DNA of 64,000 nucleotides, taken from contig JAFGXR010000103.1 in the NCBI GenBank assembly GCA_016936555.1, positions 17,931-81,930 of the forward strand. The letters are read 5' to 3'. Positions 1 to 64,000 of this stretch are shown in pieces. This DNA comes from Spirochaetales bacterium (GTDB lineage: Bacteria > Spirochaetota > Spirochaetia > DSM-2461). The position numbers and the translations under genes were made by a program. The notes beneath the pieces are model-generated. The model was not told the origin of the DNA, made no database searches, and saw only the letters and a list, made by a program, of their open reading frames with translations. Numbering within the stretch: the stretch's first letter is position 1; every line of letters starts with the position of its first letter.

Positions 1-728
1 GTCATGGAAGGATCGAGGAAAACGGCTCCCTTTTCTGTTTTACCCATTTTCTTTCCGTCGGAACGGGTTACCAGAGGAAACGTCAGCCCCATAGCCTCTC
101 CGCCTTCAACGCGCCGGATCAATTCCATACCGGCAACGATATTTCCCCACTGATCATCCCCCCCGATCTGCAGGAGGCATTTTTCTCTTCTGAAAAGTTC
201 GAGGAAGTCGTAGGATTGCAGAAGCTGGTAATTGAATTCGATAAAAGACAGCCCTTTTTCCAGTCTCAGTTTATAGGCTTCAAATGTCAGCATCCTGTTT
301 ACGGAAAAATGTCTTCCGATATCTCTCAGGAATTCAATATAATTCAGTGGAGCCAGCCACTCGGCATTGTCTACGAGCTTGGCCTCTCCTTCTTCAAAGC
401 TGATGAAACGGGAAATCTGCTCTTTTAGCTTTTCAGCATTACTCTGGATTTCTTCAACAGTCTGCATTTTTCTCATATCGGATTTACCCGAAGGGTCTCC
501 GATTCTGGCGGTTCCGCCTCCAACCAGAATGATCGGCAAATGACCGGCTTTCTGGAGGTGATGCATAGCGAATAACGGAACCATATGACCTATATGCATG
601 GAGGGTCCGGTAGGATCCACTCCGACATAGATCCGGAGGGGACCTTCTTCCAGTTTACGGACGAGCATTTCTTCATCTGTGCACTGCTTGTAGAAACCCC
701 GTTCTTTCAGGATGTCAAGAGCATTCAC
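1..728 (-). CDS. tyrS: Tyrosyl-tRNA synthetase, N-terminal part (runs off the left edge; absent from the ORF track)
   Basis: Manual translation from GTG at 728: MNALDILKERGFYKQC...YVGVDPTGPSMHIGH (class I HIGH) ...GGGTARIGDPSGK...TEKGAVFLDP. The start overlaps the glyS TAG by 1 nt. Confidence 0.95.
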   Translation of the reverse strand, partial: MNALDILKERGFYKQCTDEEMLVRKLEEGPLRIYVGVDPTGPSMHIGHMVPLFAMHHLQKAGHLPIILVGGGTARIGDPSGKSDMRKMQTVEEIQSNAEKLKEQISRFISFEEGEAKLVDNAEWLAPLNYIEFLRDIGRHFSVNRMLTFEAYKLRLEKGLSFIEFNYQLLQSYDFLELFRREKCLLQIGGDDQWGNIVAGMELIRRVEGGEAMGLTFPLVTRSDGKKMGKTEKGAVFLDPSM

Positions 729-2119
729 TATTCCGGTCTCCTGTAATTTTTGATTTCTCTTCTGATTTTTTCTGCCAGCTCTGCCCTGGGAACCCTGACC
801 TGTTCCATGGAATCCCTGAAGCGAAGCGTGACATCATTATTGTCCTTGCTTTCGTAGTCCACGGTAACACAGAAGGGTGTTCCGATTTCATCCTGCCGTC
901 TGTAGCGCCGTCCGATGGCTCCGGATTTATCGTAAAATGTCGCGAAATCATCCCTCAGTTCATCCTGGATTTCTTTTGCCAGTTCATCCAGTCCGTCTTT
1001 TTTGACCAAAGGCAATACAGCGACTGTTACAGGTGCCACATTGGGATGGAAGTGAAGAACAGTTCTGATATCATCATTCCCCTTGGAGTCTTTTCCGAGA
1101 TTTTCTTCATGATAGGCATCCATCAGGGCGATAAGAACAGATCGTGTGAGTCCTGCCGATGTTTCGATGACATAGGGAATATAGCGCTCATTGGTCTGTG
1201 GATCGAGGTAGTTGATCTCTTTTCCGCAGTATTCGCTATGGCGCCCCAGATCGAAATCCGTTCTGGAATGGATACCCTCAAGCTCTTCCCAGCCGAATGG
1301 ATATTCATATTCTATATCGAAAGCATCTTTGGCATAGTGAGCGAGCTCTCCTTCTCCATGCTGATGAAAGCGGAGCTTGGCCGAGTTGATCCCCATCTTG
1401 TCATAATAAGCCATTCTGGTCTTTTTCCAGTATTCAAACCACTCGTCCTCATCGCCGGGCTTGACGAAAAACTGCATTTCCATCTGTTCGAATTCACATG
1501 TTCTGAAAATAAAGTTTTTTGTCGTTATTTCATTTCTGAATGCCTTACCGACCTGAGCAATTCCGAAGGGGATCGTGACCCGGCTCGTGTCGACAACGTT
1601 CTTGAAGTTTACGAAAATCCCCTGGGCTGTTTCCGGTCTCAGATATATTATGCTGCCTGTATCGGCGACAGGCCCCATCTGGGTACTGAACATAAGGTTG
1701 AACTGCCTGGCTTCCGTCAATTCACCTCCGCATTCAGGACAGACACGACTCTTCAGCACCTCCGGTTCCAGCTTATCTTCGCGAAAACGGGTTTTGCACT
1801 GCTTACAATCAACCAGCGGATCTGAAAAGTTTTCAACGTGTCCCGAAGCTTCCCAGGTGCGGGGATGCATCATAATGGCGGCATCGAGTCCCACAATATT
1901 GTCGTGTTTTCTGGTCATTTCATTCCACCAGAGCTTCTGAATATTGTTTTTCAGTTCGCTTCCAAGGGGACCGTAATCCCATGTCGCTGAAAGACCGCCG
2001 TAAATTTCACTTGATGGATATACGAAACCTCTCCGCTTGCAGAGAGAGACGATCTTTTCCATGGACGCGCCGTACTCGTTAACTTTTGTGTTTGCATTTT
2101 CTTTTTTGTTTTTTGCCAT
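728..2119 (-). CDS. glyS: Glycyl-tRNA synthetase, alpha2 homodimeric type
   Basis: LCKRRGFVYPSSEIYGG, YLRPETAQGIF, FRNEIT..FIFRTCEFEQME, GAIGRRYRRQDEIGTPFCVTVD. Start placed at ATG 2119, after an AGGTGG SD. Confidence 0.97.
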   Translation of the reverse strand: MAKNKKENANTKVNEYGASMEKIVSLCKRRGFVYPSSEIYGGLSATWDYGPLGSELKNNIQKLWWNEMTRKHDNIVGLDAAIMMHPRTWEASGHVENFSDPLVDCKQCKTRFREDKLEPEVLKSRVCPECGGELTEARQFNLMFSTQMGPVADTGSIIYLRPETAQGIFVNFKNVVDTSRVTIPFGIAQVGKAFRNEITTKNFIFRTCEFEQMEMQFFVKPGDEDEWFEYWKKTRMAYYDKMGINSAKLRFHQHGEGELAHYAKDAFDIEYEYPFGWEELEGIHSRTDFDLGRHSEYCGKEINYLDPQTNERYIPYVIETSAGLTRSVLIALMDAYHEENLGKDSKGNDDIRTVLHFHPNVAPVTVAVLPLVKKDGLDELAKEIQDELRDDFATFYDKSGAIGRRYRRQDEIGTPFCVTVDYESKDNNDVTLRFRDSMEQVRVPRAELAEKIRREIKNYRRPE

Positions 2120-2189
2120 TTTATCCACCTTGTATAAAGAATCCCCGTTCCCGGGGACGGAGTTCATTATTTTTCGTCTCTGTGTGTTT

Positions 2190-3665
2190 TCAGATTTCAG
2201 ATTTTAACTGGGCCAGAAGACCCTCAACTCTTTTGACAGCCCGATCTTCTCCCAGAAGTGCCAGGGATTGAATCATGGGAGGCGACATTTTCGTTCCAGT
2301 GACAGCAACGCGCAGAGGCTGCATGAGATCACCCAGTTTAATTCCCTTTTCCTCTACAGCTTTATTGATGTGCACTTCATTTTCCTCTTCGCTTCTCCTG
2401 TCAAAGCCTTCAAGGAGCTCCAGAGCGATTTTCAGCATCTCAATAGTTCCGGCTTTATCCATTTTCTTGGGCACAGCATCATCACTGTTCCAGGTTAATT
2501 CATCAACAAAGAGAAACCGCACCAGATCGGTAACATCGGTAGTCAGTTTCAGCCTTTCTCTGATGATGGGAAATGCCCCGTTAAAAACAACTTTCTCTTC
2601 CTCGGAAGGAGGATTGCCGATAATGCCGGCATCTATGAGTATGGGCATGAGTAGAGCCTTAAGCTCGTCGTGATCCTTCATCCTGATGTACTGTCCGTTA
2701 AACCATTCCAGCTTCTTATAGTCGAAAACGGCAGGCGCTTTGTTGATTTTTTCCAGATTGAACAGTTTTTCAAGATCCTCTTTTGAGAAAAACTCTCTGG
2801 AATCATCAAAAGACCATCCGAGCAGAGAGATATAGTTGATAATAGCTTCTGGAAGATAGCCGCCCCTGCGGAACTCTCTGACCGAGGTCGATCCATGACG
2901 TTTTGACAGTTTGGAACCGTCTTTTCCGACGACAAGAGGAAGATGACAGTACAAGGGTGGTTCCCATCCGAATGCTTTATAGAGAAGGACATGGAGAGGT
3001 CCGGTGGGAATCCATTCCTGCGCTCTCAGAACATGGGTAATGCCCATCATATGGTCATCGATAACATTAGCCAGATGATAAGTTGGAAAACCATCGGATT
3101 TGAGAATTATCGGATCGGGAGAAACATCTTTGTTCTTTCTGGTAATCTCTCCCATGATCACATCTCTCAGCGTAGTTTTGCCTTCCACGGGAATCCGGAA
3201 ACGGACCACGTAAGGTTTTCCTTCCGCCAGATTCGCAGCAACAGCCTTTTCTGATAGAGAGCTGCAGTGCCGGTCGTAGCCCTGTTCTTTCGATTTGTTT
3301 TTCTTCTGTTCTTCCCTGAGTTCCTCAAGCCTTTCTTCAGTACAGAAACACTTGTAGGCGTGACCGGATTCTATGAGTTTTTCCGTGTACTTTCTGTATA
3401 TATCAAAACGTTCAGACTGGACATAGGGGCCGAATCCCCCGTCCCTATCGGGACCTTCGTCCCAGCTTATACCCAGCCAATTCAACGTATCATAGAGATC
3501 CTGAAGCGATTCATCATTATATCTTTCCCGGTCCGTATCTTCGATCCGGAGAATAAATTTTCCACCCGATGCTTTGGCGAAAAAGTAATTGAATACAGCT
3601 GTTCTGACTCCACCGATATGCTGAAGCCCTGTGGGAGAAGGCGCATATCTGACTCTTACACTCAT
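2190..3665 (-). CDS. gltX: Glutamyl-tRNA synthetase
   Basis: VRVRYAPSPTGLQHIGG, LRIEDTD, PTYHLANVIDD, KLSKRHG. Start at ATG 3665, after an AAGGA SD. Confidence 0.97.
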   Translation of the reverse strand: MSVRVRYAPSPTGLQHIGGVRTAVFNYFFAKASGGKFILRIEDTDRERYNDESLQDLYDTLNWLGISWDEGPDRDGGFGPYVQSERFDIYRKYTEKLIESGHAYKCFCTEERLEELREEQKKNKSKEQGYDRHCSSLSEKAVAANLAEGKPYVVRFRIPVEGKTTLRDVIMGEITRKNKDVSPDPIILKSDGFPTYHLANVIDDHMMGITHVLRAQEWIPTGPLHVLLYKAFGWEPPLYCHLPLVVGKDGSKLSKRHGSTSVREFRRGGYLPEAIINYISLLGWSFDDSREFFSKEDLEKLFNLEKINKAPAVFDYKKLEWFNGQYIRMKDHDELKALLMPILIDAGIIGNPPSEEEKVVFNGAFPIIRERLKLTTDVTDLVRFLFVDELTWNSDDAVPKKMDKAGTIEMLKIALELLEGFDRRSEEENEVHINKAVEEKGIKLGDLMQPLRVAVTGTKMSPPMIQSLALLGEDRAVKRVEGLLAQLKSEI

Positions 3666-3761
3666 CTGAACTTCCTTTTTCATTCATTTTTTATAATATA
3701 TCTGATGAGTATATATATTGTTGAGATTTATGCCTATACGGGGAGGTAAAATTGAATGGTT

Positions 3762-4664
3762 TTACTCTATTTCCTTTAAAATCAGATCGAGGTCATCATT
3801 CCCGTTGCAAACTTTAGAAGAAAAGGAGAGATCAATTTTGTGACTCATTCCTTTATACTCGAAAGTATTTTCCTGAAATACCCTGGAGATCTTGCTCTGA
3901 ATGATTTCAAGACCTTCCGCTTCTGTTTCCGGCAGAAGAATCATAAACTTGTCCCCGCCCCACCGGGCCGTCAAGTCTCTCTCGCGAAGAGAACCGTGAA
4001 TAAGATCCGCCGTCTTCCTTATGATAAAATCACCGCACTCATAGCCGTGTCGTTCGTTATAGTGGCGGCATTTTACTATATTCGCGAGAAGAAGAGTAAA
4101 TTTTTTCTGACTCCTTCTGGAACGGATCTGTTCATCGGTTATTTTTTCGAGGAATGCTCTGCGGTTGTAGACCCTGGTTAGCGGGTCCAGTCGGCTCATA
4201 ATCTCCATTTCCGTAAACGCTTCATCGAGCTGTTTGGCAATCTGATCCTTTTTCCGGCACTCTGCTGTATATTTCTGCCGGTCGAGAATAAGTGAAATAT
4301 AAGGAGACATTCTTGCAACGATCTCAACGGCGCTGAAGGGTTTGACAATATAATCGGAAGCGCCGCTTTCATAGGCTACTTTTTTTTTATGATCTTCTGT
4401 CAGCATGACAATAACCGGGATATTCTTCAATTCTTCTTTTTCACGGATTCGTCTCAGAACTCTCAGGCCTTCCTCATCGGGCAGCGAATCAGCCAGAAGA
4501 ACCAGATCAAAGTTTTTTTTCTGAAGATGCGTCACCACATTGAGCCCCTGTTTAACATAGGAGACTTTGCAATTGTGGCGTCTGAGAAGAGGAACGGTCG
4601 CCTCAACATTTTTCGAGTCGGCTTCAACAATTAGAACATTACAAATTAGAGACATATAAAACAC
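3762..4664 (-). CDS. Atypical receiver domain plus degenerate GGDEF domain protein
   Basis: Receiver-like N-terminus (DLVLLADSLP, VKPF). C-terminal DPLTRVYNRR...RERDLTARWGGDKF. Confidence 0.85.
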   Translation of the reverse strand: MFYMSLICNVLIVEADSKNVEATVPLLRRHNCKVSYVKQGLNVVTHLQKKNFDLVLLADSLPDEEGLRVLRRIREKEELKNIPVIVMLTEDHKKKVAYESGASDYIVKPFSAVEIVARMSPYISLILDRQKYTAECRKKDQIAKQLDEAFTEMEIMSRLDPLTRVYNRRAFLEKITDEQIRSRRSQKKFTLLLANIVKCRHYNERHGYECGDFIIRKTADLIHGSLRERDLTARWGGDKFMILLPETEAEGLEIIQSKISRVFQENTFEYKGMSHKIDLSFSSKVCNGNDDLDLILKEIE

Positions 4665-4722
4665 TCCGGAAATCAGCTGAAAATAAAATCATGGCATTTT
4701 TAATAAGAAAAACTCACCGGCA

Positions 4723-5529
4723 CTATGCCGCTGCAGGGGATTTGGACCACGTCCGGGCTTCATCGAGAAGTCCGGTTAATAAAAGTATGAAAATGTTTTT
4801 TCCTCTCAGAGAATCACAATAAGAAGTCCATTTCCGGTCATCGGAGAATTTTTCACGGTACCGATCCAGTTCCTCATCAGCGAGATCTGATTTGTGACCG
4901 ATGGAATCAAGAGAAAACAAAGTAAGCAGTCGCAAGACATAATCATTTTTGTTTTCCAGAATTTCATTCAGAACAGCTTCCGCCATTTCCCTGTTATTAT
5001 CTCTGATAAGGGAAAAAGCATAAGCCCATTTGACCCAGTCCCTTTCGGCCGTATTCTTCATATCCTTATATTCACCGTAATGCATGAGCGAAGCTGCACT
5101 GTCATCTCTCAGGAAAGGGGGAATACCGAGAAGAAGAGCGAATCTGGGAAGAAGGACCGGTTTTCTTTCGGAAATCTCTCTGGAAAGCCTTTCTATCTTA
5201 TCCAGATTTGAAACGGCCAGAGCCGTGTTGATCATCAGTCTGATATACTGTTTTCTGAATTGTCCCCGTTCGTATATTCTTTCTTCAAGATATTTTGTCA
5301 GGTTTGGCCAGTCTTCTCTTTCCAGATAGATGAAAAGATTCCAGTTTGCGACAAAATAACCGTCCAGTCCGGCGATGAGAAGAATAAAAATCAGCGCGAG
5401 ATACCAATTGTCTTTCCAGAATACAGCGGAATAGCTACCGCTCAGCAAAATCAAAGGAAGAAGAAAAATCAGCGCAAAAGATAAAATAACCACTATATTA
5501 AAGAGAAAAAATATAGATTTAAACTTCAT
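4723..5529 (-). CDS. Hypothetical membrane protein (two N-terminal TM helices, helical cytoplasmic domain)
   Basis: 268-aa ORF with two hydrophobic segments at the N-terminus; divergent from the HD-GYP gene. Confidence 0.75.
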   Translation of the reverse strand: MKFKSIFFLFNIVVILSFALIFLLPLILLSGSYSAVFWKDNWYLALIFILLIAGLDGYFVANWNLFIYLEREDWPNLTKYLEERIYERGQFRKQYIRLMINTALAVSNLDKIERLSREISERKPVLLPRFALLLGIPPFLRDDSAASLMHYGEYKDMKNTAERDWVKWAYAFSLIRDNNREMAEAVLNEILENKNDYVLRLLTLFSLDSIGHKSDLADEELDRYREKFSDDRKWTSYCDSLRGKNIFILLLTGLLDEARTWSKSPAAA

Positions 5530-5593
5530 TTATTGAGCTCCTCTATATATAATTAAGTACAGGGAAATAGAATTTTGTTTCAATGGAGTTTAA

Positions 5594-6760
5594 ATGAACA
5601 AAATACCGCAAGAAAACATTATTGACGGCATGGTTTTCGAATCACCAGTCTATCTCGATAAAAATTATATACTTCTCACTCCGGAAATTCCAGTATCGGA
5701 ATCCCTTAAAAAAAACCTGATGAAATGGGAATACAGGGAACTTGAGACAGAAGGGCCGATTGTGGGAAAAGAATCTCTGGCATCGAGCGATCATAATATG
5801 ACGTCAGCTTTTCTTGATCACGATGCGAAAGAGAAGGAAGGGATAAAAAAAGCCAGACAATTCTATGTGGAAATCCTGGACGCCGTTGAAAAAATCTACC
5901 AGCGCTATTCCAGAGACCAGCATCTTGACCTGAACTACATAACCGAGTACATAAAAAAAATGATAACCATGATCAAGGAGAATCACGATTATATTCTGAG
6001 GCTTCCAGATCTGGATAATTATAACAAGGATTACCTGATAACTCATTCCGTCAAATCGGCGCTTCTGGCTCTGACCATAGGCGAAAGCATAAAGATGCCT
6101 CAATTCAAGCTGATCGAGCTGGGAATATCAGCACTTCTCCATGAAATCGGCATGTTGAAACTTCCCGACAATCTGTATAACTTCACCAGGAAGCTGAGCG
6201 ACTCGGAGAAGAAAGCTCTTACAACCCACACCATTCTGGGCTACCGTCTTTTAAAGGATTTTTCTCTTTCCCAGGACATTCTTATGGGTGTTCTTCAGCA
6301 CCACGAGCGTTGCGACGGAAGCGGATATCCCCAGCAGCTTTCTGCGCCTAAAATTTCTGATTATGCCAAAATTATAAGTATTGTCTGCGCCTATGATGCT
6401 CAGATATCCGACCGGCCTCACAGTGCATCCCGAGACGGATACCATACCCTTATGGAAATGCTGAAGGAAGGGGCCAAGTATGATGAAACAGCCTTGAGAA
6501 CTCTGCTCTACTCGATATCTCTCTATCCTCTCGGCAGTCATGTCATCCTTGAAAACGGTTCTATAGGGGTTGTCGTGCACAACAACAAAGGAAACCCCAA
6601 ATTTCCCATGGTTAAAGTACTTATCGATCCCGACAGAAAACCTCTTGCTGATATGCCAGTCATTGAAACCCGGGACGAGAAAGGACTCAAGATCAAAGAT
6701 ATTCTTAACCGGGATCAAATCCTCAAGTTGAAAGCAGAAGGGCTGATTCAAAAGGATTAG
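5594..6760 (+). CDS. HD-GYP domain protein (c-di-GMP phosphodiesterase family), HE variant
   Basis: THSVKSA...LLHEIGM...HTILGY...QHHERCDGSGYP. GGAG SD upstream. Confidence 0.9.
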   Translation: MNKIPQENIIDGMVFESPVYLDKNYILLTPEIPVSESLKKNLMKWEYRELETEGPIVGKESLASSDHNMTSAFLDHDAKEKEGIKKARQFYVEILDAVEKIYQRYSRDQHLDLNYITEYIKKMITMIKENHDYILRLPDLDNYNKDYLITHSVKSALLALTIGESIKMPQFKLIELGISALLHEIGMLKLPDNLYNFTRKLSDSEKKALTTHTILGYRLLKDFSLSQDILMGVLQHHERCDGSGYPQQLSAPKISDYAKIISIVCAYDAQISDRPHSASRDGYHTLMEMLKEGAKYDETALRTLLYSISLYPLGSHVILENGSIGVVVHNNKGNPKFPMVKVLIDPDRKPLADMPVIETRDEKGLKIKDILNRDQILKLKAEGLIQKD

Positions 6761-6820
6761 CTATGCTATCCCCTATACATTACAATTGAATTATGACGAA
6801 TGTTCAGAAAGGAGATTGTA

Positions 6821-8485
6821 ATGCAGAAACTAAAAGTAACGATTCCCGGCGGCAAGACGATTACATGCGAAAACGGGACTTCTCTACGGGGTATTTCTGA
6901 TCAGGAAAAATTGAATAAAACGGGCTATCCCTTTATGGCGATGAGAGTCAATAACAAAATCTATTCTCTCTCTTCAACTGTCAACTATAACTGTGTTATA
7001 GAACCTGTGGAGTTGGAGTGCAGCGATGGCCTGAGGATTTACAGAAAGAGCCTCTCCTATCTTCTGGAAATGGCATCTAAAGAAGTCTTTCCGGATTTGA
7101 GACTGAAAATCAGTCATTCCATCGGGAGCAGTATCTACTACTATTTTGATGAACAGAGAGATATCGGGGAAAAGGACCTGGACAAACTGAGCGGGAAAAT
7201 GAAAGAGATTGTCGAAGCCGCCTATCCTATCGATATCGTAAAAATCCCTTATATCGAAGCTGTGGAAATGTTCCGGGAATTCAATCAGCCGGAAACGCAA
7301 CTCCTTCTCGAAGGAATGAACTGTTCCTCGATTTCCATGAATGTTTGTAATGGATTTATGGCCCCGTCCTTTTATCCACTGACCGATAATACATCAGCTC
7401 TTCCCTATTTTGAAATTATGAAATACCGGAACGGATTTCTTCTCCGGTATCCCGGTTCAAAAAACCCCAGAGAAATGCTGCCATTTGAAGACAGGCCTCT
7501 GCTCTACTCCATTTATGAAGAGTATAAGAACTGGGGGAAAATCCTCAATGTCAACTGTGTGGGTCAAATGAATAAACTCACCACGAACAAAAAAGAAATG
7601 GAACACTTCATCCGGGTTTCCGAAGCTCTTCACAATAAGAAGATCGCCCATATTGCCGACGAGATCCTTCACAGGAAAGGGGATGTCAAAGTGGTCCTGA
7701 TCGCCGGTCCTTCATCTTCGGGAAAAACAACTTTTACCAAGAAACTGGCAATCGAACTGCAGGTTGTCGGGTTCAATCCGATCATCGTATCTCTTGACGA
7801 TTACTACCGCCCCCGCCATGAAGTTCCGGTCGATGAGTTTGGAAAAGTCGACCTGGAAGCACTTGAAGCTCTGGATGTTCCGCTGCTGAATAGAAACCTG
7901 ATAGATCTTTTCAATAACAAAGAAGTGGAAATTCCTATTTTCGATTTTAAAATCGGCGGAAGAAGAGATACGGGGAAAAAACTTCAGATGGGAGACAGAA
8001 CGATTCTCCTGATGGAGGGAATCCACGGATTGAACGAGCGATTGACTCCCGATATCCCTGCGAGCAGAAAGTATAAAATCTATTTATCAGCTCTTACGCA
8101 GCTCAATATTGACGATCACAACAGAATCGCCACAACAGATAACCGGATAATCAGGAGGATGGTCCGCGATCACCATTTCAGAAATTACGATGCCCTGAAT
8201 ACTTTCAGGATCTGGCCTTCCGTCCGGAGAGGCGAAGAGAAGAATATATTCCCCTATCAGGAGTCGGCCGATTCCGCTTTCAATTCGGCTCTTGACTATG
8301 AAATTTCCGTGCTCAAAGTATACGCGGAACCGCTGCTGCAATCGGTTAAACCCGATTGTCCTGAATACAGCGATGCGTCGAGACTTCTTGATTTTCTCTC
8401 CAGCTTTACAGCTATTCCGAGCCACATGGTCCCGGAATACTCAATTCTGCGGGAGTTTATCGGGAACAGTGCTTTCAAATATTAG
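6821..8485 (+). CDS. Uridine/nucleoside kinase with ThrRS-N-terminal-like (TGS/editing-fold) extension
   Basis: Walker A IAGPSSSGKTT, SLDDYY, MEGIHGLN, RRMVRD in the C-half. The N-half resembles ThrRS N1/N2 domains. ATG 6821 follows AAGGAG. Confidence 0.85.
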   Translation: MQKLKVTIPGGKTITCENGTSLRGISDQEKLNKTGYPFMAMRVNNKIYSLSSTVNYNCVIEPVELECSDGLRIYRKSLSYLLEMASKEVFPDLRLKISHSIGSSIYYYFDEQRDIGEKDLDKLSGKMKEIVEAAYPIDIVKIPYIEAVEMFREFNQPETQLLLEGMNCSSISMNVCNGFMAPSFYPLTDNTSALPYFEIMKYRNGFLLRYPGSKNPREMLPFEDRPLLYSIYEEYKNWGKILNVNCVGQMNKLTTNKKEMEHFIRVSEALHNKKIAHIADEILHRKGDVKVVLIAGPSSSGKTTFTKKLAIELQVVGFNPIIVSLDDYYRPRHEVPVDEFGKVDLEALEALDVPLLNRNLIDLFNNKEVEIPIFDFKIGGRRDTGKKLQMGDRTILLMEGIHGLNERLTPDIPASRKYKIYLSALTQLNIDDHNRIATTDNRIIRRMVRDHHFRNYDALNTFRIWPSVRRGEEKNIFPYQESADSAFNSALDYEISVLKVYAEPLLQSVKPDCPEYSDASRLLDFLSSFTAIPSHMVPEYSILREFIGNSAFKY

Positions 8486-10100
8486 CAGCTTTCAACTGTT
8501 CTCTGCAGAGATCAAGGAAGTCTTTTAAAGTTCCCTCTCCGTTATAAACCGATGATGCGCTTTTAAAGGAGAGGGCGATCTCTTTATCTCCGGCTGAGAA
8601 TCTGCATTCCTTCAGAGCATAACCCAGTTTATGCCGGACAGAAACCAGGCTTTCCAGATCTGTTGAAGGCATCAATATGGAAAAGACGAACGGTTTCCAC
8701 AGAGCGATTGTATCCTGCCCTTTCAGTTCTTTATTGAGAATGTCGCCGATATATTTCTGAAACAGCTCTCCCGTTCCCGGAGCGATTTCTTCATCGAGAT
8801 GGCTATGTTCTTTAAAAGAGAGAAAGAGCAGAGAGAAATCCTTACCATTAGATTTCCACTGTAAATAAAGTTCCCGGATTTTCTCTTCAATTGCTTTTCG
8901 ATTGGGGAGTCCCGTTGCGGAATCGGTTTTTGAAAGGACCATTTCCCGTTTAAGATCCCTGCTCAGTTTTTCAACAATTCTTGAGTTTTTCCGATAGAGG
9001 AGGTAAAAAATAAAGAGTAAAGCCAGAAGACAAATGAGCATTAAGGCTCCATAGAGTATCAGACGATTCTGAGAATCGATTCTGTTTCTCTGTTCATCTA
9101 TCTCTTTTTCTTTTTCAAGTGTTTCATAATTGGCTTTAATATTGTTCAGATTTTTCTCGTTTCTCCCTCTTTCGTAGATTTCCTTCTGTTCATAATAAAG
9201 TGATAAATAATTGAATGCTTCTTCATAATTATTCATCTGTCTGAAAATAAAGGCGAGAGCGGAATAAGCTTCGAGACGGTTTTTTTCATTACTGCTGCTA
9301 ACGGCTGCCAGAAGCGCCTCCTGACCGTAAGAGAGAGCTCTTGTGTAGTCTTTAAGAAGGGCATAATTCCGGCCGAGAAGACTCATTGCCAATGATCTGA
9401 CAGAGATGAAGCGGCTGTCATCTCCTGTTTCTCTGATGATCGAGATGAGACGGCCCACAGATTCCCGGAATTTTCCGTTTTTATAGTCTATTTCACCGGC
9501 AAGAAGTTGTAATTCCTGCATTCTGAGATTTTCACCCAGTTCTTCGGCCATTATATAAGCGTTCTCGGCGTATTTTGCTGCCTCGGCGAACATTTCCAGG
9601 TCTCTGTATGTTTCAGACAGAGCTTTGAGTATTAAAATTTTCTGATCCGTCTTTTCCATACCGGCAAAGGTGAAGCTCTCTCTAAATAGCTCCAGTGCCT
9701 TTTCCTTATCTTCAAGATAAGTATAGACAATACCCATGTTGTAAGCGGAAAAAGCCCTCAATTCGGTATACTGATATTTTTCAGCCCTGTCGTAACTCTG
9801 ACTCAAAAATTGAAGACTCTTATCAATTTCAAGAAGATAAAAATAAGCTATCCCCATCAGAGCTTCAGACTCACAGCTCAATTCCTTAAGATTTTCCATT
9901 TCTGCAAGGGAGTATGCTTTTCTTGCCAGATTAAGCATCTCTCCGGCTTTTTCGGTTGGCAGGTTTTTTGCCTGACGATTGTATTCACGGATCTGATCTT
10001 CAATGGAAGTGAACCTGAAATCGGATGCATTATCTGTCTGTGCCGGGAGAAACAGGCTGCAAAGAAATATAAATAGAAGAACTAATCCTGAACGCTTCAT
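8475..10100 (-). CDS. Exported TPR-repeat membrane protein with degenerate GGDEF-like C-terminal domain
   Basis: Signal peptide, TPR-like helices (AYNMGIVYTYL), TM segment near residues 347-368, DSATGLPNRK; no GG[DE]EF motif. Confidence 0.8.
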   Translation of the reverse strand: MKRSGLVLLFIFLCSLFLPAQTDNASDFRFTSIEDQIREYNRQAKNLPTEKAGEMLNLARKAYSLAEMENLKELSCESEALMGIAYFYLLEIDKSLQFLSQSYDRAEKYQYTELRAFSAYNMGIVYTYLEDKEKALELFRESFTFAGMEKTDQKILILKALSETYRDLEMFAEAAKYAENAYIMAEELGENLRMQELQLLAGEIDYKNGKFRESVGRLISIIRETGDDSRFISVRSLAMSLLGRNYALLKDYTRALSYGQEALLAAVSSSNEKNRLEAYSALAFIFRQMNNYEEAFNYLSLYYEQKEIYERGRNEKNLNNIKANYETLEKEKEIDEQRNRIDSQNRLILYGALMLICLLALLFIFYLLYRKNSRIVEKLSRDLKREMVLSKTDSATGLPNRKAIEEKIRELYLQWKSNGKDFSLLFLSFKEHSHLDEEIAPGTGELFQKYIGDILNKELKGQDTIALWKPFVFSILMPSTDLESLVSVRHKLGYALKECRFSAGDKEIALSFKSASSVYNGEGTLKDFLDLCREQLKAANI

Positions 10101-10140
10101 ATCTTTTTTATTCTAGCCTTATTGGGTATTTGTTTCACTA

Positions 10141-10166
10141 AAAAACTGTCCCGAATCGGGACAGTT
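10141..10166 (-). terminator. Intrinsic terminator after the GntR/ABC operon
   Basis: Perfect 10-bp stem AACTGTCCCG-aat-CGGGACAGTT followed by a T-run on the minus strand. Confidence 0.8.
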
Positions 10167-10179
10167 CTGATAATTCCGC

Positions 10180-10905
10180 TCAAATGTGTTCCAGAGAACC
10201 GATTCCGGAAACCTCTACAGACTGTTCGGAAACAGTTCCACTGTAATCAACGCTAGCTGCTCCGCTAACCTGACCGGTTAACAATCCGCCGGACATGTTG
10301 AGCCGGATCTTCGCAGCACCGCTGATATCAAGATGGCAATTCTCAACGGAGACGCGATGAAAATCGGCGTTTGCCGCCCCGTTCACAGTGAGACTGAGAT
10401 TCCTGACGACAACATCCTCGGCCTCAATGTTGCTGGCTCCGGAATTATTGATCTCCAGAGAATCGAGATTAAACTCCTTCAATTCAATATTTCCCATACC
10501 GGCGAACTCGATTTTCCCGATTTCCGGCAATCCGATCCTCACCTTGACTGTATCGTTTTGATCGGATAATCCTCTGACATACCCTTCATAGGAAAGTCTG
10601 ACAACGGTTCCTTCTTTTGTGATGTCTACAATATCGAGCAAAGAACGATCGGCCTCGATTTCCATGTAATATCGATCGGAGCCGGTAATTTCGACATCCC
10701 ACATATTTTCAAAATAGAGGCTGTTATAGTCGGAAAAACTATACGTCCTTGTTTCGACAATCCCCGCCGCTTCGGGGAACCTGTCTGAATCCCGGTCCGA
10801 AACCAGAAAATGGTAGGCATGATACCTGAAAAAAAAGAGTGCTGATAGAAGGATGATAAAAATAAATAATGCTCCGCCGAAAAGTACGATACCGCTTTTT
10901 TTCAT
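10180..10905 (-). CDS. DUF2807 / head-GIN-like beta-solenoid exported protein
   Basis: N-terminal TM segment and repeating (S/N)GA(S/A)x(I/V) units (SGASNI, NGAANA, SGAAKI, SGAASV, SGIGSL). Confidence 0.8.
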   Translation of the reverse strand: MKKSGIVLFGGALFIFIILLSALFFFRYHAYHFLVSDRDSDRFPEAAGIVETRTYSFSDYNSLYFENMWDVEITGSDRYYMEIEADRSLLDIVDITKEGTVVRLSYEGYVRGLSDQNDTVKVRIGLPEIGKIEFAGMGNIELKEFNLDSLEINNSGASNIEAEDVVVRNLSLTVNGAANADFHRVSVENCHLDISGAAKIRLNMSGGLLTGQVSGAASVDYSGTVSEQSVEVSGIGSLEHI

Positions 10906-10906
10906 T

Positions 10907-11272
10907 TTAAACCTCCTTCAGGTAATTCTGGTAAAGATCACTGAGTTCCCGGGGTGAGACTCCCAGAAGTTTTCCTGTTTTGAATATTTCGGGAAGATCG
11001 ATTTTCACAAAATTATCTTTTTTTATTTTTCTGATTTTATCGGTTGAACCTTCAGAAATGAAATAACCGATCCCCCTCTGATTGTGCAGTACCTTTTCAC
11101 TCTGCAGATGATTATATGTTCTCATAACAGTATTCGGATTTACTTGCAGTTTCATTGACAACTCCCTGACAGAATATACTCTATCACCTTCCTTCCATTT
11201 CTCAGTTAAAATGTTTTCACTGATATAATCTGCGATTTGAAGATATATGGGCTGGTTCTTACTAAATTCCAT
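10907..11272 (-). CDS. GntR family regulator, YtrA subfamily
   Basis: PIYLQIAD...SVRELS...VNPNTVMRTY...RGIGYFI. Short (121 aa); ATG 11272. Confidence 0.92.
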   Translation of the reverse strand: MEFSKNQPIYLQIADYISENILTEKWKEGDRVYSVRELSMKLQVNPNTVMRTYNHLQSEKVLHNQRGIGYFISEGSTDKIRKIKKDNFVKIDLPEIFKTGKLLGVSPRELSDLYQNYLKEV

Positions 11273-12077
11273 CTCGTACCTCTTTTTCGGCAAGCTTGAA
11301 ATAAGCGAACACATAAAAGAACGGAGCCAGAATCCCCCAGAAAAACACCTTTGCGGCTACCACGAGAATTTTTCCTGTTCCGGTAATACTGGAGATGGTC
11401 GAACCTGTATATCTCATCAAATCGCCGTCGCTGAATTGAAAATTACTGATTGAATGAAAAAGATTTCCCAATATCAATCTGGCCAGAAGAGCGGAGAGAA
11501 TGGATAGAGCGATCTGGAATAACGTCAGACTGAGAAGAGTCTTGGCAAAGGGATGTTTTCTGAAAGTCGCGGCTCCGGCGAAAAAGATTGACTGGGTTAC
11601 AATATAATATGGGATGAGTTTCAGAATAGCTCTGTTGAAAGGATTAAACCAGGAATGCCTGATTCCGAAAAGCAGAAGGTTGAAGCTTTCTGACAGCAGA
11701 GCCAGCAGAGGATAGAGCAGTGTCAGCAGAATGGCATAGAATAGGGACGAGATGAGGAGCCTGGAAACCATCTTTTCTAAGGTAGATCCTGGCAGAGTCA
11801 ACCAGTAGATGTTCCTGACTTTATCGTGTACGTCCTTGAACATGGATGCAGACAGGATATATCCGCCGGGAAAGAGAAGTAGAATATAGAATACAAAATG
11901 AAATTGGCTTCCGTTCAGATCCGTTCCGTTGAGCTTGTATATGAGAATATTTAAAGCGCTGATGACTATCATGACGCCCGCCGCGGAACTGAGCCAGATT
12001 GCAAGGCTTTTATATTCTGATAGCAAATCTTTCCGGATTAGTTTAAATAAACGCGAAAGTGAGAAAATATTCGTCAT
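11262..12077 (-). CDS. ABC-2 type transporter permease
   Basis: About six hydrophobic segments, WLTLPGSTLEKM motif, adjacent to an ABC ATPase. Confidence 0.8.
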   Translation of the reverse strand: MTNIFSLSRLFKLIRKDLLSEYKSLAIWLSSAAGVMIVISALNILIYKLNGTDLNGSQFHFVFYILLLFPGGYILSASMFKDVHDKVRNIYWLTLPGSTLEKMVSRLLISSLFYAILLTLLYPLLALLSESFNLLLFGIRHSWFNPFNRAILKLIPYYIVTQSIFFAGAATFRKHPFAKTLLSLTLFQIALSILSALLARLILGNLFHSISNFQFSDGDLMRYTGSTISSITGTGKILVVAAKVFFWGILAPFFYVFAYFKLAEKEVRDGI

Positions 12078-12078
12078 A

Positions 12079-12918
12079 TCAAACCTCCCCGCCGATCAGA
12101 GTGCTGATTTTATGACCCGATTCGACAATTGTATTAAAAAGGATTTCCAAATCGATTTCCCCTTCCTCGCCCGTTTCGTTTTTCAAAACTGTAGTGAAAC
12201 CGTTCAACCCCTCTTCGCTGTAAAGGGCTTCAGGGTTTTCCTCTTTTTCGACAGTCACGACCAGGTTCCTGTTGATCACTTCCATCGGCTGGTTCAGGAG
12301 TATCCGTCCATCATCGAGAATGATGACTGGGTCAATAAGATTCTCCACATCTTTTACCTGATGGGTTGAAATTATAATAGTCCGGTTATCGCTCATTGCC
12401 ATCGACACAAGTTTGCGAAACTGCCTTTTCGAAGGGATATCCAGTCCGTTCGTCGGCTCGTCCAGCAAGAGAAGCGATGCGCCGGATGCCAGCCCGAAAG
12501 CCAGAAGATATTTCTTCTTCTGCCCCAGAGACAGTTTTGACAGCCTTTTATCCATAGCGGGATCGATATCGAACTCTTTAAGAAACTCGTGAAATCTCAC
12601 TTTGTCGAAACGGGGATAGAGCTCTCCGAACAGGACTTCATACTCCTCCGTCTTCAAAGGGGGAAGATAAAATTCTTCCGGCAGATAATAGAGATCTTCG
12701 AGAAAAGACGGTAGCCTCTTAAAGGAAGAGAGGCTTTTGACAGTACAGATTCCGCCGTCGGGGTATAACATTCCGGAAATTACTTTCAGTAAAGTTGATT
12801 TTCCAGCTCCGTTCTTTCCGAGAAGACCGTAAATATTCCCCTCTTTTATACTGAGCTTCAAATCACTGAATAAAACATTTTTCCCGTAACGGAAATTCAG
12901 ATTCTCGATATTAACCAT
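12079..12918 (-). CDS. ABC transporter ATP-binding protein
   Basis: GKNGAGKST, LSLGQ, LLLDEPT. Confidence 0.95.
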   Translation of the reverse strand: MVNIENLNFRYGKNVLFSDLKLSIKEGNIYGLLGKNGAGKSTLLKVISGMLYPDGGICTVKSLSSFKRLPSFLEDLYYLPEEFYLPPLKTEEYEVLFGELYPRFDKVRFHEFLKEFDIDPAMDKRLSKLSLGQKKKYLLAFGLASGASLLLLDEPTNGLDIPSKRQFRKLVSMAMSDNRTIIISTHQVKDVENLIDPVIILDDGRILLNQPMEVINRNLVVTVEKEENPEALYSEEGLNGFTTVLKNETGEEGEIDLEILFNTIVESGHKISTLIGGEV

Positions 12919-12931
12919 ACCAACTCCTTAC

Positions 12932-12957
12932 TAGTGTACTATATTGTTAATACACTA
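12932..12957. promoter_or_regulatory. YtrA-type GntR operator (inverted repeat)
   Basis: TAGTGTA-N12-TACACTA lying between the -10 box and the SD of the ABC ATPase gene; resembles the AGTGTA...TACACT YtrA site. Confidence 0.75.
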
Positions 12958-12959
12958 AT

Positions 12960-12988
12960 AACCTACAATATTTATCTTTCATTGTCAA
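12960..12988 (-). promoter_or_regulatory. Sigma70-type promoter of the ABC/GntR operon
   Basis: TTGACA (12988-12983), 17-nt spacer, TAGGTT (12965-12960). Confidence 0.6.
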
Positions 12989-12989
12989 T

Positions 12990-13030
12990 AAAAAAGGGGA
13001 AGCCATATAATCTAATCCTGCTTCCCCCTT
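12990..13030 (-). terminator. Intrinsic terminator after the clpC-TPR genes
   Basis: GGGGAAGC/GCTTCCCC stem with a 16-nt loop, followed by a T-run on the minus strand. Confidence 0.6.
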
Positions 13031-13047
13031 AAACAAATATGCGGCTT

Positions 13048-15372
13048 TTAGTTTTTATTCATATCATAGGACTGCTTCAATCCGATTGACAAAACATTAT
13101 CCGATATAAGAGGAGCCATGGCTCCGTAGGTATCTTCTATCCACTGGGAATCAGAGGTAATATACATCAGGTCTGTGATCAGCAAAGTCACAAGAAACGA
13201 TGCGGATTCATCGGGATATGCACCGAGTAGACTTCTGAATATGAGAACGGTGGAATTAATGTCAACTTTGGCAATCTGAGTCATGGCCGTAGAAATGAGA
13301 ACATCCCCGGTATTCCTTGTTCCCAGAGCCAGTAACTCTTTGCTGAAAGCATCGGTTCTGTTCAAAGCCAGTAGAGAAATCAGTTTGATCAGCCGGATTT
13401 CATTGGGATAAACGCCCAGGGATGTTACCATAAGATCGGAAAATTGCAATGTCCTTGTCCAGTCCTTCTGCAGAAAGATGGATAGCGCCGTCATTTTCAT
13501 AGCTTCACGCTTTCGATCTGAGGTAGAGGACAGTTTTTCGGACAGATCGGAAAATATCCGCTCAGAAGTTTTAAAATTAAGCATATAAAAATAACTGCGC
13601 CCCATTTTAAACAAAGCTTCGATAGAACCGTCACCAACTGACTCTTCCGCAGACCGGCGGAAAAACTCGGCTGCTTCGCTGTATTTTCGCGCCTCCAGGG
13701 CTAATTCGCCCTGCCTGAATAAAATCTCATCTTTTCTGGGGAAATCAATATCTTTCTCAAGAAGAATGGTAAAGGCGTAATCAGCCTGTTCCAGTCTTCC
13801 CATATCATAGAGAAGCAAAGCCTTATCGACAAGAATATCAGTTCTCTGATCTTCAGAATCAGCTTCTCTTAATGCCATATCCAATACCGACAGGGCATCA
13901 TCGCCTTCATTCTGACCTATGAGGATCTTTCCTTTCCTGTGGAGAGCTGAAGCCAGATAACCCGAATCGGGAAACTCGTCGATAATCCGGTCGTAAGCCG
14001 CCAAAGCTTCGCTTCCATTGCCCTGAGCCTCATCGAGCGAGCCTTTCACATAGAGGAAATAATCGAGATAAGCCGTATCTCTATTAATCTGACTGCCCAA
14101 AAACATCGCCAGTTTCAGCACATCACCTTTCCCCTGAAGATATTGTGTAATGGTCATCGATGCATCATCGGCGGCTTTGCTATCAGGGTATTGCTCAACA
14201 AGGCGGTAGAGATAGGAGACGGCTTCATCTTTTCTGCCGCTATCCATTAAAATCTGCCCCAGGTAATAGAGACTCATCCTGACTTTTTCATCATCAGGGC
14301 CTTTCAGAACTTCTTTCAGGAACGATTCGGCATCTTCTATTTCCGAATCATCAATACGCAGCATTGCCAGTTCAAAATAATAGTTCTGGATTTCATAGTC
14401 GTCGTCACTGAGAGTAATGATTTCTCTATAGACTCCGGCGGCTTTATCCATATTACCGGCACTCTTCCAGGTTTTTCCGAGAACACGTAACCCGTCGAGA
14501 TAATATCTACCATTGCGGTAATCGGAAAGAAGCAGCTCCAGATATTTAACCGCTTCATCATTCATTCCGAGACTCTGATAAATATCTCCGAGGCGGAAGA
14601 CGGCGGCTTCCCGGAATTTATTATTGCTGTTCATAAACAGATAAAACTGAAGTTTAGAGGCGGCGTCTTTCAATTCGCCCATATAATAAAGTGATTCACC
14701 TATATAAAACTGGGAATCTGAAACCAGATCGGTATCGATTGAATTATTGAGGATTTCGGCGAATTGTTCCCGGGCGGAGGAAAAATCACCTTTGTTGAAA
14801 AAGAGGATCCCCAGTTTAAGCCTTGTCTGGGAAATAATTTTCTCCTCTCCGCCTGAAATTATACTATTCCGATAGGCTTCCATCGCCAGTTCGGGCATGG
14901 ATGCTTTTTCATAGGATTCACCCAGATAGAGATAACTCCGGCTTACGAAGAAACTCTCACTGCGGAAAGCGGTCTGCGTCAGAAAATATTCCGCCGCTTT
15001 CTCATAATCCTTCAAGGCGTAATAACATAGTCCGAGCCAGTAGGAAACCCGGCTCCCGTAGGCCGAATCGGCATAGGAAGACTCGAAAAGATTGAAAGCA
15101 TTAATTGCCTCTATGTAATTTTTCATATAAAAATAGGAAACGGAAAGCATATAGTTAACACCGTCCGCCCGGGGATCATCGGGGTAATTATCGAGAAACT
15201 CCCTGAACAGAGTCTCGGCCCGACTGTAGGATTTCTCGGAAAATGCATCGCGTCCCTGAGAAAAGAGATCATCAACAGGCATCTGTGCGAAAAGAGGAGA
15301 AAGGATTCCCCCTGCAAGCGAGAATAAAACGAGTATGAGATTTTTACGATTTTTCTTTAACAGCAATTTCAT
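13048..15372 (-). CDS. Exported multi-TPR protein
   Basis: Signal peptide and many TPR units (YWLGLCYYA, FYIGESLYY, FRLGDIY). Overlaps the clpC 3' end. Confidence 0.85.
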   Translation of the reverse strand: MKLLLKKNRKNLILVLFSLAGGILSPLFAQMPVDDLFSQGRDAFSEKSYSRAETLFREFLDNYPDDPRADGVNYMLSVSYFYMKNYIEAINAFNLFESSYADSAYGSRVSYWLGLCYYALKDYEKAAEYFLTQTAFRSESFFVSRSYLYLGESYEKASMPELAMEAYRNSIISGGEEKIISQTRLKLGILFFNKGDFSSAREQFAEILNNSIDTDLVSDSQFYIGESLYYMGELKDAASKLQFYLFMNSNNKFREAAVFRLGDIYQSLGMNDEAVKYLELLLSDYRNGRYYLDGLRVLGKTWKSAGNMDKAAGVYREIITLSDDDYEIQNYYFELAMLRIDDSEIEDAESFLKEVLKGPDDEKVRMSLYYLGQILMDSGRKDEAVSYLYRLVEQYPDSKAADDASMTITQYLQGKGDVLKLAMFLGSQINRDTAYLDYFLYVKGSLDEAQGNGSEALAAYDRIIDEFPDSGYLASALHRKGKILIGQNEGDDALSVLDMALREADSEDQRTDILVDKALLLYDMGRLEQADYAFTILLEKDIDFPRKDEILFRQGELALEARKYSEAAEFFRRSAEESVGDGSIEALFKMGRSYFYMLNFKTSERIFSDLSEKLSSTSDRKREAMKMTALSIFLQKDWTRTLQFSDLMVTSLGVYPNEIRLIKLISLLALNRTDAFSKELLALGTRNTGDVLISTAMTQIAKVDINSTVLIFRSLLGAYPDESASFLVTLLITDLMYITSDSQWIEDTYGAMAPLISDNVLSIGLKQSYDMNKN

Positions 15373-17836
15373 TTATCTTCTTTTTTTCCCTGAATATAAT
15401 TCTGTCTTTCCGCATTTCTGCAGAAATTACAGCTCCGGCTCTAAACTTTCCTTTAAGGATCTCTACAGATAGAGGATCTTCAATTTCCTGCTGAATTGTT
15501 CTCCTTAATTGTCTGGCCCCATAAGAAATATCATAACCGATATCAATAATATGCTCTTTAACTTTTCTCGAAATCTCCAAAACCAGATTTTGAGAAGCTA
15601 TTCTGGATTTTAATTCTTTAATAAGAATTTCAAGTATTCTACTGATATTATCACCCTCCAAACTGTGAAAAACAACTATTTCATCAATTCGGTTGAGAAA
15701 CTCCGGCCTGAAAAGCCGTTTGAGCTCATTCATAGCGGAAGACCGTATTTCATGATAAGCCATCACCCCGGGTTCTGCCTGAAAACCAAGCCCTCCTCCT
15801 TTAATAATATCGCGGGCTCCGGCGTTGGATGTCATGATGACAACGGTGTTGCGGAAAGAGACTTTGTGACCGAAGCTGTCCTGCAGCTCCCCTTCCTCCA
15901 GTACCTGCAGCAGAAGATTGAAAACATCGACATGAGCTTTTTCGATTTCATCGAGGAGCACGACGCTGTAGGGCTTTCTTCTTATCTTTTCTGTCAGAAG
16001 CCCCCCCTCCTCGTAACCGACATATCCGGGAGGAGCTCCGACAAGCCGGGAGACATTGTGCTTTTCCATGTAATCGGACATATCGATGCGGATCAGGGCA
16101 TTTTCATTACCGAAGAGGAACTCCGCCAGAGTTTTAGCCAGCAGGGTTTTTCCGACACCGGTCGGTCCAAGAAAAATAAACGATCCCAGAGGCCGTTTCG
16201 GAGAGCTGAGTCCCGTCCTTGAGCGCCGGATAGCTGCTGCGACAGCGTTGATTGCCGGCTCCTGTCCGATAACAGTTTTATGAAGTTCCTCTTCTATCTT
16301 CAGAAGCTTTTGCGATTCATTCTGCACGATTCGCGAGAGAGGTATACCGGTCACTTCGGATATGATATCCTGTATATCCAGTACATCGACGGTTGAGACC
16401 TCATCTTTCAGGGAGTTCTTCCATTCGATTTTAAGATCTTCTATTTCCTTCTTCAGGGATCTGACATCATCCCTGACCGCTGCGGCTTTCTCGTAATCCT
16501 GATTATTGACAAAAGAGTTTTTCATTTCCGTCAGATCAGTCACCCTTTTTTCCAGTTTCTGAAGCTCCGTGGGCTGCACCGAGTTTTTTATCCTCTTGCT
16601 CGATCCGGCCTCATCCATAAGATCTATCGCCTTATCGGGGAGACAGCGATCCGAAATATACCGGCTGGACAGTTTTGCCGCCGCTTCCAGAGCTTCATCG
16701 GTAAAGGACACTTCATGATGTTTTTCATAGCGTTCCTTGATTCCTTTGAGGATATCGAGAGTTTCTTCAATGGAAGGCTCTTCAATTATAACATGCTGAA
16801 AACGGCGTTCCAGAGCCGCATCTTTTTCAATATATTTTTTATACTCGTTCATGGTCGTGGCGCCGATGCACTGGAGCTCCCCTCTCGAAAGAGCCGGTTT
16901 GAGCATATTCGATGCGTCAATTGCGCCTTCAGCTCCTCCCGCACCGATGATTGTGTGGAGCTCATCTATAAATAGAATGATATTTCCGGCTTTTTCAATT
17001 TCCTTGAGCACTTTTTTCAACCGTTCTTCAAACTCTCCGCGGTACTTCGTCCCGGCGACCAGGGAAGCCAGATCGAGAGAGACAAGCCTTTTCCCTTTAA
17101 AGAAAGAGGGCGCCGTTCCGTCGACGATCTGCCTGGCAAGACCTTCGATCACGGCTGTTTTTCCCACACCGGGTTCACCGATGAGAACGGGGTTGTTTTT
17201 GGTTCTTCTGGCGAGGATTCTCAGAACGCGTCCGATTTCTTTTTCCCTGCCGATAACCGGATCAAGAAGATCCTGGGTAACAGCTTTGGTCAGATCCCGG
17301 GAAAATTCGTCAAGCAGAGATGTGCCGCCCTGCTCCTTCGTTATTCCAAGTCGCTTCCGTATCGCCGCCCGGTCACTCCCGTTGTCGGAAATCCTCTTTC
17401 CTCCGCTCAAGTCGAAAATAATGCCCCTGAAAACTTCCAGATTAACCTTATAAAGCGAGAGAAATTTCTGGGATACGCTGCCCGGTTCTCCGACAGCAGC
17501 CAGTAAAAAGTGCTCAGTTCCGATATAATCATGATTCAGATTCCGGGCTTCATTGGCAGAATTTTCCAGAATCAGTTTGGCTCTGTGTGAAGGTGGAACA
17601 TCTCCGAGATTGAAACTCCTTTTCCGTACGGGGATGTTTTTTTCCAGCTCCTTCAGCATTTCCACGGTATTCACGCCCAGCCTCTGAAGGGCGACGTAAC
17701 CGATCCCGTCTTTCTCCTTGAGTATGGCGATTATAATGTGCTCCGGCAGAAGCTGATCGGAATGAAACCGCTTCGCTTCCTCCTGGGCGGATATTGTAAG
17801 TATTCTCTGAGCTCTCTGTGTTAGTCCTTTAAACAT
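15344..17836 (-). CDS. clpC: ATP-dependent Clp protease ATP-binding subunit ClpC
   Basis: Clp-N repeats, GEPGVGKT, UVR-like middle domain, GPTGVGKT, RIDMSDYMEKH. Confidence 0.96.
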   Translation of the reverse strand: MFKGLTQRAQRILTISAQEEAKRFHSDQLLPEHIIIAILKEKDGIGYVALQRLGVNTVEMLKELEKNIPVRKRSFNLGDVPPSHRAKLILENSANEARNLNHDYIGTEHFLLAAVGEPGSVSQKFLSLYKVNLEVFRGIIFDLSGGKRISDNGSDRAAIRKRLGITKEQGGTSLLDEFSRDLTKAVTQDLLDPVIGREKEIGRVLRILARRTKNNPVLIGEPGVGKTAVIEGLARQIVDGTAPSFFKGKRLVSLDLASLVAGTKYRGEFEERLKKVLKEIEKAGNIILFIDELHTIIGAGGAEGAIDASNMLKPALSRGELQCIGATTMNEYKKYIEKDAALERRFQHVIIEEPSIEETLDILKGIKERYEKHHEVSFTDEALEAAAKLSSRYISDRCLPDKAIDLMDEAGSSKRIKNSVQPTELQKLEKRVTDLTEMKNSFVNNQDYEKAAAVRDDVRSLKKEIEDLKIEWKNSLKDEVSTVDVLDIQDIISEVTGIPLSRIVQNESQKLLKIEEELHKTVIGQEPAINAVAAAIRRSRTGLSSPKRPLGSFIFLGPTGVGKTLLAKTLAEFLFGNENALIRIDMSDYMEKHNVSRLVGAPPGYVGYEEGGLLTEKIRRKPYSVVLLDEIEKAHVDVFNLLLQVLEEGELQDSFGHKVSFRNTVVIMTSNAGARDIIKGGGLGFQAEPGVMAYHEIRSSAMNELKRLFRPEFLNRIDEIVVFHSLEGDNISRILEILIKELKSRIASQNLVLEISRKVKEHIIDIGYDISYGARQLRRTIQQEIEDPLSVEILKGKFRAGAVISAEMRKDRIIFREKKKINEIAVKEKS

Positions 17837-17847
17837 ATCTGCTCCTG

Positions 17848-18861
17848 TTACGAGTTGAAATTCAGTCCTTTTCTGATCATTTCTGCTCTCAGTCTCATAA
17901 TATCATTTTCATCCGGATTGCTCTCATATGCAAATGAACGGAGAAAACCGTTTCCTATCGACCGGAAAACTTCAGGAAAATCCTCAAGAGTAAGGTCTTC
18001 GATCCACTTTACGGCGACTCCCAAACGGACCATGGAGAGAGCCGATAAAGCTTCCTGCTCCGAAATCTGCCTGCAGTACCGCAACAAACCGTAGGAGCGG
18101 AAAACACGATCCTCAAGGTAGGGATACCGGCCATCAATCAAATCGGCCCTGGCTTCTCTTTCGTATCTCAGAAAAAGACCGGCTGCTTTTTTAAGCTCTT
18201 CGGCTTCACTTCCTCCGAATATGGAACCGCTCCTGATCGAGATAATATAAAATCCGCCGAGTGATTGGGGTCCGCCTCCTGAGAACCCGGTTACTTCCAG
18301 ATTTGTTTCAATTGTATTGATAATGAGATGATCCATGAGATCGGAAGCACTGAGTACGGGCAGATGGAGAAAAACCGAAGCTTTTGCGGCAGTGCCGCTA
18401 TCGGAGAGATTGGCGGTCAGATAACCGTTTTCAAAATCCCTGGCAAAACTGAAATGAGCGGAGAGAGCCTCTTCCAGTTCGAAAGTCCGCACCATTACCT
18501 CATCGACAGCCAATCCTTCAGAAAATGATGAAATCCGGAGATGATCCAGATCCCCGGTGACGATAGATGTCTGCCTCGGCTCATCGATTGCGACGAGTCC
18601 CGATCCCTTTCTGTAAAACCGTTCACTTATGAATTTTCTCTCTTTCAGAACAATTCGATCCAGCTCATCAAGTTCATCAATGTTATAAACGGAAAAATCC
18701 CGGAAAACCGGATTCGAAAGGATTTCATGTGAAAGAGTGCTCTTGAGGTTTTCTATTTCCTGCTCAGTCATGGTAGAGATAAATTTCATCCCTTCCAGAT
18801 TGCGTACCAGTCTGAAACGGGAAGACAACACAATATCGATGTCAGCTTCGGACCGGTTCAT
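17848..18861 (-). CDS. mcsB: McsB-like ATP:guanido phosphotransferase (protein arginine kinase family), apparently degenerate
   Basis: IVLSSRFRLVRN, GYLT, ASVFLHLP, LEDRVFRSYGLL, LSMVRLG. Directly upstream of clpC. Confidence 0.88.
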   Translation of the reverse strand: MNRSEADIDIVLSSRFRLVRNLEGMKFISTMTEQEIENLKSTLSHEILSNPVFRDFSVYNIDELDELDRIVLKERKFISERFYRKGSGLVAIDEPRQTSIVTGDLDHLRISSFSEGLAVDEVMVRTFELEEALSAHFSFARDFENGYLTANLSDSGTAAKASVFLHLPVLSASDLMDHLIINTIETNLEVTGFSGGGPQSLGGFYIISIRSGSIFGGSEAEELKKAAGLFLRYEREARADLIDGRYPYLEDRVFRSYGLLRYCRQISEQEALSALSMVRLGVAVKWIEDLTLEDFPEVFRSIGNGFLRSFAYESNPDENDIMRLRAEMIRKGLNFNS

Positions 18862-19045
18862 TCAACTCCCTGTATTGCATTTTGAAAGATCTGATTTCCT
18901 CTCTAAAGAAACTGTAACATTCAGGACATCCCGCTCTCCCTTCTGCCAGAATCGTGTTGACAGAGGTAAAACAGGAAGGGCAGAATTTCTCTTCCCTTCC
19001 GGAATTGAAGAGATCTGCGCGTTCTTTAAAAAAGTCAATATTCAC
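18842..19045 (-). CDS. mcsA: Mini McsA-like zinc-finger protein (67 aa)
   Basis: CPSC...GRAGCPECYSFF matches the second McsA zinc finger. GTG start; overlaps the mcsB start. Confidence 0.65.
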   Translation of the reverse strand: MNIDFFKERADLFNSGREEKFCPSCFTSVNTILAEGRAGCPECYSFFREEIRSFKMQYRELNEPVRS

Positions 19046-19127
19046 CGAATAAGGGTCCTTTTCCCTTTTTCAATATAAGTGACTTTCCCACAGCTTGAAA
19101 GCAATAAAAAATGAGAGGCTTTTTTTT

Positions 19128-20444
19128 TTAGTGTTTCCTTAAAACTTCCAGCGGTTTGACCCTGCCAGCGCCTCTTGCGGGAATATATGAGGAAAGAACT
19201 GAGAGGATAAGCGTTGCGGCGACGATCAGTACGATCTGAAAAGGTTCGAGAGTGACCGGCACGTTATCGAGATAATAGGAGCTGTTGAGCAGCTCAAATG
19301 TTTCGCTTTCCTTCAGGGGAATGAAAACACCGGCGACAAGCCGGAAGAGAGAAATAAAACCGTTGAGCATGGTTTCAAGAACGGAGATAATCCCATTGAT
19401 GTTAAGAGAAATGAATATTCCCGACAGAACGCCGATTGCCGTTCCGGCAAGGCCGGTCAGAAACCCCGTGAAGATGTAAGAGAGAGTTATGTCCTGCGGG
19501 GACGCGCCGAGACATTTCAGAATAGCGACCTCTTCTCTTTTTTCCAGAACCAGCATGACGAGCGATGACGAAATATTGATGATGGCGACAAAGGTGATCA
19601 GAGCCATGATAAAGATGAGCATCATTCTCGTCGTCTTGAAATTTTCCTGCTGGGATCTGTTGAGATTCTCCCAGGAATAAAGACCCCACCGTTTGGGTAG
19701 TGCCTCGCGAAGGGCGATCATATCCTCTCTGAGGCTGGTATAAGGCTCCCGGGTTTTAATACCGATTATCGTCCTCGATGAGTTATCGGCAAGAATGGAT
19801 GCGCCTGTCTCCAGAGACATAAAAGCCCACATTCTGTCCAGTTCATCATAACCCGTTGAAAAAATGCCCTTAACCGTAAATTTCGTGACTTTCGGCAGAA
19901 ACTTCCCATTGGAGAAAAACTTTCCGGTCAGAATCTTCATTTCATCCCCCGGTTCCAGTTTCAGTTTTCTGGCCAGATCACGGCCGATGACAATGGATTC
20001 CGGTGCGGAAATATCAAAAGAGCCTTTCTCTACGGTTATGTATTTTTCAACACCCTCATCGGAGCTGTAAAAATCCTCTTCAATCGCTCTTACGGTGACG
20101 CCGTCACGCCCACCTTCGCTATAGGCCAGACCGTATCCCTGACGTTCGACGGTACAGTTTCTGACTTCGGGAAGGGATTCCAGTTCCACAGCCTGGTCAA
20201 CCATTTCCTCAAGGGAATGCGTGGAAAAAGGATATGCCTGAAGATGATAGGAATATGTCTCCAGCGTTCTTTCGGTAATGCCCCGTATCATCCCGTCGGA
20301 AATATGAATAACGACGACAAGGGGTATGAGGCTCAGAGCAATACCGAGTATTGAGCCGAGCAGAGGACGGGAGAGCTTTGTTCCTTTTCTTCCGAAGGAG
20401 AAAATTCTGAATGACAGGTAAAGGAGTGTTTTCAGGCGGTTCAT
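19128..20444 (-). CDS. Lipoprotein-releasing ABC transporter permease (LolC/E family)
   Basis: MacB/FtsX-type topology; KREEVAILKCLGA. Confidence 0.9.
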   Translation of the reverse strand: MNRLKTLLYLSFRIFSFGRKGTKLSRPLLGSILGIALSLIPLVVVIHISDGMIRGITERTLETYSYHLQAYPFSTHSLEEMVDQAVELESLPEVRNCTVERQGYGLAYSEGGRDGVTVRAIEEDFYSSDEGVEKYITVEKGSFDISAPESIVIGRDLARKLKLEPGDEMKILTGKFFSNGKFLPKVTKFTVKGIFSTGYDELDRMWAFMSLETGASILADNSSRTIIGIKTREPYTSLREDMIALREALPKRWGLYSWENLNRSQQENFKTTRMMLIFIMALITFVAIINISSSLVMLVLEKREEVAILKCLGASPQDITLSYIFTGFLTGLAGTAIGVLSGIFISLNINGIISVLETMLNGFISLFRLVAGVFIPLKESETFELLNSSYYLDNVPVTLEPFQIVLIVAATLILSVLSSYIPARGAGRVKPLEVLRKH

Positions 20445-21115
20445 TTTTCTTCCAGAACTCCACCGGTCAAATGGTAGGCTCTGTCGACCCGTTCAGCCAG
20501 TATGAGGTTATGGGTGACGAGAAGAAGAGATTTTCCATACTCTTCTACAAGGGAAAAGAGTATATCCTCTACGATACGGGAATTTTTCTCATCGAGATTT
20601 CCCGTCGGCTCATCAGCGAGAATCAACTCGGGATCATTGACCAGAGCCCGGGCCAGCGCTATTCTCTGGCGTTCCCCGCCGGACATGCGGGAGGGATAAT
20701 GTTCTTTTCTATCGGCCAATCCGACCTTCTCTATCAGTTCCTCAGCCTTTGCCAATGCCTTTATCTTATCCTTTCCGGCAATTCTGGCGGGAATGGCGAT
20801 GTTTTCAAGGGCTGTAAAATCTTTCAGGAGATAATGGGACTGGAAAACGAGACCTATGGATTTTCTGCGGTACTCGGTCAACTGCTTTTCATTCATGGTG
20901 TGAACGGGATAGCCGCAGGAAAAGATTTCACCGCCATCGAGACTGTCCAGCCCCCCTATAAGATTGAGCAGTGTACTTTTCCCGCTGCCCGATTCACCTG
21001 TTATAACCGTGCTCATACCTCCCGGAATCGACAGATCCAGATCGTGAAGTATCGTCAGTGATTCGGCGCCGGTACTGTAAACTTTCTTTAAAGATTTAAT
21101 ATCCAGAATATCCAA
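20441..21115 (-). CDS. lolD: Lipoprotein-releasing ABC transporter ATPase
   Basis: GESGSGKST, MSGGERQR, ADEPTGNLD; lies between two LolC/E genes. Confidence 0.92.
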   Translation of the reverse strand: MDILDIKSLKKVYSTGAESLTILHDLDLSIPGGMSTVITGESGSGKSTLLNLIGGLDSLDGGEIFSCGYPVHTMNEKQLTEYRRKSIGLVFQSHYLLKDFTALENIAIPARIAGKDKIKALAKAEELIEKVGLADRKEHYPSRMSGGERQRIALARALVNDPELILADEPTGNLDEKNSRIVEDILFSLVEEYGKSLLLVTHNLILAERVDRAYHLTGGVLEEK

Positions 21116-21132
21116 AACGAGTCTCCTAAATT

Positions 21133-22419
21133 TTATTCGTAACGGAGTACAACCGCAGGTTTTACCGATGCGACACCGCGGGAAGCCATCCAGGCCGCGG
21201 CCAGGGCTGAAAACAGCGCGACAGATGTGATGTATATGACATCGGGAGTCATTATTTCCACAGGAACCCTCTGCAGGTAGTAGGAACTTCCCGTATAAAT
21301 ACTGAAATCATTAATTGATTCTTTTCCGATTGATCGTATGGCATTAACTGCACTTTCCACAAAACCGAAAATGGTATTGATATTTTTTGTGACTAAAAAG
21401 CCGAATACGGTTCCGGCAGCGCTCCCGAGAACACCGATAATGGCACCCTCGAGAATAAATACGGATTGGACCGAAAATGGAGCAGCGCCCACGGCTTTTA
21501 ATAAGGCGACCTCTTCGATACGTTCCACGACAGACCGTTTCATGGAATGGAAAATATTGACAGCGACAACGAGGAAGATGAGACTGATCAATACCATCAT
21601 CATCAATTTCTCCATCAGGAGTGCACTGAAGAATGATTTGTTATATTCCCTCCAGCTTTCCATATAGAGCCCTTCCAGTCCGGGAATCTTTTTCAGATTG
21701 CGGAGGATCTCCCTGTCCCGGTAATGATTGATCAATTTCAAGCCGAAAACAGTATCCTCTTCGGGAGCGAATAGAGGAGCGTCCGCGATGGGAATGAATG
21801 CCATGGTGCTGTTTATTTCATAATAGCCGGAGCGGAAAGTTCCGGTAACGACAAACTCGAGATTGACCGGAGAAAGCTTATCATATCCTTTACCGGCAAG
21901 AGAAAGGAGACTGACCCGGTCGCCTACTCTCAGCCCCAGAGAAAATGCGAGATCGGCGCCCAGAACAATAGAACGCTCTTCCGTAAGATCGAAAGCGCCG
22001 TCGGCGATTTTTATTTTTTCTGCGAACCCGTGATCCTGATCGAGGATCGAAGGTTCAACAGCCCGTATGGCCGCTCCGCTTTGTTCCGCCATAAATCCCT
22101 GAATAATCGTTTGAATATCGACAAAAGGTGAGACAGCTGAAACCCCTTCTACAGCCAGTATTTCATCTCTTAATCGGGGATCGAGGGATTTCTCACCCTC
22201 GATTCTTATGTGATAAGACCTGATTTCATTTATATTGGTGATAAACCCCTGCTGAAAGCCGTTCATAACGGCTATAACGCCGATCAGTGTCATAACTCCA
22301 ACGGTTATTCCGGCTATGGAAAGGATTGATGCCGTGTGCCCTTTCTCTTTTCTTTTTGTGAGAAAGTAGCGAAATGATATATGAAAGATCCATTTGACGC
22401 TTTTCAAGAATCCCCCCAC
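21133..22419 (-). CDS. Lipoprotein-releasing ABC transporter permease (LolC/E family)
   Basis: LIGVIAVMNGFQ; ERIEEVALLKAVGA. Confidence 0.92.
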   Translation of the reverse strand: MGGFLKSVKWIFHISFRYFLTKRKEKGHTASILSIAGITVGVMTLIGVIAVMNGFQQGFITNINEIRSYHIRIEGEKSLDPRLRDEILAVEGVSAVSPFVDIQTIIQGFMAEQSGAAIRAVEPSILDQDHGFAEKIKIADGAFDLTEERSIVLGADLAFSLGLRVGDRVSLLSLAGKGYDKLSPVNLEFVVTGTFRSGYYEINSTMAFIPIADAPLFAPEEDTVFGLKLINHYRDREILRNLKKIPGLEGLYMESWREYNKSFFSALLMEKLMMMVLISLIFLVVAVNIFHSMKRSVVERIEEVALLKAVGAAPFSVQSVFILEGAIIGVLGSAAGTVFGFLVTKNINTIFGFVESAVNAIRSIGKESINDFSIYTGSSYYLQRVPVEIMTPDVIYITSVALFSALAAAWMASRGVASVKPAVVLRYE

Positions 22420-23498
22420 TCCCGAGTCCTTGTCACTTCTCCGGCACTAATGAACTCTTCACGTATTTTTACTTCTTTTCGAAAATAGACCTTCATGAAA
22501 AGTTCATCTCCGTCATACAATTCCTGAATATAATTTTTCTGATCGTCCCTGTCATATTTTTTTCTGTAAACCAGAACGCCTCTTTCGTAGAAATCCTCTT
22601 CAGAAAGAGTATCTCCTTCGTATCTGAAGAACCAGGATTCGCGGAAACCCGTTCCTCTTCTCTCTTTTCTGACAAGCAGATCCGAATCATAGAAAAAAAG
22701 AGTTCTCTCCTGAAATTCATCATTGCGATACAACTCTTCTTTTTCTACAAGTTCCATCTCATTCATTATACGGATGTTTTTTTTCCCCGAGCTGATGTCT
22801 TCGACCACGACATCGGACAGAAGACCCGCTTCGCTATAATTTCTTTTTTCACGCAGAATCATCTTTCCGGCCTGATAGCGGACTTTTTCCATCAGCTGTC
22901 CTTCCTGATTTCTGTATCTGACGACGCGGACATCGCCTTCTCTCTGCTCATCCATATATAGCGATTCATTAAATCTGACAACTGAACTTCTGTTCAGAAG
23001 AGAATCAGAACTTTCTATCTCTACAGAGCGGAGTGATCCGTCCTGCCTCAGGCTGTAATTCTGTGTTAGCGGCAGTTGACCGGCCTTAAGGATTTCAACT
23101 GATTCGAGAATCCCCTCTTTACTGTAATGATAAGTTTTCTCTTCGATGAGTGTTCCCTCTTCATTGTAAAAATTTTCTCTCTCCACGTTTCCGGCAAGAT
23201 CGTAAAAAGTCTCCTCCTGAAGCAGCCTTCCTTTCAAACGCGAGGAATAGAGCAGTCGCCCCCCCGGACTGAACTGCTTTTCGAATCTGTTTTTTTCAAT
23301 TCTATCATGGAAGAGAATAAGTTGACGGGAAAAACCTTCTGTCCTGGCCTCCAGAATCCAGCCTTCCTCTCTACTCCAGTCAGAATTGCCATCCAGGATC
23401 TCGAGCTCCATAGCCATACTGTTCGATCGGTAATATTCCTGGGGGAAAAGAGAAAACGAGCCGGCAATAAGAAAAAGAAAAATTCGTGTTTTTTTCAT
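22404..23498 (-). CDS. Exported hypothetical protein with short Y/E-rich beta repeats (MORN/YwqK-like)
   Basis: Signal peptide; YDLAGNV, YNEEGTL, YSKEGIL-type repeats. ATGA overlap with the ftsY stop. Confidence 0.7.
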   Translation of the reverse strand: MKKTRIFLFLIAGSFSLFPQEYYRSNSMAMELEILDGNSDWSREEGWILEARTEGFSRQLILFHDRIEKNRFEKQFSPGGRLLYSSRLKGRLLQEETFYDLAGNVERENFYNEEGTLIEEKTYHYSKEGILESVEILKAGQLPLTQNYSLRQDGSLRSVEIESSDSLLNRSSVVRFNESLYMDEQREGDVRVVRYRNQEGQLMEKVRYQAGKMILREKRNYSEAGLLSDVVVEDISSGKKNIRIMNEMELVEKEELYRNDEFQERTLFFYDSDLLVRKERRGTGFRESWFFRYEGDTLSEEDFYERGVLVYRKKYDRDDQKNYIQELYDGDELFMKVYFRKEVKIREEFISAGEVTRTREWGDS

Positions 23499-24409
23499 CA
23501 GTAACTGAACAGATCTTCGAGATAGCTGTCGGGCTCAAAAGGTTCCAGATCGGTCAGCTGTTCGCCTTTGCCGATAAAAGCAAAAGGTATTCCCAGTTTG
23601 CGGCTGATGGATACGATGTTCCCCCCTCTTGCTGTCGAGTCGTATTTTGTTAGAATAATGGCATCAACTTCCACTGCTTCGTTAAAAACTTCAGCCTGTT
23701 GAAGGCCGTTCTGACCGGTCGTTGAATCTATGACGAGTATTTTTTTATAACAATCGCCCGGTTCCAGTTTTCTCCGGATAACTGAATCGATTTTCTGCAG
23801 TTCTTTTACGAGATTTGTCCTGTTGTGCATACGCCCGGCTGTATCGGCCAGCACCAGTTTTTCCCCTTTGGCCTTTGCCGAGGTAATCGTATCGAAAATC
23901 ACAGCAGCCGGATCCGCCCCCGGCCCCTGGTGAACGACACGGAATCCCGTTCTTTCCCCGTGAATTTTCAGCTGTTCAACCGCAGCCGCCCGGAACGTAT
24001 CGCCGGCACTGAGAACGATATCTCCGATCCCTTTTTCTCCGTAATAGCGTGCCATCTTCGCTATGGTCGTCGTTTTTCCGACGCCGTTAACACCAAGAAC
24101 CAGAAAGACATTCAATTTATCGCTCTCCGGTTCGAGTTTAAGGCATTTTATCTGTCTTGAGAGTATGGATTTCAACTCACCGATTATTTCATCCCGGGCA
24201 GAAAGTCTCTCTGTTTTGACACGGTCTCTCAGTTCATCGACAACTTCCATTGTCACCGAACCGCCTAAATCCGATTCAATAAGCAGGTCTTCCAGATCTT
24301 CGAAAAGAGATTCATCTATTGAGTGATTATTGAACAGCTCGAGAAGGCGTCTTCCGAGGTTTTTTTTCCTGCCTGCGTCCGTTTTCGCTTTTTTACCGAA
24401 ATTTAACAT
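23498..24409 (-). CDS. ftsY: SRP receptor FtsY
   Basis: GVNGVGKTTT, GDTFRAAA, DTAGR, TKYD; short form without an acidic domain. Confidence 0.97.
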   Translation of the reverse strand: MLNFGKKAKTDAGRKKNLGRRLLELFNNHSIDESLFEDLEDLLIESDLGGSVTMEVVDELRDRVKTERLSARDEIIGELKSILSRQIKCLKLEPESDKLNVFLVLGVNGVGKTTTIAKMARYYGEKGIGDIVLSAGDTFRAAAVEQLKIHGERTGFRVVHQGPGADPAAVIFDTITSAKAKGEKLVLADTAGRMHNRTNLVKELQKIDSVIRRKLEPGDCYKKILVIDSTTGQNGLQQAEVFNEAVEVDAIILTKYDSTARGGNIVSISRKLGIPFAFIGKGEQLTDLEPFEPDSYLEDLFSY

Positions 24410-24429
24410 ATTGATCCTTAGTTCTTTGT

Positions 24430-25878
24430 CTACTCAGCCAATGCTTCCGCAGCCTTTATATAACGGGCAAGTTTAACAAATACATCTGCCAGAAGTCCAC
24501 CGCTGACGGCAATCGATCCCAGGAAAATGCCCTGACTGATAAAGTAACTATTATATGCCTCGTTGGCCATATCATAATATTCGGGATTATCAGTTGCTTT
24601 ATATTCCGCGGCATAGGCCGATTCTGAAGAAAGAAAATTCTGGGCTATCCCTCCGGAGAGTACCGGCAGGGCAACGGAAAGACTGAACCAACCGAGAGTT
24701 CTGTAGAATTCCTTTTTCTTCAGATCGAAAAAATCCAGCCTGGACAACTCTTCTTCGATAAGGGGAATACTGATCAGGTCGGGACTTTCCGGTGAAACTT
24801 CAAAAGAATGGTCATAATAATCCTGAGATCTGATTGTAACCCAGTAGGACCGTTCATTAAACCGGGGGATAGACAAAGGCGTTCTGCCGATCCACCGGGC
24901 CCCCATATAGACATCAGCTCCGGAGGGATCGGTTTCAAGATTTAAAGCTGTACTATCCGACTCCGATAAAATGGCGTTGACAACCAGCTCGCTTCCGGAA
25001 GTCAATAGAACCTCTTCAGACCAGTACGAATTATCCTGACCGACCGCTTCCAGCAGGACATCTCCCGGTTCGAGGGTATTGACGAGAGCCTCTCCGACTC
25101 CGATCAAAGTGCCGTTGCAATAGATCAGGGCTTCCGGATTATCGGCTGTAATGTTCAACGCAGCCCAGGCGCGGCCCAGCATGACAGAACGAAGCTCCCC
25201 TGCCGCCTGGGCGGCCAGTCCCGAAAGCAGATCAGGTGATGATGTACCGCTGAAAATGATCATTTCACGATCCTCAGAGCGATCATATCCGCGAACTATC
25301 AGCCGGAAATACTCATCAATCTCTTTTATACTCCCTGAAATCAGAAAATCAAGATCATTCACTTTACTGATGACAAAGGGATCAAAACCCTTCTCTTCGA
25401 GGAGATTCTCACCGTTTTTATCAATCTGCCATAAGAGCGGGAGCATGGAAGCTGTTTCGACCGATTCAGGATCAATCAGATCCAAATCTCTCAATTCCTC
25501 CCGGATAAGGTTCAGATTTTTCTCCGATTCGCTGTCCCGGATTGCGGTTCCCGACTCCTTGAACAGTAGCAGATCCTGTTTTGCATAGGCGATTTTCAAC
25601 TCTTCAACCAGAGCCATTCTTTTTTTTTCTATAACATCATTCCTGTACCGCTCTTTTTCGGAAAAACTGAGGATATGAGTGTCCGTCTGATCGAGTTCCC
25701 GCCGTATAAGGTCCGGAATACTGTTTTTCAGATATTCATACCGGCTGGAAAGCGTTCCCGAAAAGTTTTCGATTCCCACCTTCCAGTGTGTCCGGTCTGA
25801 GCGAAGGGCTTCGGCTCCGGCGGAAGTGGTCAGAAATAGCAGAACTGTCAGAATAGTTATTGAGGAGAATTTATTCAT
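24430..25878 (-). CDS. PEGA-domain exported/membrane protein
   Basis: Signal peptide; LNLETDPSGADVYMGARWIGRTPL; C-terminal TM segments. Confidence 0.8.
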   Translation of the reverse strand: MNKFSSITILTVLLFLTTSAGAEALRSDRTHWKVGIENFSGTLSSRYEYLKNSIPDLIRRELDQTDTHILSFSEKERYRNDVIEKKRMALVEELKIAYAKQDLLLFKESGTAIRDSESEKNLNLIREELRDLDLIDPESVETASMLPLLWQIDKNGENLLEEKGFDPFVISKVNDLDFLISGSIKEIDEYFRLIVRGYDRSEDREMIIFSGTSSPDLLSGLAAQAAGELRSVMLGRAWAALNITADNPEALIYCNGTLIGVGEALVNTLEPGDVLLEAVGQDNSYWSEEVLLTSGSELVVNAILSESDSTALNLETDPSGADVYMGARWIGRTPLSIPRFNERSYWVTIRSQDYYDHSFEVSPESPDLISIPLIEEELSRLDFFDLKKKEFYRTLGWFSLSVALPVLSGGIAQNFLSSESAYAAEYKATDNPEYYDMANEAYNSYFISQGIFLGSIAVSGGLLADVFVKLARYIKAAEALAE

Positions 25879-26236
25879 CGAGTGACAATGCCTTTTTAAC
25901 CGCTGAAATCATCCTTGATTTCTTGAAGGGCTTAACAACGAAATCCGCCGCTCCGAGCTGAATAGCCCGGATAATATTGTCCTGATCGCTCATGGAGGAG
26001 CACATGACGACAACACTGGAGGGATCGTATTTCCTGATCCGCTCCAGCGCCTCCAGGCCATCCATCACAGGCATCGTGATATCGAGAATAACGGCATCGG
26101 GTCTGAGCGCGCGGTATTTTTCGACGGCATCCCTGCCGTCGACAGCTTCGCCGGCGATTGTAAAACCCGAGTCCTTCAGTATATCCCCGATTACCGACCT
26201 CATAAAAGAGAGATCATCGACAATGAGCACATTCAT
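25871..26236 (-). CDS. Single-domain response regulator, CheY-like
   Basis: VLIVDD...LDITMPVMDG...SSM...FVVKPF; the phospho-acceptor Asp is present. Confidence 0.9.
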   Translation of the reverse strand: MNVLIVDDLSFMRSVIGDILKDSGFTIAGEAVDGRDAVEKYRALRPDAVILDITMPVMDGLEALERIRKYDPSSVVVMCSSMSDQDNIIRAIQLGAADFVVKPFKKSRMISAVKKALSLDE

Positions 26237-27340
26237 TTCTCGTTATCAGCCCAGAGGTAGTGCAGATATGCCTCAATAAAGGGATCCAGATCCCCATCCA
26301 TGACATTCTGAATGTTTCCGGTTTCATGACGCGTTCTCAAATCCTTGACCATCGTGTAGGGATGAAAAACGTAAGAACGGATCTGTGAACCCCAGCCGAT
26401 GTCTTTTTTCTCAGCAGCCGTTTTGGCCCGTTCCTCTTCCTGTTTCTGCCTGTAGTACTCATAAAGGCGGGATTTCAGGACTTTCATGGCCAGTTCTTTG
26501 TTCTTCAGCTGCGACCGCTCATTCTGGCACTGTACCACAATATTGGTTTCATAATGAGTGATTCGGATGGCACTGCTTGTCTTATTGACGTGCTGGCCAC
26601 CGGCACCGGATGCCCTGAATGTATCGACCCGGATATCCTCGGGACGGATTTCGACCTGGATCGTGTCATCGATAACCGGAGAGACATATACGGAAGCGAA
26701 AGAAGTGTGACGCCTCGCGTTGGAATCGAAGGGAGAGATTCTGACCAGCCTGTGAATTCCGCCCTCGCCTTTAAGAAAACCGTGAGCCATATCTCCGTCG
26801 ACCTGGATGGAAACGGATTTAATACCGCCTTCAGCTTCCACCATATCGAGAATAGTCATTTTGTAGCCTTTCCGCTCAACCCAGCGGCTGTACATGCGGT
26901 AAAGCATAGACGTCCAGTCACAGGCCTCAGTTCCGCCTGCTCCCGAGTGAATCGTCACGAAAGCGGACATGGGATCGGTTTCCTCACTGAGAAGCTCAAT
27001 TGTATTGAGCGAAGCGAATTTTCCTTCGATGGATTTTAATCCCGAAAGGATTTCCTCCTCCAGGGATTCATCATTCTCCTCAACGGCGAGATTGTAGAGT
27101 TCCTGAAGATCCTCCACATCCTGCACGAGGGTTTCCCAGGGTTCGTATTTGTTTTTGACTTTTTTCAATTCGAGCAGTTTTTTTTCCGCCCGTTCTTTAT
27201 CATTCCAGAAATCGGGATCCCCCGCTTCTATTTCCAGCTCTTTTGCCCGCTGCTTCATTTCAGCCGGGTCAAAGTCGCCTCCAGGTATCCAGGATCTCCT
27301 TGCTGATCCCTTTTATTTTGCTGTTCAGATCACTGAGCAT
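26233..27340 (-). CDS. prfB: Peptide chain release factor 2, expressed via programmed +1 frameshift
   Basis: ATG 27340 gives MLSDLNSKIKGISKEILDTWRRL, then CTT-TGA-C; the +1 frame continues DPAEMKQRAK... with SPF and GAGGQ motifs. Confidence 0.97.
27268..27282 (-). promoter_or_regulatory. RF2 +1 frameshift cassette
   Basis: GGAGG-CGA-CTTTGAC: an internal SD 3 nt before the slippery CTT TGA C. Confidence 0.95.
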
Positions 27341-27352
27341 CTATATTATCTC

Positions 27353-27628
27353 CTATTTTTCCCTGACAACGAGCCGTCTCCATCTTTTCTCGGTCAATGT
27401 CGTAATGACAAGAGTTTCATCTACGGGATACTGATAAAACCGCACCGTATCGTAGAAGTCGGTCGCTCTGTCTATATCCAGTTTCAGCCTGGACAGATAT
27501 TTATCGACAATTGAAGTCGATTCGAAAGTGTTCCTCTGCACCTGCTTGAATCCATAGCGGAACAGCAGGGATTGGACAGCTTTTTCACTGTCTTCATTTC
27601 CAAGATCAAGAATGATAGAAACAAACAT
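27353..27628 (-). CDS. Stand-alone Cas2/VapD-like small protein
   Basis: 91 aa; MFVSIILD (Asp8), LLFRYGFKQVQRNTFE, DFYDTVRFY match the Cas2 pattern YD...YG..VQ.SVFE...DSVRIY. Confidence 0.75.
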   Translation of the reverse strand: MFVSIILDLGNEDSEKAVQSLLFRYGFKQVQRNTFESTSIVDKYLSRLKLDIDRATDFYDTVRFYQYPVDETLVITTLTEKRWRRLVVREK

Positions 27629-27649
27629 ATGCCAATATCCTCAAATGTC

Positions 27650-27683
27650 ATTATAACCTATTTAGAAATACGAGGGTTGTCAA
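27650..27683 (-). promoter_or_regulatory. Sigma70-type promoter for the cas2-like/prfB operon
   Basis: TTGACA (27683-27678), 17 nt, TAGGTT, immediately followed by TATAAT (27655-27650). Confidence 0.6.
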
Positions 27684-28969
27684 TCTGTATCTTCTGTAAG
27701 AGAGTCGTAAAGCGTGTGATGTCTGTTAACCTGGAAGCCCACGACGGAGGATATACCGGCACAAAAACCATAGGATGCTCCGAAGCTCTCAACAGCAATG
27801 ACGGCGGCGCTGACGGGAACATTAATGGTACTGGAAAGTACACCGGACACCCCTGAAACCAGGAAATAGAAATATTCCGAATCTGTGGATGAAAATCCGA
27901 AAAGTGAGGCGAACAGGACTCCGGCCAGTATTCCGATAAATACGGAGGGACTGGTCAGTCCTACGCTGATCCCCGATGCAATAGCCAGCGAGGAGGACAG
28001 GGAGACAAGCAGTATCAGCAGGATGATGAAAACTCCCGGGGGAAGCGACCAGCCGGCGGGAATCAGATCTTCGATGCGGCCGGCGATAATAGATTCCGCC
28101 GCGCCTCTGAAATTGCCGGCGATGTGCGGACTCAGGATATACATAAAAACCGAAGCGGAAGACGATCCGATAAAAAGCTTCAGCAAAACCCTCCTGCCAT
28201 TATTTTTATTAAAGCCTTTTGAGAGTTTTTCAAAAAGAAATGTATAGAATTTCCCCAGGAAAGCGGCACCCAGGGCCGTAGCAAGAATGAAGGGCATAAG
28301 GGCATTCTGAAAAAAACCTTCAGGGATCGGAAAATCAAGGGGCGATTGATAGGGAAGGAAATTATAGATATAAACGGCAACCGAGCTGGATAATATAGAA
28401 GGAAAAAGATCGTGATAACGCATATTCGTCCTCTGCAGGACTTCCACGGCAAAAATGCCTCCTCCGACGGGCGCGTGAAATATAGCGCCCACAGCTGCCG
28501 CCATTCCGCAGATTGCCGCAATTCTTCTCTGTTCACCCAGAACGCCGGCCCGGGTCAGAATCTGGGCGAAGCGGGAATTAATACCGGCGGAAATCCGTCC
28601 CGAAGGCCCGAGCATGCCGCCGCCTGTGAGAGTCATCAATGCCAAAAGGGTAGCTCCGGATTTTGCTGCCGTTTCGCGAAAAGAATATTCACCCCGATTC
28701 TCCAGCACCCCTTTGATATAGGAGGGGATACCATCCCCCGATGCCGTCGGCGACAACCTGTAGAAAGTCAGGCCGCAGATCAGAGCCCCACCGGTGGTCC
28801 ACAGGGGAAAAGGAACGGAAGAGCCGAGAACGAACGCCCTGCCGAGTTCCAGCATCCTGAAAAGGAATGCGACAACCAGAGAGCCGGAAATGCCGGCGGT
28901 TATGGCAATGACCAACCATTGAAAAAGGAATATCAGGGATTTTTTGTTTTCCTTCGAAACCTGCCGCAT
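27680..28969 (-). CDS. ClC-family chloride channel/transporter, non-canonical
   Basis: GDGIP, GGMLGPSGR, AAAVGAIFHAPVGG.IFAVEVL, C-terminal LYD; many TM segments; no CBS domain. Confidence 0.85.
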   Translation of the reverse strand: MRQVSKENKKSLIFLFQWLVIAITAGISGSLVVAFLFRMLELGRAFVLGSSVPFPLWTTGGALICGLTFYRLSPTASGDGIPSYIKGVLENRGEYSFRETAAKSGATLLALMTLTGGGMLGPSGRISAGINSRFAQILTRAGVLGEQRRIAAICGMAAAVGAIFHAPVGGGIFAVEVLQRTNMRYHDLFPSILSSSVAVYIYNFLPYQSPLDFPIPEGFFQNALMPFILATALGAAFLGKFYTFLFEKLSKGFNKNNGRRVLLKLFIGSSSASVFMYILSPHIAGNFRGAAESIIAGRIEDLIPAGWSLPPGVFIILLILLVSLSSSLAIASGISVGLTSPSVFIGILAGVLFASLFGFSSTDSEYFYFLVSGVSGVLSSTINVPVSAAVIAVESFGASYGFCAGISSVVGFQVNRHHTLYDSLTEDTD

Positions 28970-28972
28970 ATA

Positions 28973-30823
28973 CTATAAGTCCGATAAATTATGTTTATCA
29001 TTATCACCGAGTTTCTTCTTTTTTTGAAAAGAGTCTGTAAACTCGCTCCAGGCTTCGTTCTGTTCTTTTTTCGTGTAATGATGCGTTTTGACAGCACTTT
29101 CCTGCCGTTCCATCGCAGCCCGGCTTTTTCTTGTGTATTGCGGTTTCTGACTCTGCCGTTTGCGGTATTCGGCTCGTCTTTCCTCTCTGGACATAGCTGA
29201 AAAATCCGGCACGCTTTCCCCTTTTGCTGCACCTGAGGAAACAGAGCTTTCAGCCTGCCTGACAAGAATGGGCCGGCTCATACCGGTAAATGTTTTCCGG
29301 TAACTGTCATAACGGCCGAGAACTCGGATAACCAGCTGTTTCCAGACGGGAATCCGCAAAAATGCAAATTGAAATATCTCCAGAATATTGAGATTGAACA
29401 ATACTTCCAGAGGCTTGAATTTCAGCTTTCCCGATTCGAAGTAGTTTTCCAGAAGGGATTTGATTTTGGTCACATCATTGACCTTCATCTTTTTCTTGGC
29501 CACATGGATTACCGCTTCCGAGACGATTGCGGGCCTGTCCAGGAGAGCTATCATCATGGGATCCCAGTCATTTATTTTTTCGAGGATATTATTACGGAAA
29601 TTCTCATTGCTGTAGAATACGGAAACATTGCTTTTGTTATTTGTCCTCAGAAGCGATTCCATAAGTTTTTTGTATTCCTCGAGAAGATCTACCGAGAACT
29701 GGGCCAGATTGGACACGAAATAGGTGTAGATGTTATCCCTGTGTATATATTTTTTTCCAATATAGACAATATGGGGAAGCTGAGTCTTCTTTTTAGATTT
29801 CACAAAGTTCTCGTAAAACTTGTCTTTGAAATCGGGCCAGCGACTCACCGCTTTCTCCATTTTTTTATTCAGGCTTTTCTGATCGACAAAAAAACCTTCT
29901 TCACGGGCGATTTCATGAGTCAGAGTCTTCAGCTCATTGAACATTTCAATTTCATCGGCCCGCCTCTCTTCCATCTCTTTCATTTCATTTTCAGAAAAAT
30001 AACGCACCAGCTCACAGGAAGAGAAAAAGTCTTTGCTGACCGACCGGCTCTTCTGAAGGATTTCCTCTCTGGCATCGAGAATAGATACAGAGATTTTTCT
30101 CCAGAAAGCCGGATCCTTGGTGGTCATTTCCTTACGGATTTCCATAATAGGCCGGGATTGCAGTTTGGCGACATAAGAGAGAACAGAAGAATTCTTCAAA
30201 CCCTCAAGCACCCGGCGCGTACACATGGATACGAGCAGCGGAAGTGTCTGGGAAGTGGCGACGAAATAGTAATCATCACTGGACGGAATCTTGTAGATCT
30301 GACCTTCCAGTCGTGTTTTTCTGAAGAAGTTTCTGCTGACATTTCTCGGCGTGAGAACCTGTATGAAAGATTCGGGAATGACAATCCCCTGATCGGCAAG
30401 CGTTTCGGCCGTGACGAGAGGATGAACCGAAGAGAGCTGGGCGATCTCCATTTCATCTTCGACAAGATGATAATAGAACGCCTTATCCGCGGTGTCGCTT
30501 AAAATTATCGTATTTCTTTTCAGTTCGCCCTTTTCGCATTTGTGCTTAAGCAAACCGCATTTCGCCGTTTTCAGACGGGACAGTAAATTGACAAGGTCTT
30601 TTTCGGCAAACCTGAGACCGGAGCTGTGCCTGACGAAACGGTTGTAGTCAATCCCCGGTTCCCAGTGCTCGCAAAGCGATTGAAATATTTTTCTATGTTC
30701 GGAAGCGAAATTGCCGATCTGCGAGAGAAATTCCTCGCGCCGCATGGAATCATTGCTGACGAACTCAGGTATTCTTTGAAGATGGGTTGCTAACTGCGGG
30801 GCGTTTTCTTTAATCTTTGACAT
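28973..30823 (-). CDS. Hypothetical cytoplasmic protein (616 aa)
   Basis: Long ORF with plausible composition and a basic low-complexity C-tail; no family recognised. Confidence 0.75.
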   Translation of the reverse strand: MSKIKENAPQLATHLQRIPEFVSNDSMRREEFLSQIGNFASEHRKIFQSLCEHWEPGIDYNRFVRHSSGLRFAEKDLVNLLSRLKTAKCGLLKHKCEKGELKRNTIILSDTADKAFYYHLVEDEMEIAQLSSVHPLVTAETLADQGIVIPESFIQVLTPRNVSRNFFRKTRLEGQIYKIPSSDDYYFVATSQTLPLLVSMCTRRVLEGLKNSSVLSYVAKLQSRPIMEIRKEMTTKDPAFWRKISVSILDAREEILQKSRSVSKDFFSSCELVRYFSENEMKEMEERRADEIEMFNELKTLTHEIAREEGFFVDQKSLNKKMEKAVSRWPDFKDKFYENFVKSKKKTQLPHIVYIGKKYIHRDNIYTYFVSNLAQFSVDLLEEYKKLMESLLRTNNKSNVSVFYSNENFRNNILEKINDWDPMMIALLDRPAIVSEAVIHVAKKKMKVNDVTKIKSLLENYFESGKLKFKPLEVLFNLNILEIFQFAFLRIPVWKQLVIRVLGRYDSYRKTFTGMSRPILVRQAESSVSSGAAKGESVPDFSAMSREERRAEYRKRQSQKPQYTRKSRAAMERQESAVKTHHYTKKEQNEAWSEFTDSFQKKKKLGDNDKHNLSDL

Positions 30824-30960
30824 ACCTAAACCTGTTTATGACTGTTCTTTTTTATCCTTTCGCCGCTGTTTGATCTTCGGAACAATCTCGATGAGACTGC
30901 GGAGGATCAGACAGAATCCCGTTGCAAACAGAATGGGAGCTACGATGTTCATCTTTTATT

Positions 30961-33129
30961 CTACACCTCTTTAACCTGGATTTTCCAGCTTCTGTGGATC
31001 CGGCTGTTCCGTTGGAAATCTTCTGAAATGGTTTTTTCGCTGATCTCTTCCATAGTGAATTTATCGAGAGCTTTTTCATCGAGCTTGAATTTTCTGAAGT
31101 TGTTGGAAAAAATCAGTATTCCCCCTCTCTCCAGCCGGGCCGCAGCCAGCTTGATCAGTGAGACATGATCGCGCTGAATATCAAAAGTGGATCGGCTGCT
31201 TTTCGAATTCGAAAATGTCGGAGGATCCAGAAAAATCAGGTCAAAACGGTCTTTCGAGTTTTTGAGAAAATCGAAGCAGTCATCCTTTACATATTTGTGC
31301 TTGCGGTCTCCGAAACCGTTCAGAGCCATATTGTCCCGGGCCCAATCGGTATAAGTTTTCGAGGCATCGACCGAAACCGTACTTTTCGCACCGCCGGCCG
31401 CTGCGTGAACAGTAGCCGTTCCTGTATAACAGAACAGATTGAGAAACTTTTTCCCCCGGCTCATATCCCGGATCATGGACCTGACGATTCTGTGGTCGAG
31501 AAAAATTCCCGTATCGAGATAATCTGTGAAATTCACCCAGAAACGGCTGCCCCATTCATGAACGACTTCCCGCTTGCCCGTCAGGGCGACACGGCTGTAC
31601 TGGGCTTTCCCCTTCTGCTTCCGCCTCGTTTTCAGGAAGATGTCGGACCGCTGCAGATTCAGGACTTCCGGCAGGACCGTCATGATTTCCCTGATTCTGC
31701 CGTCGGCTTTTTCCTGTTCAATTTCCCCGGGAGGAGCGTACTCCTGCACAAGAGCCCATTTATCTTCATAAAGATCTATCGCCACATTGTAATCGGGAAG
31801 ATCGGCATCATAGATTCTGTAACAGGAAATCCCTTCCCTCTTCGCCCATTTCGCAAGATGTTTTTTTCTTTTCTTAACCCGGTTTACGAAGGCGAGCAGA
31901 GCCGGACTGACTCTCTCCTCCAGAGGTGTTTCATTAACAGCTGTTTTTTTTCCGATGTCCGCCTCTGCGTCCTTCAGCGTAAACCGCGCAAGCACACACT
32001 TGATCGGTCCGTTATAAATGCTGTTGACTTTTTCGGCCCGCAGTCCCGTACTCTTCGATAGCTCCTCGTTGCTTGTGATCATGGTCATTTTCCAGCCGGG
32101 GAAGCGCATCGAAAAGAGATCGCCCATACTGCGGTAGAGGGAGCGGAGGTTTTCCACATCCCCCAGTCTTTCCCCGTAAGGAGGATTGACGGCGATCAGT
32201 CCCGATCCTCTCCAGCTTTCATTGAGGCGGAGGGCATTGAGTTCTCTTTTTTCCGCGTGGACGATTCCGTTTAATCCCGCTCTTCCGATGTTTTCCAGCG
32301 CTCTGGGAATGACTTTACCATCCTGATCATAACCTGTAACGGGAGGGATTCTATTCATCCCCTTTTCTCTGCGCTGTTCAGCTTCATCCCAGAGATCCTC
32401 CCACAGATCCGGATCGTGTTTCATCCAGCCGTAAAACCCGAAATAGGAACGGTAGAGACCGGGAGCGATGTCTCCGGCCATCAGAGCCGCCTCGATGGGA
32501 AGAGTCGCGCTTCCGCACATGGGATCGACAAAAGCTCCTCCTTCAGCGGCGATGGCCGGCCATCCCGATCTGTAGAGAAGAGCAGCCGCCGTGTTTTCCT
32601 TGAGGGAAGCGGAACTGCCTTCGAGCCGGTATCCCCTTCTGTGGAGACTCTCTCCCGAAAGATCGAGGGAGACGACGGCATCGGTTCCGTGGACGTGAAG
32701 ATTGATCAGGGCCCGGGGCTGATTCCTGTCCACATCGGGACGGGAACCGGTCAGATTCCTGAAATAATCAGCGACAGCGTCTTTTACTACAAGAGCCGCA
32801 TGCTGTTCGTTTTTAAGGGGAGATCTGGTAAGGGAAGCCGATACGGCAAAAGTTTCCTCAGCGGAAATGACATTTTCCCACCGGATCAGCGAAGCGCCTC
32901 TGTAGAGCTGATCTTTATCTTCTATGGAGAATTCGCGGAGCGGCAGTAAAACGCGGTTGGCGATTCTCGACCAGAGACAGGTTCTGTAAGCTGTCTCAAG
33001 AGAGCCCTTGAAGCTCACTCCGGCTTTCTGCTGTTTTAAAGGCTCCGCTCCGAAACTTTCCAGTTCCGAAACCAGTAAATCCTCGAGGAACAGAGGACAG
33101 GTCGCAAAGAATTCGTGTTCTGTAGACAT
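30961..33129 (-). CDS. rlmKL: Bifunctional 23S rRNA methyltransferase RlmKL
   Basis: THUMP region, LHRRGYR, DPMCGSAT, VNPPYGERL; second MTase LNLFCYTG, LDPPTFSNSK. Confidence 0.95.
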   Translation of the reverse strand: MSTEHEFFATCPLFLEDLLVSELESFGAEPLKQQKAGVSFKGSLETAYRTCLWSRIANRVLLPLREFSIEDKDQLYRGASLIRWENVISAEETFAVSASLTRSPLKNEQHAALVVKDAVADYFRNLTGSRPDVDRNQPRALINLHVHGTDAVVSLDLSGESLHRRGYRLEGSSASLKENTAAALLYRSGWPAIAAEGGAFVDPMCGSATLPIEAALMAGDIAPGLYRSYFGFYGWMKHDPDLWEDLWDEAEQRREKGMNRIPPVTGYDQDGKVIPRALENIGRAGLNGIVHAEKRELNALRLNESWRGSGLIAVNPPYGERLGDVENLRSLYRSMGDLFSMRFPGWKMTMITSNEELSKSTGLRAEKVNSIYNGPIKCVLARFTLKDAEADIGKKTAVNETPLEERVSPALLAFVNRVKKRKKHLAKWAKREGISCYRIYDADLPDYNVAIDLYEDKWALVQEYAPPGEIEQEKADGRIREIMTVLPEVLNLQRSDIFLKTRRKQKGKAQYSRVALTGKREVVHEWGSRFWVNFTDYLDTGIFLDHRIVRSMIRDMSRGKKFLNLFCYTGTATVHAAAGGAKSTVSVDASKTYTDWARDNMALNGFGDRKHKYVKDDCFDFLKNSKDRFDLIFLDPPTFSNSKSSRSTFDIQRDHVSLIKLAAARLERGGILIFSNNFRKFKLDEKALDKFTMEEISEKTISEDFQRNSRIHRSWKIQVKEV

Positions 33130-33159
33130 AACATTTTATCATACAGGATACGGGCAATT

Positions 33160-33295
33160 TTATCTACGTCTCCAGAAATAGGGAGTGAAGAGAATGAGTA
33201 CCGTATAGATCTCGAGCCGGAACATCCACCCACGAACATGAGAAGAACTGTCTCCAGAAATGTCATGAACGTATAGATAAGCCAGAGGAGTATTG
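33160..33295 (-). pseudogene. trkH: trkH remnant (three spliced fragments)
   Basis: Consecutive fragments ILLWLIYTFMTFLETVLLM / LMFVGGCSGS / RLEIYTVLILFTPYFWRRR-stop correspond to distant parts of TrkH. Confidence 0.7.
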
Positions 33296-33916
33296 ACCAG
33301 TACATTGTTGATACTGATGGAAACATCAATTCCGAGGCTTTCGGCGATATTTTTATAAGCTCTGGTCTGAACCAGAGAAATGGAGCGCAGGACACCCACT
33401 TTTTTGGCGTACATACTGGTAATGAGGTTCAGTTCCTGATTGCCTGTTGAAGATATGACCAGATCGAAGTTCTTGAACAGTTCCTCTTCCCAGACCTCTT
33501 CGTTGGTGATATCGGCATGGGTCACCTGTGCCGAAGGAAAGCGCTCGCTGAGGTATTTGCACTGTTCGTAATCGGCGTCGATAAGATGAAGATGGCAGGG
33601 CTGCTCCTGTCTGGTAAGCCGGCTTATGATCTTTCCGATCAGGCTCGCTTCTCCGGCGGAAATATTAGCCAGGTAATCATATTGAGTTAGTCCGATTCGG
33701 TGATGCTGATAAAAAAATCAGCTTTGTCCAGACCGGCCTGATGGAACACTTCCAGATTGTTTCCCTCGTCGCTGATATCGATGCAGACGAGCTGATTTGA
33801 AACCTGTTTGGTCCTGTGGGAATCTCTTTCGATAATGGTGACATGCTGGTCTTCATGAATCAGCTGTCTGCAAGATGATAGCCGACTTTGCCGGCTCCCA
33901 GAATTATAATATTCAC
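33290..33916 (-). pseudogene. trkA: trkA pseudogene
   Basis: GTG 33916 gives NIIILGAGKVGYHLA; frameshift near 33870; TAA at 33687-33689 (ESD*LNMI); jump into the second RCK-N domain (HADIT...TGNQELNLITSMYAKK); truncated C-terminus. Confidence 0.88.
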
Positions 33917-33923
33917 AAGGCAA

Positions 33924-33952
33924 ACACTAAACAGTTCGGGAACCGGTGTCAA
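33924..33952 (-). promoter_or_regulatory. Sigma70-type promoter of the trkA pseudogene (predicts a near-leaderless mRNA)
   Basis: TTGACA, 17 nt, TAGTGT; the -10 box ends 8 nt before the GTG and there is no SD. Confidence 0.55.
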
Positions 33953-33960
33953 GATTCGGC

Positions 33961-35088
33961 TTAATTATCCCACTCAAAGGAGAAATCAAGATTCCAGCGG
34001 TCTCTCAGGTGAGACATCTGTTTCTGCAGAACTTCAGGGACGGGACAACCGTGTTCCTGCCTGTAAATCCTGGCCTGATATTCTTTTTCTCCGGCCGTAT
34101 AAATCCGTTCGGTTCCGGCTGCTTTTCTCGAGGCTCTCAACTCTCTCAGAATTGTTCCCGCGATGGTTCTAAAGAGCTTCTCACCCATAAAGAACTCCGT
34201 GTTGATGGCAATGAAAAAATGTCCCAGAGGATAGGGGATTTTGTTCCCTTCGCTGTCAAATCCGTTCAGAGCCTTCATGAATTTACCATCCTGAAGCGCC
34301 GCCGAAAGGATTTCCACGACAGTCGAATAACCGAAGCCTTTGTAGCCGCCGGTCTCTTCACCCAGTCCACCCAGAGGCGTCAGCGCGGCTTTGCCCTGAG
34401 TCAGGTCTATGAGGACCTGATTCGTATCGGTCCTGGTCTCTCCGTTTTCGCCGATAACCCATCCTGCCGGGAGGTCTTTACCGGCCCGCCCGTACACTTC
34501 TATTTTTCCCCGCTGGGAAACGGAAGTCGCGCAGTCGAGATTGAAGTCGAACTCTTCATCGGTAGGCAGGCCGATTGTCAGAGGATTTGTCCCGAGCATA
34601 TTCTCTACTCCGAAGGTAGGAGCCGTTGACGGCCTTGCGTTCGTTCCGGTCATGCCGATCATCCCCGCTTCCGTGGCCATGGAGGTGTAATATCCCGCTA
34701 TGCCGTAATGGGTTGAATTCCGGACGACAACCATGGCCAGTCCGTGTTTTTTCGCCTTTTCAATTGCCATTTCCATGGCTTTCCTGGAGACGACATGGCC
34801 CATCCCGTTGTTTCCGTCGAGAACGGCAGTTGTTTCCGTTTCTTTGATGATATCTATCTTCGTTACGGGATTGACGATACCGTCATCGAGACGATCGATA
34901 TAGATCGGTTTCAATCTTCCGATTCCATGAGAATCAATCCCTCTCTTATCGGACTCGATCAGGACATCGGAAATGATATCGGCATCTCCTTCGGGAATGC
35001 CGCTTTTCATAAGTGCCTGTTTCATAAATCGCTCAAGCGTTTCAAAATCCATCCAGCGGCAGTCTTTGTATTTTTCTGCATAATCCAT
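33961..35088 (-). CDS. Ldh_2-family oxidoreductase (malate/L-lactate/sulfolactate dehydrogenase-like)
   Basis: RGIDSHG, LDGNNGMGHV, NSTHYG, GTNPL, LDCATS, GGYKGFG. Confidence 0.92.
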   Translation of the reverse strand: MDYAEKYKDCRWMDFETLERFMKQALMKSGIPEGDADIISDVLIESDKRGIDSHGIGRLKPIYIDRLDDGIVNPVTKIDIIKETETTAVLDGNNGMGHVVSRKAMEMAIEKAKKHGLAMVVVRNSTHYGIAGYYTSMATEAGMIGMTGTNARPSTAPTFGVENMLGTNPLTIGLPTDEEFDFNLDCATSVSQRGKIEVYGRAGKDLPAGWVIGENGETRTDTNQVLIDLTQGKAALTPLGGLGEETGGYKGFGYSTVVEILSAALQDGKFMKALNGFDSEGNKIPYPLGHFFIAINTEFFMGEKLFRTIAGTILRELRASRKAAGTERIYTAGEKEYQARIYRQEHGCPVPEVLQKQMSHLRDRWNLDFSFEWDN

Positions 35089-35111
35089 TCAAGCAACCTC
35101 TTACGTATTAA

Positions 35112-35174
35112 ATCATTTACATTTCCTACAATGTGACACCATTTCCGATCATTTACAATCACTTTTCGATCATC
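35112..35174 (-). promoter_or_regulatory. Tandem ~10-bp direct repeats, candidate DeoR operator
   Basis: Minus strand reads TGATCGAAAAG-TGATTGTAAA-TGATCGGAAA...TGTAAATGAT between the deoR and dehydrogenase genes. Confidence 0.5.
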
Positions 35175-35176
35175 AG

Positions 35177-35953
35177 CTACCCGGAAACAATCAATTTAAT
35201 TCCGAAATTCTCGAAATCCTCCAGAATTGAAGGGTCGGGGAGTTCGTTTGTGACCAGAATATCAATTTCCGACAGATCGCCGATGTAGTGCTGGGACAAG
35301 GTTCCGATTTTACTCGAATCGGCTGCGACAATGATTCTCCCTCTTGTCTGCTCCATCATTTTTCTGGAAACCGCCGCTTCATGGGTGTTGTGGGATGTGA
35401 GTCCTTTTTTGAAACTGATACCGTCGACACCGAGAATCGATGTCGTGGGATGGACTCTTGCGAGCCGGTTGAGGACTTCCTCCCCGACCAGACAGCTCGT
35501 CCCGTGGCGGAATGTGCCGCCAGTCAGGATCAGCTCGCTATCGGAGCGGATCTCAAGACCGGCGAGAGCTCCGACATTGTTCGTTATAATGGTCAGCCCG
35601 GGAACGGAAGCCAGGCTTCTGAGAATCAGGGACGTCGTCGAACCGCTGTTGATAAATACAGTCTCTCCCTCGCTGACCAGAGATGCGGTCTTTCCGGCGA
35701 TGGATGCCTTGAGAGGAATATTCATCCTGTCTTTATCATTGAAAGAAGGTTCGTTTATCTGCAGATTGGTACTAATGGCACCGCCGTGGGTTCTTTCTAG
35801 CAGGCCTTCCGATTCAAGAGTGGTCAGATCTCTTCTTATGGTGATAACTGAAACCCCGAGGATTTCACTCAATTCATCAACGCGGACAATACCCTGTTCG
35901 CGCAGTTTTTCCAGAATCCGGACCTTCCGTTCGGCCGGAATTTCGTTTTTCAT
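35177..35953 (-). CDS. DeoR/GlpR family transcriptional regulator
   Basis: VSVITIRRDL...RTHGGA, FINSGSTT, TNN, ADSSK. Confidence 0.95.
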   Translation of the reverse strand: MKNEIPAERKVRILEKLREQGIVRVDELSEILGVSVITIRRDLTTLESEGLLERTHGGAISTNLQINEPSFNDKDRMNIPLKASIAGKTASLVSEGETVFINSGSTTSLILRSLASVPGLTIITNNVGALAGLEIRSDSELILTGGTFRHGTSCLVGEEVLNRLARVHPTTSILGVDGISFKKGLTSHNTHEAAVSRKMMEQTRGRIIVAADSSKIGTLSQHYIGDLSEIDILVTNELPDPSILEDFENFGIKLIVSG

Positions 35954-36002
35954 ACTGAATTTCCTTTAAAAGGACATTATGCATCAAAAACGATCGCGTT
36001 GT

Positions 36003-37841
36003 CTAATGGAAACGGCTTTCATAAATGTATCCGCTTTTCCCTTTCTCGTAATTGCTTTTCTTTACTTTACTCTTCAGTTCAGCGGCATAATGGGCAAGTT
36101 CGCCCGGTGTAATTTCTTTGCGGAAATTTCCACTGGAGAAAGCCGCGAGACTGATTGTTGTCAAGGGATAGAGACTCTCCTGCCCCGAGCGGTCAGTCGA
36201 TTTAAAGTGCCCGAGAGCCCTATCGTTTTCTGAAAAGAGACTCAGTTTCCGGCTGTCGAATTCATAACATAACAGCTGAAGGTCTGCCTCCAAGACAAAT
36301 GAATGGAAAATAAAGATAAAATCATCTCCTCCGATATGACCGAGAAATGCATCTTCTTTACGTCCCGCGCGGAAATCCTTAAGAATATCAGATAATAGAG
36401 TGATCATCCTGTCGCCCTGATCGAAGCCGTATGTGTCGTTGTACTGCTTGAAATGATCAATATCGATATAGACTATTGAATAGCAATCTCTTGAAGCGAG
36501 TTGTTTCAGACTCAACCGGATATTGCTGTTTCCCGGCAGGTGTGTCAGAGGATTCTGGTTCATGGCATTGAATATTTCCAGATCGATGGCTTTTTCTATC
36601 AGATTTTTCATTGTAATGGTACCGGAAAGAGTTCCGTCTTCCTTTGTGATAACTATGGGGTCAAAAGCATTGCTTCCGTTGCGGGCCAGAGCAATTTTTT
36701 TTATGGTAAGAAGATCGACGCTCTCTTTTATCTCCAGAAAATCGACTTTAACCATTTCTTCGGCAAAATGGTGGGCAAAGAGGGAATACCCGAATCTTCC
36801 GCTCATAAGATTGTAAAAAACCTGTCTGGTTATCAATCTGAGCGGTCGGTCCCCTTCGGTAATGACAACATGATCGACCACCTGATTCCGCTTGAAAAAA
36901 GAATCCAGCTCTCTGCAGGGAACCGATCTGAGAGGAAATGTATCGGGCCGGATTACAATATCGTTGAGAAATGAACTGGTGGAAAAATCTGAAATTTTAA
37001 ACCGCCCGATCAACTGGTTCATTTCTGCCAGAGTTTCCGGTATGATACCCTGAGGAGAAGAAGCCGGCCTTCCGAGATAAAATCCCTGAACATAACGGAC
37101 TCCCAGACGGAAAACCGTTTCCAGATCTTCGTAACACTCTATCCCTTCTGCGAGAACACTGCTCCCCACATCGGAAGCGAAATGACAGAGCGTCCTCATC
37201 AGATTCTGTTTATAGGGACTTATACTGATGCCATGGACAATCTCTCTGTCTATTTTCATAAAATGGGGAGTCATGGCTATAAGCGTTGTCAATCCACTGT
37301 GTCCCGCTCCGAAATCATCCAGCGCTACTTTAAACCCCTGTTCAACATAGTGCTGTATCAGATTCTCGAAAAGACTGTATTTTTCAATGGAAGCCCGTTC
37401 CGTAATTTCCAGTACTATCTTTCGGTGGTTCAGCCCATGTTCCTTTATATAAGAAGAAGTAAACCCCTTTTTGAAATCGGGATTATTGAAAATGTGAGGA
37501 CTGACATTAAGGAAGAAATAGGTTTCACTATGGGAAGAATCGAGATGGCTGATTTTTTCAAGTGCAGCCATTCTGCAGGCGTATTCGAGTTCCCAATCCA
37601 GATTATTCCTTTCGGCAACGGCGAACATTTCACCGGGATTGAAAAAACGGCCTGTTCCACGAGCCAGCATTTCATAAGCGTAAACGGAGTTCGTAAAGAG
37701 ATCGACGATCGGTTGAAACCAGGAGTCAATTTTCTTTCCGTTTATCTGTGCTGATAATTCTTCTTTTTCGTTTATTCTGTCCATTGTTACAAAAGTCTTT
37801 TTCAAATCCAGAGAATCGAGACTTCCCGGTACAAATATCAT
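36003..37841 (-). CDS. EAL-(CBS-like)-GGDEF protein
   Basis: FQPIV..YEMLAR, LEITE, DDFGAG, KID, AEGIE, QGFY; then NPLTHLPGN, DIDHFKQYNDTYG, GHIGGDDF. Confidence 0.92.
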   Translation of the reverse strand: MIFVPGSLDSLDLKKTFVTMDRINEKEELSAQINGKKIDSWFQPIVDLFTNSVYAYEMLARGTGRFFNPGEMFAVAERNNLDWELEYACRMAALEKISHLDSSHSETYFFLNVSPHIFNNPDFKKGFTSSYIKEHGLNHRKIVLEITERASIEKYSLFENLIQHYVEQGFKVALDDFGAGHSGLTTLIAMTPHFMKIDREIVHGISISPYKQNLMRTLCHFASDVGSSVLAEGIECYEDLETVFRLGVRYVQGFYLGRPASSPQGIIPETLAEMNQLIGRFKISDFSTSSFLNDIVIRPDTFPLRSVPCRELDSFFKRNQVVDHVVITEGDRPLRLITRQVFYNLMSGRFGYSLFAHHFAEEMVKVDFLEIKESVDLLTIKKIALARNGSNAFDPIVITKEDGTLSGTITMKNLIEKAIDLEIFNAMNQNPLTHLPGNSNIRLSLKQLASRDCYSIVYIDIDHFKQYNDTYGFDQGDRMITLLSDILKDFRAGRKEDAFLGHIGGDDFIFIFHSFVLEADLQLLCYEFDSRKLSLFSENDRALGHFKSTDRSGQESLYPLTTISLAAFSSGNFRKEITPGELAHYAAELKSKVKKSNYEKGKSGYIYESRFH

Positions 37842-38109
37842 GGCAGAAAAATAACAGGAACAGGTTAGGTATATGTTTAAACATTATGATTTTACTGTTA
37901 ATCAACCTTTTCAGTTGACCGCTGACCGATTTCCTGATAATAATTTAGTAACTGATATGTTGCGTTGATTACCCCGCTTTCTATCCCGATTTCCCTCTGG
38001 CCGTGTCTTTTCTGCACTTCTGCTGAGTATTACGACTGAAGATAATCATAGCATAGCGTAAGATAAAAACGTGATCTCTTCAGTTAATTTCTTAAAAGAG
38101 GATGGACAA

Positions 38110-38394
38110 GTGTCTAAGAAGATCTATGTAGGCAATCTCAGCTACAGAACAGTTGAAGACGGCCTGGGAGACCTTTTCGCCCAGTACGGACAGGTCAACA
38201 GTGTAAAAATCATTTTCGACAGAGAAACAAACCGTTCAAAAGGTTTCGGTTTCATCGAAATGGAAGATGATGAAGCGGCAGAAGCGGCAATCAGCGAACT
38301 GAACAACAGTGAGTTTGAGGGAAGAAATCTGAGAGTTAACGAAGCGATCGAGCGGGAAAGACGCCCCAGAAAAGAGAACTTCAATAACTACTAA
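38110..38394 (+). CDS. RRM (RNP-1) RNA-binding protein
   Basis: KIYVGNL (RNP2), SKGFGFIEM (RNP1); GTG 38110 follows GAGGA. Confidence 0.95.
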   Translation: MSKKIYVGNLSYRTVEDGLGDLFAQYGQVNSVKIIFDRETNRSKGFGFIEMEDDEAAEAAISELNNSEFEGRNLRVNEAIERERRPRKENFNNY

Positions 38395-38417
38395 TTACCG
38401 TTTTTAGTTACAACAAT

Positions 38418-38462
38418 AAAAAATCAGCAACCTGTTTCATTTGATCCGGGTTGCTTTTTTTT
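38418..38462. terminator. Bidirectional intrinsic terminator
   Basis: A-run, AGCAACC...GGTTGCT stem, T-run, located between convergent genes. Confidence 0.7.
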
Positions 38463-38472
38463 ACTTTTCTAC

Positions 38473-39327
38473 TCATTTCTCTTTCAGAAATTCTTTTTTA
38501 TTCTTCCGCTCCGGCAGATAGGAGAGAAAGGGAATCCAGGGGGCGGTCATCTTTTTCCAGTTTCTGTACCCCTCGTATTTTTCAGAGGTAATGCTCTCGG
38601 CCATAATAGTGCTTCCCAGAAAAAGAGCCAGCAGAACCGCAGGACCGGCAAATGTGTAGTGAAAGCCGATTCTGCTGTGGAGATAAAAGTAGACGATAAA
38701 CCACTGCCCCAGCTCGCAGACGTAATTGGGATGGCGCGAATATTTCCAGAGCCCCAGGGTATTGAAGCCGAGCTGGATACGGCGATTGTTTTTTTCCTTT
38801 TCATCACCGCGCCTTCTGTAGTAGCTGAGCTGCTGGATATCCGCGGTCATTTCCCCGATGAGAAGAATAAGATGCAAGCCGACAAGGATAAAATCCAGAC
38901 CGTTCAGAGGTCCTGTGACAGACCCCAGATAATAAACGGGAAGAGTAAAGAGAAATATCAATCCCAGCTGAAAGCCGGAAATAAAAAACAGATTAAAGAG
39001 CTCGTAAAGAAAGCGGTTGGGAATTTTCGCCTTGAGCACATCCCAGCGATAATCTTCGCCGTAGAAACCTTTCCTCCATGAAAAAGCATAGCCGCCTTTA
39101 AGGGCGAAATTCGTCGTCAGGCGGATTCCCCAGAGAATGACGAGGACTGCTGCGATGACATAGCGGGGATTGTCTGAAAAATCTTTCATCCAGATCAGAA
39201 CATACACGGGGGGCAGAACCGACCATAAGCGGTCCACCTGGGAATAGTTCCTCGTAAACAAACCTCCGAAAAAGCAATAGGCGACAGCCGCCAGAAGGAT
39301 GTAAAAGGTTATCTGAAATGAATCCAT
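38473..39327 (-). CDS. DUF1295 family membrane protein (steroid 5-alpha-reductase-like)
   Basis: DRLWS, WGIRLT, EDYRW, GLWKYSRHPNY. Confidence 0.9.
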   Translation of the reverse strand: MDSFQITFYILLAAVAYCFFGGLFTRNYSQVDRLWSVLPPVYVLIWMKDFSDNPRYVIAAVLVILWGIRLTTNFALKGGYAFSWRKGFYGEDYRWDVLKAKIPNRFLYELFNLFFISGFQLGLIFLFTLPVYYLGSVTGPLNGLDFILVGLHLILLIGEMTADIQQLSYYRRRGDEKEKNNRRIQLGFNTLGLWKYSRHPNYVCELGQWFIVYFYLHSRIGFHYTFAGPAVLLALFLGSTIMAESITSEKYEGYRNWKKMTAPWIPFLSYLPERKNKKEFLKEK

Positions 39328-39347
39328 AATAAAAAACTCCTGATAAA

Positions 39348-40403
39348 TTAAATATGAAGGGCTTCCTGCCGTTTGTAGTGGTCTTCCAGAACGAGACAGG
39401 CCATGGCTTCCACGACCGGCACGATTCTGGGACAGATACAGGGGTCATGGCGCCCTTCCGTAACAATATCGACTTCGTTTCCTTCAAGATCCACGGTCCT
39501 CTGGATTTTGCTGATGCTCGAAGTGGGCTTTACGGCGATCCGGAAGACAATATCCTCCCCCGTGGTTATGCCTCCGAGTGTTCCGCCGGCATTGTTGCTG
39601 ACAAAGCCGTTCCGGTCCATGGGATCGTTATGCTCCGAACCTTTCATGGAGGCGCAACTGAACCCGGAACCGATTTCAAATCCTTTTACGGCTCCGAGAC
39701 TCATCATAGCCTTAGCCAGATCAGCTTCGATCTTGTCGAAAACCGGTTCACCGAGACCCGGAGCGACTCCGGAAATGCGGCACTCCACGATTCCTCCCAT
39801 GCTGTCCCCTTCTTCGGCCAGTTTTTCTATAATCGGGACCATTTTTGCCGCAGCGGCACTGTCACAGGCTCTCATGGGATTTTTTTCGATGACATCGAAA
39901 TCTATGGTTTCACATTTGATTCCAGCTGCTTCCTTCGTATAGGCCGTAACCGTAACTCCTCTTTCTCCGAGAATTTTTCTGGCTACGGCGCCGGCTGCCA
40001 CTCTTCCGGCGGTTTCACGGCCCGAAGCCCGGCCCGATCCCCTGTAATCCCTGATGCCGAATTTTTTCAGAAATGTGAAATCGGCATGGCCGGGACGGAA
40101 TTTGTCTTTGATATCGTTATAGGCGGAGGGCATGGCGTCCTTGTTGTACAGAATGACGAGAATGGGCGTTCCCGTGGTTTTCCCTTCAAAGAGTCCGCTC
40201 ATGATATGGACTTCATCGAGCTCTTTTCTGGGGGTTGTGACAGAAGACTGACCGGGCTTCCGGCGGTCCATCTGCATCTGGATATCTTCCTCGCTTAGAG
40301 AGAGCCCCGGTTTGACGCCGTCGATGATAACTCCGACGGCTCCCCCGTGGGATTCCCCGAAGGTGGTGATCTTAAAACTCTCGCCAAAACTGCTTCCCGC
40401 CAT
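39348..40403 (-). CDS. aroC: Chorismate synthase
   Basis: TTFGESHG, RPGHAD, SGRET, NNAGGTLGG, RHDPC. Confidence 0.98.
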   Translation of the reverse strand: MAGSSFGESFKITTFGESHGGAVGVIIDGVKPGLSLSEEDIQMQMDRRKPGQSSVTTPRKELDEVHIMSGLFEGKTTGTPILVILYNKDAMPSAYNDIKDKFRPGHADFTFLKKFGIRDYRGSGRASGRETAGRVAAGAVARKILGERGVTVTAYTKEAAGIKCETIDFDVIEKNPMRACDSAAAAKMVPIIEKLAEEGDSMGGIVECRISGVAPGLGEPVFDKIEADLAKAMMSLGAVKGFEIGSGFSCASMKGSEHNDPMDRNGFVSNNAGGTLGGITTGEDIVFRIAVKPTSSISKIQRTVDLEGNEVDIVTEGRHDPCICPRIVPVVEAMACLVLEDHYKRQEALHI

Positions 40404-40531
40404 AATTTCTCCTGCAATACGTTTCTATGGATAACAACTTACGGATTTTTTGCCTCTCTAGTCAATAGGACCGCACTTTTCATGAAAAACGATTGCCCGA
40501 TTTATCTTTTTTAATATATGATTTTTTCAAT

Positions 40532-41743
40532 ATGAAAAAAACTACAGTTCTACGGCTTTCCCGATGGGGCATTCTCATATCCATTCTCGTGCTTACCACG
40601 GTTATGGGGCGGCTCCATCAGATGATCAAGCTCTATCCCTCCGCCGATGCCTTCTGTCCCTTCGGCGGACTGGAATCTCTCTGGTCACTCTTGAGATATA
40701 ATTCTCTCATACGCAAGATTTCATTAAGCAGCGTGATTCTTCTCGCGGCGTCCACAGGAACGGCGCTTATCTTCAGAAGATCCTTTTGCGGAAACATCTG
40801 TCCTCTCGGCTTTCTGCAGGAATTATCGGGCACCGCGGGCAGGTTTCTCTTCAAGAAAAGAGTCGCCGTTCCTTCACTTCCCGATAAAATATTGCGCTAT
40901 GTGAAATACCTGGTTCTTGTATTCGTCCTTGCCCTGTCGTGGAGAACCTTTTCACTGATTATCCAGCCTTACGATCCCTGGCTGGCTTATCAGCACATCG
41001 GGACAGAGGATCTTTTTTCCAGATACCTGATCGGAACTGTTATTTTATTTGCGTCGCTGGGCCTCGGAATTTTCATCGACAGGCCTTTCTGCCGCTACCT
41101 CTGTCCCATGGGAGGATTTCTGGGGATTATTTCCAAGATGGGATTAACTCGTATACGGAGAAACAGGGAAAGCTGTATCGACTGCGGAATCTGCGACAGG
41201 AGCTGTCCGGTTGACCTGCCCGTCTCAAAAATGGAAAAAGTCACTTCCGCGGAATGCCTGGCCTGCAGCGCCTGCGTCAACAGCTGTCCCGTAGAGAATA
41301 CGCTGGAGTACAGCCTGCCCGGAAAGAAGAAGAGAAGGATTTCAGTCGCCGTCGTCCTTATCGGAACACTCGCTATCTTTGCCGCTGTTATAGCCTTTAC
41401 AACCATATCCGGACAGTTTGTATGGAAAACCGAAACGGGTCTCGAAAGTAATGTCGAAAGGCTTCTGGCCGGTCCGCAGCAGATCAGGGGAGATAATCAG
41501 CCTCTTCATATCGTTCAGATATTCCAGATACCTCCTGCCTATCTACAGGATCGCTTTTCCCTTCTGTCAGAGGAGGACTTTTATAAATCTTTTGATGAAC
41601 TGGATATAGATCCTGCAGAAGTCAGGGCCTATGTCAACGAGCTCTATGAGCAGGCCGGCCTGGATCCGACGAAACTACTCGGCGGCGGAGGCGGCGGTCA
41701 CGGAAGAGGAAGAGGCAGTCACCCGGAAGAAGAAGATCACTGA
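40532..41743 (+). CDS. Membrane-bound 4Fe-4S binding protein (NapH/MauN/NosR-like)
   Basis: CPFGG, FCGNICPLG, FCRYLCPMG, and two CxxCxxCxxxCP motifs; several TM segments. Confidence 0.88.
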   Translation: MKKTTVLRLSRWGILISILVLTTVMGRLHQMIKLYPSADAFCPFGGLESLWSLLRYNSLIRKISLSSVILLAASTGTALIFRRSFCGNICPLGFLQELSGTAGRFLFKKRVAVPSLPDKILRYVKYLVLVFVLALSWRTFSLIIQPYDPWLAYQHIGTEDLFSRYLIGTVILFASLGLGIFIDRPFCRYLCPMGGFLGIISKMGLTRIRRNRESCIDCGICDRSCPVDLPVSKMEKVTSAECLACSACVNSCPVENTLEYSLPGKKKRRISVAVVLIGTLAIFAAVIAFTTISGQFVWKTETGLESNVERLLAGPQQIRGDNQPLHIVQIFQIPPAYLQDRFSLLSEEDFYKSFDELDIDPAEVRAYVNELYEQAGLDPTKLLGGGGGGHGRGRGSHPEEEDH

Positions 41744-41805
41744 TCGACTAGCTTTTTCTTGACAGGCCGGAGGGGGGAGGCAATCTTTATAAGAGGGGTC
41801 AACTA

Positions 41806-43503
41806 ATGGATTCTATTTCCCTTAAGCCTTTGGAAGCCTTTCTCGAATCGTTCGAAGACAAAAGCCGGACCAGTCTGCTTCCGGCTCTTTTAAAAGCTCA
41901 GGAACTCTTCCGGTACATACCGGAAGAGGCGGCTATGCTGATATCCGAAAAATTGAAAGTGCCGCCGGTCCATATCTACGGAGTGATCGATTTCTATTCC
42001 CTCCTCCATACTGAACCGGTGGAACAGCACCATATCCAGGTTTGCGTCAGCCCTGTCTGCTCCAGTCGCGGTTCACATAAAATTGTTGAGGCTCTGAAGG
42101 GAGTCGAAGGAGACAGAAGAGTTTCTGTCGAAGCTGTACACTGTCTGGGATTATGCACCAATCCGCCTTCGGCCCTGGTAAACAACAGGCCTGTCTGCCG
42201 CATCAACGCCGATAAAATCGATGAACTGATAGAGGGTAAAGGAGCGCCTCCCGTCAACAGCAGCCGCAGCAGCCATCCGGTTCTAACCGGTCGCTTTGCA
42301 TCCGATAAGGGGAAATCGCTGAAGAGCTACCGGGAAAGCGGCGGATTTTCCGGCCTGGAAAAAGCCCTGTCCATGGAACGCGGGGATGTTATCGATCTGG
42401 TAAAGAACAGCGGGCTGCTGGGCCGCGGAGGCGCGGCTTTTCCCACTGGGCTGAAAGAAGAGAGCTCGGCCCGCGATGGAAATTCGGAAGTGTTTATTAT
42501 CTGCAATGCCGATGAATCTGAACCCGGGACATTTAAAGACAGAATACTCATCCAGAAAGATCCTTTCAGTATACTCGAAGGCATGATCATCACGGCATAC
42601 GCCGTCGGTTCCCGGAAAGGCTATATATATATCCGCGGAGAATATGCTTCCGAACAGGACCGCTTTTCCCGGGTGATAAAAGAAGCGGAGGAAAAGAATC
42701 TCCTCGGAGAGGGGATTATGGGATCGGACCTGAATTTCCATGTAGAAATACGTTCCGGCGCGGGAGCTTATATCTGCGGAGAGGAAACTGCCCTTTTTGA
42801 ATCGATCGAAGGGAATAGAGGTTTCCCCCGCAACAAACCGCCCTATCCCGTCAACTCCGGTCTTTTCGGAAAGCCGACAGATATCAACAATGTGGAAACC
42901 TTCAGTTATATTTCCCATATACTCTCCTCAGAGGGGACCGATTCAGCTGATCTGCCCTCTGCTTCCGGCACACGTCTATTCTGCCTTTCCGGCGATATCA
43001 AACGCCCCGGCCTTTACGAGCTTCCTTTCGGTACACCCTTAAGCGAGGTGATCTACCAGTGGGGAGGAGGAATTCTGAATGAAGGAGGTCTGGGCTCCAT
43101 CATTCTCGGAGGCGCTTCAGGGAGTTTTGTCCCGCCTGATCTCTACGATATTCCTCTCGATAATCAATCTCTGAAAAAAGCGGGGCTCTCCATGGGGTCG
43201 GGCGTCATTATGGTTTTTGACGATTCCAGACCTTTTCTGTCTATCCTTAATGACATAACCTCCTTTTTCAATCATGAAAGCTGCGGGAAATGTTATCCCT
43301 GCCGCATGGGGACGCGGTTGAACCATGAAATTATCAGCAGAATCCGCAAAGAAGGGGCACGGAACGGCGATCTTGAAAAACTGCAGGATATTGGGATGAC
43401 CATGAAAGATGCCTCTCTCTGCGGTCTGGGGCAAACGGCCGCCACAGCTGTCCTGAGTGCCATTTCTCTCGAGCCCGATCTATTTAAGGCGGAGGTGTCA
43501 TGA
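41806..43503 (+). CDS. Fused NuoE/NuoF-like diaphorase subunit (NAD-dependent FDH partner)
   Basis: NuoE 2Fe-2S region (VCVSPVC...CLGLC), then GRGGAAFPTG, NADESEPG, YICGEETAL, ESCGKCYPCR. Confidence 0.92.
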   Translation: MDSISLKPLEAFLESFEDKSRTSLLPALLKAQELFRYIPEEAAMLISEKLKVPPVHIYGVIDFYSLLHTEPVEQHHIQVCVSPVCSSRGSHKIVEALKGVEGDRRVSVEAVHCLGLCTNPPSALVNNRPVCRINADKIDELIEGKGAPPVNSSRSSHPVLTGRFASDKGKSLKSYRESGGFSGLEKALSMERGDVIDLVKNSGLLGRGGAAFPTGLKEESSARDGNSEVFIICNADESEPGTFKDRILIQKDPFSILEGMIITAYAVGSRKGYIYIRGEYASEQDRFSRVIKEAEEKNLLGEGIMGSDLNFHVEIRSGAGAYICGEETALFESIEGNRGFPRNKPPYPVNSGLFGKPTDINNVETFSYISHILSSEGTDSADLPSASGTRLFCLSGDIKRPGLYELPFGTPLSEVIYQWGGGILNEGGLGSIILGGASGSFVPPDLYDIPLDNQSLKKAGLSMGSGVIMVFDDSRPFLSILNDITSFFNHESCGKCYPCRMGTRLNHEIISRIRKEGARNGDLEKLQDIGMTMKDASLCGLGQTAATAVLSAISLEPDLFKAEVS

Positions 43504-44138
43504 TGAAAGAGATAAGCCTTTACATTGACGGACGAATGGTTAAATGCCCCGAAGGATCGACGATTCTCGAAGCGGCCAGGCTAAAAGGAATAGAGATACC
43601 GACCATTTGTTTCCATGAGAGCCTCACCCCTCCCGGTTTGTGCCGCCAATGCGTTGTCGAAGTGGAAGGGGCAAGGGTTCTGCTTCCCTCATGCATAACC
43701 ATTGTCAGAGAGGGAATGGTCGTCACAACAGATTCCCCCCGGGTGCTGAGAGCCAGAAAAACCATACTCGAAATGCTTTCCGCCACGGCAGATCTCTCCG
43801 AAGCTCCGGAACTGGAACAGCAGATTAAGGCCTTCGGCGCCGATCCGCAGAGATTCAGGCCGGAAGAGGAAATAAAAACAGGACCGATTGTCGATAATCC
43901 CTTTTATGTCCGGGACTACGGCAAGTGCATTCTCTGCGGAAAATGCGTACAGGTCTGCTCCGAAGAGGTACAGCTCTCCTATGCCCTGACCGTAGCCGGC
44001 AGAGGCTTTGACAGCAGGATTTCCACTTTTTACGGCAAACCTCTCCCCGATACGAGCTGCGTCTTCTGCGGAAACTGTATTGAAGTCTGCCCGACCGGCG
44101 CCCTGAAACCGCGAAAGGAATTTGAAAATGACATATGA
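43500..44138 (+). CDS. Fe-S subunit (NuoG/FdhA N-terminal-like: 2Fe-2S plus 2x4Fe-4S)
   Basis: [38 protein letters not shown]. Confidence 0.9.
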
Positions 44139-46236
44139 CAGGAAAACAAGTACGACCTGCCCTTTCTGCGGGGTGGGCTGTCAGATCGATCTCAATATCA
44201 GAAACGGAGCCATAATCAGCGCCGCAGCGACTCCCGGGAAGGCTCCCAATTACGGAAGACTCTGCGTCAAGGGACGATTCGGAACCGATTACACCCATCA
44301 TCAAAGCAGGCTGACAAAACCGCTGATAAGAAAAGAACTCGACAGGGGGAAACGCACCACCTGCGGCATGGAAGGTTTCAGGGAGGCCACATGGGACGAA
44401 GCTCTGGATCTTGCGGCACAGAGAATATCCCGGACGGTACAGGAATCGGGAGGTTCGGCTTTCGGCACCTTCTGCTGCGCCAAGGCGACAAACGAAGACA
44501 ATTATCTGTTTCAGAAATTTGTCAGAGCCGTTCTTAAAACCAATAACATTGATCATTGCGCCAGGCTGTGTCACGCCGCTTCGGTCGCGGGTCTCCAAAA
44601 AGCATTGGGCTCGGCAGCCATGTCCAATTCCATAGCTGAAATGAAAGATCTGGATCTGTTCATAGTCACAGGATCCAATACGACGGAAACCCATCCGGTT
44701 ATCAGCACGTACCTGAAAGAGGCTGTTGTAAAAAACAAGGCGCGGCTTATAGTCATCGATCCGCGGAAAATTGAAATGGCCGATTTCGCATTACTTCACC
44801 TGCAACATAAACCGGGAACAGACGTGGCTGTCTATCAGGCCATGGCTCATGTCATAGTCAAAAACAAACTCTATGATAAAGATTTCATCGACCGGCGGAC
44901 CGAGGGCTTTGAAGACTACATGACGTCCCTCGAGGCCTTCACTCCCCAATGGGCTGAAGAAATCAGCGGGGTTCCGGCTGGTAAAATCGAAGAGGCGGCG
45001 AAACTTTACGCAGGAGCGGAAAGAGCGGCTTTTTACTGGGGCATGGGAATCAGCCAGAGCGTTCACGGGACCGACAACACCCTGTCCATTGCCAATCTGG
45101 CCTTAATGTGCGGCCACCTGGGAAAACCGGGAACCGGCGTCAATCCGCTGCGGGGGCAGAATAATGTGCAGGGATGCTCCGACTCGGGAGGTCTTCCCAA
45201 CATCTACCCCGGTTACCAGTCCGTTTCCGATGAAGAATCGGCGGTGAAATTTGAAAAAGCCTGGAAAACCTCACTGAACAGAGAACCGGGCCTGACGACC
45301 CTGGAAATGTCCGATGCCATAGGCGAAGGAATTATAAGCGACTTCATTATAATGGGCGAGAACCCCCTGATGAGCGAACCTGATCTCAATAAAGCCAGGA
45401 AGCATCTATCAGAGCTGAAGAATATGATCGTCATCGATATTTTTCTGAACGAGACGGGAGAATACGCCGACGTGATCCTACCCGCCGCGGCATTTTCCGA
45501 AAAAGAGGGAACTTTCACCAACAGCGACCGGAGGGTACAGCTGGTCAGAAAAGCCCTTGATCCGCCCGGAGAAGCCCGGGCCGATTGGGAGATTATCTGT
45601 GAGCTTGCCGGGAGAGTCGGTGATAAACTGGACCGGGATTACAAAGAGAGCTTCAGCTATGATTCGGCTTCGCAGATCTGGGACGAAATGGCATCTCTGG
45701 TTCCGGCTTTCGGCGGCATCAGCCATAAGCGGATAGAAGAGGAGGAGGGAATTCACTGGCCCTGTCCCGATTCTTCCCACAGCGGTACGCCCTATCTTTT
45801 CAGCGACACCTTTCCGAGAGGAAGGGGAAAATTCCACAGACTTGACCATACCGATCTCTCGGAGCGCCCCGACGGAGATTTCCCCTATATATTATCGACG
45901 GGACGGGTTCTCTATCACTGGCATGGAGGAACTATGACCAGGCGCTCTGTATTGAATGATATTTCTCCCGCTCCATTTGCAGAGATACATCCTGACGATG
46001 CTCTGAGGGAAAATCTTGCAGACAACAGCAGGGTCATCGTTTCCTCCCGAAGAGGATCGATCGAGCTCGATATCCGGATCAGCGACCGGTCTCCTGAAGG
46101 AGTTCTTTTCATACCGATCCACTTCGCCGAAGCGGCTGTCAACGAACTCACCCGGGACATCCGGGACGCTTCGGCCAAGATACCGGATTACAAAATCTGC
46201 GCTGTTAAAATAGAAAGAGCTTCTTCGGCGGACTGA
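44128..46236 (+). CDS. fdhF: Formate dehydrogenase catalytic subunit (Mo/W-bisPGD, Cys-type)
   Basis: [25 protein letters not shown] (Cys codon TGT at 44569), [25 protein letters not shown]. Confidence 0.92.
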
Positions 46237-48125
46237 ACCGGCTTCAGACAATAATTGTCACGGCAGAGCATGATCTCATCGGCCTCGCCATGGCCGGGTA
46301 TGCAGATAAGACCGGGCATGTAACCCGACTGGAGCGTTTTTCTCAAGGCATCTCTATCCGGACCGCTGATGGTAGCAATATAAGGTTTATCTATCATAGC
46401 GTTGATCAGTCTGTTCCAGTTGGCGAAATGAATGGTTCCCTTTTCTGCCCGGGACCGCAGAACCTTAGCCATGGCAGTGGCTCTGTCTGTATATTCCTGT
46501 CTGTGGAGTATCAAACCCATCCGATAGAGATTTTCCCCCATCTGCGAATTGGATGAGGGAATCACATTATCCAGTATTTCCTTTTTCCGGGCTATCAACG
46601 GCCTATCCCTGTCGGATTTGTAGAAAAAGAGCGGGGAGTCACTGTCATTAAAATGAGACAACACATAGTTTACCAGTTGTTCCGCCCTTTCCAACCACAG
46701 AGAATCGAAGATCAGCTCGTAGAGAGACAGAAAGGCCGCGGCGGTAAAAGCGTAGTCATCGAGAAAGCCGGGGATATAAGGCCTGCCGGAGCGGAGAGTC
46801 CTGTACAGCAGCCCCTCATCCATGAGGTTCTCAGCTATGAAAACCGCAGCTTTTAAGGCGGCATCGAGAAAGGGCTTATGATTAAAAGCTTTATAGGCAT
46901 CGGCATACCCCAGGATCATCAGGCCGTTCCACGATGCGAGAATTTTATTATCGAGAGCGGGTCTGATCCTTTTTTCCCGTTCTCCGAGAAGAATATTCTT
47001 TATATCCGCCAGATGACCGGGAACATCCTGTGCTGTATCGATATGAAGAATATTCCTGCCCTCCTCCCAGTTGCCCGAATCGGTTACGGAATAATATTTT
47101 TTTATTTCGGCACTCCGGTTCTCCAGAATCCTGTCCAGTTCTCCGGAAGTCCAGGTATAGTAGCGCCCCTCGACCCCTTCGCTGTCCGCATCGAGTGAGG
47201 AATAGAACGGACCTTCCGGCGAAGTCATTTCCCTGGCCAGAAAGGAAGCGGTTTCATATACAATATCTCTGTATTTCTTCCGTCCGGTTCTTCTGAAAGC
47301 ATTGCTGTAAAGGCTCATAAGCTGACCGTTGTCATAGAGCATTTTTTCAAAATGGGGAACTTTCCACTTTGAATCGATGGAATATCGCGCGAATCCCCCT
47401 CCGACCTGATCATAAATTCCCCCGTGGGCCATTTTATCCAATGTCAGGAAGACCTGATTCTCCCCCTCTTCATCACCGGACGAATAACTGTATTCAGCCA
47501 TGAACCGGAGAGATGAGGGCATGGGAAATTTCGGAGAGCCCAAACTCCCGCCCTCAAGAGCATCCTGAAGATGAATCATTTTCCTGAAGACCTTTTCGGT
47601 ATAATCCCCGGTGAACGCTTCCATGTTCACCGGCTCCTCATTCTGTATTGAAGACTGCAGGGCCAGGACAAGAGCTTCCGACTGCTCGCGGATTTTATCG
47701 CCTTTCTCCATCGCATATTGCAGAATCTGGTCGAGAAGGCTCATCCAGTTGTGCAAAGGGAAATAGGTTCCGCCGTAAATCGGTCTTCCATCGGGCAGGG
47801 CAATGATATTGAGGGGCCAACCTCCCGAACCGGTGAGCATCTGCACCGCTTCCATGTAGATCTGATCTATATCGGGCCTTTCCTCGCGATCGACTTTGAT
47901 GGAAATGAAATTTTCATTCATAAACCGGGCCGCTTCGGGGTTCTCAAAACATTCTCTTTCCATGACATGGCACCAGTGACAGGCCGCATATCCGATGCTG
48001 ATGATGAGAAGTTTGTTTTCTCCGGCTGCGGCATTTAAAGCCTCTTCGCCCCAGGGATACCAATCAACGGGATTGGCCGCATGCTGGAGAAGATAGGGGC
48101 TGGTTTCATTTTGCAGTCTGTTCAT
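46188..48125 (-). CDS. Thioredoxin-domain protein, YyaL/SSP411 (DUF255) family
   Basis: [42 protein letters not shown]. Confidence 0.93.
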
Positions 48126-48196
48126 AACTAATGTCCCGCTTATACGTTTATTCAATTTGTTATTACTAATATAGTGCGGCTAAGCTATTTATCTAA

Positions 48197-48231
48197 CAAA
48201 AAAAGAGAGACCGCCGGCAGGAGGCGGTCTC
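48197..48231 (-). terminator. Intrinsic terminator after the SPFH gene
   Basis: GAGACCGCC-7nt-GGCGGTCTC followed by a T-run on the minus strand. Confidence 0.75.
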
Positions 48232-48263
48232 CACAAAATATGTCAGACAGTAAGAAATTACTG

Positions 48264-49508
48264 TTACTGATTCTGCTTTGAAATCTCTTTCTGAATATTC
48301 ATAAAAGATTCAAGTCCGACAGCGTCCCAGGGATTCATGGGGGATCCCTCTCCGCCTCCGAATATCATCATCTCGGGGAGATCGACGCTGGCCATGTTTT
48401 TGGAAACGACGTCAGCGATTTTCAGATCGAACTCCGCTTTCTGCTGCGGTGTCAGACCGGCCTGAACTTTCAGCCGGTTCGATTCCGCTTCGGCCCGCTC
48501 GACAACGAGTTTGGCTTCGGCTTCGAACTGGGCGGCTTCCTGGCGGAGCCTTGCGACTTCTTTTTCCTTCTCGGCGTTGAGCTCGGCAACTTCTTTTTCT
48601 TTTTCTGCCTGGGTTACGGCTGTGATTTTGGAAACCTCTTCATCAGCTTTAGCCTTGGCGATTCTGGCCTTACCTTCCTCTTCTGCCGTTATGGCGTCCT
48701 GGCGGGCTTTTTCGGCATTGGTTATGGCCACGGCTTTTTCCTGTTCGGCTTTTTTCTTCTGGGCGATAAGTGCGTCGATGGTTTCATCATAATCGATATC
48801 TTTCAGAGTGTTATTCACCAGTTCCAGACCGTATTCCTTGAATATACCCGGTTTCGTAACGATCGGGTTGCCGGCTTCATCGGTTTTAATAACGACTTTA
48901 GTTGAAGTCGCCATGACGGGATTGCCCTCTTCATCCACTTCATTTGTAGGTGTCTGAATTTCTATTGTTGTCGTGGCATATAATCCATGGGCGATCTGGT
49001 CGGAAATCAGCTGTGCGAACTCCCCTCTTCTTGTGGAATATGTCTCATCCGCTTTGAAAGTGGAGGCTGTCTGCTTTTCAACTTCTATAACCCATTGTCT
49101 GACCTGAGCGGCCATGGACTGAAAAGATCTGAAGTTTCTGTGGATTTTGATAATATCCTCTTCGATCAGGGGCATCCTCCACTGGGTGACGGAACCTATT
49201 TCCGCCGTACCGCCGTCTCCGAATCTGACAGTGGTCGCCTGGGTGTCACTGCCCATTCCGCCGTCGAGAGGATCGTTGGAGAGATAAGTTTCATGAGTTC
49301 TGTAGTATTTTGTTATTTTCCCGAACATCTGGGGATATAACCCCTCTTCCGTCCTGATTGTAAGAGTACCGGTTATGAATGCCTGTTTGACATGTATTTC
49401 CCCTCCCTCCACAGTCTCCACAAGAGACTGGGAGAAGAAAAGAACAACACCGGCGATTATAGCGAAAACAACTAAAAACCCGATTCTTTTTGGACTTACT
49501 TTTGCCAT
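48264..49508 (-). CDS. SPFH/Band 7 (flotillin-like) membrane protein
   Basis: N-terminal TM segment, band-7-like core (LKDIDYDETI), Ala/Glu-rich coiled coil (AEKEKEVA repeats). Confidence 0.8.
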   Translation of the reverse strand: MAKVSPKRIGFLVVFAIIAGVVLFFSQSLVETVEGGEIHVKQAFITGTLTIRTEEGLYPQMFGKITKYYRTHETYLSNDPLDGGMGSDTQATTVRFGDGGTAEIGSVTQWRMPLIEEDIIKIHRNFRSFQSMAAQVRQWVIEVEKQTASTFKADETYSTRRGEFAQLISDQIAHGLYATTTIEIQTPTNEVDEEGNPVMATSTKVVIKTDEAGNPIVTKPGIFKEYGLELVNNTLKDIDYDETIDALIAQKKKAEQEKAVAITNAEKARQDAITAEEEGKARIAKAKADEEVSKITAVTQAEKEKEVAELNAEKEKEVARLRQEAAQFEAEAKLVVERAEAESNRLKVQAGLTPQQKAEFDLKIADVVSKNMASVDLPEMMIFGGGEGSPMNPWDAVGLESFMNIQKEISKQNQ

Positions 49509-49628
49509 TGATTTTCCTTTTTTTAATGAAGTTTCCTGCGCTTTTCAGCGCACTTATTAAAACTAATCAAAATTTCAGAAAAATTCACAGTAAAAATTTA
49601 TTTATTAACGGTTATTTAAGATTCTGAC

Positions 49629-50015
49629 TTAAATTTCAATCTTTATTAATGTGTCACCCTGAACGGGAAGCGTCACTTCTCCCCAGTGAGACTCCCCGTC
49701 ATTCCATTCCAGTCTGATTCGATAACCTGCAATCACCTGCTTCAACGCGCTAAGCACAGGAGGAACGATTTTATCGGGATAAACCCTAATGAACTCGTTC
49801 TGCCAGCAGGAAATTGCCTTCTCTGCCAGAGGATCGTCAAGACTGATCGGCTGAAAAGAGCCGGGCACAGCCTTACCGGAAGTTTGAGTCACAGCACTCC
49901 CGGGCTTCCTATCGCCTTCATCCCTCGCGCCTCCTGAGAAGAGCGAGGTTGAAACGGACAGGAATATGATCAGAGCAATTACGGCACTCAGCTTTCGGGT
50001 GTAGATGGATCCCAT
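49629..50015 (-). CDS. Exported cystatin-like protein (putative cysteine-protease inhibitor)
   Basis: Signal peptide; PGSFQPISLDDP; QVIAG (QxVxG-like) at residues 93-97; AAAGAGGGG SD; overlaps the protease gene by 28 nt. Confidence 0.6.
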   Translation of the reverse strand: MGSIYTRKLSAVIALIIFLSVSTSLFSGGARDEGDRKPGSAVTQTSGKAVPGSFQPISLDDPLAEKAISCWQNEFIRVYPDKIVPPVLSALKQVIAGYRIRLEWNDGESHWGEVTLPVQGDTLIKIEI

Positions 50016-52267
50016 GCCGCCCCCTCTTTATATCCGACAATAGTCTGTGCGTGATCCGGTGAAGTCGGATACCAGACAGTCCCTGATCCGACGACGTCAT
50101 TTGTATCGAGATTATCATATGTTGTGTCGGTAAAGATGGCCGTGCTGACGATGTACCCCATATTAAGCAGCGCTTTGAGCATCTGGATATCACTGTCGTC
50201 CTCTATGATGAAATAGCAGTAATTATCGTCAGGCCAGTAGTAATTTCCCAGTTCCTCACCTCTGTACCGTGGCGCTTCCCGCCAGGCGGCTTCAGAAGGC
50301 CAGTATGTAAAATCCGATGACAATTCTTGATTCCTGTAAGGCATTGTGCTCCAGGTGGCACCGCCCTGCCGGATTATGGTTGATATGGCACTGCCGGGCC
50401 AGGCACCTTCATCGACACCGTTATTGATCTGATTATAGAGAAAATCGGGACTGAAGATTTTATTCAGATTCGATTGCGGACTGCCCGCATCAGAAACTCC
50501 GGTTATATCGGAACCCCAAGTGGTGGCCGACAGATCCCAGCCATGCTCTTTCGCCTCGGTGTAGGTCTGGATATAGTATCCGACGGAGAATGCCGCGCAG
50601 GAACCTTTCTGCCCCTGGTTCCCGACTGGGGGAAAGTAATCAGTCGCGGAATTGTCCACCGATAGAGGGAGAGTCGTCCCGTCGAAAGAAGCCCGCAGAT
50701 TATAGATTCCGGTCTCCACACTTTCCAATTTCACCATGCTATTCCATTCCTCCTCGGAGGGAGGGCGGTATCCTGTACCATGGCCTTTGTAGAGTTTATT
50801 ATAATCGACACCGGGTTTTGAAACTCCCAAGGCGATTTTGTCCCGAGCCAGTTCAGAGGATGCCGGCTGTGCCACAGAAAAACTTGATGAAGTTGTCGAT
50901 CTGAGAAGGGGGATTATCGCCTGCAGTTCCGTACGGGTCAACATCCCGATTGTATTAACCGTCGCATTTAATCCTGAACCGGCGGGAATCGATCCTGTAT
51001 CCGATGAACTCTGGGTTTTAAAAGCAGCTGCCGGGTCATTAGAATAGCTATTGTAAAACTCCACACTCAAATTATCGAGAGTACCTGTCGTTGATCCGGT
51101 ATTTTCAATCGAAACAAATAAATTATAATCATTGATAGCCGGAGCGAACTCCGTAATATCGAGAATCATTTTGTTGGCCGGGAATGCGATATCGCCGCCC
51201 ATGGGCGTTCCATCCCAGCCCCGGGATTCGAAGACCTTAGTCATAAGCGGATCGGATGGATCTCCCAGTCCGAAAGTAACTTTTATTTCATCCCTATGGG
51301 CATGTGTTATCCTGAAGCTGGCTATAATGGAAGGATCGTATTCTGCTGAAAAATCATTTTTATAGAAGAAAACCCCCAATTTATTGGCCTTCAGTACACT
51401 GTAGGGCATCCAGTAGCTGCCGTCGTCAACATTTTCCCAGCCTCCCACGCCCCAGGAGTTGACTATCTTCACGGCTCCCTCAGGAAGTACTTCATCATCG
51501 CTGACAATCAGCACGGCCGTATCTTCCGGCAGAGAAATATTGTTATTCTCGTTGAGTTCTGAAACAGCATCAGTGGCATCCATCACCACGCCGATATAAT
51601 ATGTTCCCGCGGGAACATCCGGTACAGTCAAACTGAAATCTGACGAATCTGAAACATATATCTCAGAAGATGCCCTACTGGAATAATTATAGATATAATC
51701 GTATAGAAGATAGTCTTCTGAAGGATCTATGACATTATCTCCTGACAAATAAAAATGAATATTCTGGGGTCCGGCATCGGTATCACCCAGATTATTCATA
51801 TAGGAGAAAATATTGAACTGATCTCCGGGGTTGACAATAAAGGAATCATTCCAGGATCCGAATCCTATATACAGCTGGTTTGTTGTCATCAGATCAGGCC
51901 GTCCTGATAATGCCCCGACTTCGCCGAGATCTCTCAGCCATGAATTATCGGAAATATCCCGAACCATCACGTGATTACCCAGGCTCAAGCTCACAGATTC
52001 GGAAGAACCGGAACATTCGGTCCAACTCACTCCTCCATCAAGCGAAAACTCCATATTAACTGTCGTATTGACTATCTGACTGTTCAAAATATCAAGATAT
52101 GTAGTTGTATTTATCCCGATATCAGGTGTTGATGTAAAATCTCCATCCACCGGAGGGGTATCATCAGTCGTACTCCCCGGATCTTTTCCGACGGGATTTT
52201 CACAGGAGAAAAAAAACATTCCCCCCACAAGGATCAATAAGATATTAAGCAAAGATCGGATTTTCAT
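49988..52267 (-). CDS. Lipoprotein C1 (papain-like) peptidase with CARDB domain; catalytic domain apparently circularly permuted
   Basis: Lipobox FFFSC22; CARDB-like DAVSELNENNN; VKIVNSWG (N270); PPVGNQGQKGSC (Q551/C557); DHAQTIVGY (H739). Confidence 0.85.
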   Translation of the reverse strand: MKIRSLLNILLILVGGMFFFSCENPVGKDPGSTTDDTPPVDGDFTSTPDIGINTTTYLDILNSQIVNTTVNMEFSLDGGVSWTECSGSSESVSLSLGNHVMVRDISDNSWLRDLGEVGALSGRPDLMTTNQLYIGFGSWNDSFIVNPGDQFNIFSYMNNLGDTDAGPQNIHFYLSGDNVIDPSEDYLLYDYIYNYSSRASSEIYVSDSSDFSLTVPDVPAGTYYIGVVMDATDAVSELNENNNISLPEDTAVLIVSDDEVLPEGAVKIVNSWGVGGWENVDDGSYWMPYSVLKANKLGVFFYKNDFSAEYDPSIIASFRITHAHRDEIKVTFGLGDPSDPLMTKVFESRGWDGTPMGGDIAFPANKMILDITEFAPAINDYNLFVSIENTGSTTGTLDNLSVEFYNSYSNDPAAAFKTQSSSDTGSIPAGSGLNATVNTIGMLTRTELQAIIPLLRSTTSSSFSVAQPASSELARDKIALGVSKPGVDYNKLYKGHGTGYRPPSEEEWNSMVKLESVETGIYNLRASFDGTTLPLSVDNSATDYFPPVGNQGQKGSCAAFSVGYYIQTYTEAKEHGWDLSATTWGSDITGVSDAGSPQSNLNKIFSPDFLYNQINNGVDEGAWPGSAISTIIRQGGATWSTMPYRNQELSSDFTYWPSEAAWREAPRYRGEELGNYYWPDDNYCYFIIEDDSDIQMLKALLNMGYIVSTAIFTDTTYDNLDTNDVVGSGTVWYPTSPDHAQTIVGYKEGAAWDPSTPES

Positions 52268-52477
52268 TTCTACTCCTGAAAGGATTGATTTAACCTGAAA
52301 ATTTCATTTTTTTGAAATACAAGAACATATTTTTATCATAAAAAAATATGACAGTAAATGAATTCTCAATTATGAAACTCATATATTACCCATAATACCT
52401 CATTAACATCTCTTCATCCCGCTAACGAATGAAAATAATGTCCGGAAACCTTAATTTTCAGGCTTCCGGAATCATCA

Positions 52478-53230
52478 TCAACGACAGAAAACCCTTATGG
52501 CATCGCGGAAAAAAACAGCCAGCCCTTCGCCGTACTTATCGAAATTCTTCGCAAAACGGTTATCATCGACGTACATCTCGCCGAGGCCCGCCAGCATTTC
52601 ATCACTGGTTTCGTAGAACCATTTGTTCAGGTGCTCTTTCCAGCGGCGGACCTGATCCTGCACCTCAGAGTCATCGGCTTCCCTGTCCATCAGCGATGCC
52701 AAATTTCTGTAGATATCCTCCGACTCCGCTTTTATAGCCGCCCACTCTTTTTCCTTGTAGTTTTTTGTTCGTCTTGCGCTTTCTCTGTACGCGTCGCTGC
52801 CGCCCCATTTTTCCCTGGCTTCATCGGCGTATTTTCTCCTGTGCTCTTCCACTTCCTTCGTGTCAAATGCATCGAACATTTTATTCTTATCCATTTCAAG
52901 ACCCTCCTTTTCACTGGCGATAGTTACATCTATCGCCTCAATTATCCTTTCGAGACGTTTTCTCTTTACGAGAAGAAGTTCGCGCTGTCTGCAGAGTGCG
53001 TCAACTCCGCCGGAACCGGGGCTGGAAACCATTTTCTTTATAGCATCCAGAGGGAACTCCAGTTCCCGGAGAAACAGGATCTGCTGCAGCCGGGCGAGAT
53101 TGCCATCGCCGTAGAGTCTGTATCCGTTTTCCCCGATCTGCTGTGGAACAAGCAGTCCGATCCGGTCGTAATGGTGGAGAGTCCGTACGCTGATCCCCGC
53201 CAGTTCGGCCATTTCTTTCACTTTGTACAT
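52478..53230 (-). CDS. MerR family regulator with TipAS antibiotic-recognition domain
   Basis: SVRTLHHYDRIGLL; EARE(K)WG; GLGEMYVDDNRF. Confidence 0.93.
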   Translation of the reverse strand: MYKVKEMAELAGISVRTLHHYDRIGLLVPQQIGENGYRLYGDGNLARLQQILFLRELEFPLDAIKKMVSSPGSGGVDALCRQRELLLVKRKRLERIIEAIDVTIASEKEGLEMDKNKMFDAFDTKEVEEHRRKYADEAREKWGGSDAYRESARRTKNYKEKEWAAIKAESEDIYRNLASLMDREADDSEVQDQVRRWKEHLNKWFYETSDEMLAGLGEMYVDDNRFAKNFDKYGEGLAVFFRDAIRVFCR

Positions 53231-53253
53231 AAGTTTTCCTACCTCTCAGGATA

Positions 53254-53284
53254 AAGATAAAGTATGACGTTACGTTATAGTCAA
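53254..53284 (-). promoter_or_regulatory. MerR-type promoter/operator with 19-bp spacer
   Basis: TTGACT, 19 nt, TATCTT, enclosing the dyad TATGACGT-t-ACGTTATA (53263-53279). Confidence 0.8.
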
Positions 53285-53394
53285 TCGAAAAAATAATTTT
53301 TCTTGCAACATTCCCTTTTCAGAGTTTAAATAATAATTACTCTATTCAATAAGGCTGAAGAAAAGGGGTGGCCCTTAAATAGCCGCGGATAGCC

Positions 53395-53470
53395 ATGAAG
53401 GATTCAATCCCGAAAGGCTTCCGACAGGGAATCGGGAATTGAATCCTCAGAATATACATAACTGAGGATT
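53395..53470 (+). promoter_or_regulatory. Structured leader with a 15-codon uORF and mutually exclusive hairpins upstream of the GNAT gene
   Basis: uORF 53395-53442; stem 53399-53413/53432-53447 competes with the SD-occluding stem 53442-53450/53462-53470. Confidence 0.55.
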
Positions 53471-53473
53471 TTT

Positions 53474-54193
53474 ATGGACAAAGAAAGAATACAGAACATT
53501 ATTCTTGAAGACCGGGGAAAGTTTTACGGCTGCTCGAGAGATACATTCTTCACGAAAGGCACCACGTTCAACCACAGGGAATCTTTCGATGGAAAAGAGA
53601 CTCTTTATTTAACCCCGTTTTATGAGCACACGTTTATAACCGCAGGCCGCGAGATAATCGAACGTCTTTCGCCGCACAGGCATATCTCCCTGAGCAACGA
53701 CTTAATATCGGAACTCATTCCGGGATTAAAAATTGAAATGACCTACCCTCATTTTCTCTATTACGGCTCCGAAATCGCCGTTCCCTCCGTTTCTCCGGAC
53801 TATGAAATAGTCTCAGCCGATCCGTCTGATCATTCACGGCTCAGAGAATTCCTGGACGGTTGTACGGAAGAGGATATAGAAGATGCCCTTATCGATCTCG
53901 ATGATCCCGATGAGCAGATACGCCTGATATTGCACAGAGGTAAGCCGGTCGGATACGGGGCCTACAGGAGATGGGGTCAGGAAATGGGAGATGTGGGGAT
54001 TCTCATCCAGCGGGAACACAGAAGAAGAGGACTGGGCCGTGCCGCTGTTGCGGCGGCGACTCAGGCCTGCCTTGACAATGACTGCCTCCCCTTTTACAGA
54101 ACATCGAGCGATAATCCGGGATCCGAAAGGATAGCCAGAAGTCTCGGCTATACATTCGAATGGATGACGACAGAGTTAAATATGGACAATTGA
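53474..54193 (+). CDS. GNAT family acetyltransferase
   Basis: C-terminal DVGILIQREHRRRGLGRAA...NPGSERIARSLGY. Confidence 0.88.
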   Translation: MDKERIQNIILEDRGKFYGCSRDTFFTKGTTFNHRESFDGKETLYLTPFYEHTFITAGREIIERLSPHRHISLSNDLISELIPGLKIEMTYPHFLYYGSEIAVPSVSPDYEIVSADPSDHSRLREFLDGCTEEDIEDALIDLDDPDEQIRLILHRGKPVGYGAYRRWGQEMGDVGILIQREHRRRGLGRAAVAAATQACLDNDCLPFYRTSSDNPGSERIARSLGYTFEWMTTELNMDN

Positions 54194-54250
54194 TAAGTCC
54201 GGCGCTCACCCGGACAGACTGCGTGAAAATTAGGAGATTGCCTTTACCAA

Positions 54251-54286
54251 CCCTCACCCCCGTCCCCTCTCCCACGAGGAGAGGGG
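54251..54286. repeat. REP-like palindrome (CCCTCACCCC...CCCCTCTCC-cacga-GGAGAGGGG); may also act as a terminator
   Basis: 9-bp perfect stem preceded by CCCTCACCC; single copy in the window. Confidence 0.5.
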
Positions 54287-54361
54287 TGTTTTGTTGGAAT
54301 TCACTCTTTATCAGCTGCCTCTCTTGTTTATGCAGCTCCAGAAAGTCATAATGTCAATCAG

Positions 54362-55090
54362 ATGGACAGCCTCAATCTAAGCGAACAATACGACAAACTG
54401 AACAAAATGATTTTCAACGGTCTCCTTCCCGGAGGGATTCAGATTAAATGGAATCATTCGCGTACGAATCTGGGTAAAACCCGGATATCCATGAAATCCG
54501 ACGGGACTTCTGATTTTCGCATAACCATTAGCCGTTTTTTTCTCTGTACTGAAAAACAGTACATTGAGACTCTCATCCACGAAATGATTCATGTCCTTAT
54601 GGTTGTCTCCGGTGAGTTCCGTAAAGACGGGAGAGTGCACGGACCCCTCTTCAGGCACCATATGGACCGTATCAACAGAGAGTTTCCCCAATATAGAATA
54701 ACGATCAAAGAAGATGGACCTGTCGATGTCGATTACGGCAAAATACGCCTGCAGCGCGGTTTTCTGCTCTGCAGCGGAGATAAAATATACTTCAATCTCC
54801 TGAACAGAGATATACAGGATAAAGACCGCCGCCAGGTTGTCCGCCGGATTCCCGGAGCCTATAAAATCAGTGAAGGCGATCTCTACTTCTTTGAAGGGCG
54901 ATTTGCCGAGCTGGCGACAGCTCCTGTCAGAAGAAACATAAATACATTCATCGGAAAGCTCCAGTACCTGAAGGACAGGGAAGCAATGGAAAGATTGAGG
55001 GATAACATAATCGAAAATCCACATATCTACATCCCTATAATAAAGAGCAACCGGATTAAAAATCAGGTTTTCCCTTTCAGGAGTCTCTGA
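54362..55090 (+). CDS. SprT-like zinc metalloprotease domain protein
   Basis: TLIHEMIH (HExxH), HGPLF. Confidence 0.85.
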   Translation: MDSLNLSEQYDKLNKMIFNGLLPGGIQIKWNHSRTNLGKTRISMKSDGTSDFRITISRFFLCTEKQYIETLIHEMIHVLMVVSGEFRKDGRVHGPLFRHHMDRINREFPQYRITIKEDGPVDVDYGKIRLQRGFLLCSGDKIYFNLLNRDIQDKDRRQVVRRIPGAYKISEGDLYFFEGRFAELATAPVRRNINTFIGKLQYLKDREAMERLRDNIIENPHIYIPIIKSNRIKNQVFPFRSL

Positions 55091-55170
55091 GCCGCCGGTT
55101 CTGAGAAGAATAAAACTTTCCTTTGCAAATAAACTTTATTAAGTTTATTGAATATAGGAGACATGAACAG

Positions 55171-56124
55171 ATGAAATACAGAAAGCTCGGCAACACCGGC
55201 CTCAGCGTCAGCGAGGTGGCATACGGTTCCTGGCTCACTTTCGCCAACCAGGTGGAACTCGTGAAAGCCAAAAACATCATCAGCAGGGCCATTGAACTGG
55301 GAATTAACTACTTCGATTCGGCCGATGCCTATGAAAAGGGTAAAGCCGAAGAATTGCTGGGAGAAATACTCCCTCAGCGCAAACGGAGCCAGTATATTGT
55401 CGCGACAAAAGCTTACTGGCCCCAATCGGAACACGAAACTGATAAGGGACTGAGCCGCAAACATGTCATTGACTCAATTCATCTCAGCCTTGACAGATTG
55501 AAACTGAAATATGTAGACCTGTTCTACTGCCATAGATACGATACGGAAACACCTCTGATTGAAACCCTCGAAGCCATTGAGGATATGGTCAGACAGGGGA
55601 AAATCCTCTACTGGGGAACGAGCGAATGGACAGCGGAACAGATAGCCGAAGCCCACAAAATCTGCACGGAGCGACAGTGGCATCTACCCGTTGTCAATCA
55701 GCCCCTTTACAATCTGCTCTCACGGAATATTGAAAAGGAAATTCTTCCCCGATGCGTGGAACTGGGCATGGGAACCTGCAACTTCTCTCCTCTCGCCCAG
55801 GGTGTGCTGACCGGAAAATATTCCGGAGGAAAGATTCCGGCGGGAAGCCGGGGATCCAATGAGAAGCAGAATATGTGGATGAAGGACCAGATCGGTGATA
55901 TGGAGCTGCTGAAGAGAGTGGATTCGCTTGGAGAGATCGCTGAAAAATATGAATTGACTATCGGTCAGCTCTCTCTGGCCTGGATACTTCAGAATCCGGG
56001 AATTTCAAGTGTTATTGTGGGCGCGACTTCTATTGAGCAGCTTGAAGCCAATGCCGCGGCATCGGGCGTTGTGCTGGAGAAGAATGATCTTGAAAAAATG
56101 AATTCTCTTTTTCCTGTCAATTGA
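55171..56124 (+). CDS. Aldo/keto reductase (Kv-beta-like)
   Basis: YRKLGNTGLSVS, FDSADAY, ATK, DLFYCH, FSPLAQGVLTGKY. Confidence 0.95.
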   Translation: MKYRKLGNTGLSVSEVAYGSWLTFANQVELVKAKNIISRAIELGINYFDSADAYEKGKAEELLGEILPQRKRSQYIVATKAYWPQSEHETDKGLSRKHVIDSIHLSLDRLKLKYVDLFYCHRYDTETPLIETLEAIEDMVRQGKILYWGTSEWTAEQIAEAHKICTERQWHLPVVNQPLYNLLSRNIEKEILPRCVELGMGTCNFSPLAQGVLTGKYSGGKIPAGSRGSNEKQNMWMKDQIGDMELLKRVDSLGEIAEKYELTIGQLSLAWILQNPGISSVIVGATSIEQLEANAAASGVVLEKNDLEKMNSLFPVN

Positions 56125-56191
56125 TATAAGGAAGAATTCTCGCCACAGTTTATTGAGAAGACAACAACCTCTCTTTTTATTCCTCCATATC

Positions 56192-57847
56192 CTACCAGGA
56201 ACCGGGGGTAAATCCCAGAGGGGGACGGAAGGGATCGTACCAGCACTCCATTAACTCGCGCCAGCTTTTCACCAGACTGTCATTATCTGAAGTGCAGAAG
56301 TCAATCAACCCGTAAGGGCCTGTAGCGGGAATGAGATCCGTATACCAGTACTGATAGCTGTAATGGGAAAGACCATTGTAATATTGCTCTCCATTTGAGA
56401 TAAAAATGGAGAGGCCCCGCTTAACCACGGAGCCGGGACCTCTATAATTACCCAGCTCCGTTCCTCCGTATGCCGCGGCAACCGCCAGAGAAAGCTCCTC
56501 CAGAACTTCTTCAGCCGCCTCTTCCACATCGCTGCCGAAACGACCGGAATTCTCAATCAGAAGGTAGAGAAAATCATTCAGATCATAATAGGGCTGCTGT
56601 ATGGTCTCAGACACAATCGATCTGTTGAAGAAATGAATCGTTTTGTTTCTGATATCTTCGATAAATGACTTGTTATCAGACAGATAAAGTTCTTCAGCCA
56701 GTTTGTCGATTGAGGATTTGAGCGGCTCCATACGGGAAAGCTCAATGGCGGAAATGCTCTGATCTGTTCGGGAAACAACCGATTCGCTATAGGCAGTCAC
56801 CATAAGTTCCGACAGGGAGCGGGAGTCGGCGCAACCGGCAGGGCCCGGAGACATTGAACCGAATAATTCTCCGTAGTCCCACCCTGCGGCGCTTACGTCG
56901 GACATGGAGGCGACAAAATAGTCTGCTCGGGCGCGCAATTCATAGGCGGTTTCGACCGTCCCCATAAGGCAGGCGTCCATGCTGATCAGGTCCAGCCCTT
57001 CGGGCGCTCCGCTTTCCAGAGCCTGTTGTATTTCATCGAGAAACAGGGAATCCCCCGAAGCGCTATCGTCTTCGCAAATCTGCCGCGGCGTGACTGTTCC
57101 CTCGAAAGAACTGCTCAGGGAACGGGCTCCCCCGCCGTGATTCCAGAGCATCAGGGCATAATGATCCGCGGGGAATTCTTCCCTGCAGAATACAATGAAA
57201 TTAGATAATACAGCCGGATCACCCAGATTCAGCTCTCCGAGATCTCCCGCATCCACTCTTTCCGATAGAATCGCATCACTATTGTCGGGACGGACGCGGT
57301 AATACCGGCAATCTTTCCATTCGCTGTCAGCCGCTCCGTCATCGCGGCGGTCCAGGAGAACGATAACCTCCATGCTGCTGTTGCCGGATCGTTGAATCCC
57401 CTCCTCCATCTCGTTCAAATCAACCAGAGCATAGCTTTCAAGGTTATTATCGCCGTCGAGATAGACCATAAAGGTCCAGGTTTCATCAGCGGAAGGGGAA
57501 AACTGTGTTTCGAAGGGGATCTGCAGATTATCTGTGGGATTGTTCCGGGGTATTTCATAATCGAAATAGGCCGTTACTTTGCGATGGGCATCCATAAGCA
57601 CGACGGTTTCAGCACTGTACCCCTCCCCGGCCCCGTTCCAGTGACTGAAACTGTAGCCCTGATTGGCAACGGCCTTCAGGGAAATGAGGCTGTATTCTCT
57701 ATAATCAGCAGCTTCGGGGTCGCAGATAATCGATCCTCTCTCGGGATTCTCAACCAGAAGAGACAGTGTGTATCTGGGGCTTAAGAGAGTGCAGGCCAAT
57801 ACTGAAAAGGAGAAACAGACCGCAGCCAGAAGTCGGAGCCGCCACAT
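56192..57847 (-). CDS. Clostripain-family (C11) cysteine peptidase lipoprotein
   Basis: Lipobox SVLAC; InlB-B-like domain (ANQGYSFSHW); WTFMVYLDGDNNL, WNHGGG, MDACLMG. Confidence 0.9.
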   Translation of the reverse strand: MWRLRLLAAVCFSFSVLACTLLSPRYTLSLLVENPERGSIICDPEAADYREYSLISLKAVANQGYSFSHWNGAGEGYSAETVVLMDAHRKVTAYFDYEIPRNNPTDNLQIPFETQFSPSADETWTFMVYLDGDNNLESYALVDLNEMEEGIQRSGNSSMEVIVLLDRRDDGAADSEWKDCRYYRVRPDNSDAILSERVDAGDLGELNLGDPAVLSNFIVFCREEFPADHYALMLWNHGGGARSLSSSFEGTVTPRQICEDDSASGDSLFLDEIQQALESGAPEGLDLISMDACLMGTVETAYELRARADYFVASMSDVSAAGWDYGELFGSMSPGPAGCADSRSLSELMVTAYSESVVSRTDQSISAIELSRMEPLKSSIDKLAEELYLSDNKSFIEDIRNKTIHFFNRSIVSETIQQPYYDLNDFLYLLIENSGRFGSDVEEAAEEVLEELSLAVAAAYGGTELGNYRGPGSVVKRGLSIFISNGEQYYNGLSHYSYQYWYTDLIPATGPYGLIDFCTSDNDSLVKSWRELMECWYDPFRPPLGFTPGSW

Positions 57848-57855
57848 CTTGAACC

Positions 57856-58848
57856 TTACCTGATCCCGATCACTTCAACCGAAGCGGGAACCGACAAGAC
57901 TCCGTATTTCAATATCAGGGCGACCAGAAGATATTTCCCCAGGGGATCCTCCGTTTCAGCGGACAGGTCAATCAAATAGGAATTATATCCCGCCTCATAA
58001 GGTTCTATGAAGGGCAGAGAATCTCCGGTGTTGTATTTTGAGAGAATGTACAGTTCATCACCCACTCTCTTTCCCGTTTCTGTTATTTCCTCAAAAGACC
58101 AATCATCCTGCCAGGGATAATACTCATAATTGGCCTGATCATTCAGATAATCGGGTTTGTAGATTTCCTTAATATCCTCATCGACGACCAGACAGTACAG
58201 GTCGAAAGTCAATCCGGCGGGGTTTTCATTGAGCACCGGTTCTATGGCGATCTGACGGCTTGTCAAAGGGGGACCGCTCCAATCCGTAACCATGTCCGCC
58301 AGCGCCGTGACTCCCGAATCGGATTGCAGGCTGACGCTGTTGTATCCCCGCGGAGAGATATCTAGGGAGAGGAATCCTTCAGACCAGTCATCGGTGTTGA
58401 CATGGAGATCCACTGTGAATCTGGTAACGTTGGCAAATGTCTCCCATCCCTCAAAGATTTCATAGGAAGGCTTTTCGGAGATATGGACTGTATAGAGCTG
58501 ACTGTCTCCCTTGTAGGCGGTGGCATCCATACGGCTCAGGGTTCCCGACACAGGTACGGTCAACTGAGTGTAGTCCCAGTTGTTATCGACATGGCCGGGA
58601 AGCATGATTTCTTCAATATTCCCCTGTCCTCCGTCGAGAGAGACGGTAAGGACGAGCTTATCTGCCTCCGGACCCTGTTCCCAGAATCCGGCGGCATCGG
58701 AAGGACTGAACAGCCTGTTGTCTACATCGATGATCAGGTTCCTGTTCCCGCTGAGGATATCACCGTCAAAATCCCCGCCCTTACAGGAAAGGGCGGTTAT
58801 GGCTGCCATGAGAAGGATCAGCGCGTATATTCTGTTCTTTCTTCCCAT
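57856..58848 (-). CDS. Hypothetical lipoprotein
   Basis: ATG 58848 follows AGAGGAG; lipobox ITALSC; acidic mature region. Confidence 0.75.
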   Translation of the reverse strand: MGRKNRIYALILLMAAITALSCKGGDFDGDILSGNRNLIIDVDNRLFSPSDAAGFWEQGPEADKLVLTVSLDGGQGNIEEIMLPGHVDNNWDYTQLTVPVSGTLSRMDATAYKGDSQLYTVHISEKPSYEIFEGWETFANVTRFTVDLHVNTDDWSEGFLSLDISPRGYNSVSLQSDSGVTALADMVTDWSGPPLTSRQIAIEPVLNENPAGLTFDLYCLVVDEDIKEIYKPDYLNDQANYEYYPWQDDWSFEEITETGKRVGDELYILSKYNTGDSLPFIEPYEAGYNSYLIDLSAETEDPLGKYLLVALILKYGVLSVPASVEVIGIR

Positions 58849-58864
58849 GACCGGGCAGCTCCTC

Positions 58865-60646
58865 TTATTCATGGATCGGTTCTCCCTCAGGGATGGTATA
58901 GCTTATGGCTGACGCCCTGTTTGTATCGGTGTGAAAATAATCGTTAACAGCTTCAATATCAGTAATATCCGTATCGGGGATTGATGTGTGGAGCATTGAA
59001 TCCGGGCAGCCGTACAGTCCGTTCTCCGTCAGGAGCCTCACGCGGCCCTGTGCACCGAGATAGACGCCATACCGCCTCCCCGCCGCTGAAGAGGTGAAAA
59101 TGTTATTGTAGCTCAGATAGAAATTGGCACCGTATGCACCGTACAGGGCAAAAGCCTCATAGCCGTCACCGCCGTCGATCTCATTGTAATCGGCCACAGC
59201 CTTCCCGTTGTTGACCATATAAATGCCGTAGGTCCTGCCATCGGCTCCCGGAGCGGAACCGCCGGAGATACTGTTGCCCCGGAGCAGCGGTTCACATTCG
59301 AAATCATTGAAGACGGCAAAGGATTCCGACCCGGCTCCCGCAGCTGTCCCGCCGGAAATTGTATTACCGTAGAGAACCGGCGCGGCGCCTTCTGTCGCCC
59401 TGACGACATAGACTTTCGAATAATCCGCAGTTGTTGTTCCACCGTGAATTTCGTTGAAGAGAAGACGGGGAACAGACCGGCCTGTGACAAACAGAGCCGT
59501 TGACTGATCCGCGGCGGAACCTCCGGTGATAATATTGTGCTGAACCTCCGAGGTGACGCTGTTGAGGGACAGTGCCGGCGTTCCGCCCTGGCCATTTATC
59601 GTATTATGCTGAATTCCGGCACCGGCTCCGGAAGAATAGGAGACATGGCCGTTAATGATAAAACCCTCGAGCAGAACGCTGTTATCAAGGACTGAACCCG
59701 AAGCGCCTATGCTGCCGTTTACAATAGTCTGATAGAGAGTCCTGTTTTTATAATCCCTCGCGCTTCCCGACGAAGCATAGCCTCCGTACAGGGGTGCGCC
59801 CGCCTTCATGGTGAAATTCTGATTGTATGTGCCGGTCCTCACGATAACCCCGAGTAAGTTTGAATCGGCTGAGCATGTATCGATGGCCGACTGGATCGAG
59901 GCGGTATTGTCGGGAACGATGACAAAGCTCTGCAGTATGTCCAGAGTGATTTCCGTATGGCTTTTCAGAATAACCTCTGTATCCTTTGCGGATTGGTTCT
60001 CAAAAACAGGGGCTTCCCCGGAGTTCGACAGGACGCTCCATTGTGAAAGATCAAAAAAATCATTGATTTCGCATGAAAGCCGGGCTGCATCGGGAAGAGC
60101 TATTGTCACGGAATTTCCCGCTGTGACGTTTACGGGAGACCTTATGGCACCATAGCTGTCATCGCCGGACCCGGCGACTGTCAAAGTCAGCAACCAGAGC
60201 CCCTGTCCGGTCAAATCGAAACAATCGGTATCCCCTTCTCTTTCCACAAAAAGCTTTCCCTCATAATCGCCGCCGCTATCCGGTGAGAATTCTATGAAAA
60301 TATCATTGATAGTCTTTCCTTCGGGAATGAGGAGAGGAAGACCGGGACCTTTTCCGTCCACAAAGGAAAACGCCGCGCCGACAAGACTGATGTTGTTGAT
60401 AATAAGGTCGCCCGCTCCGATATTCTTAATCTTCAGCGCCTGAATGGCGCGGTCTCCCGTTCCGACCGGCTTTCCCCCGAAATCCAGAATCCCCTCCTGA
60501 TTATTGTAGATCTTTTCAAATCCGGTAAAATCGACGTACTGGATCTCTCCTCCGGCTGAGCCTGTGCTAATGGAATCGCAGCCTCCCGTAAAGAGAATAA
60601 CCGCAGAACCGATCAGAATAGATATGATTCTCAAAACCGATTTCAT
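58865..60646 (-). CDS. Lipoprotein with Ig-like (choice-of-anchor D) and right-handed beta-helix domains
   Basis: Lipobox FTGGC; LDFGG...KIKNIGAGDLII; IQSAID...GTY...LYGGY; repeated N(T/I)I.GG rungs. Confidence 0.8.
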   Translation of the reverse strand: MKSVLRIISILIGSAVILFTGGCDSISTGSAGGEIQYVDFTGFEKIYNNQEGILDFGGKPVGTGDRAIQALKIKNIGAGDLIINNISLVGAAFSFVDGKGPGLPLLIPEGKTINDIFIEFSPDSGGDYEGKLFVEREGDTDCFDLTGQGLWLLTLTVAGSGDDSYGAIRSPVNVTAGNSVTIALPDAARLSCEINDFFDLSQWSVLSNSGEAPVFENQSAKDTEVILKSHTEITLDILQSFVIVPDNTASIQSAIDTCSADSNLLGVIVRTGTYNQNFTMKAGAPLYGGYASSGSARDYKNRTLYQTIVNGSIGASGSVLDNSVLLEGFIINGHVSYSSGAGAGIQHNTINGQGGTPALSLNSVTSEVQHNIITGGSAADQSTALFVTGRSVPRLLFNEIHGGTTTADYSKVYVVRATEGAAPVLYGNTISGGTAAGAGSESFAVFNDFECEPLLRGNSISGGSAPGADGRTYGIYMVNNGKAVADYNEIDGGDGYEAFALYGAYGANFYLSYNNIFTSSAAGRRYGVYLGAQGRVRLLTENGLYGCPDSMLHTSIPDTDITDIEAVNDYFHTDTNRASAISYTIPEGEPIHE

Positions 60647-60648
60647 CT

Positions 60649-61290
60649 TCAGGTCCCCCTTTTCCGGCCGAAAAGATTTAAAAGATAATACTCGGCCATA
60701 AACATAAGCAGGGGAATCAGTATTCCGTAGACCTGCCATCCATCGGTAAGCCCCAGGATGTTGTAAAGAGAATGAATGGAAGCGGAAAACAGAAAGAGGC
60801 CGGCCAGAAGACCGTATGAGAAGAATCCCCGGTTCCGCATAAGCTGAATCGAATAACCGATCAGGGCGGTCATCGTACCGTGAAGGAGGCAGGCTGTGAG
60901 ACTTCGGGTAATTATGAATAAAAGACTGTCTCCAAGTCCCGATGAGGCGCTTATGGTGAGGTAAAGATAATTTTCCAGAATGGAAAAACCGATTCCCGAA
61001 GCCATGGCGTATATGACGATACTGGATTTCCCGATTTTCCTCCGTCCTTTGACCAGAAAGAGAAGCGGGAATATTTTTATGAGCTCCTCCATTACCGGAA
61101 TGATCTGCGTCAGGAAAATCGTCTGATCCAGAAGGAAATATCTGTCGATCAGCAGATTAATCAAATAGACGATAATGGCCGATGTAAGGCCCCAGGTAAA
61201 AAAGAGAATGAGATTCCGGTGTTCCCCTTTAATGACAATCACCAGGAACAGGAGAGGAATCAGCGTTCCGAAATATACGGCTTCAATCAT
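60649..61290 (-). CDS. PrsW-family intramembrane metalloprotease
   Basis: PVMEELIK, GFSILEN, LHGTMT, HSLYN. Confidence 0.9.
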   Translation of the reverse strand: MIEAVYFGTLIPLLFLVIVIKGEHRNLILFFTWGLTSAIIVYLINLLIDRYFLLDQTIFLTQIIPVMEELIKIFPLLFLVKGRRKIGKSSIVIYAMASGIGFSILENYLYLTISASSGLGDSLLFIITRSLTACLLHGTMTALIGYSIQLMRNRGFFSYGLLAGLFLFSASIHSLYNILGLTDGWQVYGILIPLLMFMAEYYLLNLFGRKRGT

Positions 61291-62026
61291 CAGAGACCTC
61301 GTTTCTCTGAAGAGATGTCGAAGTATACATGATCAATCCCAAAGGAACGAGAAGTACCGGTAGTCCCGAAGGAATCCGGAGGTTCACAGGATAAAAAGTG
61401 AGATATACCGTCATATCGCTCAGGACGATCAAAATAAGGGCTGTGCTAAAGCCTTTGAACGCCTGAAACCGGATTCGGAATAATAGAGCCCTGATTATTG
61501 TCAGGACAGCTGTTCCCGTAAAAGCGAAGGAATAGAGGGAGAAAAGAATTCCTCTTTCGCCTTTCAGAAAAACATATACAGGAATTGCAAAGAGCAGCAG
61601 AGGAAAAAACATGGCAAAGCTGAGTGCTTTCCCCTCATGTTCCAGTTCATTTTCCAGATAGGAGAGAAGACCGGTTGAAAGAAAGGCAAAGAGAAAAAAA
61701 TCTATAGTTCCGAAGGGAAGGAGATAGAGGCTCCGGTCGGTAATGCTGCTGAAAAGAACTGATGCAGAAAAAGATACAAACCTGCCGCCAGCGGCCAGGG
61801 CGGTAATGATGGCGAAAGGCCTATACTTCCGTTCCCCGATAACAGAAACAAGCAGAATCGTGCAGAGAAGGGAAACAGCCAGAAAAATCCAATAGACTAT
61901 GCTGTCCGGAATGTAATCCTTATCGCCTGAGAGCACTTCCGACAGAGAATACAGGAATATCCAGATCAGATAAGCTATCGTGAGAAAATTTAAAAATATA
62001 TGGGATTTTGTTCCGGATTCTACCAT
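61283..62026 (-). CDS. Hypothetical polytopic membrane protein (about 7 TM)
   Basis: 247 aa, mostly hydrophobic; overlaps both neighbours. Confidence 0.75.
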   Translation of the reverse strand: MVESGTKSHIFLNFLTIAYLIWIFLYSLSEVLSGDKDYIPDSIVYWIFLAVSLLCTILLVSVIGERKYRPFAIITALAAGGRFVSFSASVLFSSITDRSLYLLPFGTIDFFLFAFLSTGLLSYLENELEHEGKALSFAMFFPLLLFAIPVYVFLKGERGILFSLYSFAFTGTAVLTIIRALLFRIRFQAFKGFSTALILIVLSDMTVYLTFYPVNLRIPSGLPVLLVPLGLIMYTSTSLQRNEVSDD

Positions 62027-63702
62027 TGAGCCATAAATCCCAGATTGACGGAGAAATTAAAAGCGTTTTCCTCGAGAAGGTATCCCGTTCCATCTTCGGA
62101 ATAGCGGTTCAGGTCGATATCCTTCATATGCGTTTCACTCGTAAAGGATGTCTCTCCGATTGTGGTCAGATTTTTGAGATCCACAGTCATAAGGAATTTT
62201 TCTCCTACGGGAAAAGCCAGACCGACCAGGGAATTGATCTCCCAGTCAAGATCTGTCGAACTTTCCGTCTCTTCCCAGACAGATAGAGTGTCCAGATTAA
62301 AAGCTCTGTAGGACAATAACTGGTAAAGCGCTGAAATGGAAAAATCAAAATAGACAGCCATATCCTTCAGGGGAGTCCACCGGCTTCTTGCGGCCAGTGA
62401 AAATGAGTGAATAACCGTCTCGGAAGGATAAAGCTCATAGGCGATGATGCTGTTGTTCGCAGGGTCCGTTCCCAGGCTCAGTTCCGTGTAATGACCGGGA
62501 TTCAGGCTGTTGAAAAGATTCTGCCCCGCTGCGGAATCTCCATTCTGACTGTAGACTTCTCCATAACGGGAATAAGAGAACCCCAGGCGGAATTTTCTGT
62601 TTTTTTCCCGATTCCGGAGATCGAAGCCCGTCATGACCATAAAGCTGCCCAGTCCGGAATTATAGATCTGATCGTAGTAGCTGCTGTCGGAGATGAGAAG
62701 GTCCGTCAGGATATGCTGCATATAATGATCGAATCTGTAGCCGATTATCTTATACTGGCCGTCAATGATCCAATCTGTTTTTTCAGATATGGGGAGCCGC
62801 GTCGTGACCGCGAGATCCAGATTCGTCGTAACGGCCAGGGCTTCATGGTTAAAGGAAGTGACATTGTCTGTTGGGCCGCCGTCTTCCTCCAGAAGGAAAT
62901 AATAATCCTTCAGGGTGTAGAGAGTATCTTTATAACCGTCCCCATCGGTATCAACGGCCCGATATTCCGCTGAACTGTCCTCAAATATACCGCGATAAAG
63001 CAAACTGAAAGAGAGAGTCGATTTGCCGGGATACAGATCGATTGAAGCGGATCCGTTTATTCCGTGGCGGAAGCTGTCGACCGGATTTGTAACTCCCGTT
63101 GTATCAGCATAGATAAGGGAGGGATTGAAAGTTCTGTCGGTTATCCAGCGGAAAACTTTAGGCTTGTACTCCAGAGAGTAGCCAAGAGCGAAACCCAGAT
63201 CAAGGGACTTTTCCCCGGCCGGGAGGGCCAGGTAAAGATCGGCGCCGAAATCATAGAGATTCATCGACGTCTCCATTTCCGAATCTTCCGAAACGGAATT
63301 GTAATTCAGATAGGAAAGATTTTCGTAGCTGTGGTTCGACTGGTAGGATATGTCGATTCCGAAAAGCGATCCGCTTTCCAGTGGGATAAAAAGCGAAAAG
63401 GACAAGAGAGGCAGAAGGTGAAGGGACAAATCCGTTCCGGTCCCTCCGGCCGCCCCTATTGAATCATCAATTCTCTCCTGCACATTCTTCTGATAATCCA
63501 TCGAAAATTCCAGATGATTCAGAAGAGTCTTCTCTTTCAGGTTATTCAGGACGGAGGGATACCGGCCGTAGGATAATTCCGGGAAAAGGGCACTGCCCGT
63601 ACCGTTCAGAAAAAGGAGATCCATGCCTTTAATTTCCGTTTGTCCCGGCAGAAGAGTCAGAACAAGAAAGCAGAGGGCACACATCAATATTTGTTTCTTC
63701 AT
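62020..63702 (-). CDS. Exported protein, candidate outer-membrane beta-barrel
   Basis: Signal peptide; alternating-residue strands (FGADLYLAL, LGFALGYSL, FRLGFSYSR); ends NFSVNLGFMAQW. Confidence 0.6.
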   Translation of the reverse strand: MKKQILMCALCFLVLTLLPGQTEIKGMDLLFLNGTGSALFPELSYGRYPSVLNNLKEKTLLNHLEFSMDYQKNVQERIDDSIGAAGGTGTDLSLHLLPLLSFSLFIPLESGSLFGIDISYQSNHSYENLSYLNYNSVSEDSEMETSMNLYDFGADLYLALPAGEKSLDLGFALGYSLEYKPKVFRWITDRTFNPSLIYADTTGVTNPVDSFRHGINGSASIDLYPGKSTLSFSLLYRGIFEDSSAEYRAVDTDGDGYKDTLYTLKDYYFLLEEDGGPTDNVTSFNHEALAVTTNLDLAVTTRLPISEKTDWIIDGQYKIIGYRFDHYMQHILTDLLISDSSYYDQIYNSGLGSFMVMTGFDLRNREKNRKFRLGFSYSRYGEVYSQNGDSAAGQNLFNSLNPGHYTELSLGTDPANNSIIAYELYPSETVIHSFSLAARSRWTPLKDMAVYFDFSISALYQLLSYRAFNLDTLSVWEETESSTDLDWEINSLVGLAFPVGEKFLMTVDLKNLTTIGETSFTSETHMKDIDLNRYSEDGTGYLLEENAFNFSVNLGFMAQW

Positions 63703-63719
63703 GGTTTTTCTTTCCTTTT

Positions 63720-64000
63720 TCAAAAATTGTTAACGGTAATGATGATTGCTGATTTTTCTGTATTCGCTGTTTTTTTTGTATTCTATCCGCTGGGCCACTA
63801 TGGATCGGCTGTTATAGGGATCATAATATTTAAACTGACTCTCCTCCCTGATTCTGTAATAAACACCGTCTCTGTATTCATCTCTGTACCGGATGGAAAG
63901 CCTGTCATAGAGAAGGGTTCCGCCATCGGTATAACGGGACTTATCGGTCAGTTCGGAATGGCTGTTGTATGTATAAGTCGTGTATTCGCTGAGAACTCCA
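63720..64000 (-). CDS. C-terminal fragment of a protein with YD-like repeats (runs off the right edge; absent from the ORF track)
   Basis: Open frame GVLSEYTTYTYNSHSELTDKSRYTDGG...YKKTANTEKSAIIITVNNF-TGA(63720). Confidence 0.6.

Follow-up and report, generated by a model that had tools for sequence, protein, structure and literature searches.

Results

A putative peptidase gene and an overlapping cystatin-like gene

The window, by which we mean the whole stretch of 64,000 nucleotides of Spirochaetales DNA that was analysed, carries on its reverse strand a gene for a papain-like predicted lipoprotein and, overlapping the end of this gene, a shorter gene for a secreted cystatin-like protein (Table 1).

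Table 1. Features of the peptidase locus, in window coordinates
Feature	Residues	Coordinates	Strand	Basis or remark
Cystatin-like gene: 128-aa secreted protein (G52, QVIAG) with signal peptide		49629..50015	-	28-nt overlap with 3′ end of peptidase gene; RBS
Whole peptidase gene: putative permuted C1A-like peptidase lipoprotein, 759 aa		49988..52267	-	ORF list; stop codon 49988-49990
Signal peptide and lipobox (MKIRSLLNILLILVGGMFFFSC)	1-22	52202..52267	-	Translation; lipobox by inspection
N-terminal beta domain, MEYSLDGG..W motif, accessory	55-135	51863..52105	-	All-beta, AF2 pLDDT 85-93
CARDB domain	146-244	51536..51832	-	Pfam PF07705 and Foldseek
Putative relocated C-terminal papain R-domain strands: Asn270 and Trp272 (NSWG), DG.YW.PY strand	263-303	51359..51481	-	Codon by translation: N270 51458-51460
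Beta-sandwich domain (FRITHAHRDEIKVTFGLGDP...)	305-440	50948..51355	-	All-beta, pLDDT about 90-97
Connector from ancestral C-terminal domain to ancestral N-terminal region (putative)	441-469	50861..50947	-
Pro-region-like segment, G-x-G-T-G-x-x-P-P motif (GHGTGYRPP), disordered end 520-531	470-531	50675..50860	-
L-domain and first R-domain half: Gln551 (oxyanion hole), Cys557 (nucleophile), His739 (putative roles)	532-748	50024..50674	-	Codons by translation: Q551 50615-50617; C557 50597-50599; H739 50051-50053
C-terminal tail (GAAWDPSTPES)	749-759	49991..50023	-	Ends 20 residues past H739
Upstream AT-rich intergenic region		52268..52470	-	RBS AGGAG 7 nt before ATG

A terminator scan identified a terminator-like hairpin at 52441-52470, which ends the upstream MerR/TipAS gene. 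A scan for sigma-70 promoters gave scattered consensus matches inside the peptidase gene, and none that was convincing upstream of it.

The peptidase begins with MKIRSLLNILLILVGGMFFFS-C22. A lipobox, FFFSC, was read by inspection, and its Cys22 (placed, like Trp272, by translation) is the predicted lipidation site. Lipoboxes of spirochaetes are loose. The signal peptide and lipobox, together with the conservation of Cys22 in at least 90% of 10 homologues in the family alignment, fit the original prediction of a lipoprotein. In the AF2 model residues 3-19 form a helix, which is followed by a disordered linker (residues 20-52). The N-terminal beta domain is conserved across the full-length subfamily and missing in minimal members such as P0045. 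The next domain belongs to the CARDB family: it scores 33.2 bits against the Pfam cut-off of 22.7 (E 6.1e-8), and Foldseek matches it to 3idu and 2kl6, both with a probability of 1.00.

Rotated order of the catalytic motifs

Along the 759-residue chain the catalytic residues appear in the order Asn270 (in NSWG), then Gln551 and Cys557, then His739. The ORF and the translated codons bear out the original prediction, which had placed Asn before Cys and His and the end of the chain 20 residues past His; its motifs (GAVKIVNSWG...GSYWMPY, PPVGNQGQKGSC, DHAQTIVGY and GHGTGYRPPSEEEW) were found as it gave them. The same rotated order is present in 10 full-length homologues of 41-50% identity. A search for homologues by motif order, which had been proposed at the outset, found it in 71 cluster representatives (one per 50%-identity cluster, with no pair above that identity) and at 39 of 80 listed loci in the GTDB species-genome collection. 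The hosts belong to four phyla (Spirochaetota, Riflebacteria, Fibrobacterota and, through Mesotoga, a fourth). Gln, Cys, His and Asn are invariant: N270, G273, Q551, C557 and H739 are found in 71/71 representatives, and S271 and W272 in 70/71. The rotated gene is therefore not the outcome of simple decay, as had been argued earlier from the retention of all catalytic residues in one uninterrupted reading frame. In all 71 the chain ends 9-21 residues after His. The residue following the catalytic Cys is Ala, Val, Thr or Ser in this family, as against the usual Trp, which marks it as a divergent C1 clade.

As the window's DNA is metagenomic, such an order might have come from a chimeric contig, or from two neighbouring truncated genes read as one. 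The original prediction had itself named misassembly as a possible flaw. However, the gene is a single ORF without interruption, and the 2.8-kb locus is present in two independent public assemblies, from different samples, with no differences and no joints. The architecture also recurs in 39 genomes, cultured Pleomorphochaeta and Marispirochaeta among them. We therefore reject an artefact, to which we give practically no credence. A 172-nucleotide metatranscriptome contig falls inside the peptidase gene.

Relationship to peptidase family C1

The Gln/Cys motif NQGQKGSC (Q551, C557) aligns with NQGQCGSC of cathepsins K and L and has the Q-x5-C spacing, the His strand DHAQTIVGY (H739) aligns with NHAVLVVGY of cathepsin K, and N270-S-W-G aligns with RNSWG of xylellain. 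In family C1 these residues run Cys, His, Asn, whereas here they run Asn270, Cys557, His739, an order that makes the protein, as judged from its motifs, a topological variant of C1.

Direct scans gave little. In Pfam the whole protein matched only CARDB and, below threshold, Peptidase_C1 (PF00112; 14.6 bits against a gathering score of 20.7, over residues 533-580 only). A whole-protein NCBIfam scan gave no match, and single-sequence phmmer against the PDB reached an E value of about 0.3 at best. Even among standard-order relatives just 2 of 12 match Peptidase_C1 at E ≤1e-5. Family profiles were therefore needed, and membership of C1 rests on them. As the original prediction had suggested, the two parts were searched separately. 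The profile of the Asn segment found the C-terminal NSWG strand of xylellain (3ois residues 250-284, FRIRNSWG..DGYFWMPYEY; E 1.8e-4), and that of the Cys-His part found cathepsin K (E 8.4e-8) and the cathepsin L heavy chain (E 4e-6), in alignments covering the LP.SVD..GSC and NHA..VGY blocks.

In proteins of the permuted NlpC/P60 type the Cys helix lies behind the His strand; here Cys557 comes before His739. The sequence similarity goes to C1A, not to NlpC/P60, and the sole relocated part is the Asn strand.

A sister family with the standard order

A sister family (P0011-P0017) keeps the normal Cys-His-Asn order, with the same beta-sandwich domain behind it. Its hosts are mainly Bathyarchaeia, Thermoplasmata, Methanomassiliicoccales and Bacteroidota. 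Its members are 36-41% identical to the window protein over both halves and share with it the motifs FPPIGNQG..GSC, NHA.TIVGY and GAFK..NSWG..DG.YW.SY, a GHGTG..PP pro-like segment, and the beta-sandwich after the Asn strand. They differ in that the catalytic unit is N-terminal and precedes varied C-terminal domains, whereas the permuted module is always C-terminal. A profile of the sister family matched xylellain (E 3.3e-6) with HA..VGYDD and NSWG both aligned. The His-to-Asn spacing is mostly 27-30 residues in the sister family, with one member at 20, and the loop is 10 residues longer than that of xylellain. Two of these proteins carry the JGI label 'C1A family cysteine protease'.

BLAST of the window protein against seven standard-order relatives gave two HSPs in swapped order, with similarity beginning at about residue 456-472. 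When the halves were exchanged in silico (481-759 followed by 255-480), the un-permuted construct and P0012 were colinear through the junction (38% identity over 442 residues, E 2e-82). These results support the permutation at the His-Asn loop that had originally been proposed. The C-terminal tail is the apparent stump of the former His-to-Asn hairpin loop.

Further correspondences lie between the two halves. The beta-sandwich domain (305-440) aligns colinearly with the domain that P0011-P0017 carry behind NSWG, and its R325 is invariant in 71/71 representatives. Foldseek gave only weak PLAT/C2-like matches to its fold (probability 0.4-0.9, E ≥0.02), so it was assigned to no family. The connector is variable in the family alignment and modelled with lower confidence (pLDDT <50 at 456-460). 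In the segment that follows, G499 is found in 71/71, P502 in 66/71 and P503 in 65/71 representatives, and its end, 520-531, has pLDDT <50 in both the full-length and the core model. The counterpart of residues 470-531 in standard-order relatives sits between signal peptide and catalytic domain, and the segment may have the role of a pro-region.

In a neighbour-joining tree the permuted sequences form one clade, with at most one misplaced sequence in 89/100 bootstraps; the tree is a simple one, built on Kimura distances, and places the outgroup P0018 within the permuted side. The single clade suggests that the permuted sequences share a single origin. The 150 best representatives included no tandem Cys-His-Asn-Cys-His intermediate. 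P0052 was considered as an evolutionary intermediate and rejected: its second 'His motif', at residue 176, matched the regex by chance, and P0052 is a permuted protein like the others.

Predicted structure

The full-length AF2 model, containing CARDB and both halves, has a pLDDT of 80.3 and a pTM of 0.78. Foldseek results for this model were dominated by CARDB/macroglobulin-like beta-sandwich matches, with xylellain at rank 38, and the search was therefore repeated with the core alone. The AlphaFold model of the core (residues 250-759; pLDDT 86.5, pTM 0.90) is one compact body, whose best Foldseek matches are xylellain (probability 0.99-1.00) and Blo t 1 (0.98). TM-scores to C1A structures are 0.46-0.49 (target-normalised; E about 2e-3), modest values that are expected rather than probative, because the aligner is order-dependent and the fold would be permuted. 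The model suggests that the two pieces would fold together in one chain as a normal papain fold.

Permuted proteins are known to be swap-prone. The halves could instead complement each other between chains: the barrel of each molecule would be completed by the Asn strand of a partner, and the enzyme would be an obligate domain-swapped dimer or oligomer. They lie some 230 residues apart, separated by a whole domain and by low-confidence linkers (456-460 and 520-531), and no sequence feature forces assembly within a chain. The model does place both halves in one body, as a monomer prediction that is blind to swaps, and the minimal single-module member P0045 has only 517 residues. On balance a domain swap seems improbable.

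A second possibility is that residues 532-748 work alone with a Cys-His dyad, NSWG being the vestige of a truncated upstream paralogue and a structural appendage of the beta-sandwich. Many clan CA enzymes use a dyad (PMC10318531), and the triad geometry of the window protein is a predicted one. The C-terminal part, however, has an incomplete R-domain barrel, and the missing last strands can come only from segment 263-303. That segment has the highest confidence of the model (pLDDT 93-96) and is inside the single body, and the conservation of NSWG equals that of Cys and His. We regard a dyad enzyme as most unlikely.

The downstream cystatin-like protein

Orthologues of the cystatin-like gene lie directly downstream of the peptidase gene in 11-12 spirochaete loci. 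G52 and Q93-V-I-A-G97, which has the pattern Q-x-V-x-G, are invariant across 9 orthologues, in agreement with the motif and similarity expected of inhibitor family I25. The profile of the family matched multicystatin (2e-6), Adhiron (7.4e-6), tick cystatins (9e-6) and cystatin C (1e-3). Pfam Cystatin (PF00031) was matched at E 0.016 in 4 of 9 members, and the window copy gave no match; the P-W motif of the second hairpin was not visible in the orthologue alignment. By sequence, the downstream protein is a stefin-like, divergent cystatin. The overlap of the two genes and their conservation in 11-12 loci point to a protease-inhibitor pair, in which the 128-residue protein is probably the cognate inhibitor of the peptidase.

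This gene also bears on whether the peptidase could be catalytically dead, its fold kept to bind a substrate or ligand at the cell surface. The sub-threshold Peptidase_C1 score and the replaced Trp after the catalytic Cys would be compatible with such a role, and the accessory CARDB and beta-sandwich domains suggest adhesion-like functions. Yet a translationally coupled gene for a cystatin-type inhibitor would make little sense beside an inactive protein, and Gln, Cys, His and Asn would hardly all be kept in representatives so distant from each other. An inactive peptidase is thus very unlikely.

Discussion

We consider it likely that the window protein is secreted, anchored by a lipid and active as a C1A-like cysteine endopeptidase of the papain family, and that its catalytic domain has arisen by natural circular permutation. 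The ancestral protein would have consisted of a signal peptide, a short pro-like region, the Cys helix and L-domain, the His strand, a long hairpin loop, the NSWG strand and the beta-sandwich. The chain would have been opened within the His-to-Asn hairpin loop, so that the Asn strand and beta-sandwich (263-440) moved ahead of residues 470-748, which comprise the pro-like region and the part from Cys to His. Most economically, a standard-order gene would have been duplicated in tandem or fused just once, and the product would then have lost both ends. The permuted module would later have been joined to varied N-terminal domains, in this case a small beta domain and CARDB behind a lipoprotein signal. 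In the assembled enzyme Cys557 is expected to act as nucleophile and His739 as general base, with Gln551 in the oxyanion hole; Asn270 would orient His739, and Trp272 would shield that hydrogen bond. The cystatin-like product of the overlapping gene most likely restrains the enzyme in the periplasm.

Among solved structures the best profile and fold matches are xylellain of Xylella fastidiosa (PDB 3OIS) and Legionella Lpg2622 (PDB 6A0N). Their His block and NSWG/DGYFWMPYE block align with the window protein, but they have the canonical order and about 18% identity, and they are without a beta-sandwich in the chain and without the lipoprotein or CARDB context.

Cathepsin L, in which the catalytic residues are numbered His163 and Asn187, is active in a two-chain form. 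The heavy chain in the PDB has 175 residues and therefore ends between these two positions. In two-chain cathepsin L (PDB 1ICF, 2XU3) the break lies in the same His-Asn surface loop, the heavy chain bearing Cys and His and the light chain Asn and Trp. By analogy, this precedent shows that the papain fold can tolerate termini in the His-Asn loop. The cathepsin L break is a post-translational nick in a normally ordered chain, whereas that of the window protein is encoded in the gene, with the old termini joined through an extra domain.

Natural permutations of the papain-like fold with a functional active site exist in the permuted NlpC/P60-type proteins (LRAT, YaeF/YiiX, PPPDE) (PMC10318531, PMC3142127). 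There the Cys helix, with or without strand beta1′, has moved behind the barrel to give the order His-polar-Cys; the window protein belongs to a different family, and its cut, between the His and Asn strands, gives Asn-Cys-His. Cluster I, which includes papain and the cathepsins, is canonical in topology (PMC10318531). No named Pfam or NCBIfam family was found for a permuted C1 peptidase, nor any description in the literature searched, which bears on the question of novelty that the original prediction had left to a search. On its motif order, the protein represents a new topology within a known family. A recent survey of C1 leaves multidomain prokaryotic members unanalysed (PMC10380794).

The original prediction had also proposed that the now internal segment could be a propeptide, and activation could give a two-chain enzyme. 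By analogy this is plausible. A fuller version, which we hold only tentatively and regard as rather doubtful, would make the protein a new type of zymogen with an internal pro-region (470-531). Autocleavage in the disordered 520-531 stretch, directly ahead of LPLSVD, where the mature N-terminus classically lies, would leave a lipid-anchored chain with Asn270 and a non-covalently held chain with Cys557 and His739, joined only through their common beta-barrel, and the co-translated periplasmic cystatin would serve as a safety catch. If true, C1 would have its first natural circular permutant, opened at the loop where cathepsin L is nicked, and bacterial cystatins would have an endogenous target.

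The arrangement of the two genes resembles staphopain-staphostatin and SpeB-Spi, in which the gene for a secreted clan CA peptidase is followed by that for a small, dedicated inhibitor protecting the producer. The window inhibitor differs in being cystatin-like (I25-type G and QxVxG) and in having a signal peptide.

The archetypal family of cysteine peptidases, C1, gains a whole clade of rotated order, comprising at least 70 clusters at 50% identity in at least 39 species genomes and four bacterial phyla. Members of the clade are annotated as 'CARDB domain-containing' or hypothetical, the former being the NCBI name of a homologue in a cultured species (53% identical), and they are missed by the Pfam and NCBIfam protease models. 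The protease inventories of spirochaetes and Riflebacteria are consequently undercounted. The clade would represent a natural experiment on the papain fold, indicating that it withstands both a gene-encoded opening of the His-Asn hairpin and the placing of a whole domain between the old termini; this is useful to protein engineering, for example of split or permuted cathepsin sensors. Bacterial cystatins have so far been discussed as anti-host factors (PMC2784779). That one of them shares an operon with a bacterial C1 peptidase suggests that such proteins can have an endogenous function.

Anatomy of the gene and protein

The original prediction described a papain-type lipoprotein encoded by an uninterrupted reading frame and ending 20 residues after the catalytic His. 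Codon-level translation gave a frame of 759 codons with its stop codon at that place, and all the residues that had been named proved correct: C22 within MKIRSLLNILLILVGGMFFFSC, N270 and W272 within GAVKIVNSWG, Q551 and C557 within PPVGNQGQKGSC, and H739 within DHAQTIVGY. No Pfam family covers the beta-sandwich (residues 305-440). It lies after the Asn strand in all permuted and standard-order proteins, and Arg325 is invariant. The G-x-G-T-G-x-x-P-P motif is nearly invariant upstream of the catalytic domain in the permuted family and in the standard-order family P0011-P0017; a pro-region plug and a processing signal are among its candidate roles. A disordered stretch (520-531) stops immediately ahead of LPLSVD, which was aligned with the cathepsin mature N-terminus (APDSVDY). 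By analogy, this junction is where a classical propeptide would come off, and because of this arrangement a two-chain enzyme formed by internal-propeptide processing would be a reasonable idea.

Features of the window protein and its neighbouring genes
Feature	Residues	Nucleotides	Strand	Remarks
DUF255 thioredoxin-domain protein gene		46188-48155	-	downstream of peptidase
SPFH/Band 7 protein gene		48264-49508	-	downstream of peptidase
Cystatin-like protein	128 aa	49629-50015	-	28-nt overlap with peptidase 3′ end; own GAGGGGG ribosome-binding site
Peptidase		49988-52267	-	
Signal peptide + predicted lipobox	1-22			
Disordered linker	23-52			
Small beta domain	55-135			
CARDB domain	146-244			Pfam E 6e-8; Foldseek match 3idu
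Asn strands	263-303			
Beta-sandwich	305-440	50948-51355	-	FRITHAHRDEIKVTFGLGDP...; PLAT/C2-like fold matches weak
Connector	441-469			
Pro-like segment	470-531			near-invariant G-x-G-T-G-x-x-P-P
G-x-G-T-G-x-x-P-P motif	495-503	about 50759-50785	-	
Cys-to-His part	532-748			
Tail	749-759			
MerR/TipAS-type regulator gene		52478-53230		upstream; terminator-like hairpin at end
GNAT acetyltransferase gene		53474-54193		upstream, opposite strand to peptidase
SprT-like protein gene		54362-55090		upstream, opposite strand to peptidase

Assignment to family C1

Direct scans of the window protein were weak: Pfam Peptidase_C1 scored 14.6 bits, short of its cut-off (20.7), with only residues 533-580 covered, and an NCBIfam scan gave no match. 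The separate searches of the two halves proposed with the original prediction were both positive. The profile of the Cys-His half (A7) matched cathepsin K (E 8.4e-8) and the cathepsin L heavy chain (4e-6), with LP.SVD...NQG..GSC aligned onto the mature N-terminus/Cys25 region and NHAQTIVGY onto NHAVLVVGY. The 50-position profile of the Asn segment (A6) matched xylellain residues 250-284 (FRIRNSWG...DGYFWMPYEY; E 1.8e-4). The standard-order sister family was profiled too (A3). This profile matched xylellain (E 3.3e-6) in a single stretch that took in both the His and the Asn block, and it showed a hairpin loop 10 residues longer than that of xylellain; being long and exposed, the loop offers a natural site for new termini. 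At the sequence level it is the family profiles that settle the predicted membership of C1.

Comparison with standard-order relatives

The relatives P0011-P0017, which come mainly from archaeal or uncultured lineages, have the canonical order and are 36-41% identical to the window protein. They carry, in this order, a signal peptide, a GHGTGLRPP segment, FPPIGNQ..GSC and NHANTIVGYDD, followed by a loop, GAFKIANSWGVGGWENV.DG.YWISY and a beta-sandwich starting FRI.H..R; the His-to-Asn spacing is mostly 27-30 residues. Each of them, compared with the window protein by BLAST, gave two HSPs in swapped order, query 470-750 matching subject about 40-320 and query 255-410 matching subject about 305-480. 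When residues 481-759 were placed ahead of 255-480, the un-permuted construct was colinear with one of these relatives, P0012, through the junction (38% identity, 442 residues, E 2e-82). Together these results uphold the proposed circular permutation, and on this sequence evidence the cut site is placed in the hairpin loop joining the His and Asn strands. The C-terminal tail of permuted proteins is a 9-21 residue stump of this loop.

Distribution and conservation

In a word-indexed search, nine more full-length proteins (41-50% identity) shared its motif order and C-terminal end. HMMER, run exhaustively over 1.84 billion cluster representatives, gave 4124 relatives. Among the best 150 of these, 70 (71 sequences with the window protein) showed one colinear match, from query ~263 to ~748, which always reached their own C-terminus, and 75 carried the two halves in the opposite order. 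In an alignment of the window protein with the 70 representatives, each standing for a 50%-identity cluster, N270, G273, Q551, C557, H739 and G745 were invariant, and S271 and W272 were each present in 70 of 71. The relocated Asn strand is thus under the same constraint as the nucleophile. This speaks against decay, as originally claimed, and against a vestigial N-terminal piece.

Permuted order was found in 39 of 80 GTDB species-genome loci among the matches listed. The hosts include many Spirochaetia, Candidatus Riflebacteria, Fibrobacteraceae, Chitinivibrionales and one Mesotoga MAG. Among the Spirochaetia are MAGs of Sediminispirochaeta, Treponematales and Sphaerochaetaceae as well as the cultured Pleomorphochaeta sp. 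DL1XJH-081. Genomes of Candidatus Riflebacteria have several paralogues each; the MAG of isolate nHGRbin4 carries at least four permuted paralogues on separate contigs (L009, L013, L020, L023). Extensions ahead of the permuted module range from 9 to about 1900 residues; in minimal forms such as P0045 (517 aa) the module follows just a lipoprotein signal and a short linker.

Misassembly as the source of the unusual order is very unlikely: the 2.8-kb locus is base-for-base identical, without joints, in contigs of two separate public metagenome runs, one from freshwater and the other from sediment. The independent conservation is stronger evidence that the gene is real than these matching assemblies. 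A 172-nt sediment metatranscriptome contig of the same study matches 50251-50422, inside the peptidase gene, without differences, which hints at transcription in situ, with DNA carry-over a possible source.

Predicted structure

The full-length AlphaFold2 model (24-row alignment) had pLDDT 80.3 and pTM 0.78, and a core model of residues 250-759 (30-row alignment) had pLDDT 86.5 and pTM 0.90, with pLDDT 93-96 in the Asn-strand segment and low confidence only in two surface loops and at 456-460 and 520-531. With pTM at 0.90 across these 510 residues, both halves and the intervening beta-sandwich are confidently predicted to pack as one body. N270, C557 and H739 would form the triad, with the halves assembling within one chain rather than between chains. 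Foldseek against the PDB ranked xylellain chains first (probability 0.99-1.00, 231-289 aligned columns, TM 0.46-0.49 normalised by target), followed by the mite C1A allergen Blo t 1 (0.98). Such modest scores should be expected when an order-dependent aligner is applied to a predicted permuted fold.

Origin of the new termini

In the PDB, cathepsin L consists of a heavy chain of 175 residues and a light chain. Its catalytic residues are Cys25, His163 and Asn187 in standard numbering, and the physiological nick of the active two-chain form lies in the His-to-Asn loop, the same loop as the cut in the window protein. Since active cathepsin L is nicked there, the papain fold tolerates free termini at this position.

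A neighbour-joining tree, built after un-permuting from 65 cores of the permuted family and 58 of standard order, has a single split with every permuted sequence on the same side, the sole misplaced sequence being the distant outgroup P0018; 89 of 100 bootstraps had at most one misplaced sequence. The tree fits a single permutation event. Its simplest route would be a tandem duplication or fusion from which both ends were then lost. The module has since been joined to varied N-terminal extensions. No evolutionary intermediate was seen among the best 150 of the 4124 representatives.

Relation to known enzymes

Natural permutants of clan CA are known among NlpC/P60-type enzymes, in which the Cys-bearing helix is relocated to give His-polar-Cys (PMC10318531, PMC3142127), whereas the order here is Asn-Cys-His. 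The papain/cathepsin cluster is described as canonical in topology (PMC10318531), and a survey of papain-family phylogenomics from 2023 is silent on permutation and expressly sets aside multidomain prokaryotic C1A proteins (PMC10380794). Among the papers listed by full-text searching, none joined circular permutation with C1A. A homologue from the cultured spirochaete Marispirochaeta aestuarii (WP_083048748.1, which with its relatives forms P0165-P0167) is named only 'CARDB domain-containing protein' or 'hypothetical protein', so current annotation pipelines miss the protease domain. It falls in the cluster represented by P0020, which shares 53% identity with the window protein. JGI labels permuted members 'hypothetical protein'. 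As far as the literature and databases searched extend, the permuted family appears undescribed. Sequence, family conservation and predicted fold support the permutant interpretation. Rather than a new kind of enzyme, the protein is best regarded as a topologically new variant of papain family C1, circularly permuted by a cut in the His-Asn hairpin.

The neighbouring cystatin-like gene

The peptidase gene is predicted to be the first of a transcription unit. Upstream lie a terminator-like hairpin closing the MerR/TipAS regulator gene, a 170 nt AT-rich spacer and an AGGAG ribosome-binding site. No mobile-element genes were found among the flanking genes (46188-55090). The overlapping downstream gene encodes a cystatin-like protein with a signal peptide, a conserved Gly and a QVIAG motif. 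Orthologues lie immediately 3′ of the permuted gene in 11-12 spirochaete loci, and in their alignment G and Q-x-V-x-G are invariant; no such neighbour was detected at Riflebacteria permuted loci. The family profile matched plant multicystatin (2e-6), the phytocystatin scaffold Adhiron (7e-6), tick cystatins (9e-6) and cystatin C (1e-3), and the Pfam Cystatin match was marginal. One spirochaete locus (L026) has tandem paralogous minimal peptidase genes (3899-5530 and 5610-7319, + strand; 543 and 569 aa), in both of which the permuted core follows a lipoprotein signal and an acidic Ser/Asp/Glu-rich linker, with a single cystatin-like ORF (7229-7651) after both genes.

Catalytic activity of the window protein is probable, and the translationally coupled cystatin-type gene is independent support for an active papain-type product. 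This coupling suggests that the cystatin-like protein may inhibit the peptidase and shield the producer. Staphostatins are producer-protecting inhibitors of this kind. Host cathepsins are the published target of bacterial cystatins (PMC2784779); if the inhibitor role is true, the permuted peptidase would be an endogenous bacterial C1 target for a bacterial cystatin.

Follow-up and report, generated by a model that had tools for sequence, protein, structure and literature searches.

A divergent cystatin-like protein encoded in overlap with a permuted papain-type protease: a predicted enzyme-inhibitor pair of Spirochaetes

In the 64-kb window (the whole stretch of spirochaete DNA that was analysed), two overlapping genes probably form a translationally coupled protease-inhibitor pair, in which the cystatin-like product of the second gene is the predicted inhibitor of the neighbouring enzyme. 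Two lines of evidence, the kinship of this protein to cystatins and the conservation of the overlapping two-gene unit, suggest that it is most likely the protease's own inhibitor. Papain-type proteases of eukaryotes have their textbook inhibitors in the cystatins. The handful of bacterial cystatins known so far have been interpreted as horizontally acquired and directed against host enzymes (PMC2784779). What we describe here is a bacterial clade of divergent cystatins that escapes current domain models and that is linked to an endogenous protease in free-living Spirochaetes. If the predicted pairing is true, bacterial cystatins are not just borrowed arms against hosts, and the permuted C1-like proteases, a widespread family that has so far gone undescribed, gain a ready-made specific inhibitor.

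The cystatin-like protein

The initial annotation had described an exported ORF of 128 aa that has its own Shine-Dalgarno sequence and starts within the last 28 nt of the protease gene. The ORF list, in which the ORF has an ATG start, and the coordinates (Table 1) agree with this description in all its parts; the strand is clarified as minus. Gene prediction yields the identical sequence on two contigs. Export is predicted from the N-terminus, where Arg7 and Lys8 precede a hydrophobic stretch at residues 9-26 (mean Kyte-Doolittle value about 2); the signal as a whole closes with ...SLFSGG. The sister proteins have a lipobox Cys at this place, whereas the window protein has none, which points to cleavage by signal peptidase I or to a retained signal anchor. 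The linker behind the export signal differs in length and sequence among the homologues. In the AlphaFold2 model its pLDDT is below 50 for residues 38-45 and about 50 in the 10-residue blocks of residues 31-50.

For the remaining part of the protein, AlphaFold2 predicts the elements E55-57, H62-78, E87-94, E98-105, E109-116 and E125-127, i.e. the order b1, helix, b2, L1 (QVIAG), b3, b4, L2 (LPVQG), b5. The pLDDT exceeds 90 over most of residues 51-128, with means of the 10-residue blocks of 86-97 for residues 51-120 and of 70 for residues 121-128; the input alignment of this prediction contained classical cystatins. When the model was compared with the PDB by Foldseek, the leading matches were nearly all cystatins, stefins, fetuins and monellins, and those at ranks 1-45 were so without exception (probability up to 1.00, target-normalised TM-score up to 0.60). 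Predicted topology and Foldseek matches, the check that the initial annotation had called for, thus both point to the cystatin-like fold that it had proposed.

Homology to cystatins is confirmed, independently of the fold prediction, at the level of sequence profiles. The window protein alone matched no Pfam family at E up to 1 (the gathering threshold of PF00031 was not reached), no NCBIfam model and, with phmmer, no PDB entry, and a word-indexed homologue search returned only the protein itself. Its first relatives were obtained solely from the neighbours of protease homologues. P0021, a match of the exhaustive search, is a repeat protein without cystatin motifs and was therefore judged unrelated. 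In a library of 1.84 billion proteins, the window protein alone matched a multi-cystatin protein with E=2e-6. A profile of four clade members yielded 39 matches in the PDB, 38 of them from the cystatin superfamily (best E=1.4e-5), and a profile of seven members matched PF00031-annotated proteins with E=5e-8. Alignment of the clade with PF00031-annotated bacterial cystatins by hhalign gave a probability of 98.1% and E=7.8e-14 over 80 columns. PF00031 itself was matched weakly (E=0.006) by three of the four close relatives. Judged by these comparisons, the window protein is a true but very divergent relative of the cystatins, visible to profiles only. Of the features of chagasin, neither the NPTTG, GxGG and RPW motifs nor a match to Pfam I42 was found in the window protein.

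The motifs that had been pointed out before, PGSFQPISLDDP (residues 51-62), QVIAG and LPVQG, were checked residue by residue and stand as described. PGSFQPISLDDP is followed by the modelled helix 62-78. None of the alignments A1, A2 and A3 shows a substitution of Gly52, whose counterpart in classical cystatins is the GG. The clade alignment has Gln93 and Gly97 in every sequence, with a conservation of at least 90% for Val95 and Ala96. Besides core residues, only Gly52, Gln93 and Gly97 do not vary within the clade. The second hairpin loop contains L116-P117, which resembles the loop of stefins, and has no Trp of the kind seen in type-2 cystatins; its Pro is kept as [FY]PL in the closest subclade and is shifted or absent in other clade members. 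With 19-30% identity to the others, the window protein is the most divergent member of the clade, and it deviates from the consensus by GS instead of GG after Pro51 and by QVIAG instead of QVVAG.

The gene pair and its protease

The ATG of the cystatin-like gene is contained in the protease codons GCA-TGG for Ala751-Trp752 (gcATGg), and the Shine-Dalgarno-like AAAGAGGGGG falls within the protease codons Lys747-Glu-Gly. A terminator-like site is present at 52441-52470, upstream of the protease gene; none was found between the two overlapping genes. The source of the window sequence is not a host; it comes from metagenomes of freshwater and sediment. RNA from the same study consists of one metatranscriptome, with a single contig of 172 nt that lies inside the protease gene.

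Table 1. Coordinates of the two genes and of their features in the window (residue numbers refer to the respective protein)
Feature	Position	Strand	Basis or remark
Cystatin-like gene	49629..50015	-	128 codons; TAA stop at 49629-49631
Export signal, residues 1-29	49929..50015	-	Hydropathy; AlphaFold2 helix at residues 6-25
Low-complexity linker, residues 30-50	49866..49928	-	Predicted disordered
Cystatin-fold domain (predicted), residues 51-128	49632..49865	-	AlphaFold2, Foldseek, hhalign
Gly52	49860..49862	-	Counterpart of the conserved N-terminal Gly of cystatins/stefins
QVIAG, residues 93-97, first hairpin loop L1 (b2-b3)	49725..49739	-	Strands 87-94 and 98-105
LPVQG, residues 116-120, second hairpin loop L2 (b4-b5)	49656..49670	-	Strands 109-116 and 125-127
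Partner protease gene	49988..52267	-	759-aa lipoprotein; TGA stop at 49988-49990
Overlap of protease and cystatin-like genes	49988..50015	-	28 nt
Shine-Dalgarno-like AAAGAGGGGG	50020..50029	-	5 nt 5' of the ATG of the cystatin-like gene
Protease Cys22, lipobox Cys in ...FFFSC	52202..52204	-	At least 90% conserved in A4
Protease Asn270-Ser-Trp272 (NSWG)	51452..51460	-	Invariant; counterpart of papain Asn175-Ser-Trp177, N-terminal of the Cys
Protease Gln551...Cys557 (NQGQKGSCAAFS), predicted oxyanion-hole Gln and catalytic Cys	50597..50617	-	Invariant
Protease His739 (DHAQTIVGY), predicted catalytic His	50051..50053	-	Invariant; 20 residues before the C-terminus

About 16 independent loci with unrelated flanks, mostly in Spirochaete metagenome-assembled genomes, have a cystatin-like gene right behind the 3' end of the protease gene (the window, L002, L003, L004, L005, L007, L008, L009, L010, L012, L014, L018, L021, L022, L025 and L036). 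The ORFs of these pairs share the strand of the protease. A weaker cystatin-like ORF follows the protease at L015 and L033, and L035 has a seemingly broken copy. No further cystatin-like ORFs were detected elsewhere in the pair loci or in the window. Every clade homologue with a readable context adjoins the 3' end of an orthologue of the permuted C1-like protease. The same 28-nt overlap occurs in at least 7 loci, as does the position of ribosome-binding site and start codon within the protease codons KEG..W; AAGGAGG stands at the equivalent place in L002, L003, L004, L009, L010 and L012. The linkage of the homologues to C1-like genes, which the initial annotation had proposed to survey across genomes, thus speaks for its reading. 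The protease and cystatin-like genes also diverge together across the loci (Mantel r=0.57 between their distance matrices, p=2e-4, 16 pairs).

At L030, the slot behind an orthologous protease is occupied by a lipoprotein gene matching Pfam Inhibitor_I42 (chagasin) with E=6e-19; a search for chagasin motifs across the protease loci found such an inhibitor in L030 only. No inhibitor gene was detectable near the orthologous protease in 7 Riflebacteria loci and in several Spirochaete loci, which suggests that the enzyme is not always in need of a partner. Small ORFs 3' of more distant protease relatives look spurious and were set aside. Classical bacterial cystatins that Pfam recognises stand alone in the genomes that were examined, and their surroundings contain no C1 protease. 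A metagenome scan with a narrow clade alignment gave 39 loci, all of them with classical stand-alone cystatins; neither the permuted protease nor canonical C1 motifs were found at these loci, and no new clade members appeared.

The partner protein is a lipoprotein with a beta-sandwich, a CARDB domain and a predicted circularly permuted C1-like (papain-type) peptidase domain. Pfam recognises CARDB with E=6e-8, and the match to Peptidase_C1 is below threshold (14.6 bits versus 20.7). In the PDB, the profile of the protease family picked up C1A peptidases and CARDB domains and nothing else. Its segments map in a permuted order: positions 252-285 of the profile match residues 251-280 of 3ois_A, a C1 protease, the segment of Gln551 and Cys557 matches the N-terminal end of the mature cathepsins K and L, and His739 falls on the region around His159 in cathepsin K and procerain B. 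Hence the residues follow each other as Asn270-Gln551-Cys557-His739, not as the canonical C1 order Gln-Cys-His-Asn. All four are invariant in the alignment of 11 relatives (A4), in keeping with the permuted protease that had been predicted from the window sequence. Because of the permuted order and the subthreshold Peptidase_C1 match, we refer to the partner as C1-like and not as a canonical C1 peptidase. Foldseek with the model of the full-length protease returned only CARDB and other beta-sandwich matches and was uninformative for the catalytic domain, probably due to the permutation and the inserted domain.

An N-terminal I29 propeptide is not recognisable by Pfam in the permuted enzyme. 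One protease segment aligns weakly to the pro-region of procerain B, and the protease may retain an internal propeptide-like segment; if so, a separate inhibitor would be less needed. The permuted C1-like protease has 365 relatives in species-representative genomes, archaea included. A description of a permuted C1 peptidase was not found in the literature, but the coverage of this search was incomplete and the result is absence of evidence only.

Predicted function of the pair

A probable mechanism is the following. The first gene of the unit would give rise to a membrane-anchored lipoprotein with a permuted papain-type protease domain, and the second to an exported, disulfide-free, stefin-like protein. 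Since the ribosome-binding site and the ATG of the inhibitor lie inside the end of the protease gene, finishing ribosomes can restart on the inhibitor, and this restart would deliver protease and inhibitor in roughly equal amounts, presumably 1:1. Both proteins have export signals and would be located outside the cytoplasm. There, residues 51-128 would most likely insert a three-part wedge into the active-site cleft of the protease, made up of the N-terminal stretch with Gly52 and of the two hairpins that carry QVIAG and LPVQG. The wedge would keep the enzyme inactive or restrained, and the cell's own envelope would be spared until the inhibitor separates or is lost. What we infer, rather than observe, is that the two proteins bind at 1:1, that the enzyme is thereby inhibited, and what purpose the pair serves in the cell.

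We lean, by a narrow measure, towards regarding this protein as the first bacterial cystatin that serves as a dedicated, translationally coupled inhibitor of its own papain-type protease and that occupies a modular inhibitor slot. As a dedicated inhibitor it would make up for a classical N-terminal propeptide, which would be unable to inhibit an enzyme with a circularly permuted fold, and the slot would be modular since it is filled by either a cystatin or a chagasin. In the literature, a bacterial cystatin-protease operon was not found described; here, too, the search covered the literature incompletely and yields absence of evidence only. At one locus the cystatin gene is interchangeable with a chagasin gene, a natural replacement in the inhibitor slot that helps the annotation of other small genes adjoining proteases.

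Could the protein be a genuine cystatin inhibitor that is aimed at foreign papain-type proteases, be it those of hosts, grazing protists or competitors, with its position merely due to shared regulation of secreted factors? Kordis and Turk 2009 (PMC2784779) proposed foreign targets for the cystatins and stefins of bacteria, and both the export signal and the stand-alone genes of the classical bacterial cystatins, away from any C1 protease, would fit. However, wherever its context could be read, the clade gene adjoins the 3' end of a member of one and the same protease family, in many cases with the start codon inside the protease gene, and the two genes co-diverge. In addition, chagasin, which belongs to an unrelated family of C1 inhibitors, takes the same slot at one orthologous locus, and the source organism comes from freshwater and sediment samples. 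These points make a foreign target quite improbable. It is hardly conceivable that the reading frame arose by chance or is what remains of a decaying gene, with QxVxG as a mere coincidence. Searched singly, the sequence matches nothing in Pfam, NCBIfam or the PDB and finds only itself in the word-indexed search, and the copy at L035 appears broken; yet homologues with intact frames exist at about 16 loci, ribosome-binding site and start codon are conserved across loci, and a profile-profile E-value of 7.8e-14 is joined by a confident fold prediction. The comparative sequence data thus refute this explanation.

More weight, though still in the range of the rather unlikely, can be given to a partner with a cystatin fold that does not inhibit, i.e. 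a folding chaperone (the initial annotation had also allowed a chaperone), a trans-acting propeptide, or an adaptor or anchor that the protease requires to mature or to reach its place. The cystatin fold has been reused in such ways elsewhere, as the presence of monellin, fetuin and CRES among the Foldseek matches illustrates; the window copy is off the consensus (GS, QVIAG, a second loop without Trp); and the permuted enzyme has no N-terminal I29 propeptide that Pfam would recognise. Yet the wedge residues Gly52, Gln93 and Gly97 are the very positions that are invariant besides the core. Chagasin has no known role other than the inhibition of C1 peptidases, and its presence in place of the cystatin favours inhibition as the selected function. 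An obligatory chaperone is also unlikely because full-length protease orthologues exist in Riflebacteria without any partner. An inhibitor of the neighbouring protease hence remains our preferred reading. The locus offers a predicted enzyme-inhibitor pair that is directly testable, and with it a way to approach the function of the permuted papain-like proteases, a large family that lacks annotation.

Comparison with known systems

Among the known inhibitors, the stefins and cystatins (MEROPS I25, PF00031) share with the window protein the order of the elements, the N-terminal Gly and QxVxG in the first hairpin. The second hairpin of the window protein contains a Pro, which only part of the clade keeps at this place. 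As in stefins, there are no disulfides and the b3-b4 connection is short. The window protein is bacterial and, unlike stefins, carries an export signal and a disordered linker in front of a domain of about 78 residues; unlike stefins and cystatins in general, its gene and that of the presumed target overlap in a predicted operon. The survey of bacterial cystatins and stefins already lists stefins in Spirochaetes and considers it unlikely that these proteins regulate endogenous bacterial proteases, host proteases being proposed as their targets (PMC2784779). With the proteins of this survey the clade shares the conserved G and QxVxG as well as a patchy distribution (PMC2784779), and the clade profile matches bacterial cystatins/stefins of the surveyed type with E-values of 1e-9 to 1e-26. 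The difference lies in the genomic context: the classical ones that we examined stand alone, whereas the clade is tied to an endogenous C1-like protease.

Inhibitor genes that adjoin the gene of their protease are known from staphopain-staphostatin (C47/I57), SpeB-Spi (C10/I69) and Bacteroides Bfp-Bfi. In these three systems the genes are co-transcribed and self-protection has been proposed. The operons differ from the pair described here in both partners: their inhibitors are lipocalin-like barrels or a propeptide mimic and not cystatins, and their proteases belong to C47 and C10 and are not C1-like. Staphostatins are cytoplasmic. Both partners of the Bacteroides Bfp-Bfi system bear export or lipoprotein signals (PMC2873492). 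Chagasin/ICP (MEROPS I42, PF09394) inhibits the same class of enzymes and likewise inserts loops into the cleft, but does so with an unrelated, immunoglobulin-like fold.

The cystatin-like protein

As a single sequence, the window protein had no match in Pfam, NCBIfam or the PDB, and a word-indexed search returned only the protein itself. Relatives were first reached via the neighbouring gene: about ten full-length relatives of the protease were found (41-50% identity), and a small gene of 124-136 aa followed the protease in each of the four loci inspected first. The small products from loci with DNA share GGF or GGY, then a helix, RQVVAG or RQTVAG, and then FPLD or YPLG. A four-protein profile gave 39 matches in the PDB (best E=1.4e-5), of which 38 were cystatins, stefins, fetuins or cystatin-derived scaffolds, i.e. 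members of the cystatin superfamily. A seven-member profile found more members of this clade of divergent cystatin-like proteins, two of them labelled Spirochaetales, and reached proteins bearing Pfam PF00031 at E=5e-8 to 1e-4. When the clade was compared profile to profile with six PF00031-annotated bacterial proteins, the match covered 80 columns, which is the whole domain (98.1% probability, E=7.8e-14). An exhaustive single-sequence search with the window protein matched a multi-cystatin protein at E=2e-6.

The window protein has a basic N-terminus (Arg7, Lys8) followed by hydrophobic residues 9-26, then a linker, some 20 residues long, for which disorder is predicted, and a compact domain (residues 51-128). 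All three motifs quoted in the initial annotation were found where it had placed them: PGSFQPISLDDP at 51-62, QVIAG at 93-97 and LPVQG at 116-120. In the alignments Gly52, Gln93 and Gly97 are invariant throughout the clade and the classical cystatins. AlphaFold2 modelled residues 51-120 with a pLDDT of 86-97 per ten-residue block and a cystatin-like order of elements (b1 55-57, helix 62-78, b2 87-94, b3 98-105, b4 109-116, b5 125-127), in which QVIAG forms the first hairpin and LPVQG the second. The input alignment included classical cystatins; thus the model depends in part on the sequence evidence. In a Foldseek search against the PDB, cystatin, stefin, fetuin and monellin structures filled ranks 1-45 with modest E-values (at least 0.025), likely because the model carries the signal peptide and the disordered linker. 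With both the profile searches and the predicted fold in its favour, we regard membership of the cystatin superfamily as almost certain. The single Cys without a disulfide pattern and the short b3-b4 connection indicate a stefin-like build; unlike the stefins, however, the window protein is predicted to be exported.

The partner enzyme

The protease begins with a lipoprotein-type signal (...FFFSC; Cys22 at least 90% conserved) and carries a CARDB domain (Pfam E=6e-8); residues 533-580 also match Peptidase_C1, below the Pfam threshold. Three motifs are invariant in 11 aligned relatives: GA.K.VNSWG...DG.YW with Asn270-Ser-Trp, NQG..GSC with Gln551 and Cys557, and HAQT.VG with His739, which lies 20 residues before the C-terminus. 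In the PDB the family profile matched C1A peptidases (e.g. procerain B 5e-4, cathepsin K 7e-4) and CARDB domains, and nothing else; its segments aligned to the C1 enzymes in permuted order (see table). Papain's C-terminal, Asn-bearing strands are therefore encoded first in this protease, in agreement with its initial description as permuted. The enzyme thus appears from these alignments to be a circular permutation in which a beta-rich insert separates the two pieces. A Foldseek search with the full-length model was uninformative. Among papain-like enzymes, a recent classification covers other permutations, none of this type for C1 (PMC10318531).

A scan of species-representative genomes gave 365 relatives. 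The full-length form was seen in Spirochaetes and Riflebacteria; the permuted catalytic part ranges more widely, through Bacteroidota, Fibrobacterota, Planctomycetota, many archaea (among them Thermoplasmata and Bathyarchaeia) and other groups. The enzyme is thus one of a large and apparently undescribed family of C1-like peptidases with a circular permutation. Pfam recognised no I29 propeptide in it. Residues ~460-530 align weakly, in the profile, to the pro-region of pro-procerain B immediately ahead of the mature N-terminus, and may represent an internal segment of the permuted chain that resembles a propeptide.

Positions of the features discussed (window coordinates unless a comparison locus, L number, or the protease profile is named)
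Feature	Position	Strand	Description
Cystatin-like ORF	49629-50015	-	ATG start, 128 aa, TAA stop
Protease gene	49988-52267	-	759 aa
Dual coding constraint	50013-50029	-	protease codons and start region of small gene
Site of lost lipobox Cys	49929-49950	-	in small gene
Candidate propeptide-like segment	~50678-50888	-	protease residues ~460-530
Metatranscriptome match	50251-50422		172-nt contig
Terminator-like hairpin	52441-52470	-
MerR/TipAS regulator gene	52478-53230	-
704-aa ORF	44122-46236	+	looks like molybdopterin-oxidoreductase type
655-aa ORF	46188-48155	-	looks like thioredoxin-domain protein
Protease profile segment	518-547		first 30 residues of mature cathepsin K
Protease profile segment	675-735		His region
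Protease profile segment	252-285		C-terminal residues 251-280 of C1 protease 3ois_A
Chagasin-family gene	L030:5099-5533	+	145-aa lipoprotein, 7 nt after protease stop codon
Clade member	L008:4486-4929	+	open frame
Putative broken copy	L035:4782-5138	+

Gene junction and linkage across loci

The small ORF begins 28 nt ahead of the protease stop codon. As the initial annotation had noted, it has its own ribosome binding site: AAAGAGGGGG lies 5 nt upstream of the ATG, within the protease codons Lys-Glu-Gly, and the ATG itself is made from the codons GCA-TGG (Ala-Trp). A second contig, which stems from a public metagenome run, carries an identical gene pair. In the window and in six loci from other genomes or metagenomes (L002, L003, L004, L009, L010, L012) the junction contains AAGGAGG in the K-E-G codons and an ATG or GTG in an invariant Trp codon context, hence the same 28-nt overlap is common to all seven. 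At this junction the conserved K-E-G...W residues double as downstream ribosome binding site and start codon (xxA-TGG), which explains why all inhibitors of this subclade begin with MG (VG in L012). In the remaining loci the small gene starts at a separate site, between a few and 150 nt downstream.

Just upstream of the protease gene, the MerR/TipAS regulator gene is followed by a terminator-like hairpin; the pair therefore probably begins its own transcript. The RNA evidence consists of one 172-nt sediment metatranscriptome contig of the same study, which is an exact match to the protease gene and leaves the inhibitor ORF uncovered; this is weak evidence of in situ transcription of the protease gene.

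The clade profile model was run against all stop-to-stop ORFs on both strands of the window and all fetched loci. Matches were found solely directly 3' of the protease and on the same strand (window, L002, L003, L004, L005, L007, L008, L009, L010, L012, L014, L018, L021, L022, L025, L036), with weaker ones in L015 (truncated at the end of its contig) and L033 (KTVAG). The neighbouring genes vary from locus to locus; thus the pair alone is conserved, and the co-occurrence expected for a two-gene module was observed. The L008 copy is a clear clade member (QVVEG, lipobox ...LICLCSC) whose frame has no ATG, GTG or TTG start yielding at least 40 aa and was for this reason overlooked by gene callers; its start codon may be unusual, or the sequence may have an error. 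In L035 the frame is kept just for the signal peptide and the first ~20 mature residues (...TTGSFKSISTDSREAA); this copy looks frameshifted or decaying. A second protease locus of that assembled genome, L019, has no inhibitor.

The pairwise distances of the protease correlate with those of the small protein (Mantel r=0.57, p=2e-4, 16 pairs), which evolves faster (mean identity 29% vs 48%). No inhibitor gene was detected within 3 kb of the full-length protease orthologue in seven Riflebacteria and several Spirochaete loci, so the partner is optional for the enzyme. The Pfam-recognised classical bacterial cystatins are stand-alone genes (two looked up), and none of 39 further ones from a metagenome scan had the protease or canonical C1 motifs nearby. 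Coupling to a protease is therefore specific to this clade. Two metagenome contigs (L104:528-1552 and L133:1-1853) each carry a co-oriented tandem pair of classical bacterial cystatin ORFs, a sign that stand-alone cystatins have been duplicated locally.

L030 comes from a metagenome-assembled Spirochaetales genome; the protease orthologue there (48% identical) is followed by a different small lipoprotein. Rather than being a cystatin, this lipoprotein matches Pfam Inhibitor_I42 (chagasin; E=6e-19) and has the loops NPSTGYTW, GSGG and RRW. Chagasins have a fold unrelated to that of cystatins and are known solely as inhibitors of C1 peptidases. An unrelated inhibitor has thus taken the cystatin's place here. 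That one slot holds two unrelated families of C1 inhibitors would be difficult to account for if it did not encode an inhibitor of the upstream enzyme.

Localisation and possible role of the pair

Like the protease, many inhibitors of the clade have a lipobox (e.g. ...SGCAS, ...FGCAT, ...AGCVN). Its Cys is mostly kept in members with a separate start codon; the overlapping-start subclade lacks it (...LFSFGK, ...LFSGGA) and retains a signal-like helix. This loss suggests a switch from a lipid-anchored to a soluble or signal-anchored inhibitor. Given these signals, both proteins are predicted to act outside the cytoplasm. In this they differ from the staphostatins, which are cytoplasmic. The Bacteroides Bfp-Bfi pairs are similar in this respect to the pair described here (PMC2873492).

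The mechanism we propose is that translational coupling would provide roughly equal amounts of enzyme and inhibitor, that both would be exported, and that the cystatin wedge (Gly52 segment, QVIAG and LPVQG) would fill the cleft at Cys557/His739, keeping the lipoprotein protease latent or limiting its activity near the cell's own envelope. Binding, inhibition, stoichiometry and release mechanism are inferred here; that the window protein is the cognate inhibitor of its neighbour, as initially proposed, is nevertheless likely. When bacterial cystatins and stefins, including Spirochaete stefins, were catalogued in 2009, they were proposed to act against host proteases and judged unlikely to regulate bacterial enzymes (PMC2784779). 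Staphopains, SpeB and Bacteroides C10 proteases are known to have inhibitor genes next to, and co-transcribed with, their own (PMC2873492), but these inhibitors have folds other than that of cystatins. In the literature, of which our coverage was incomplete, we found no account of an operon that combines a cystatin-type inhibitor with a C1-like protease of bacteria. Hence the inhibitor family and the operon logic are already known; their combination, the divergent clade, the permuted partner and the exchange of cystatin for chagasin are new.

Elsewhere in the window, the convergent 704-aa and 655-aa ORFs overlap at their 3' ends by 49 nt (46188-46236).
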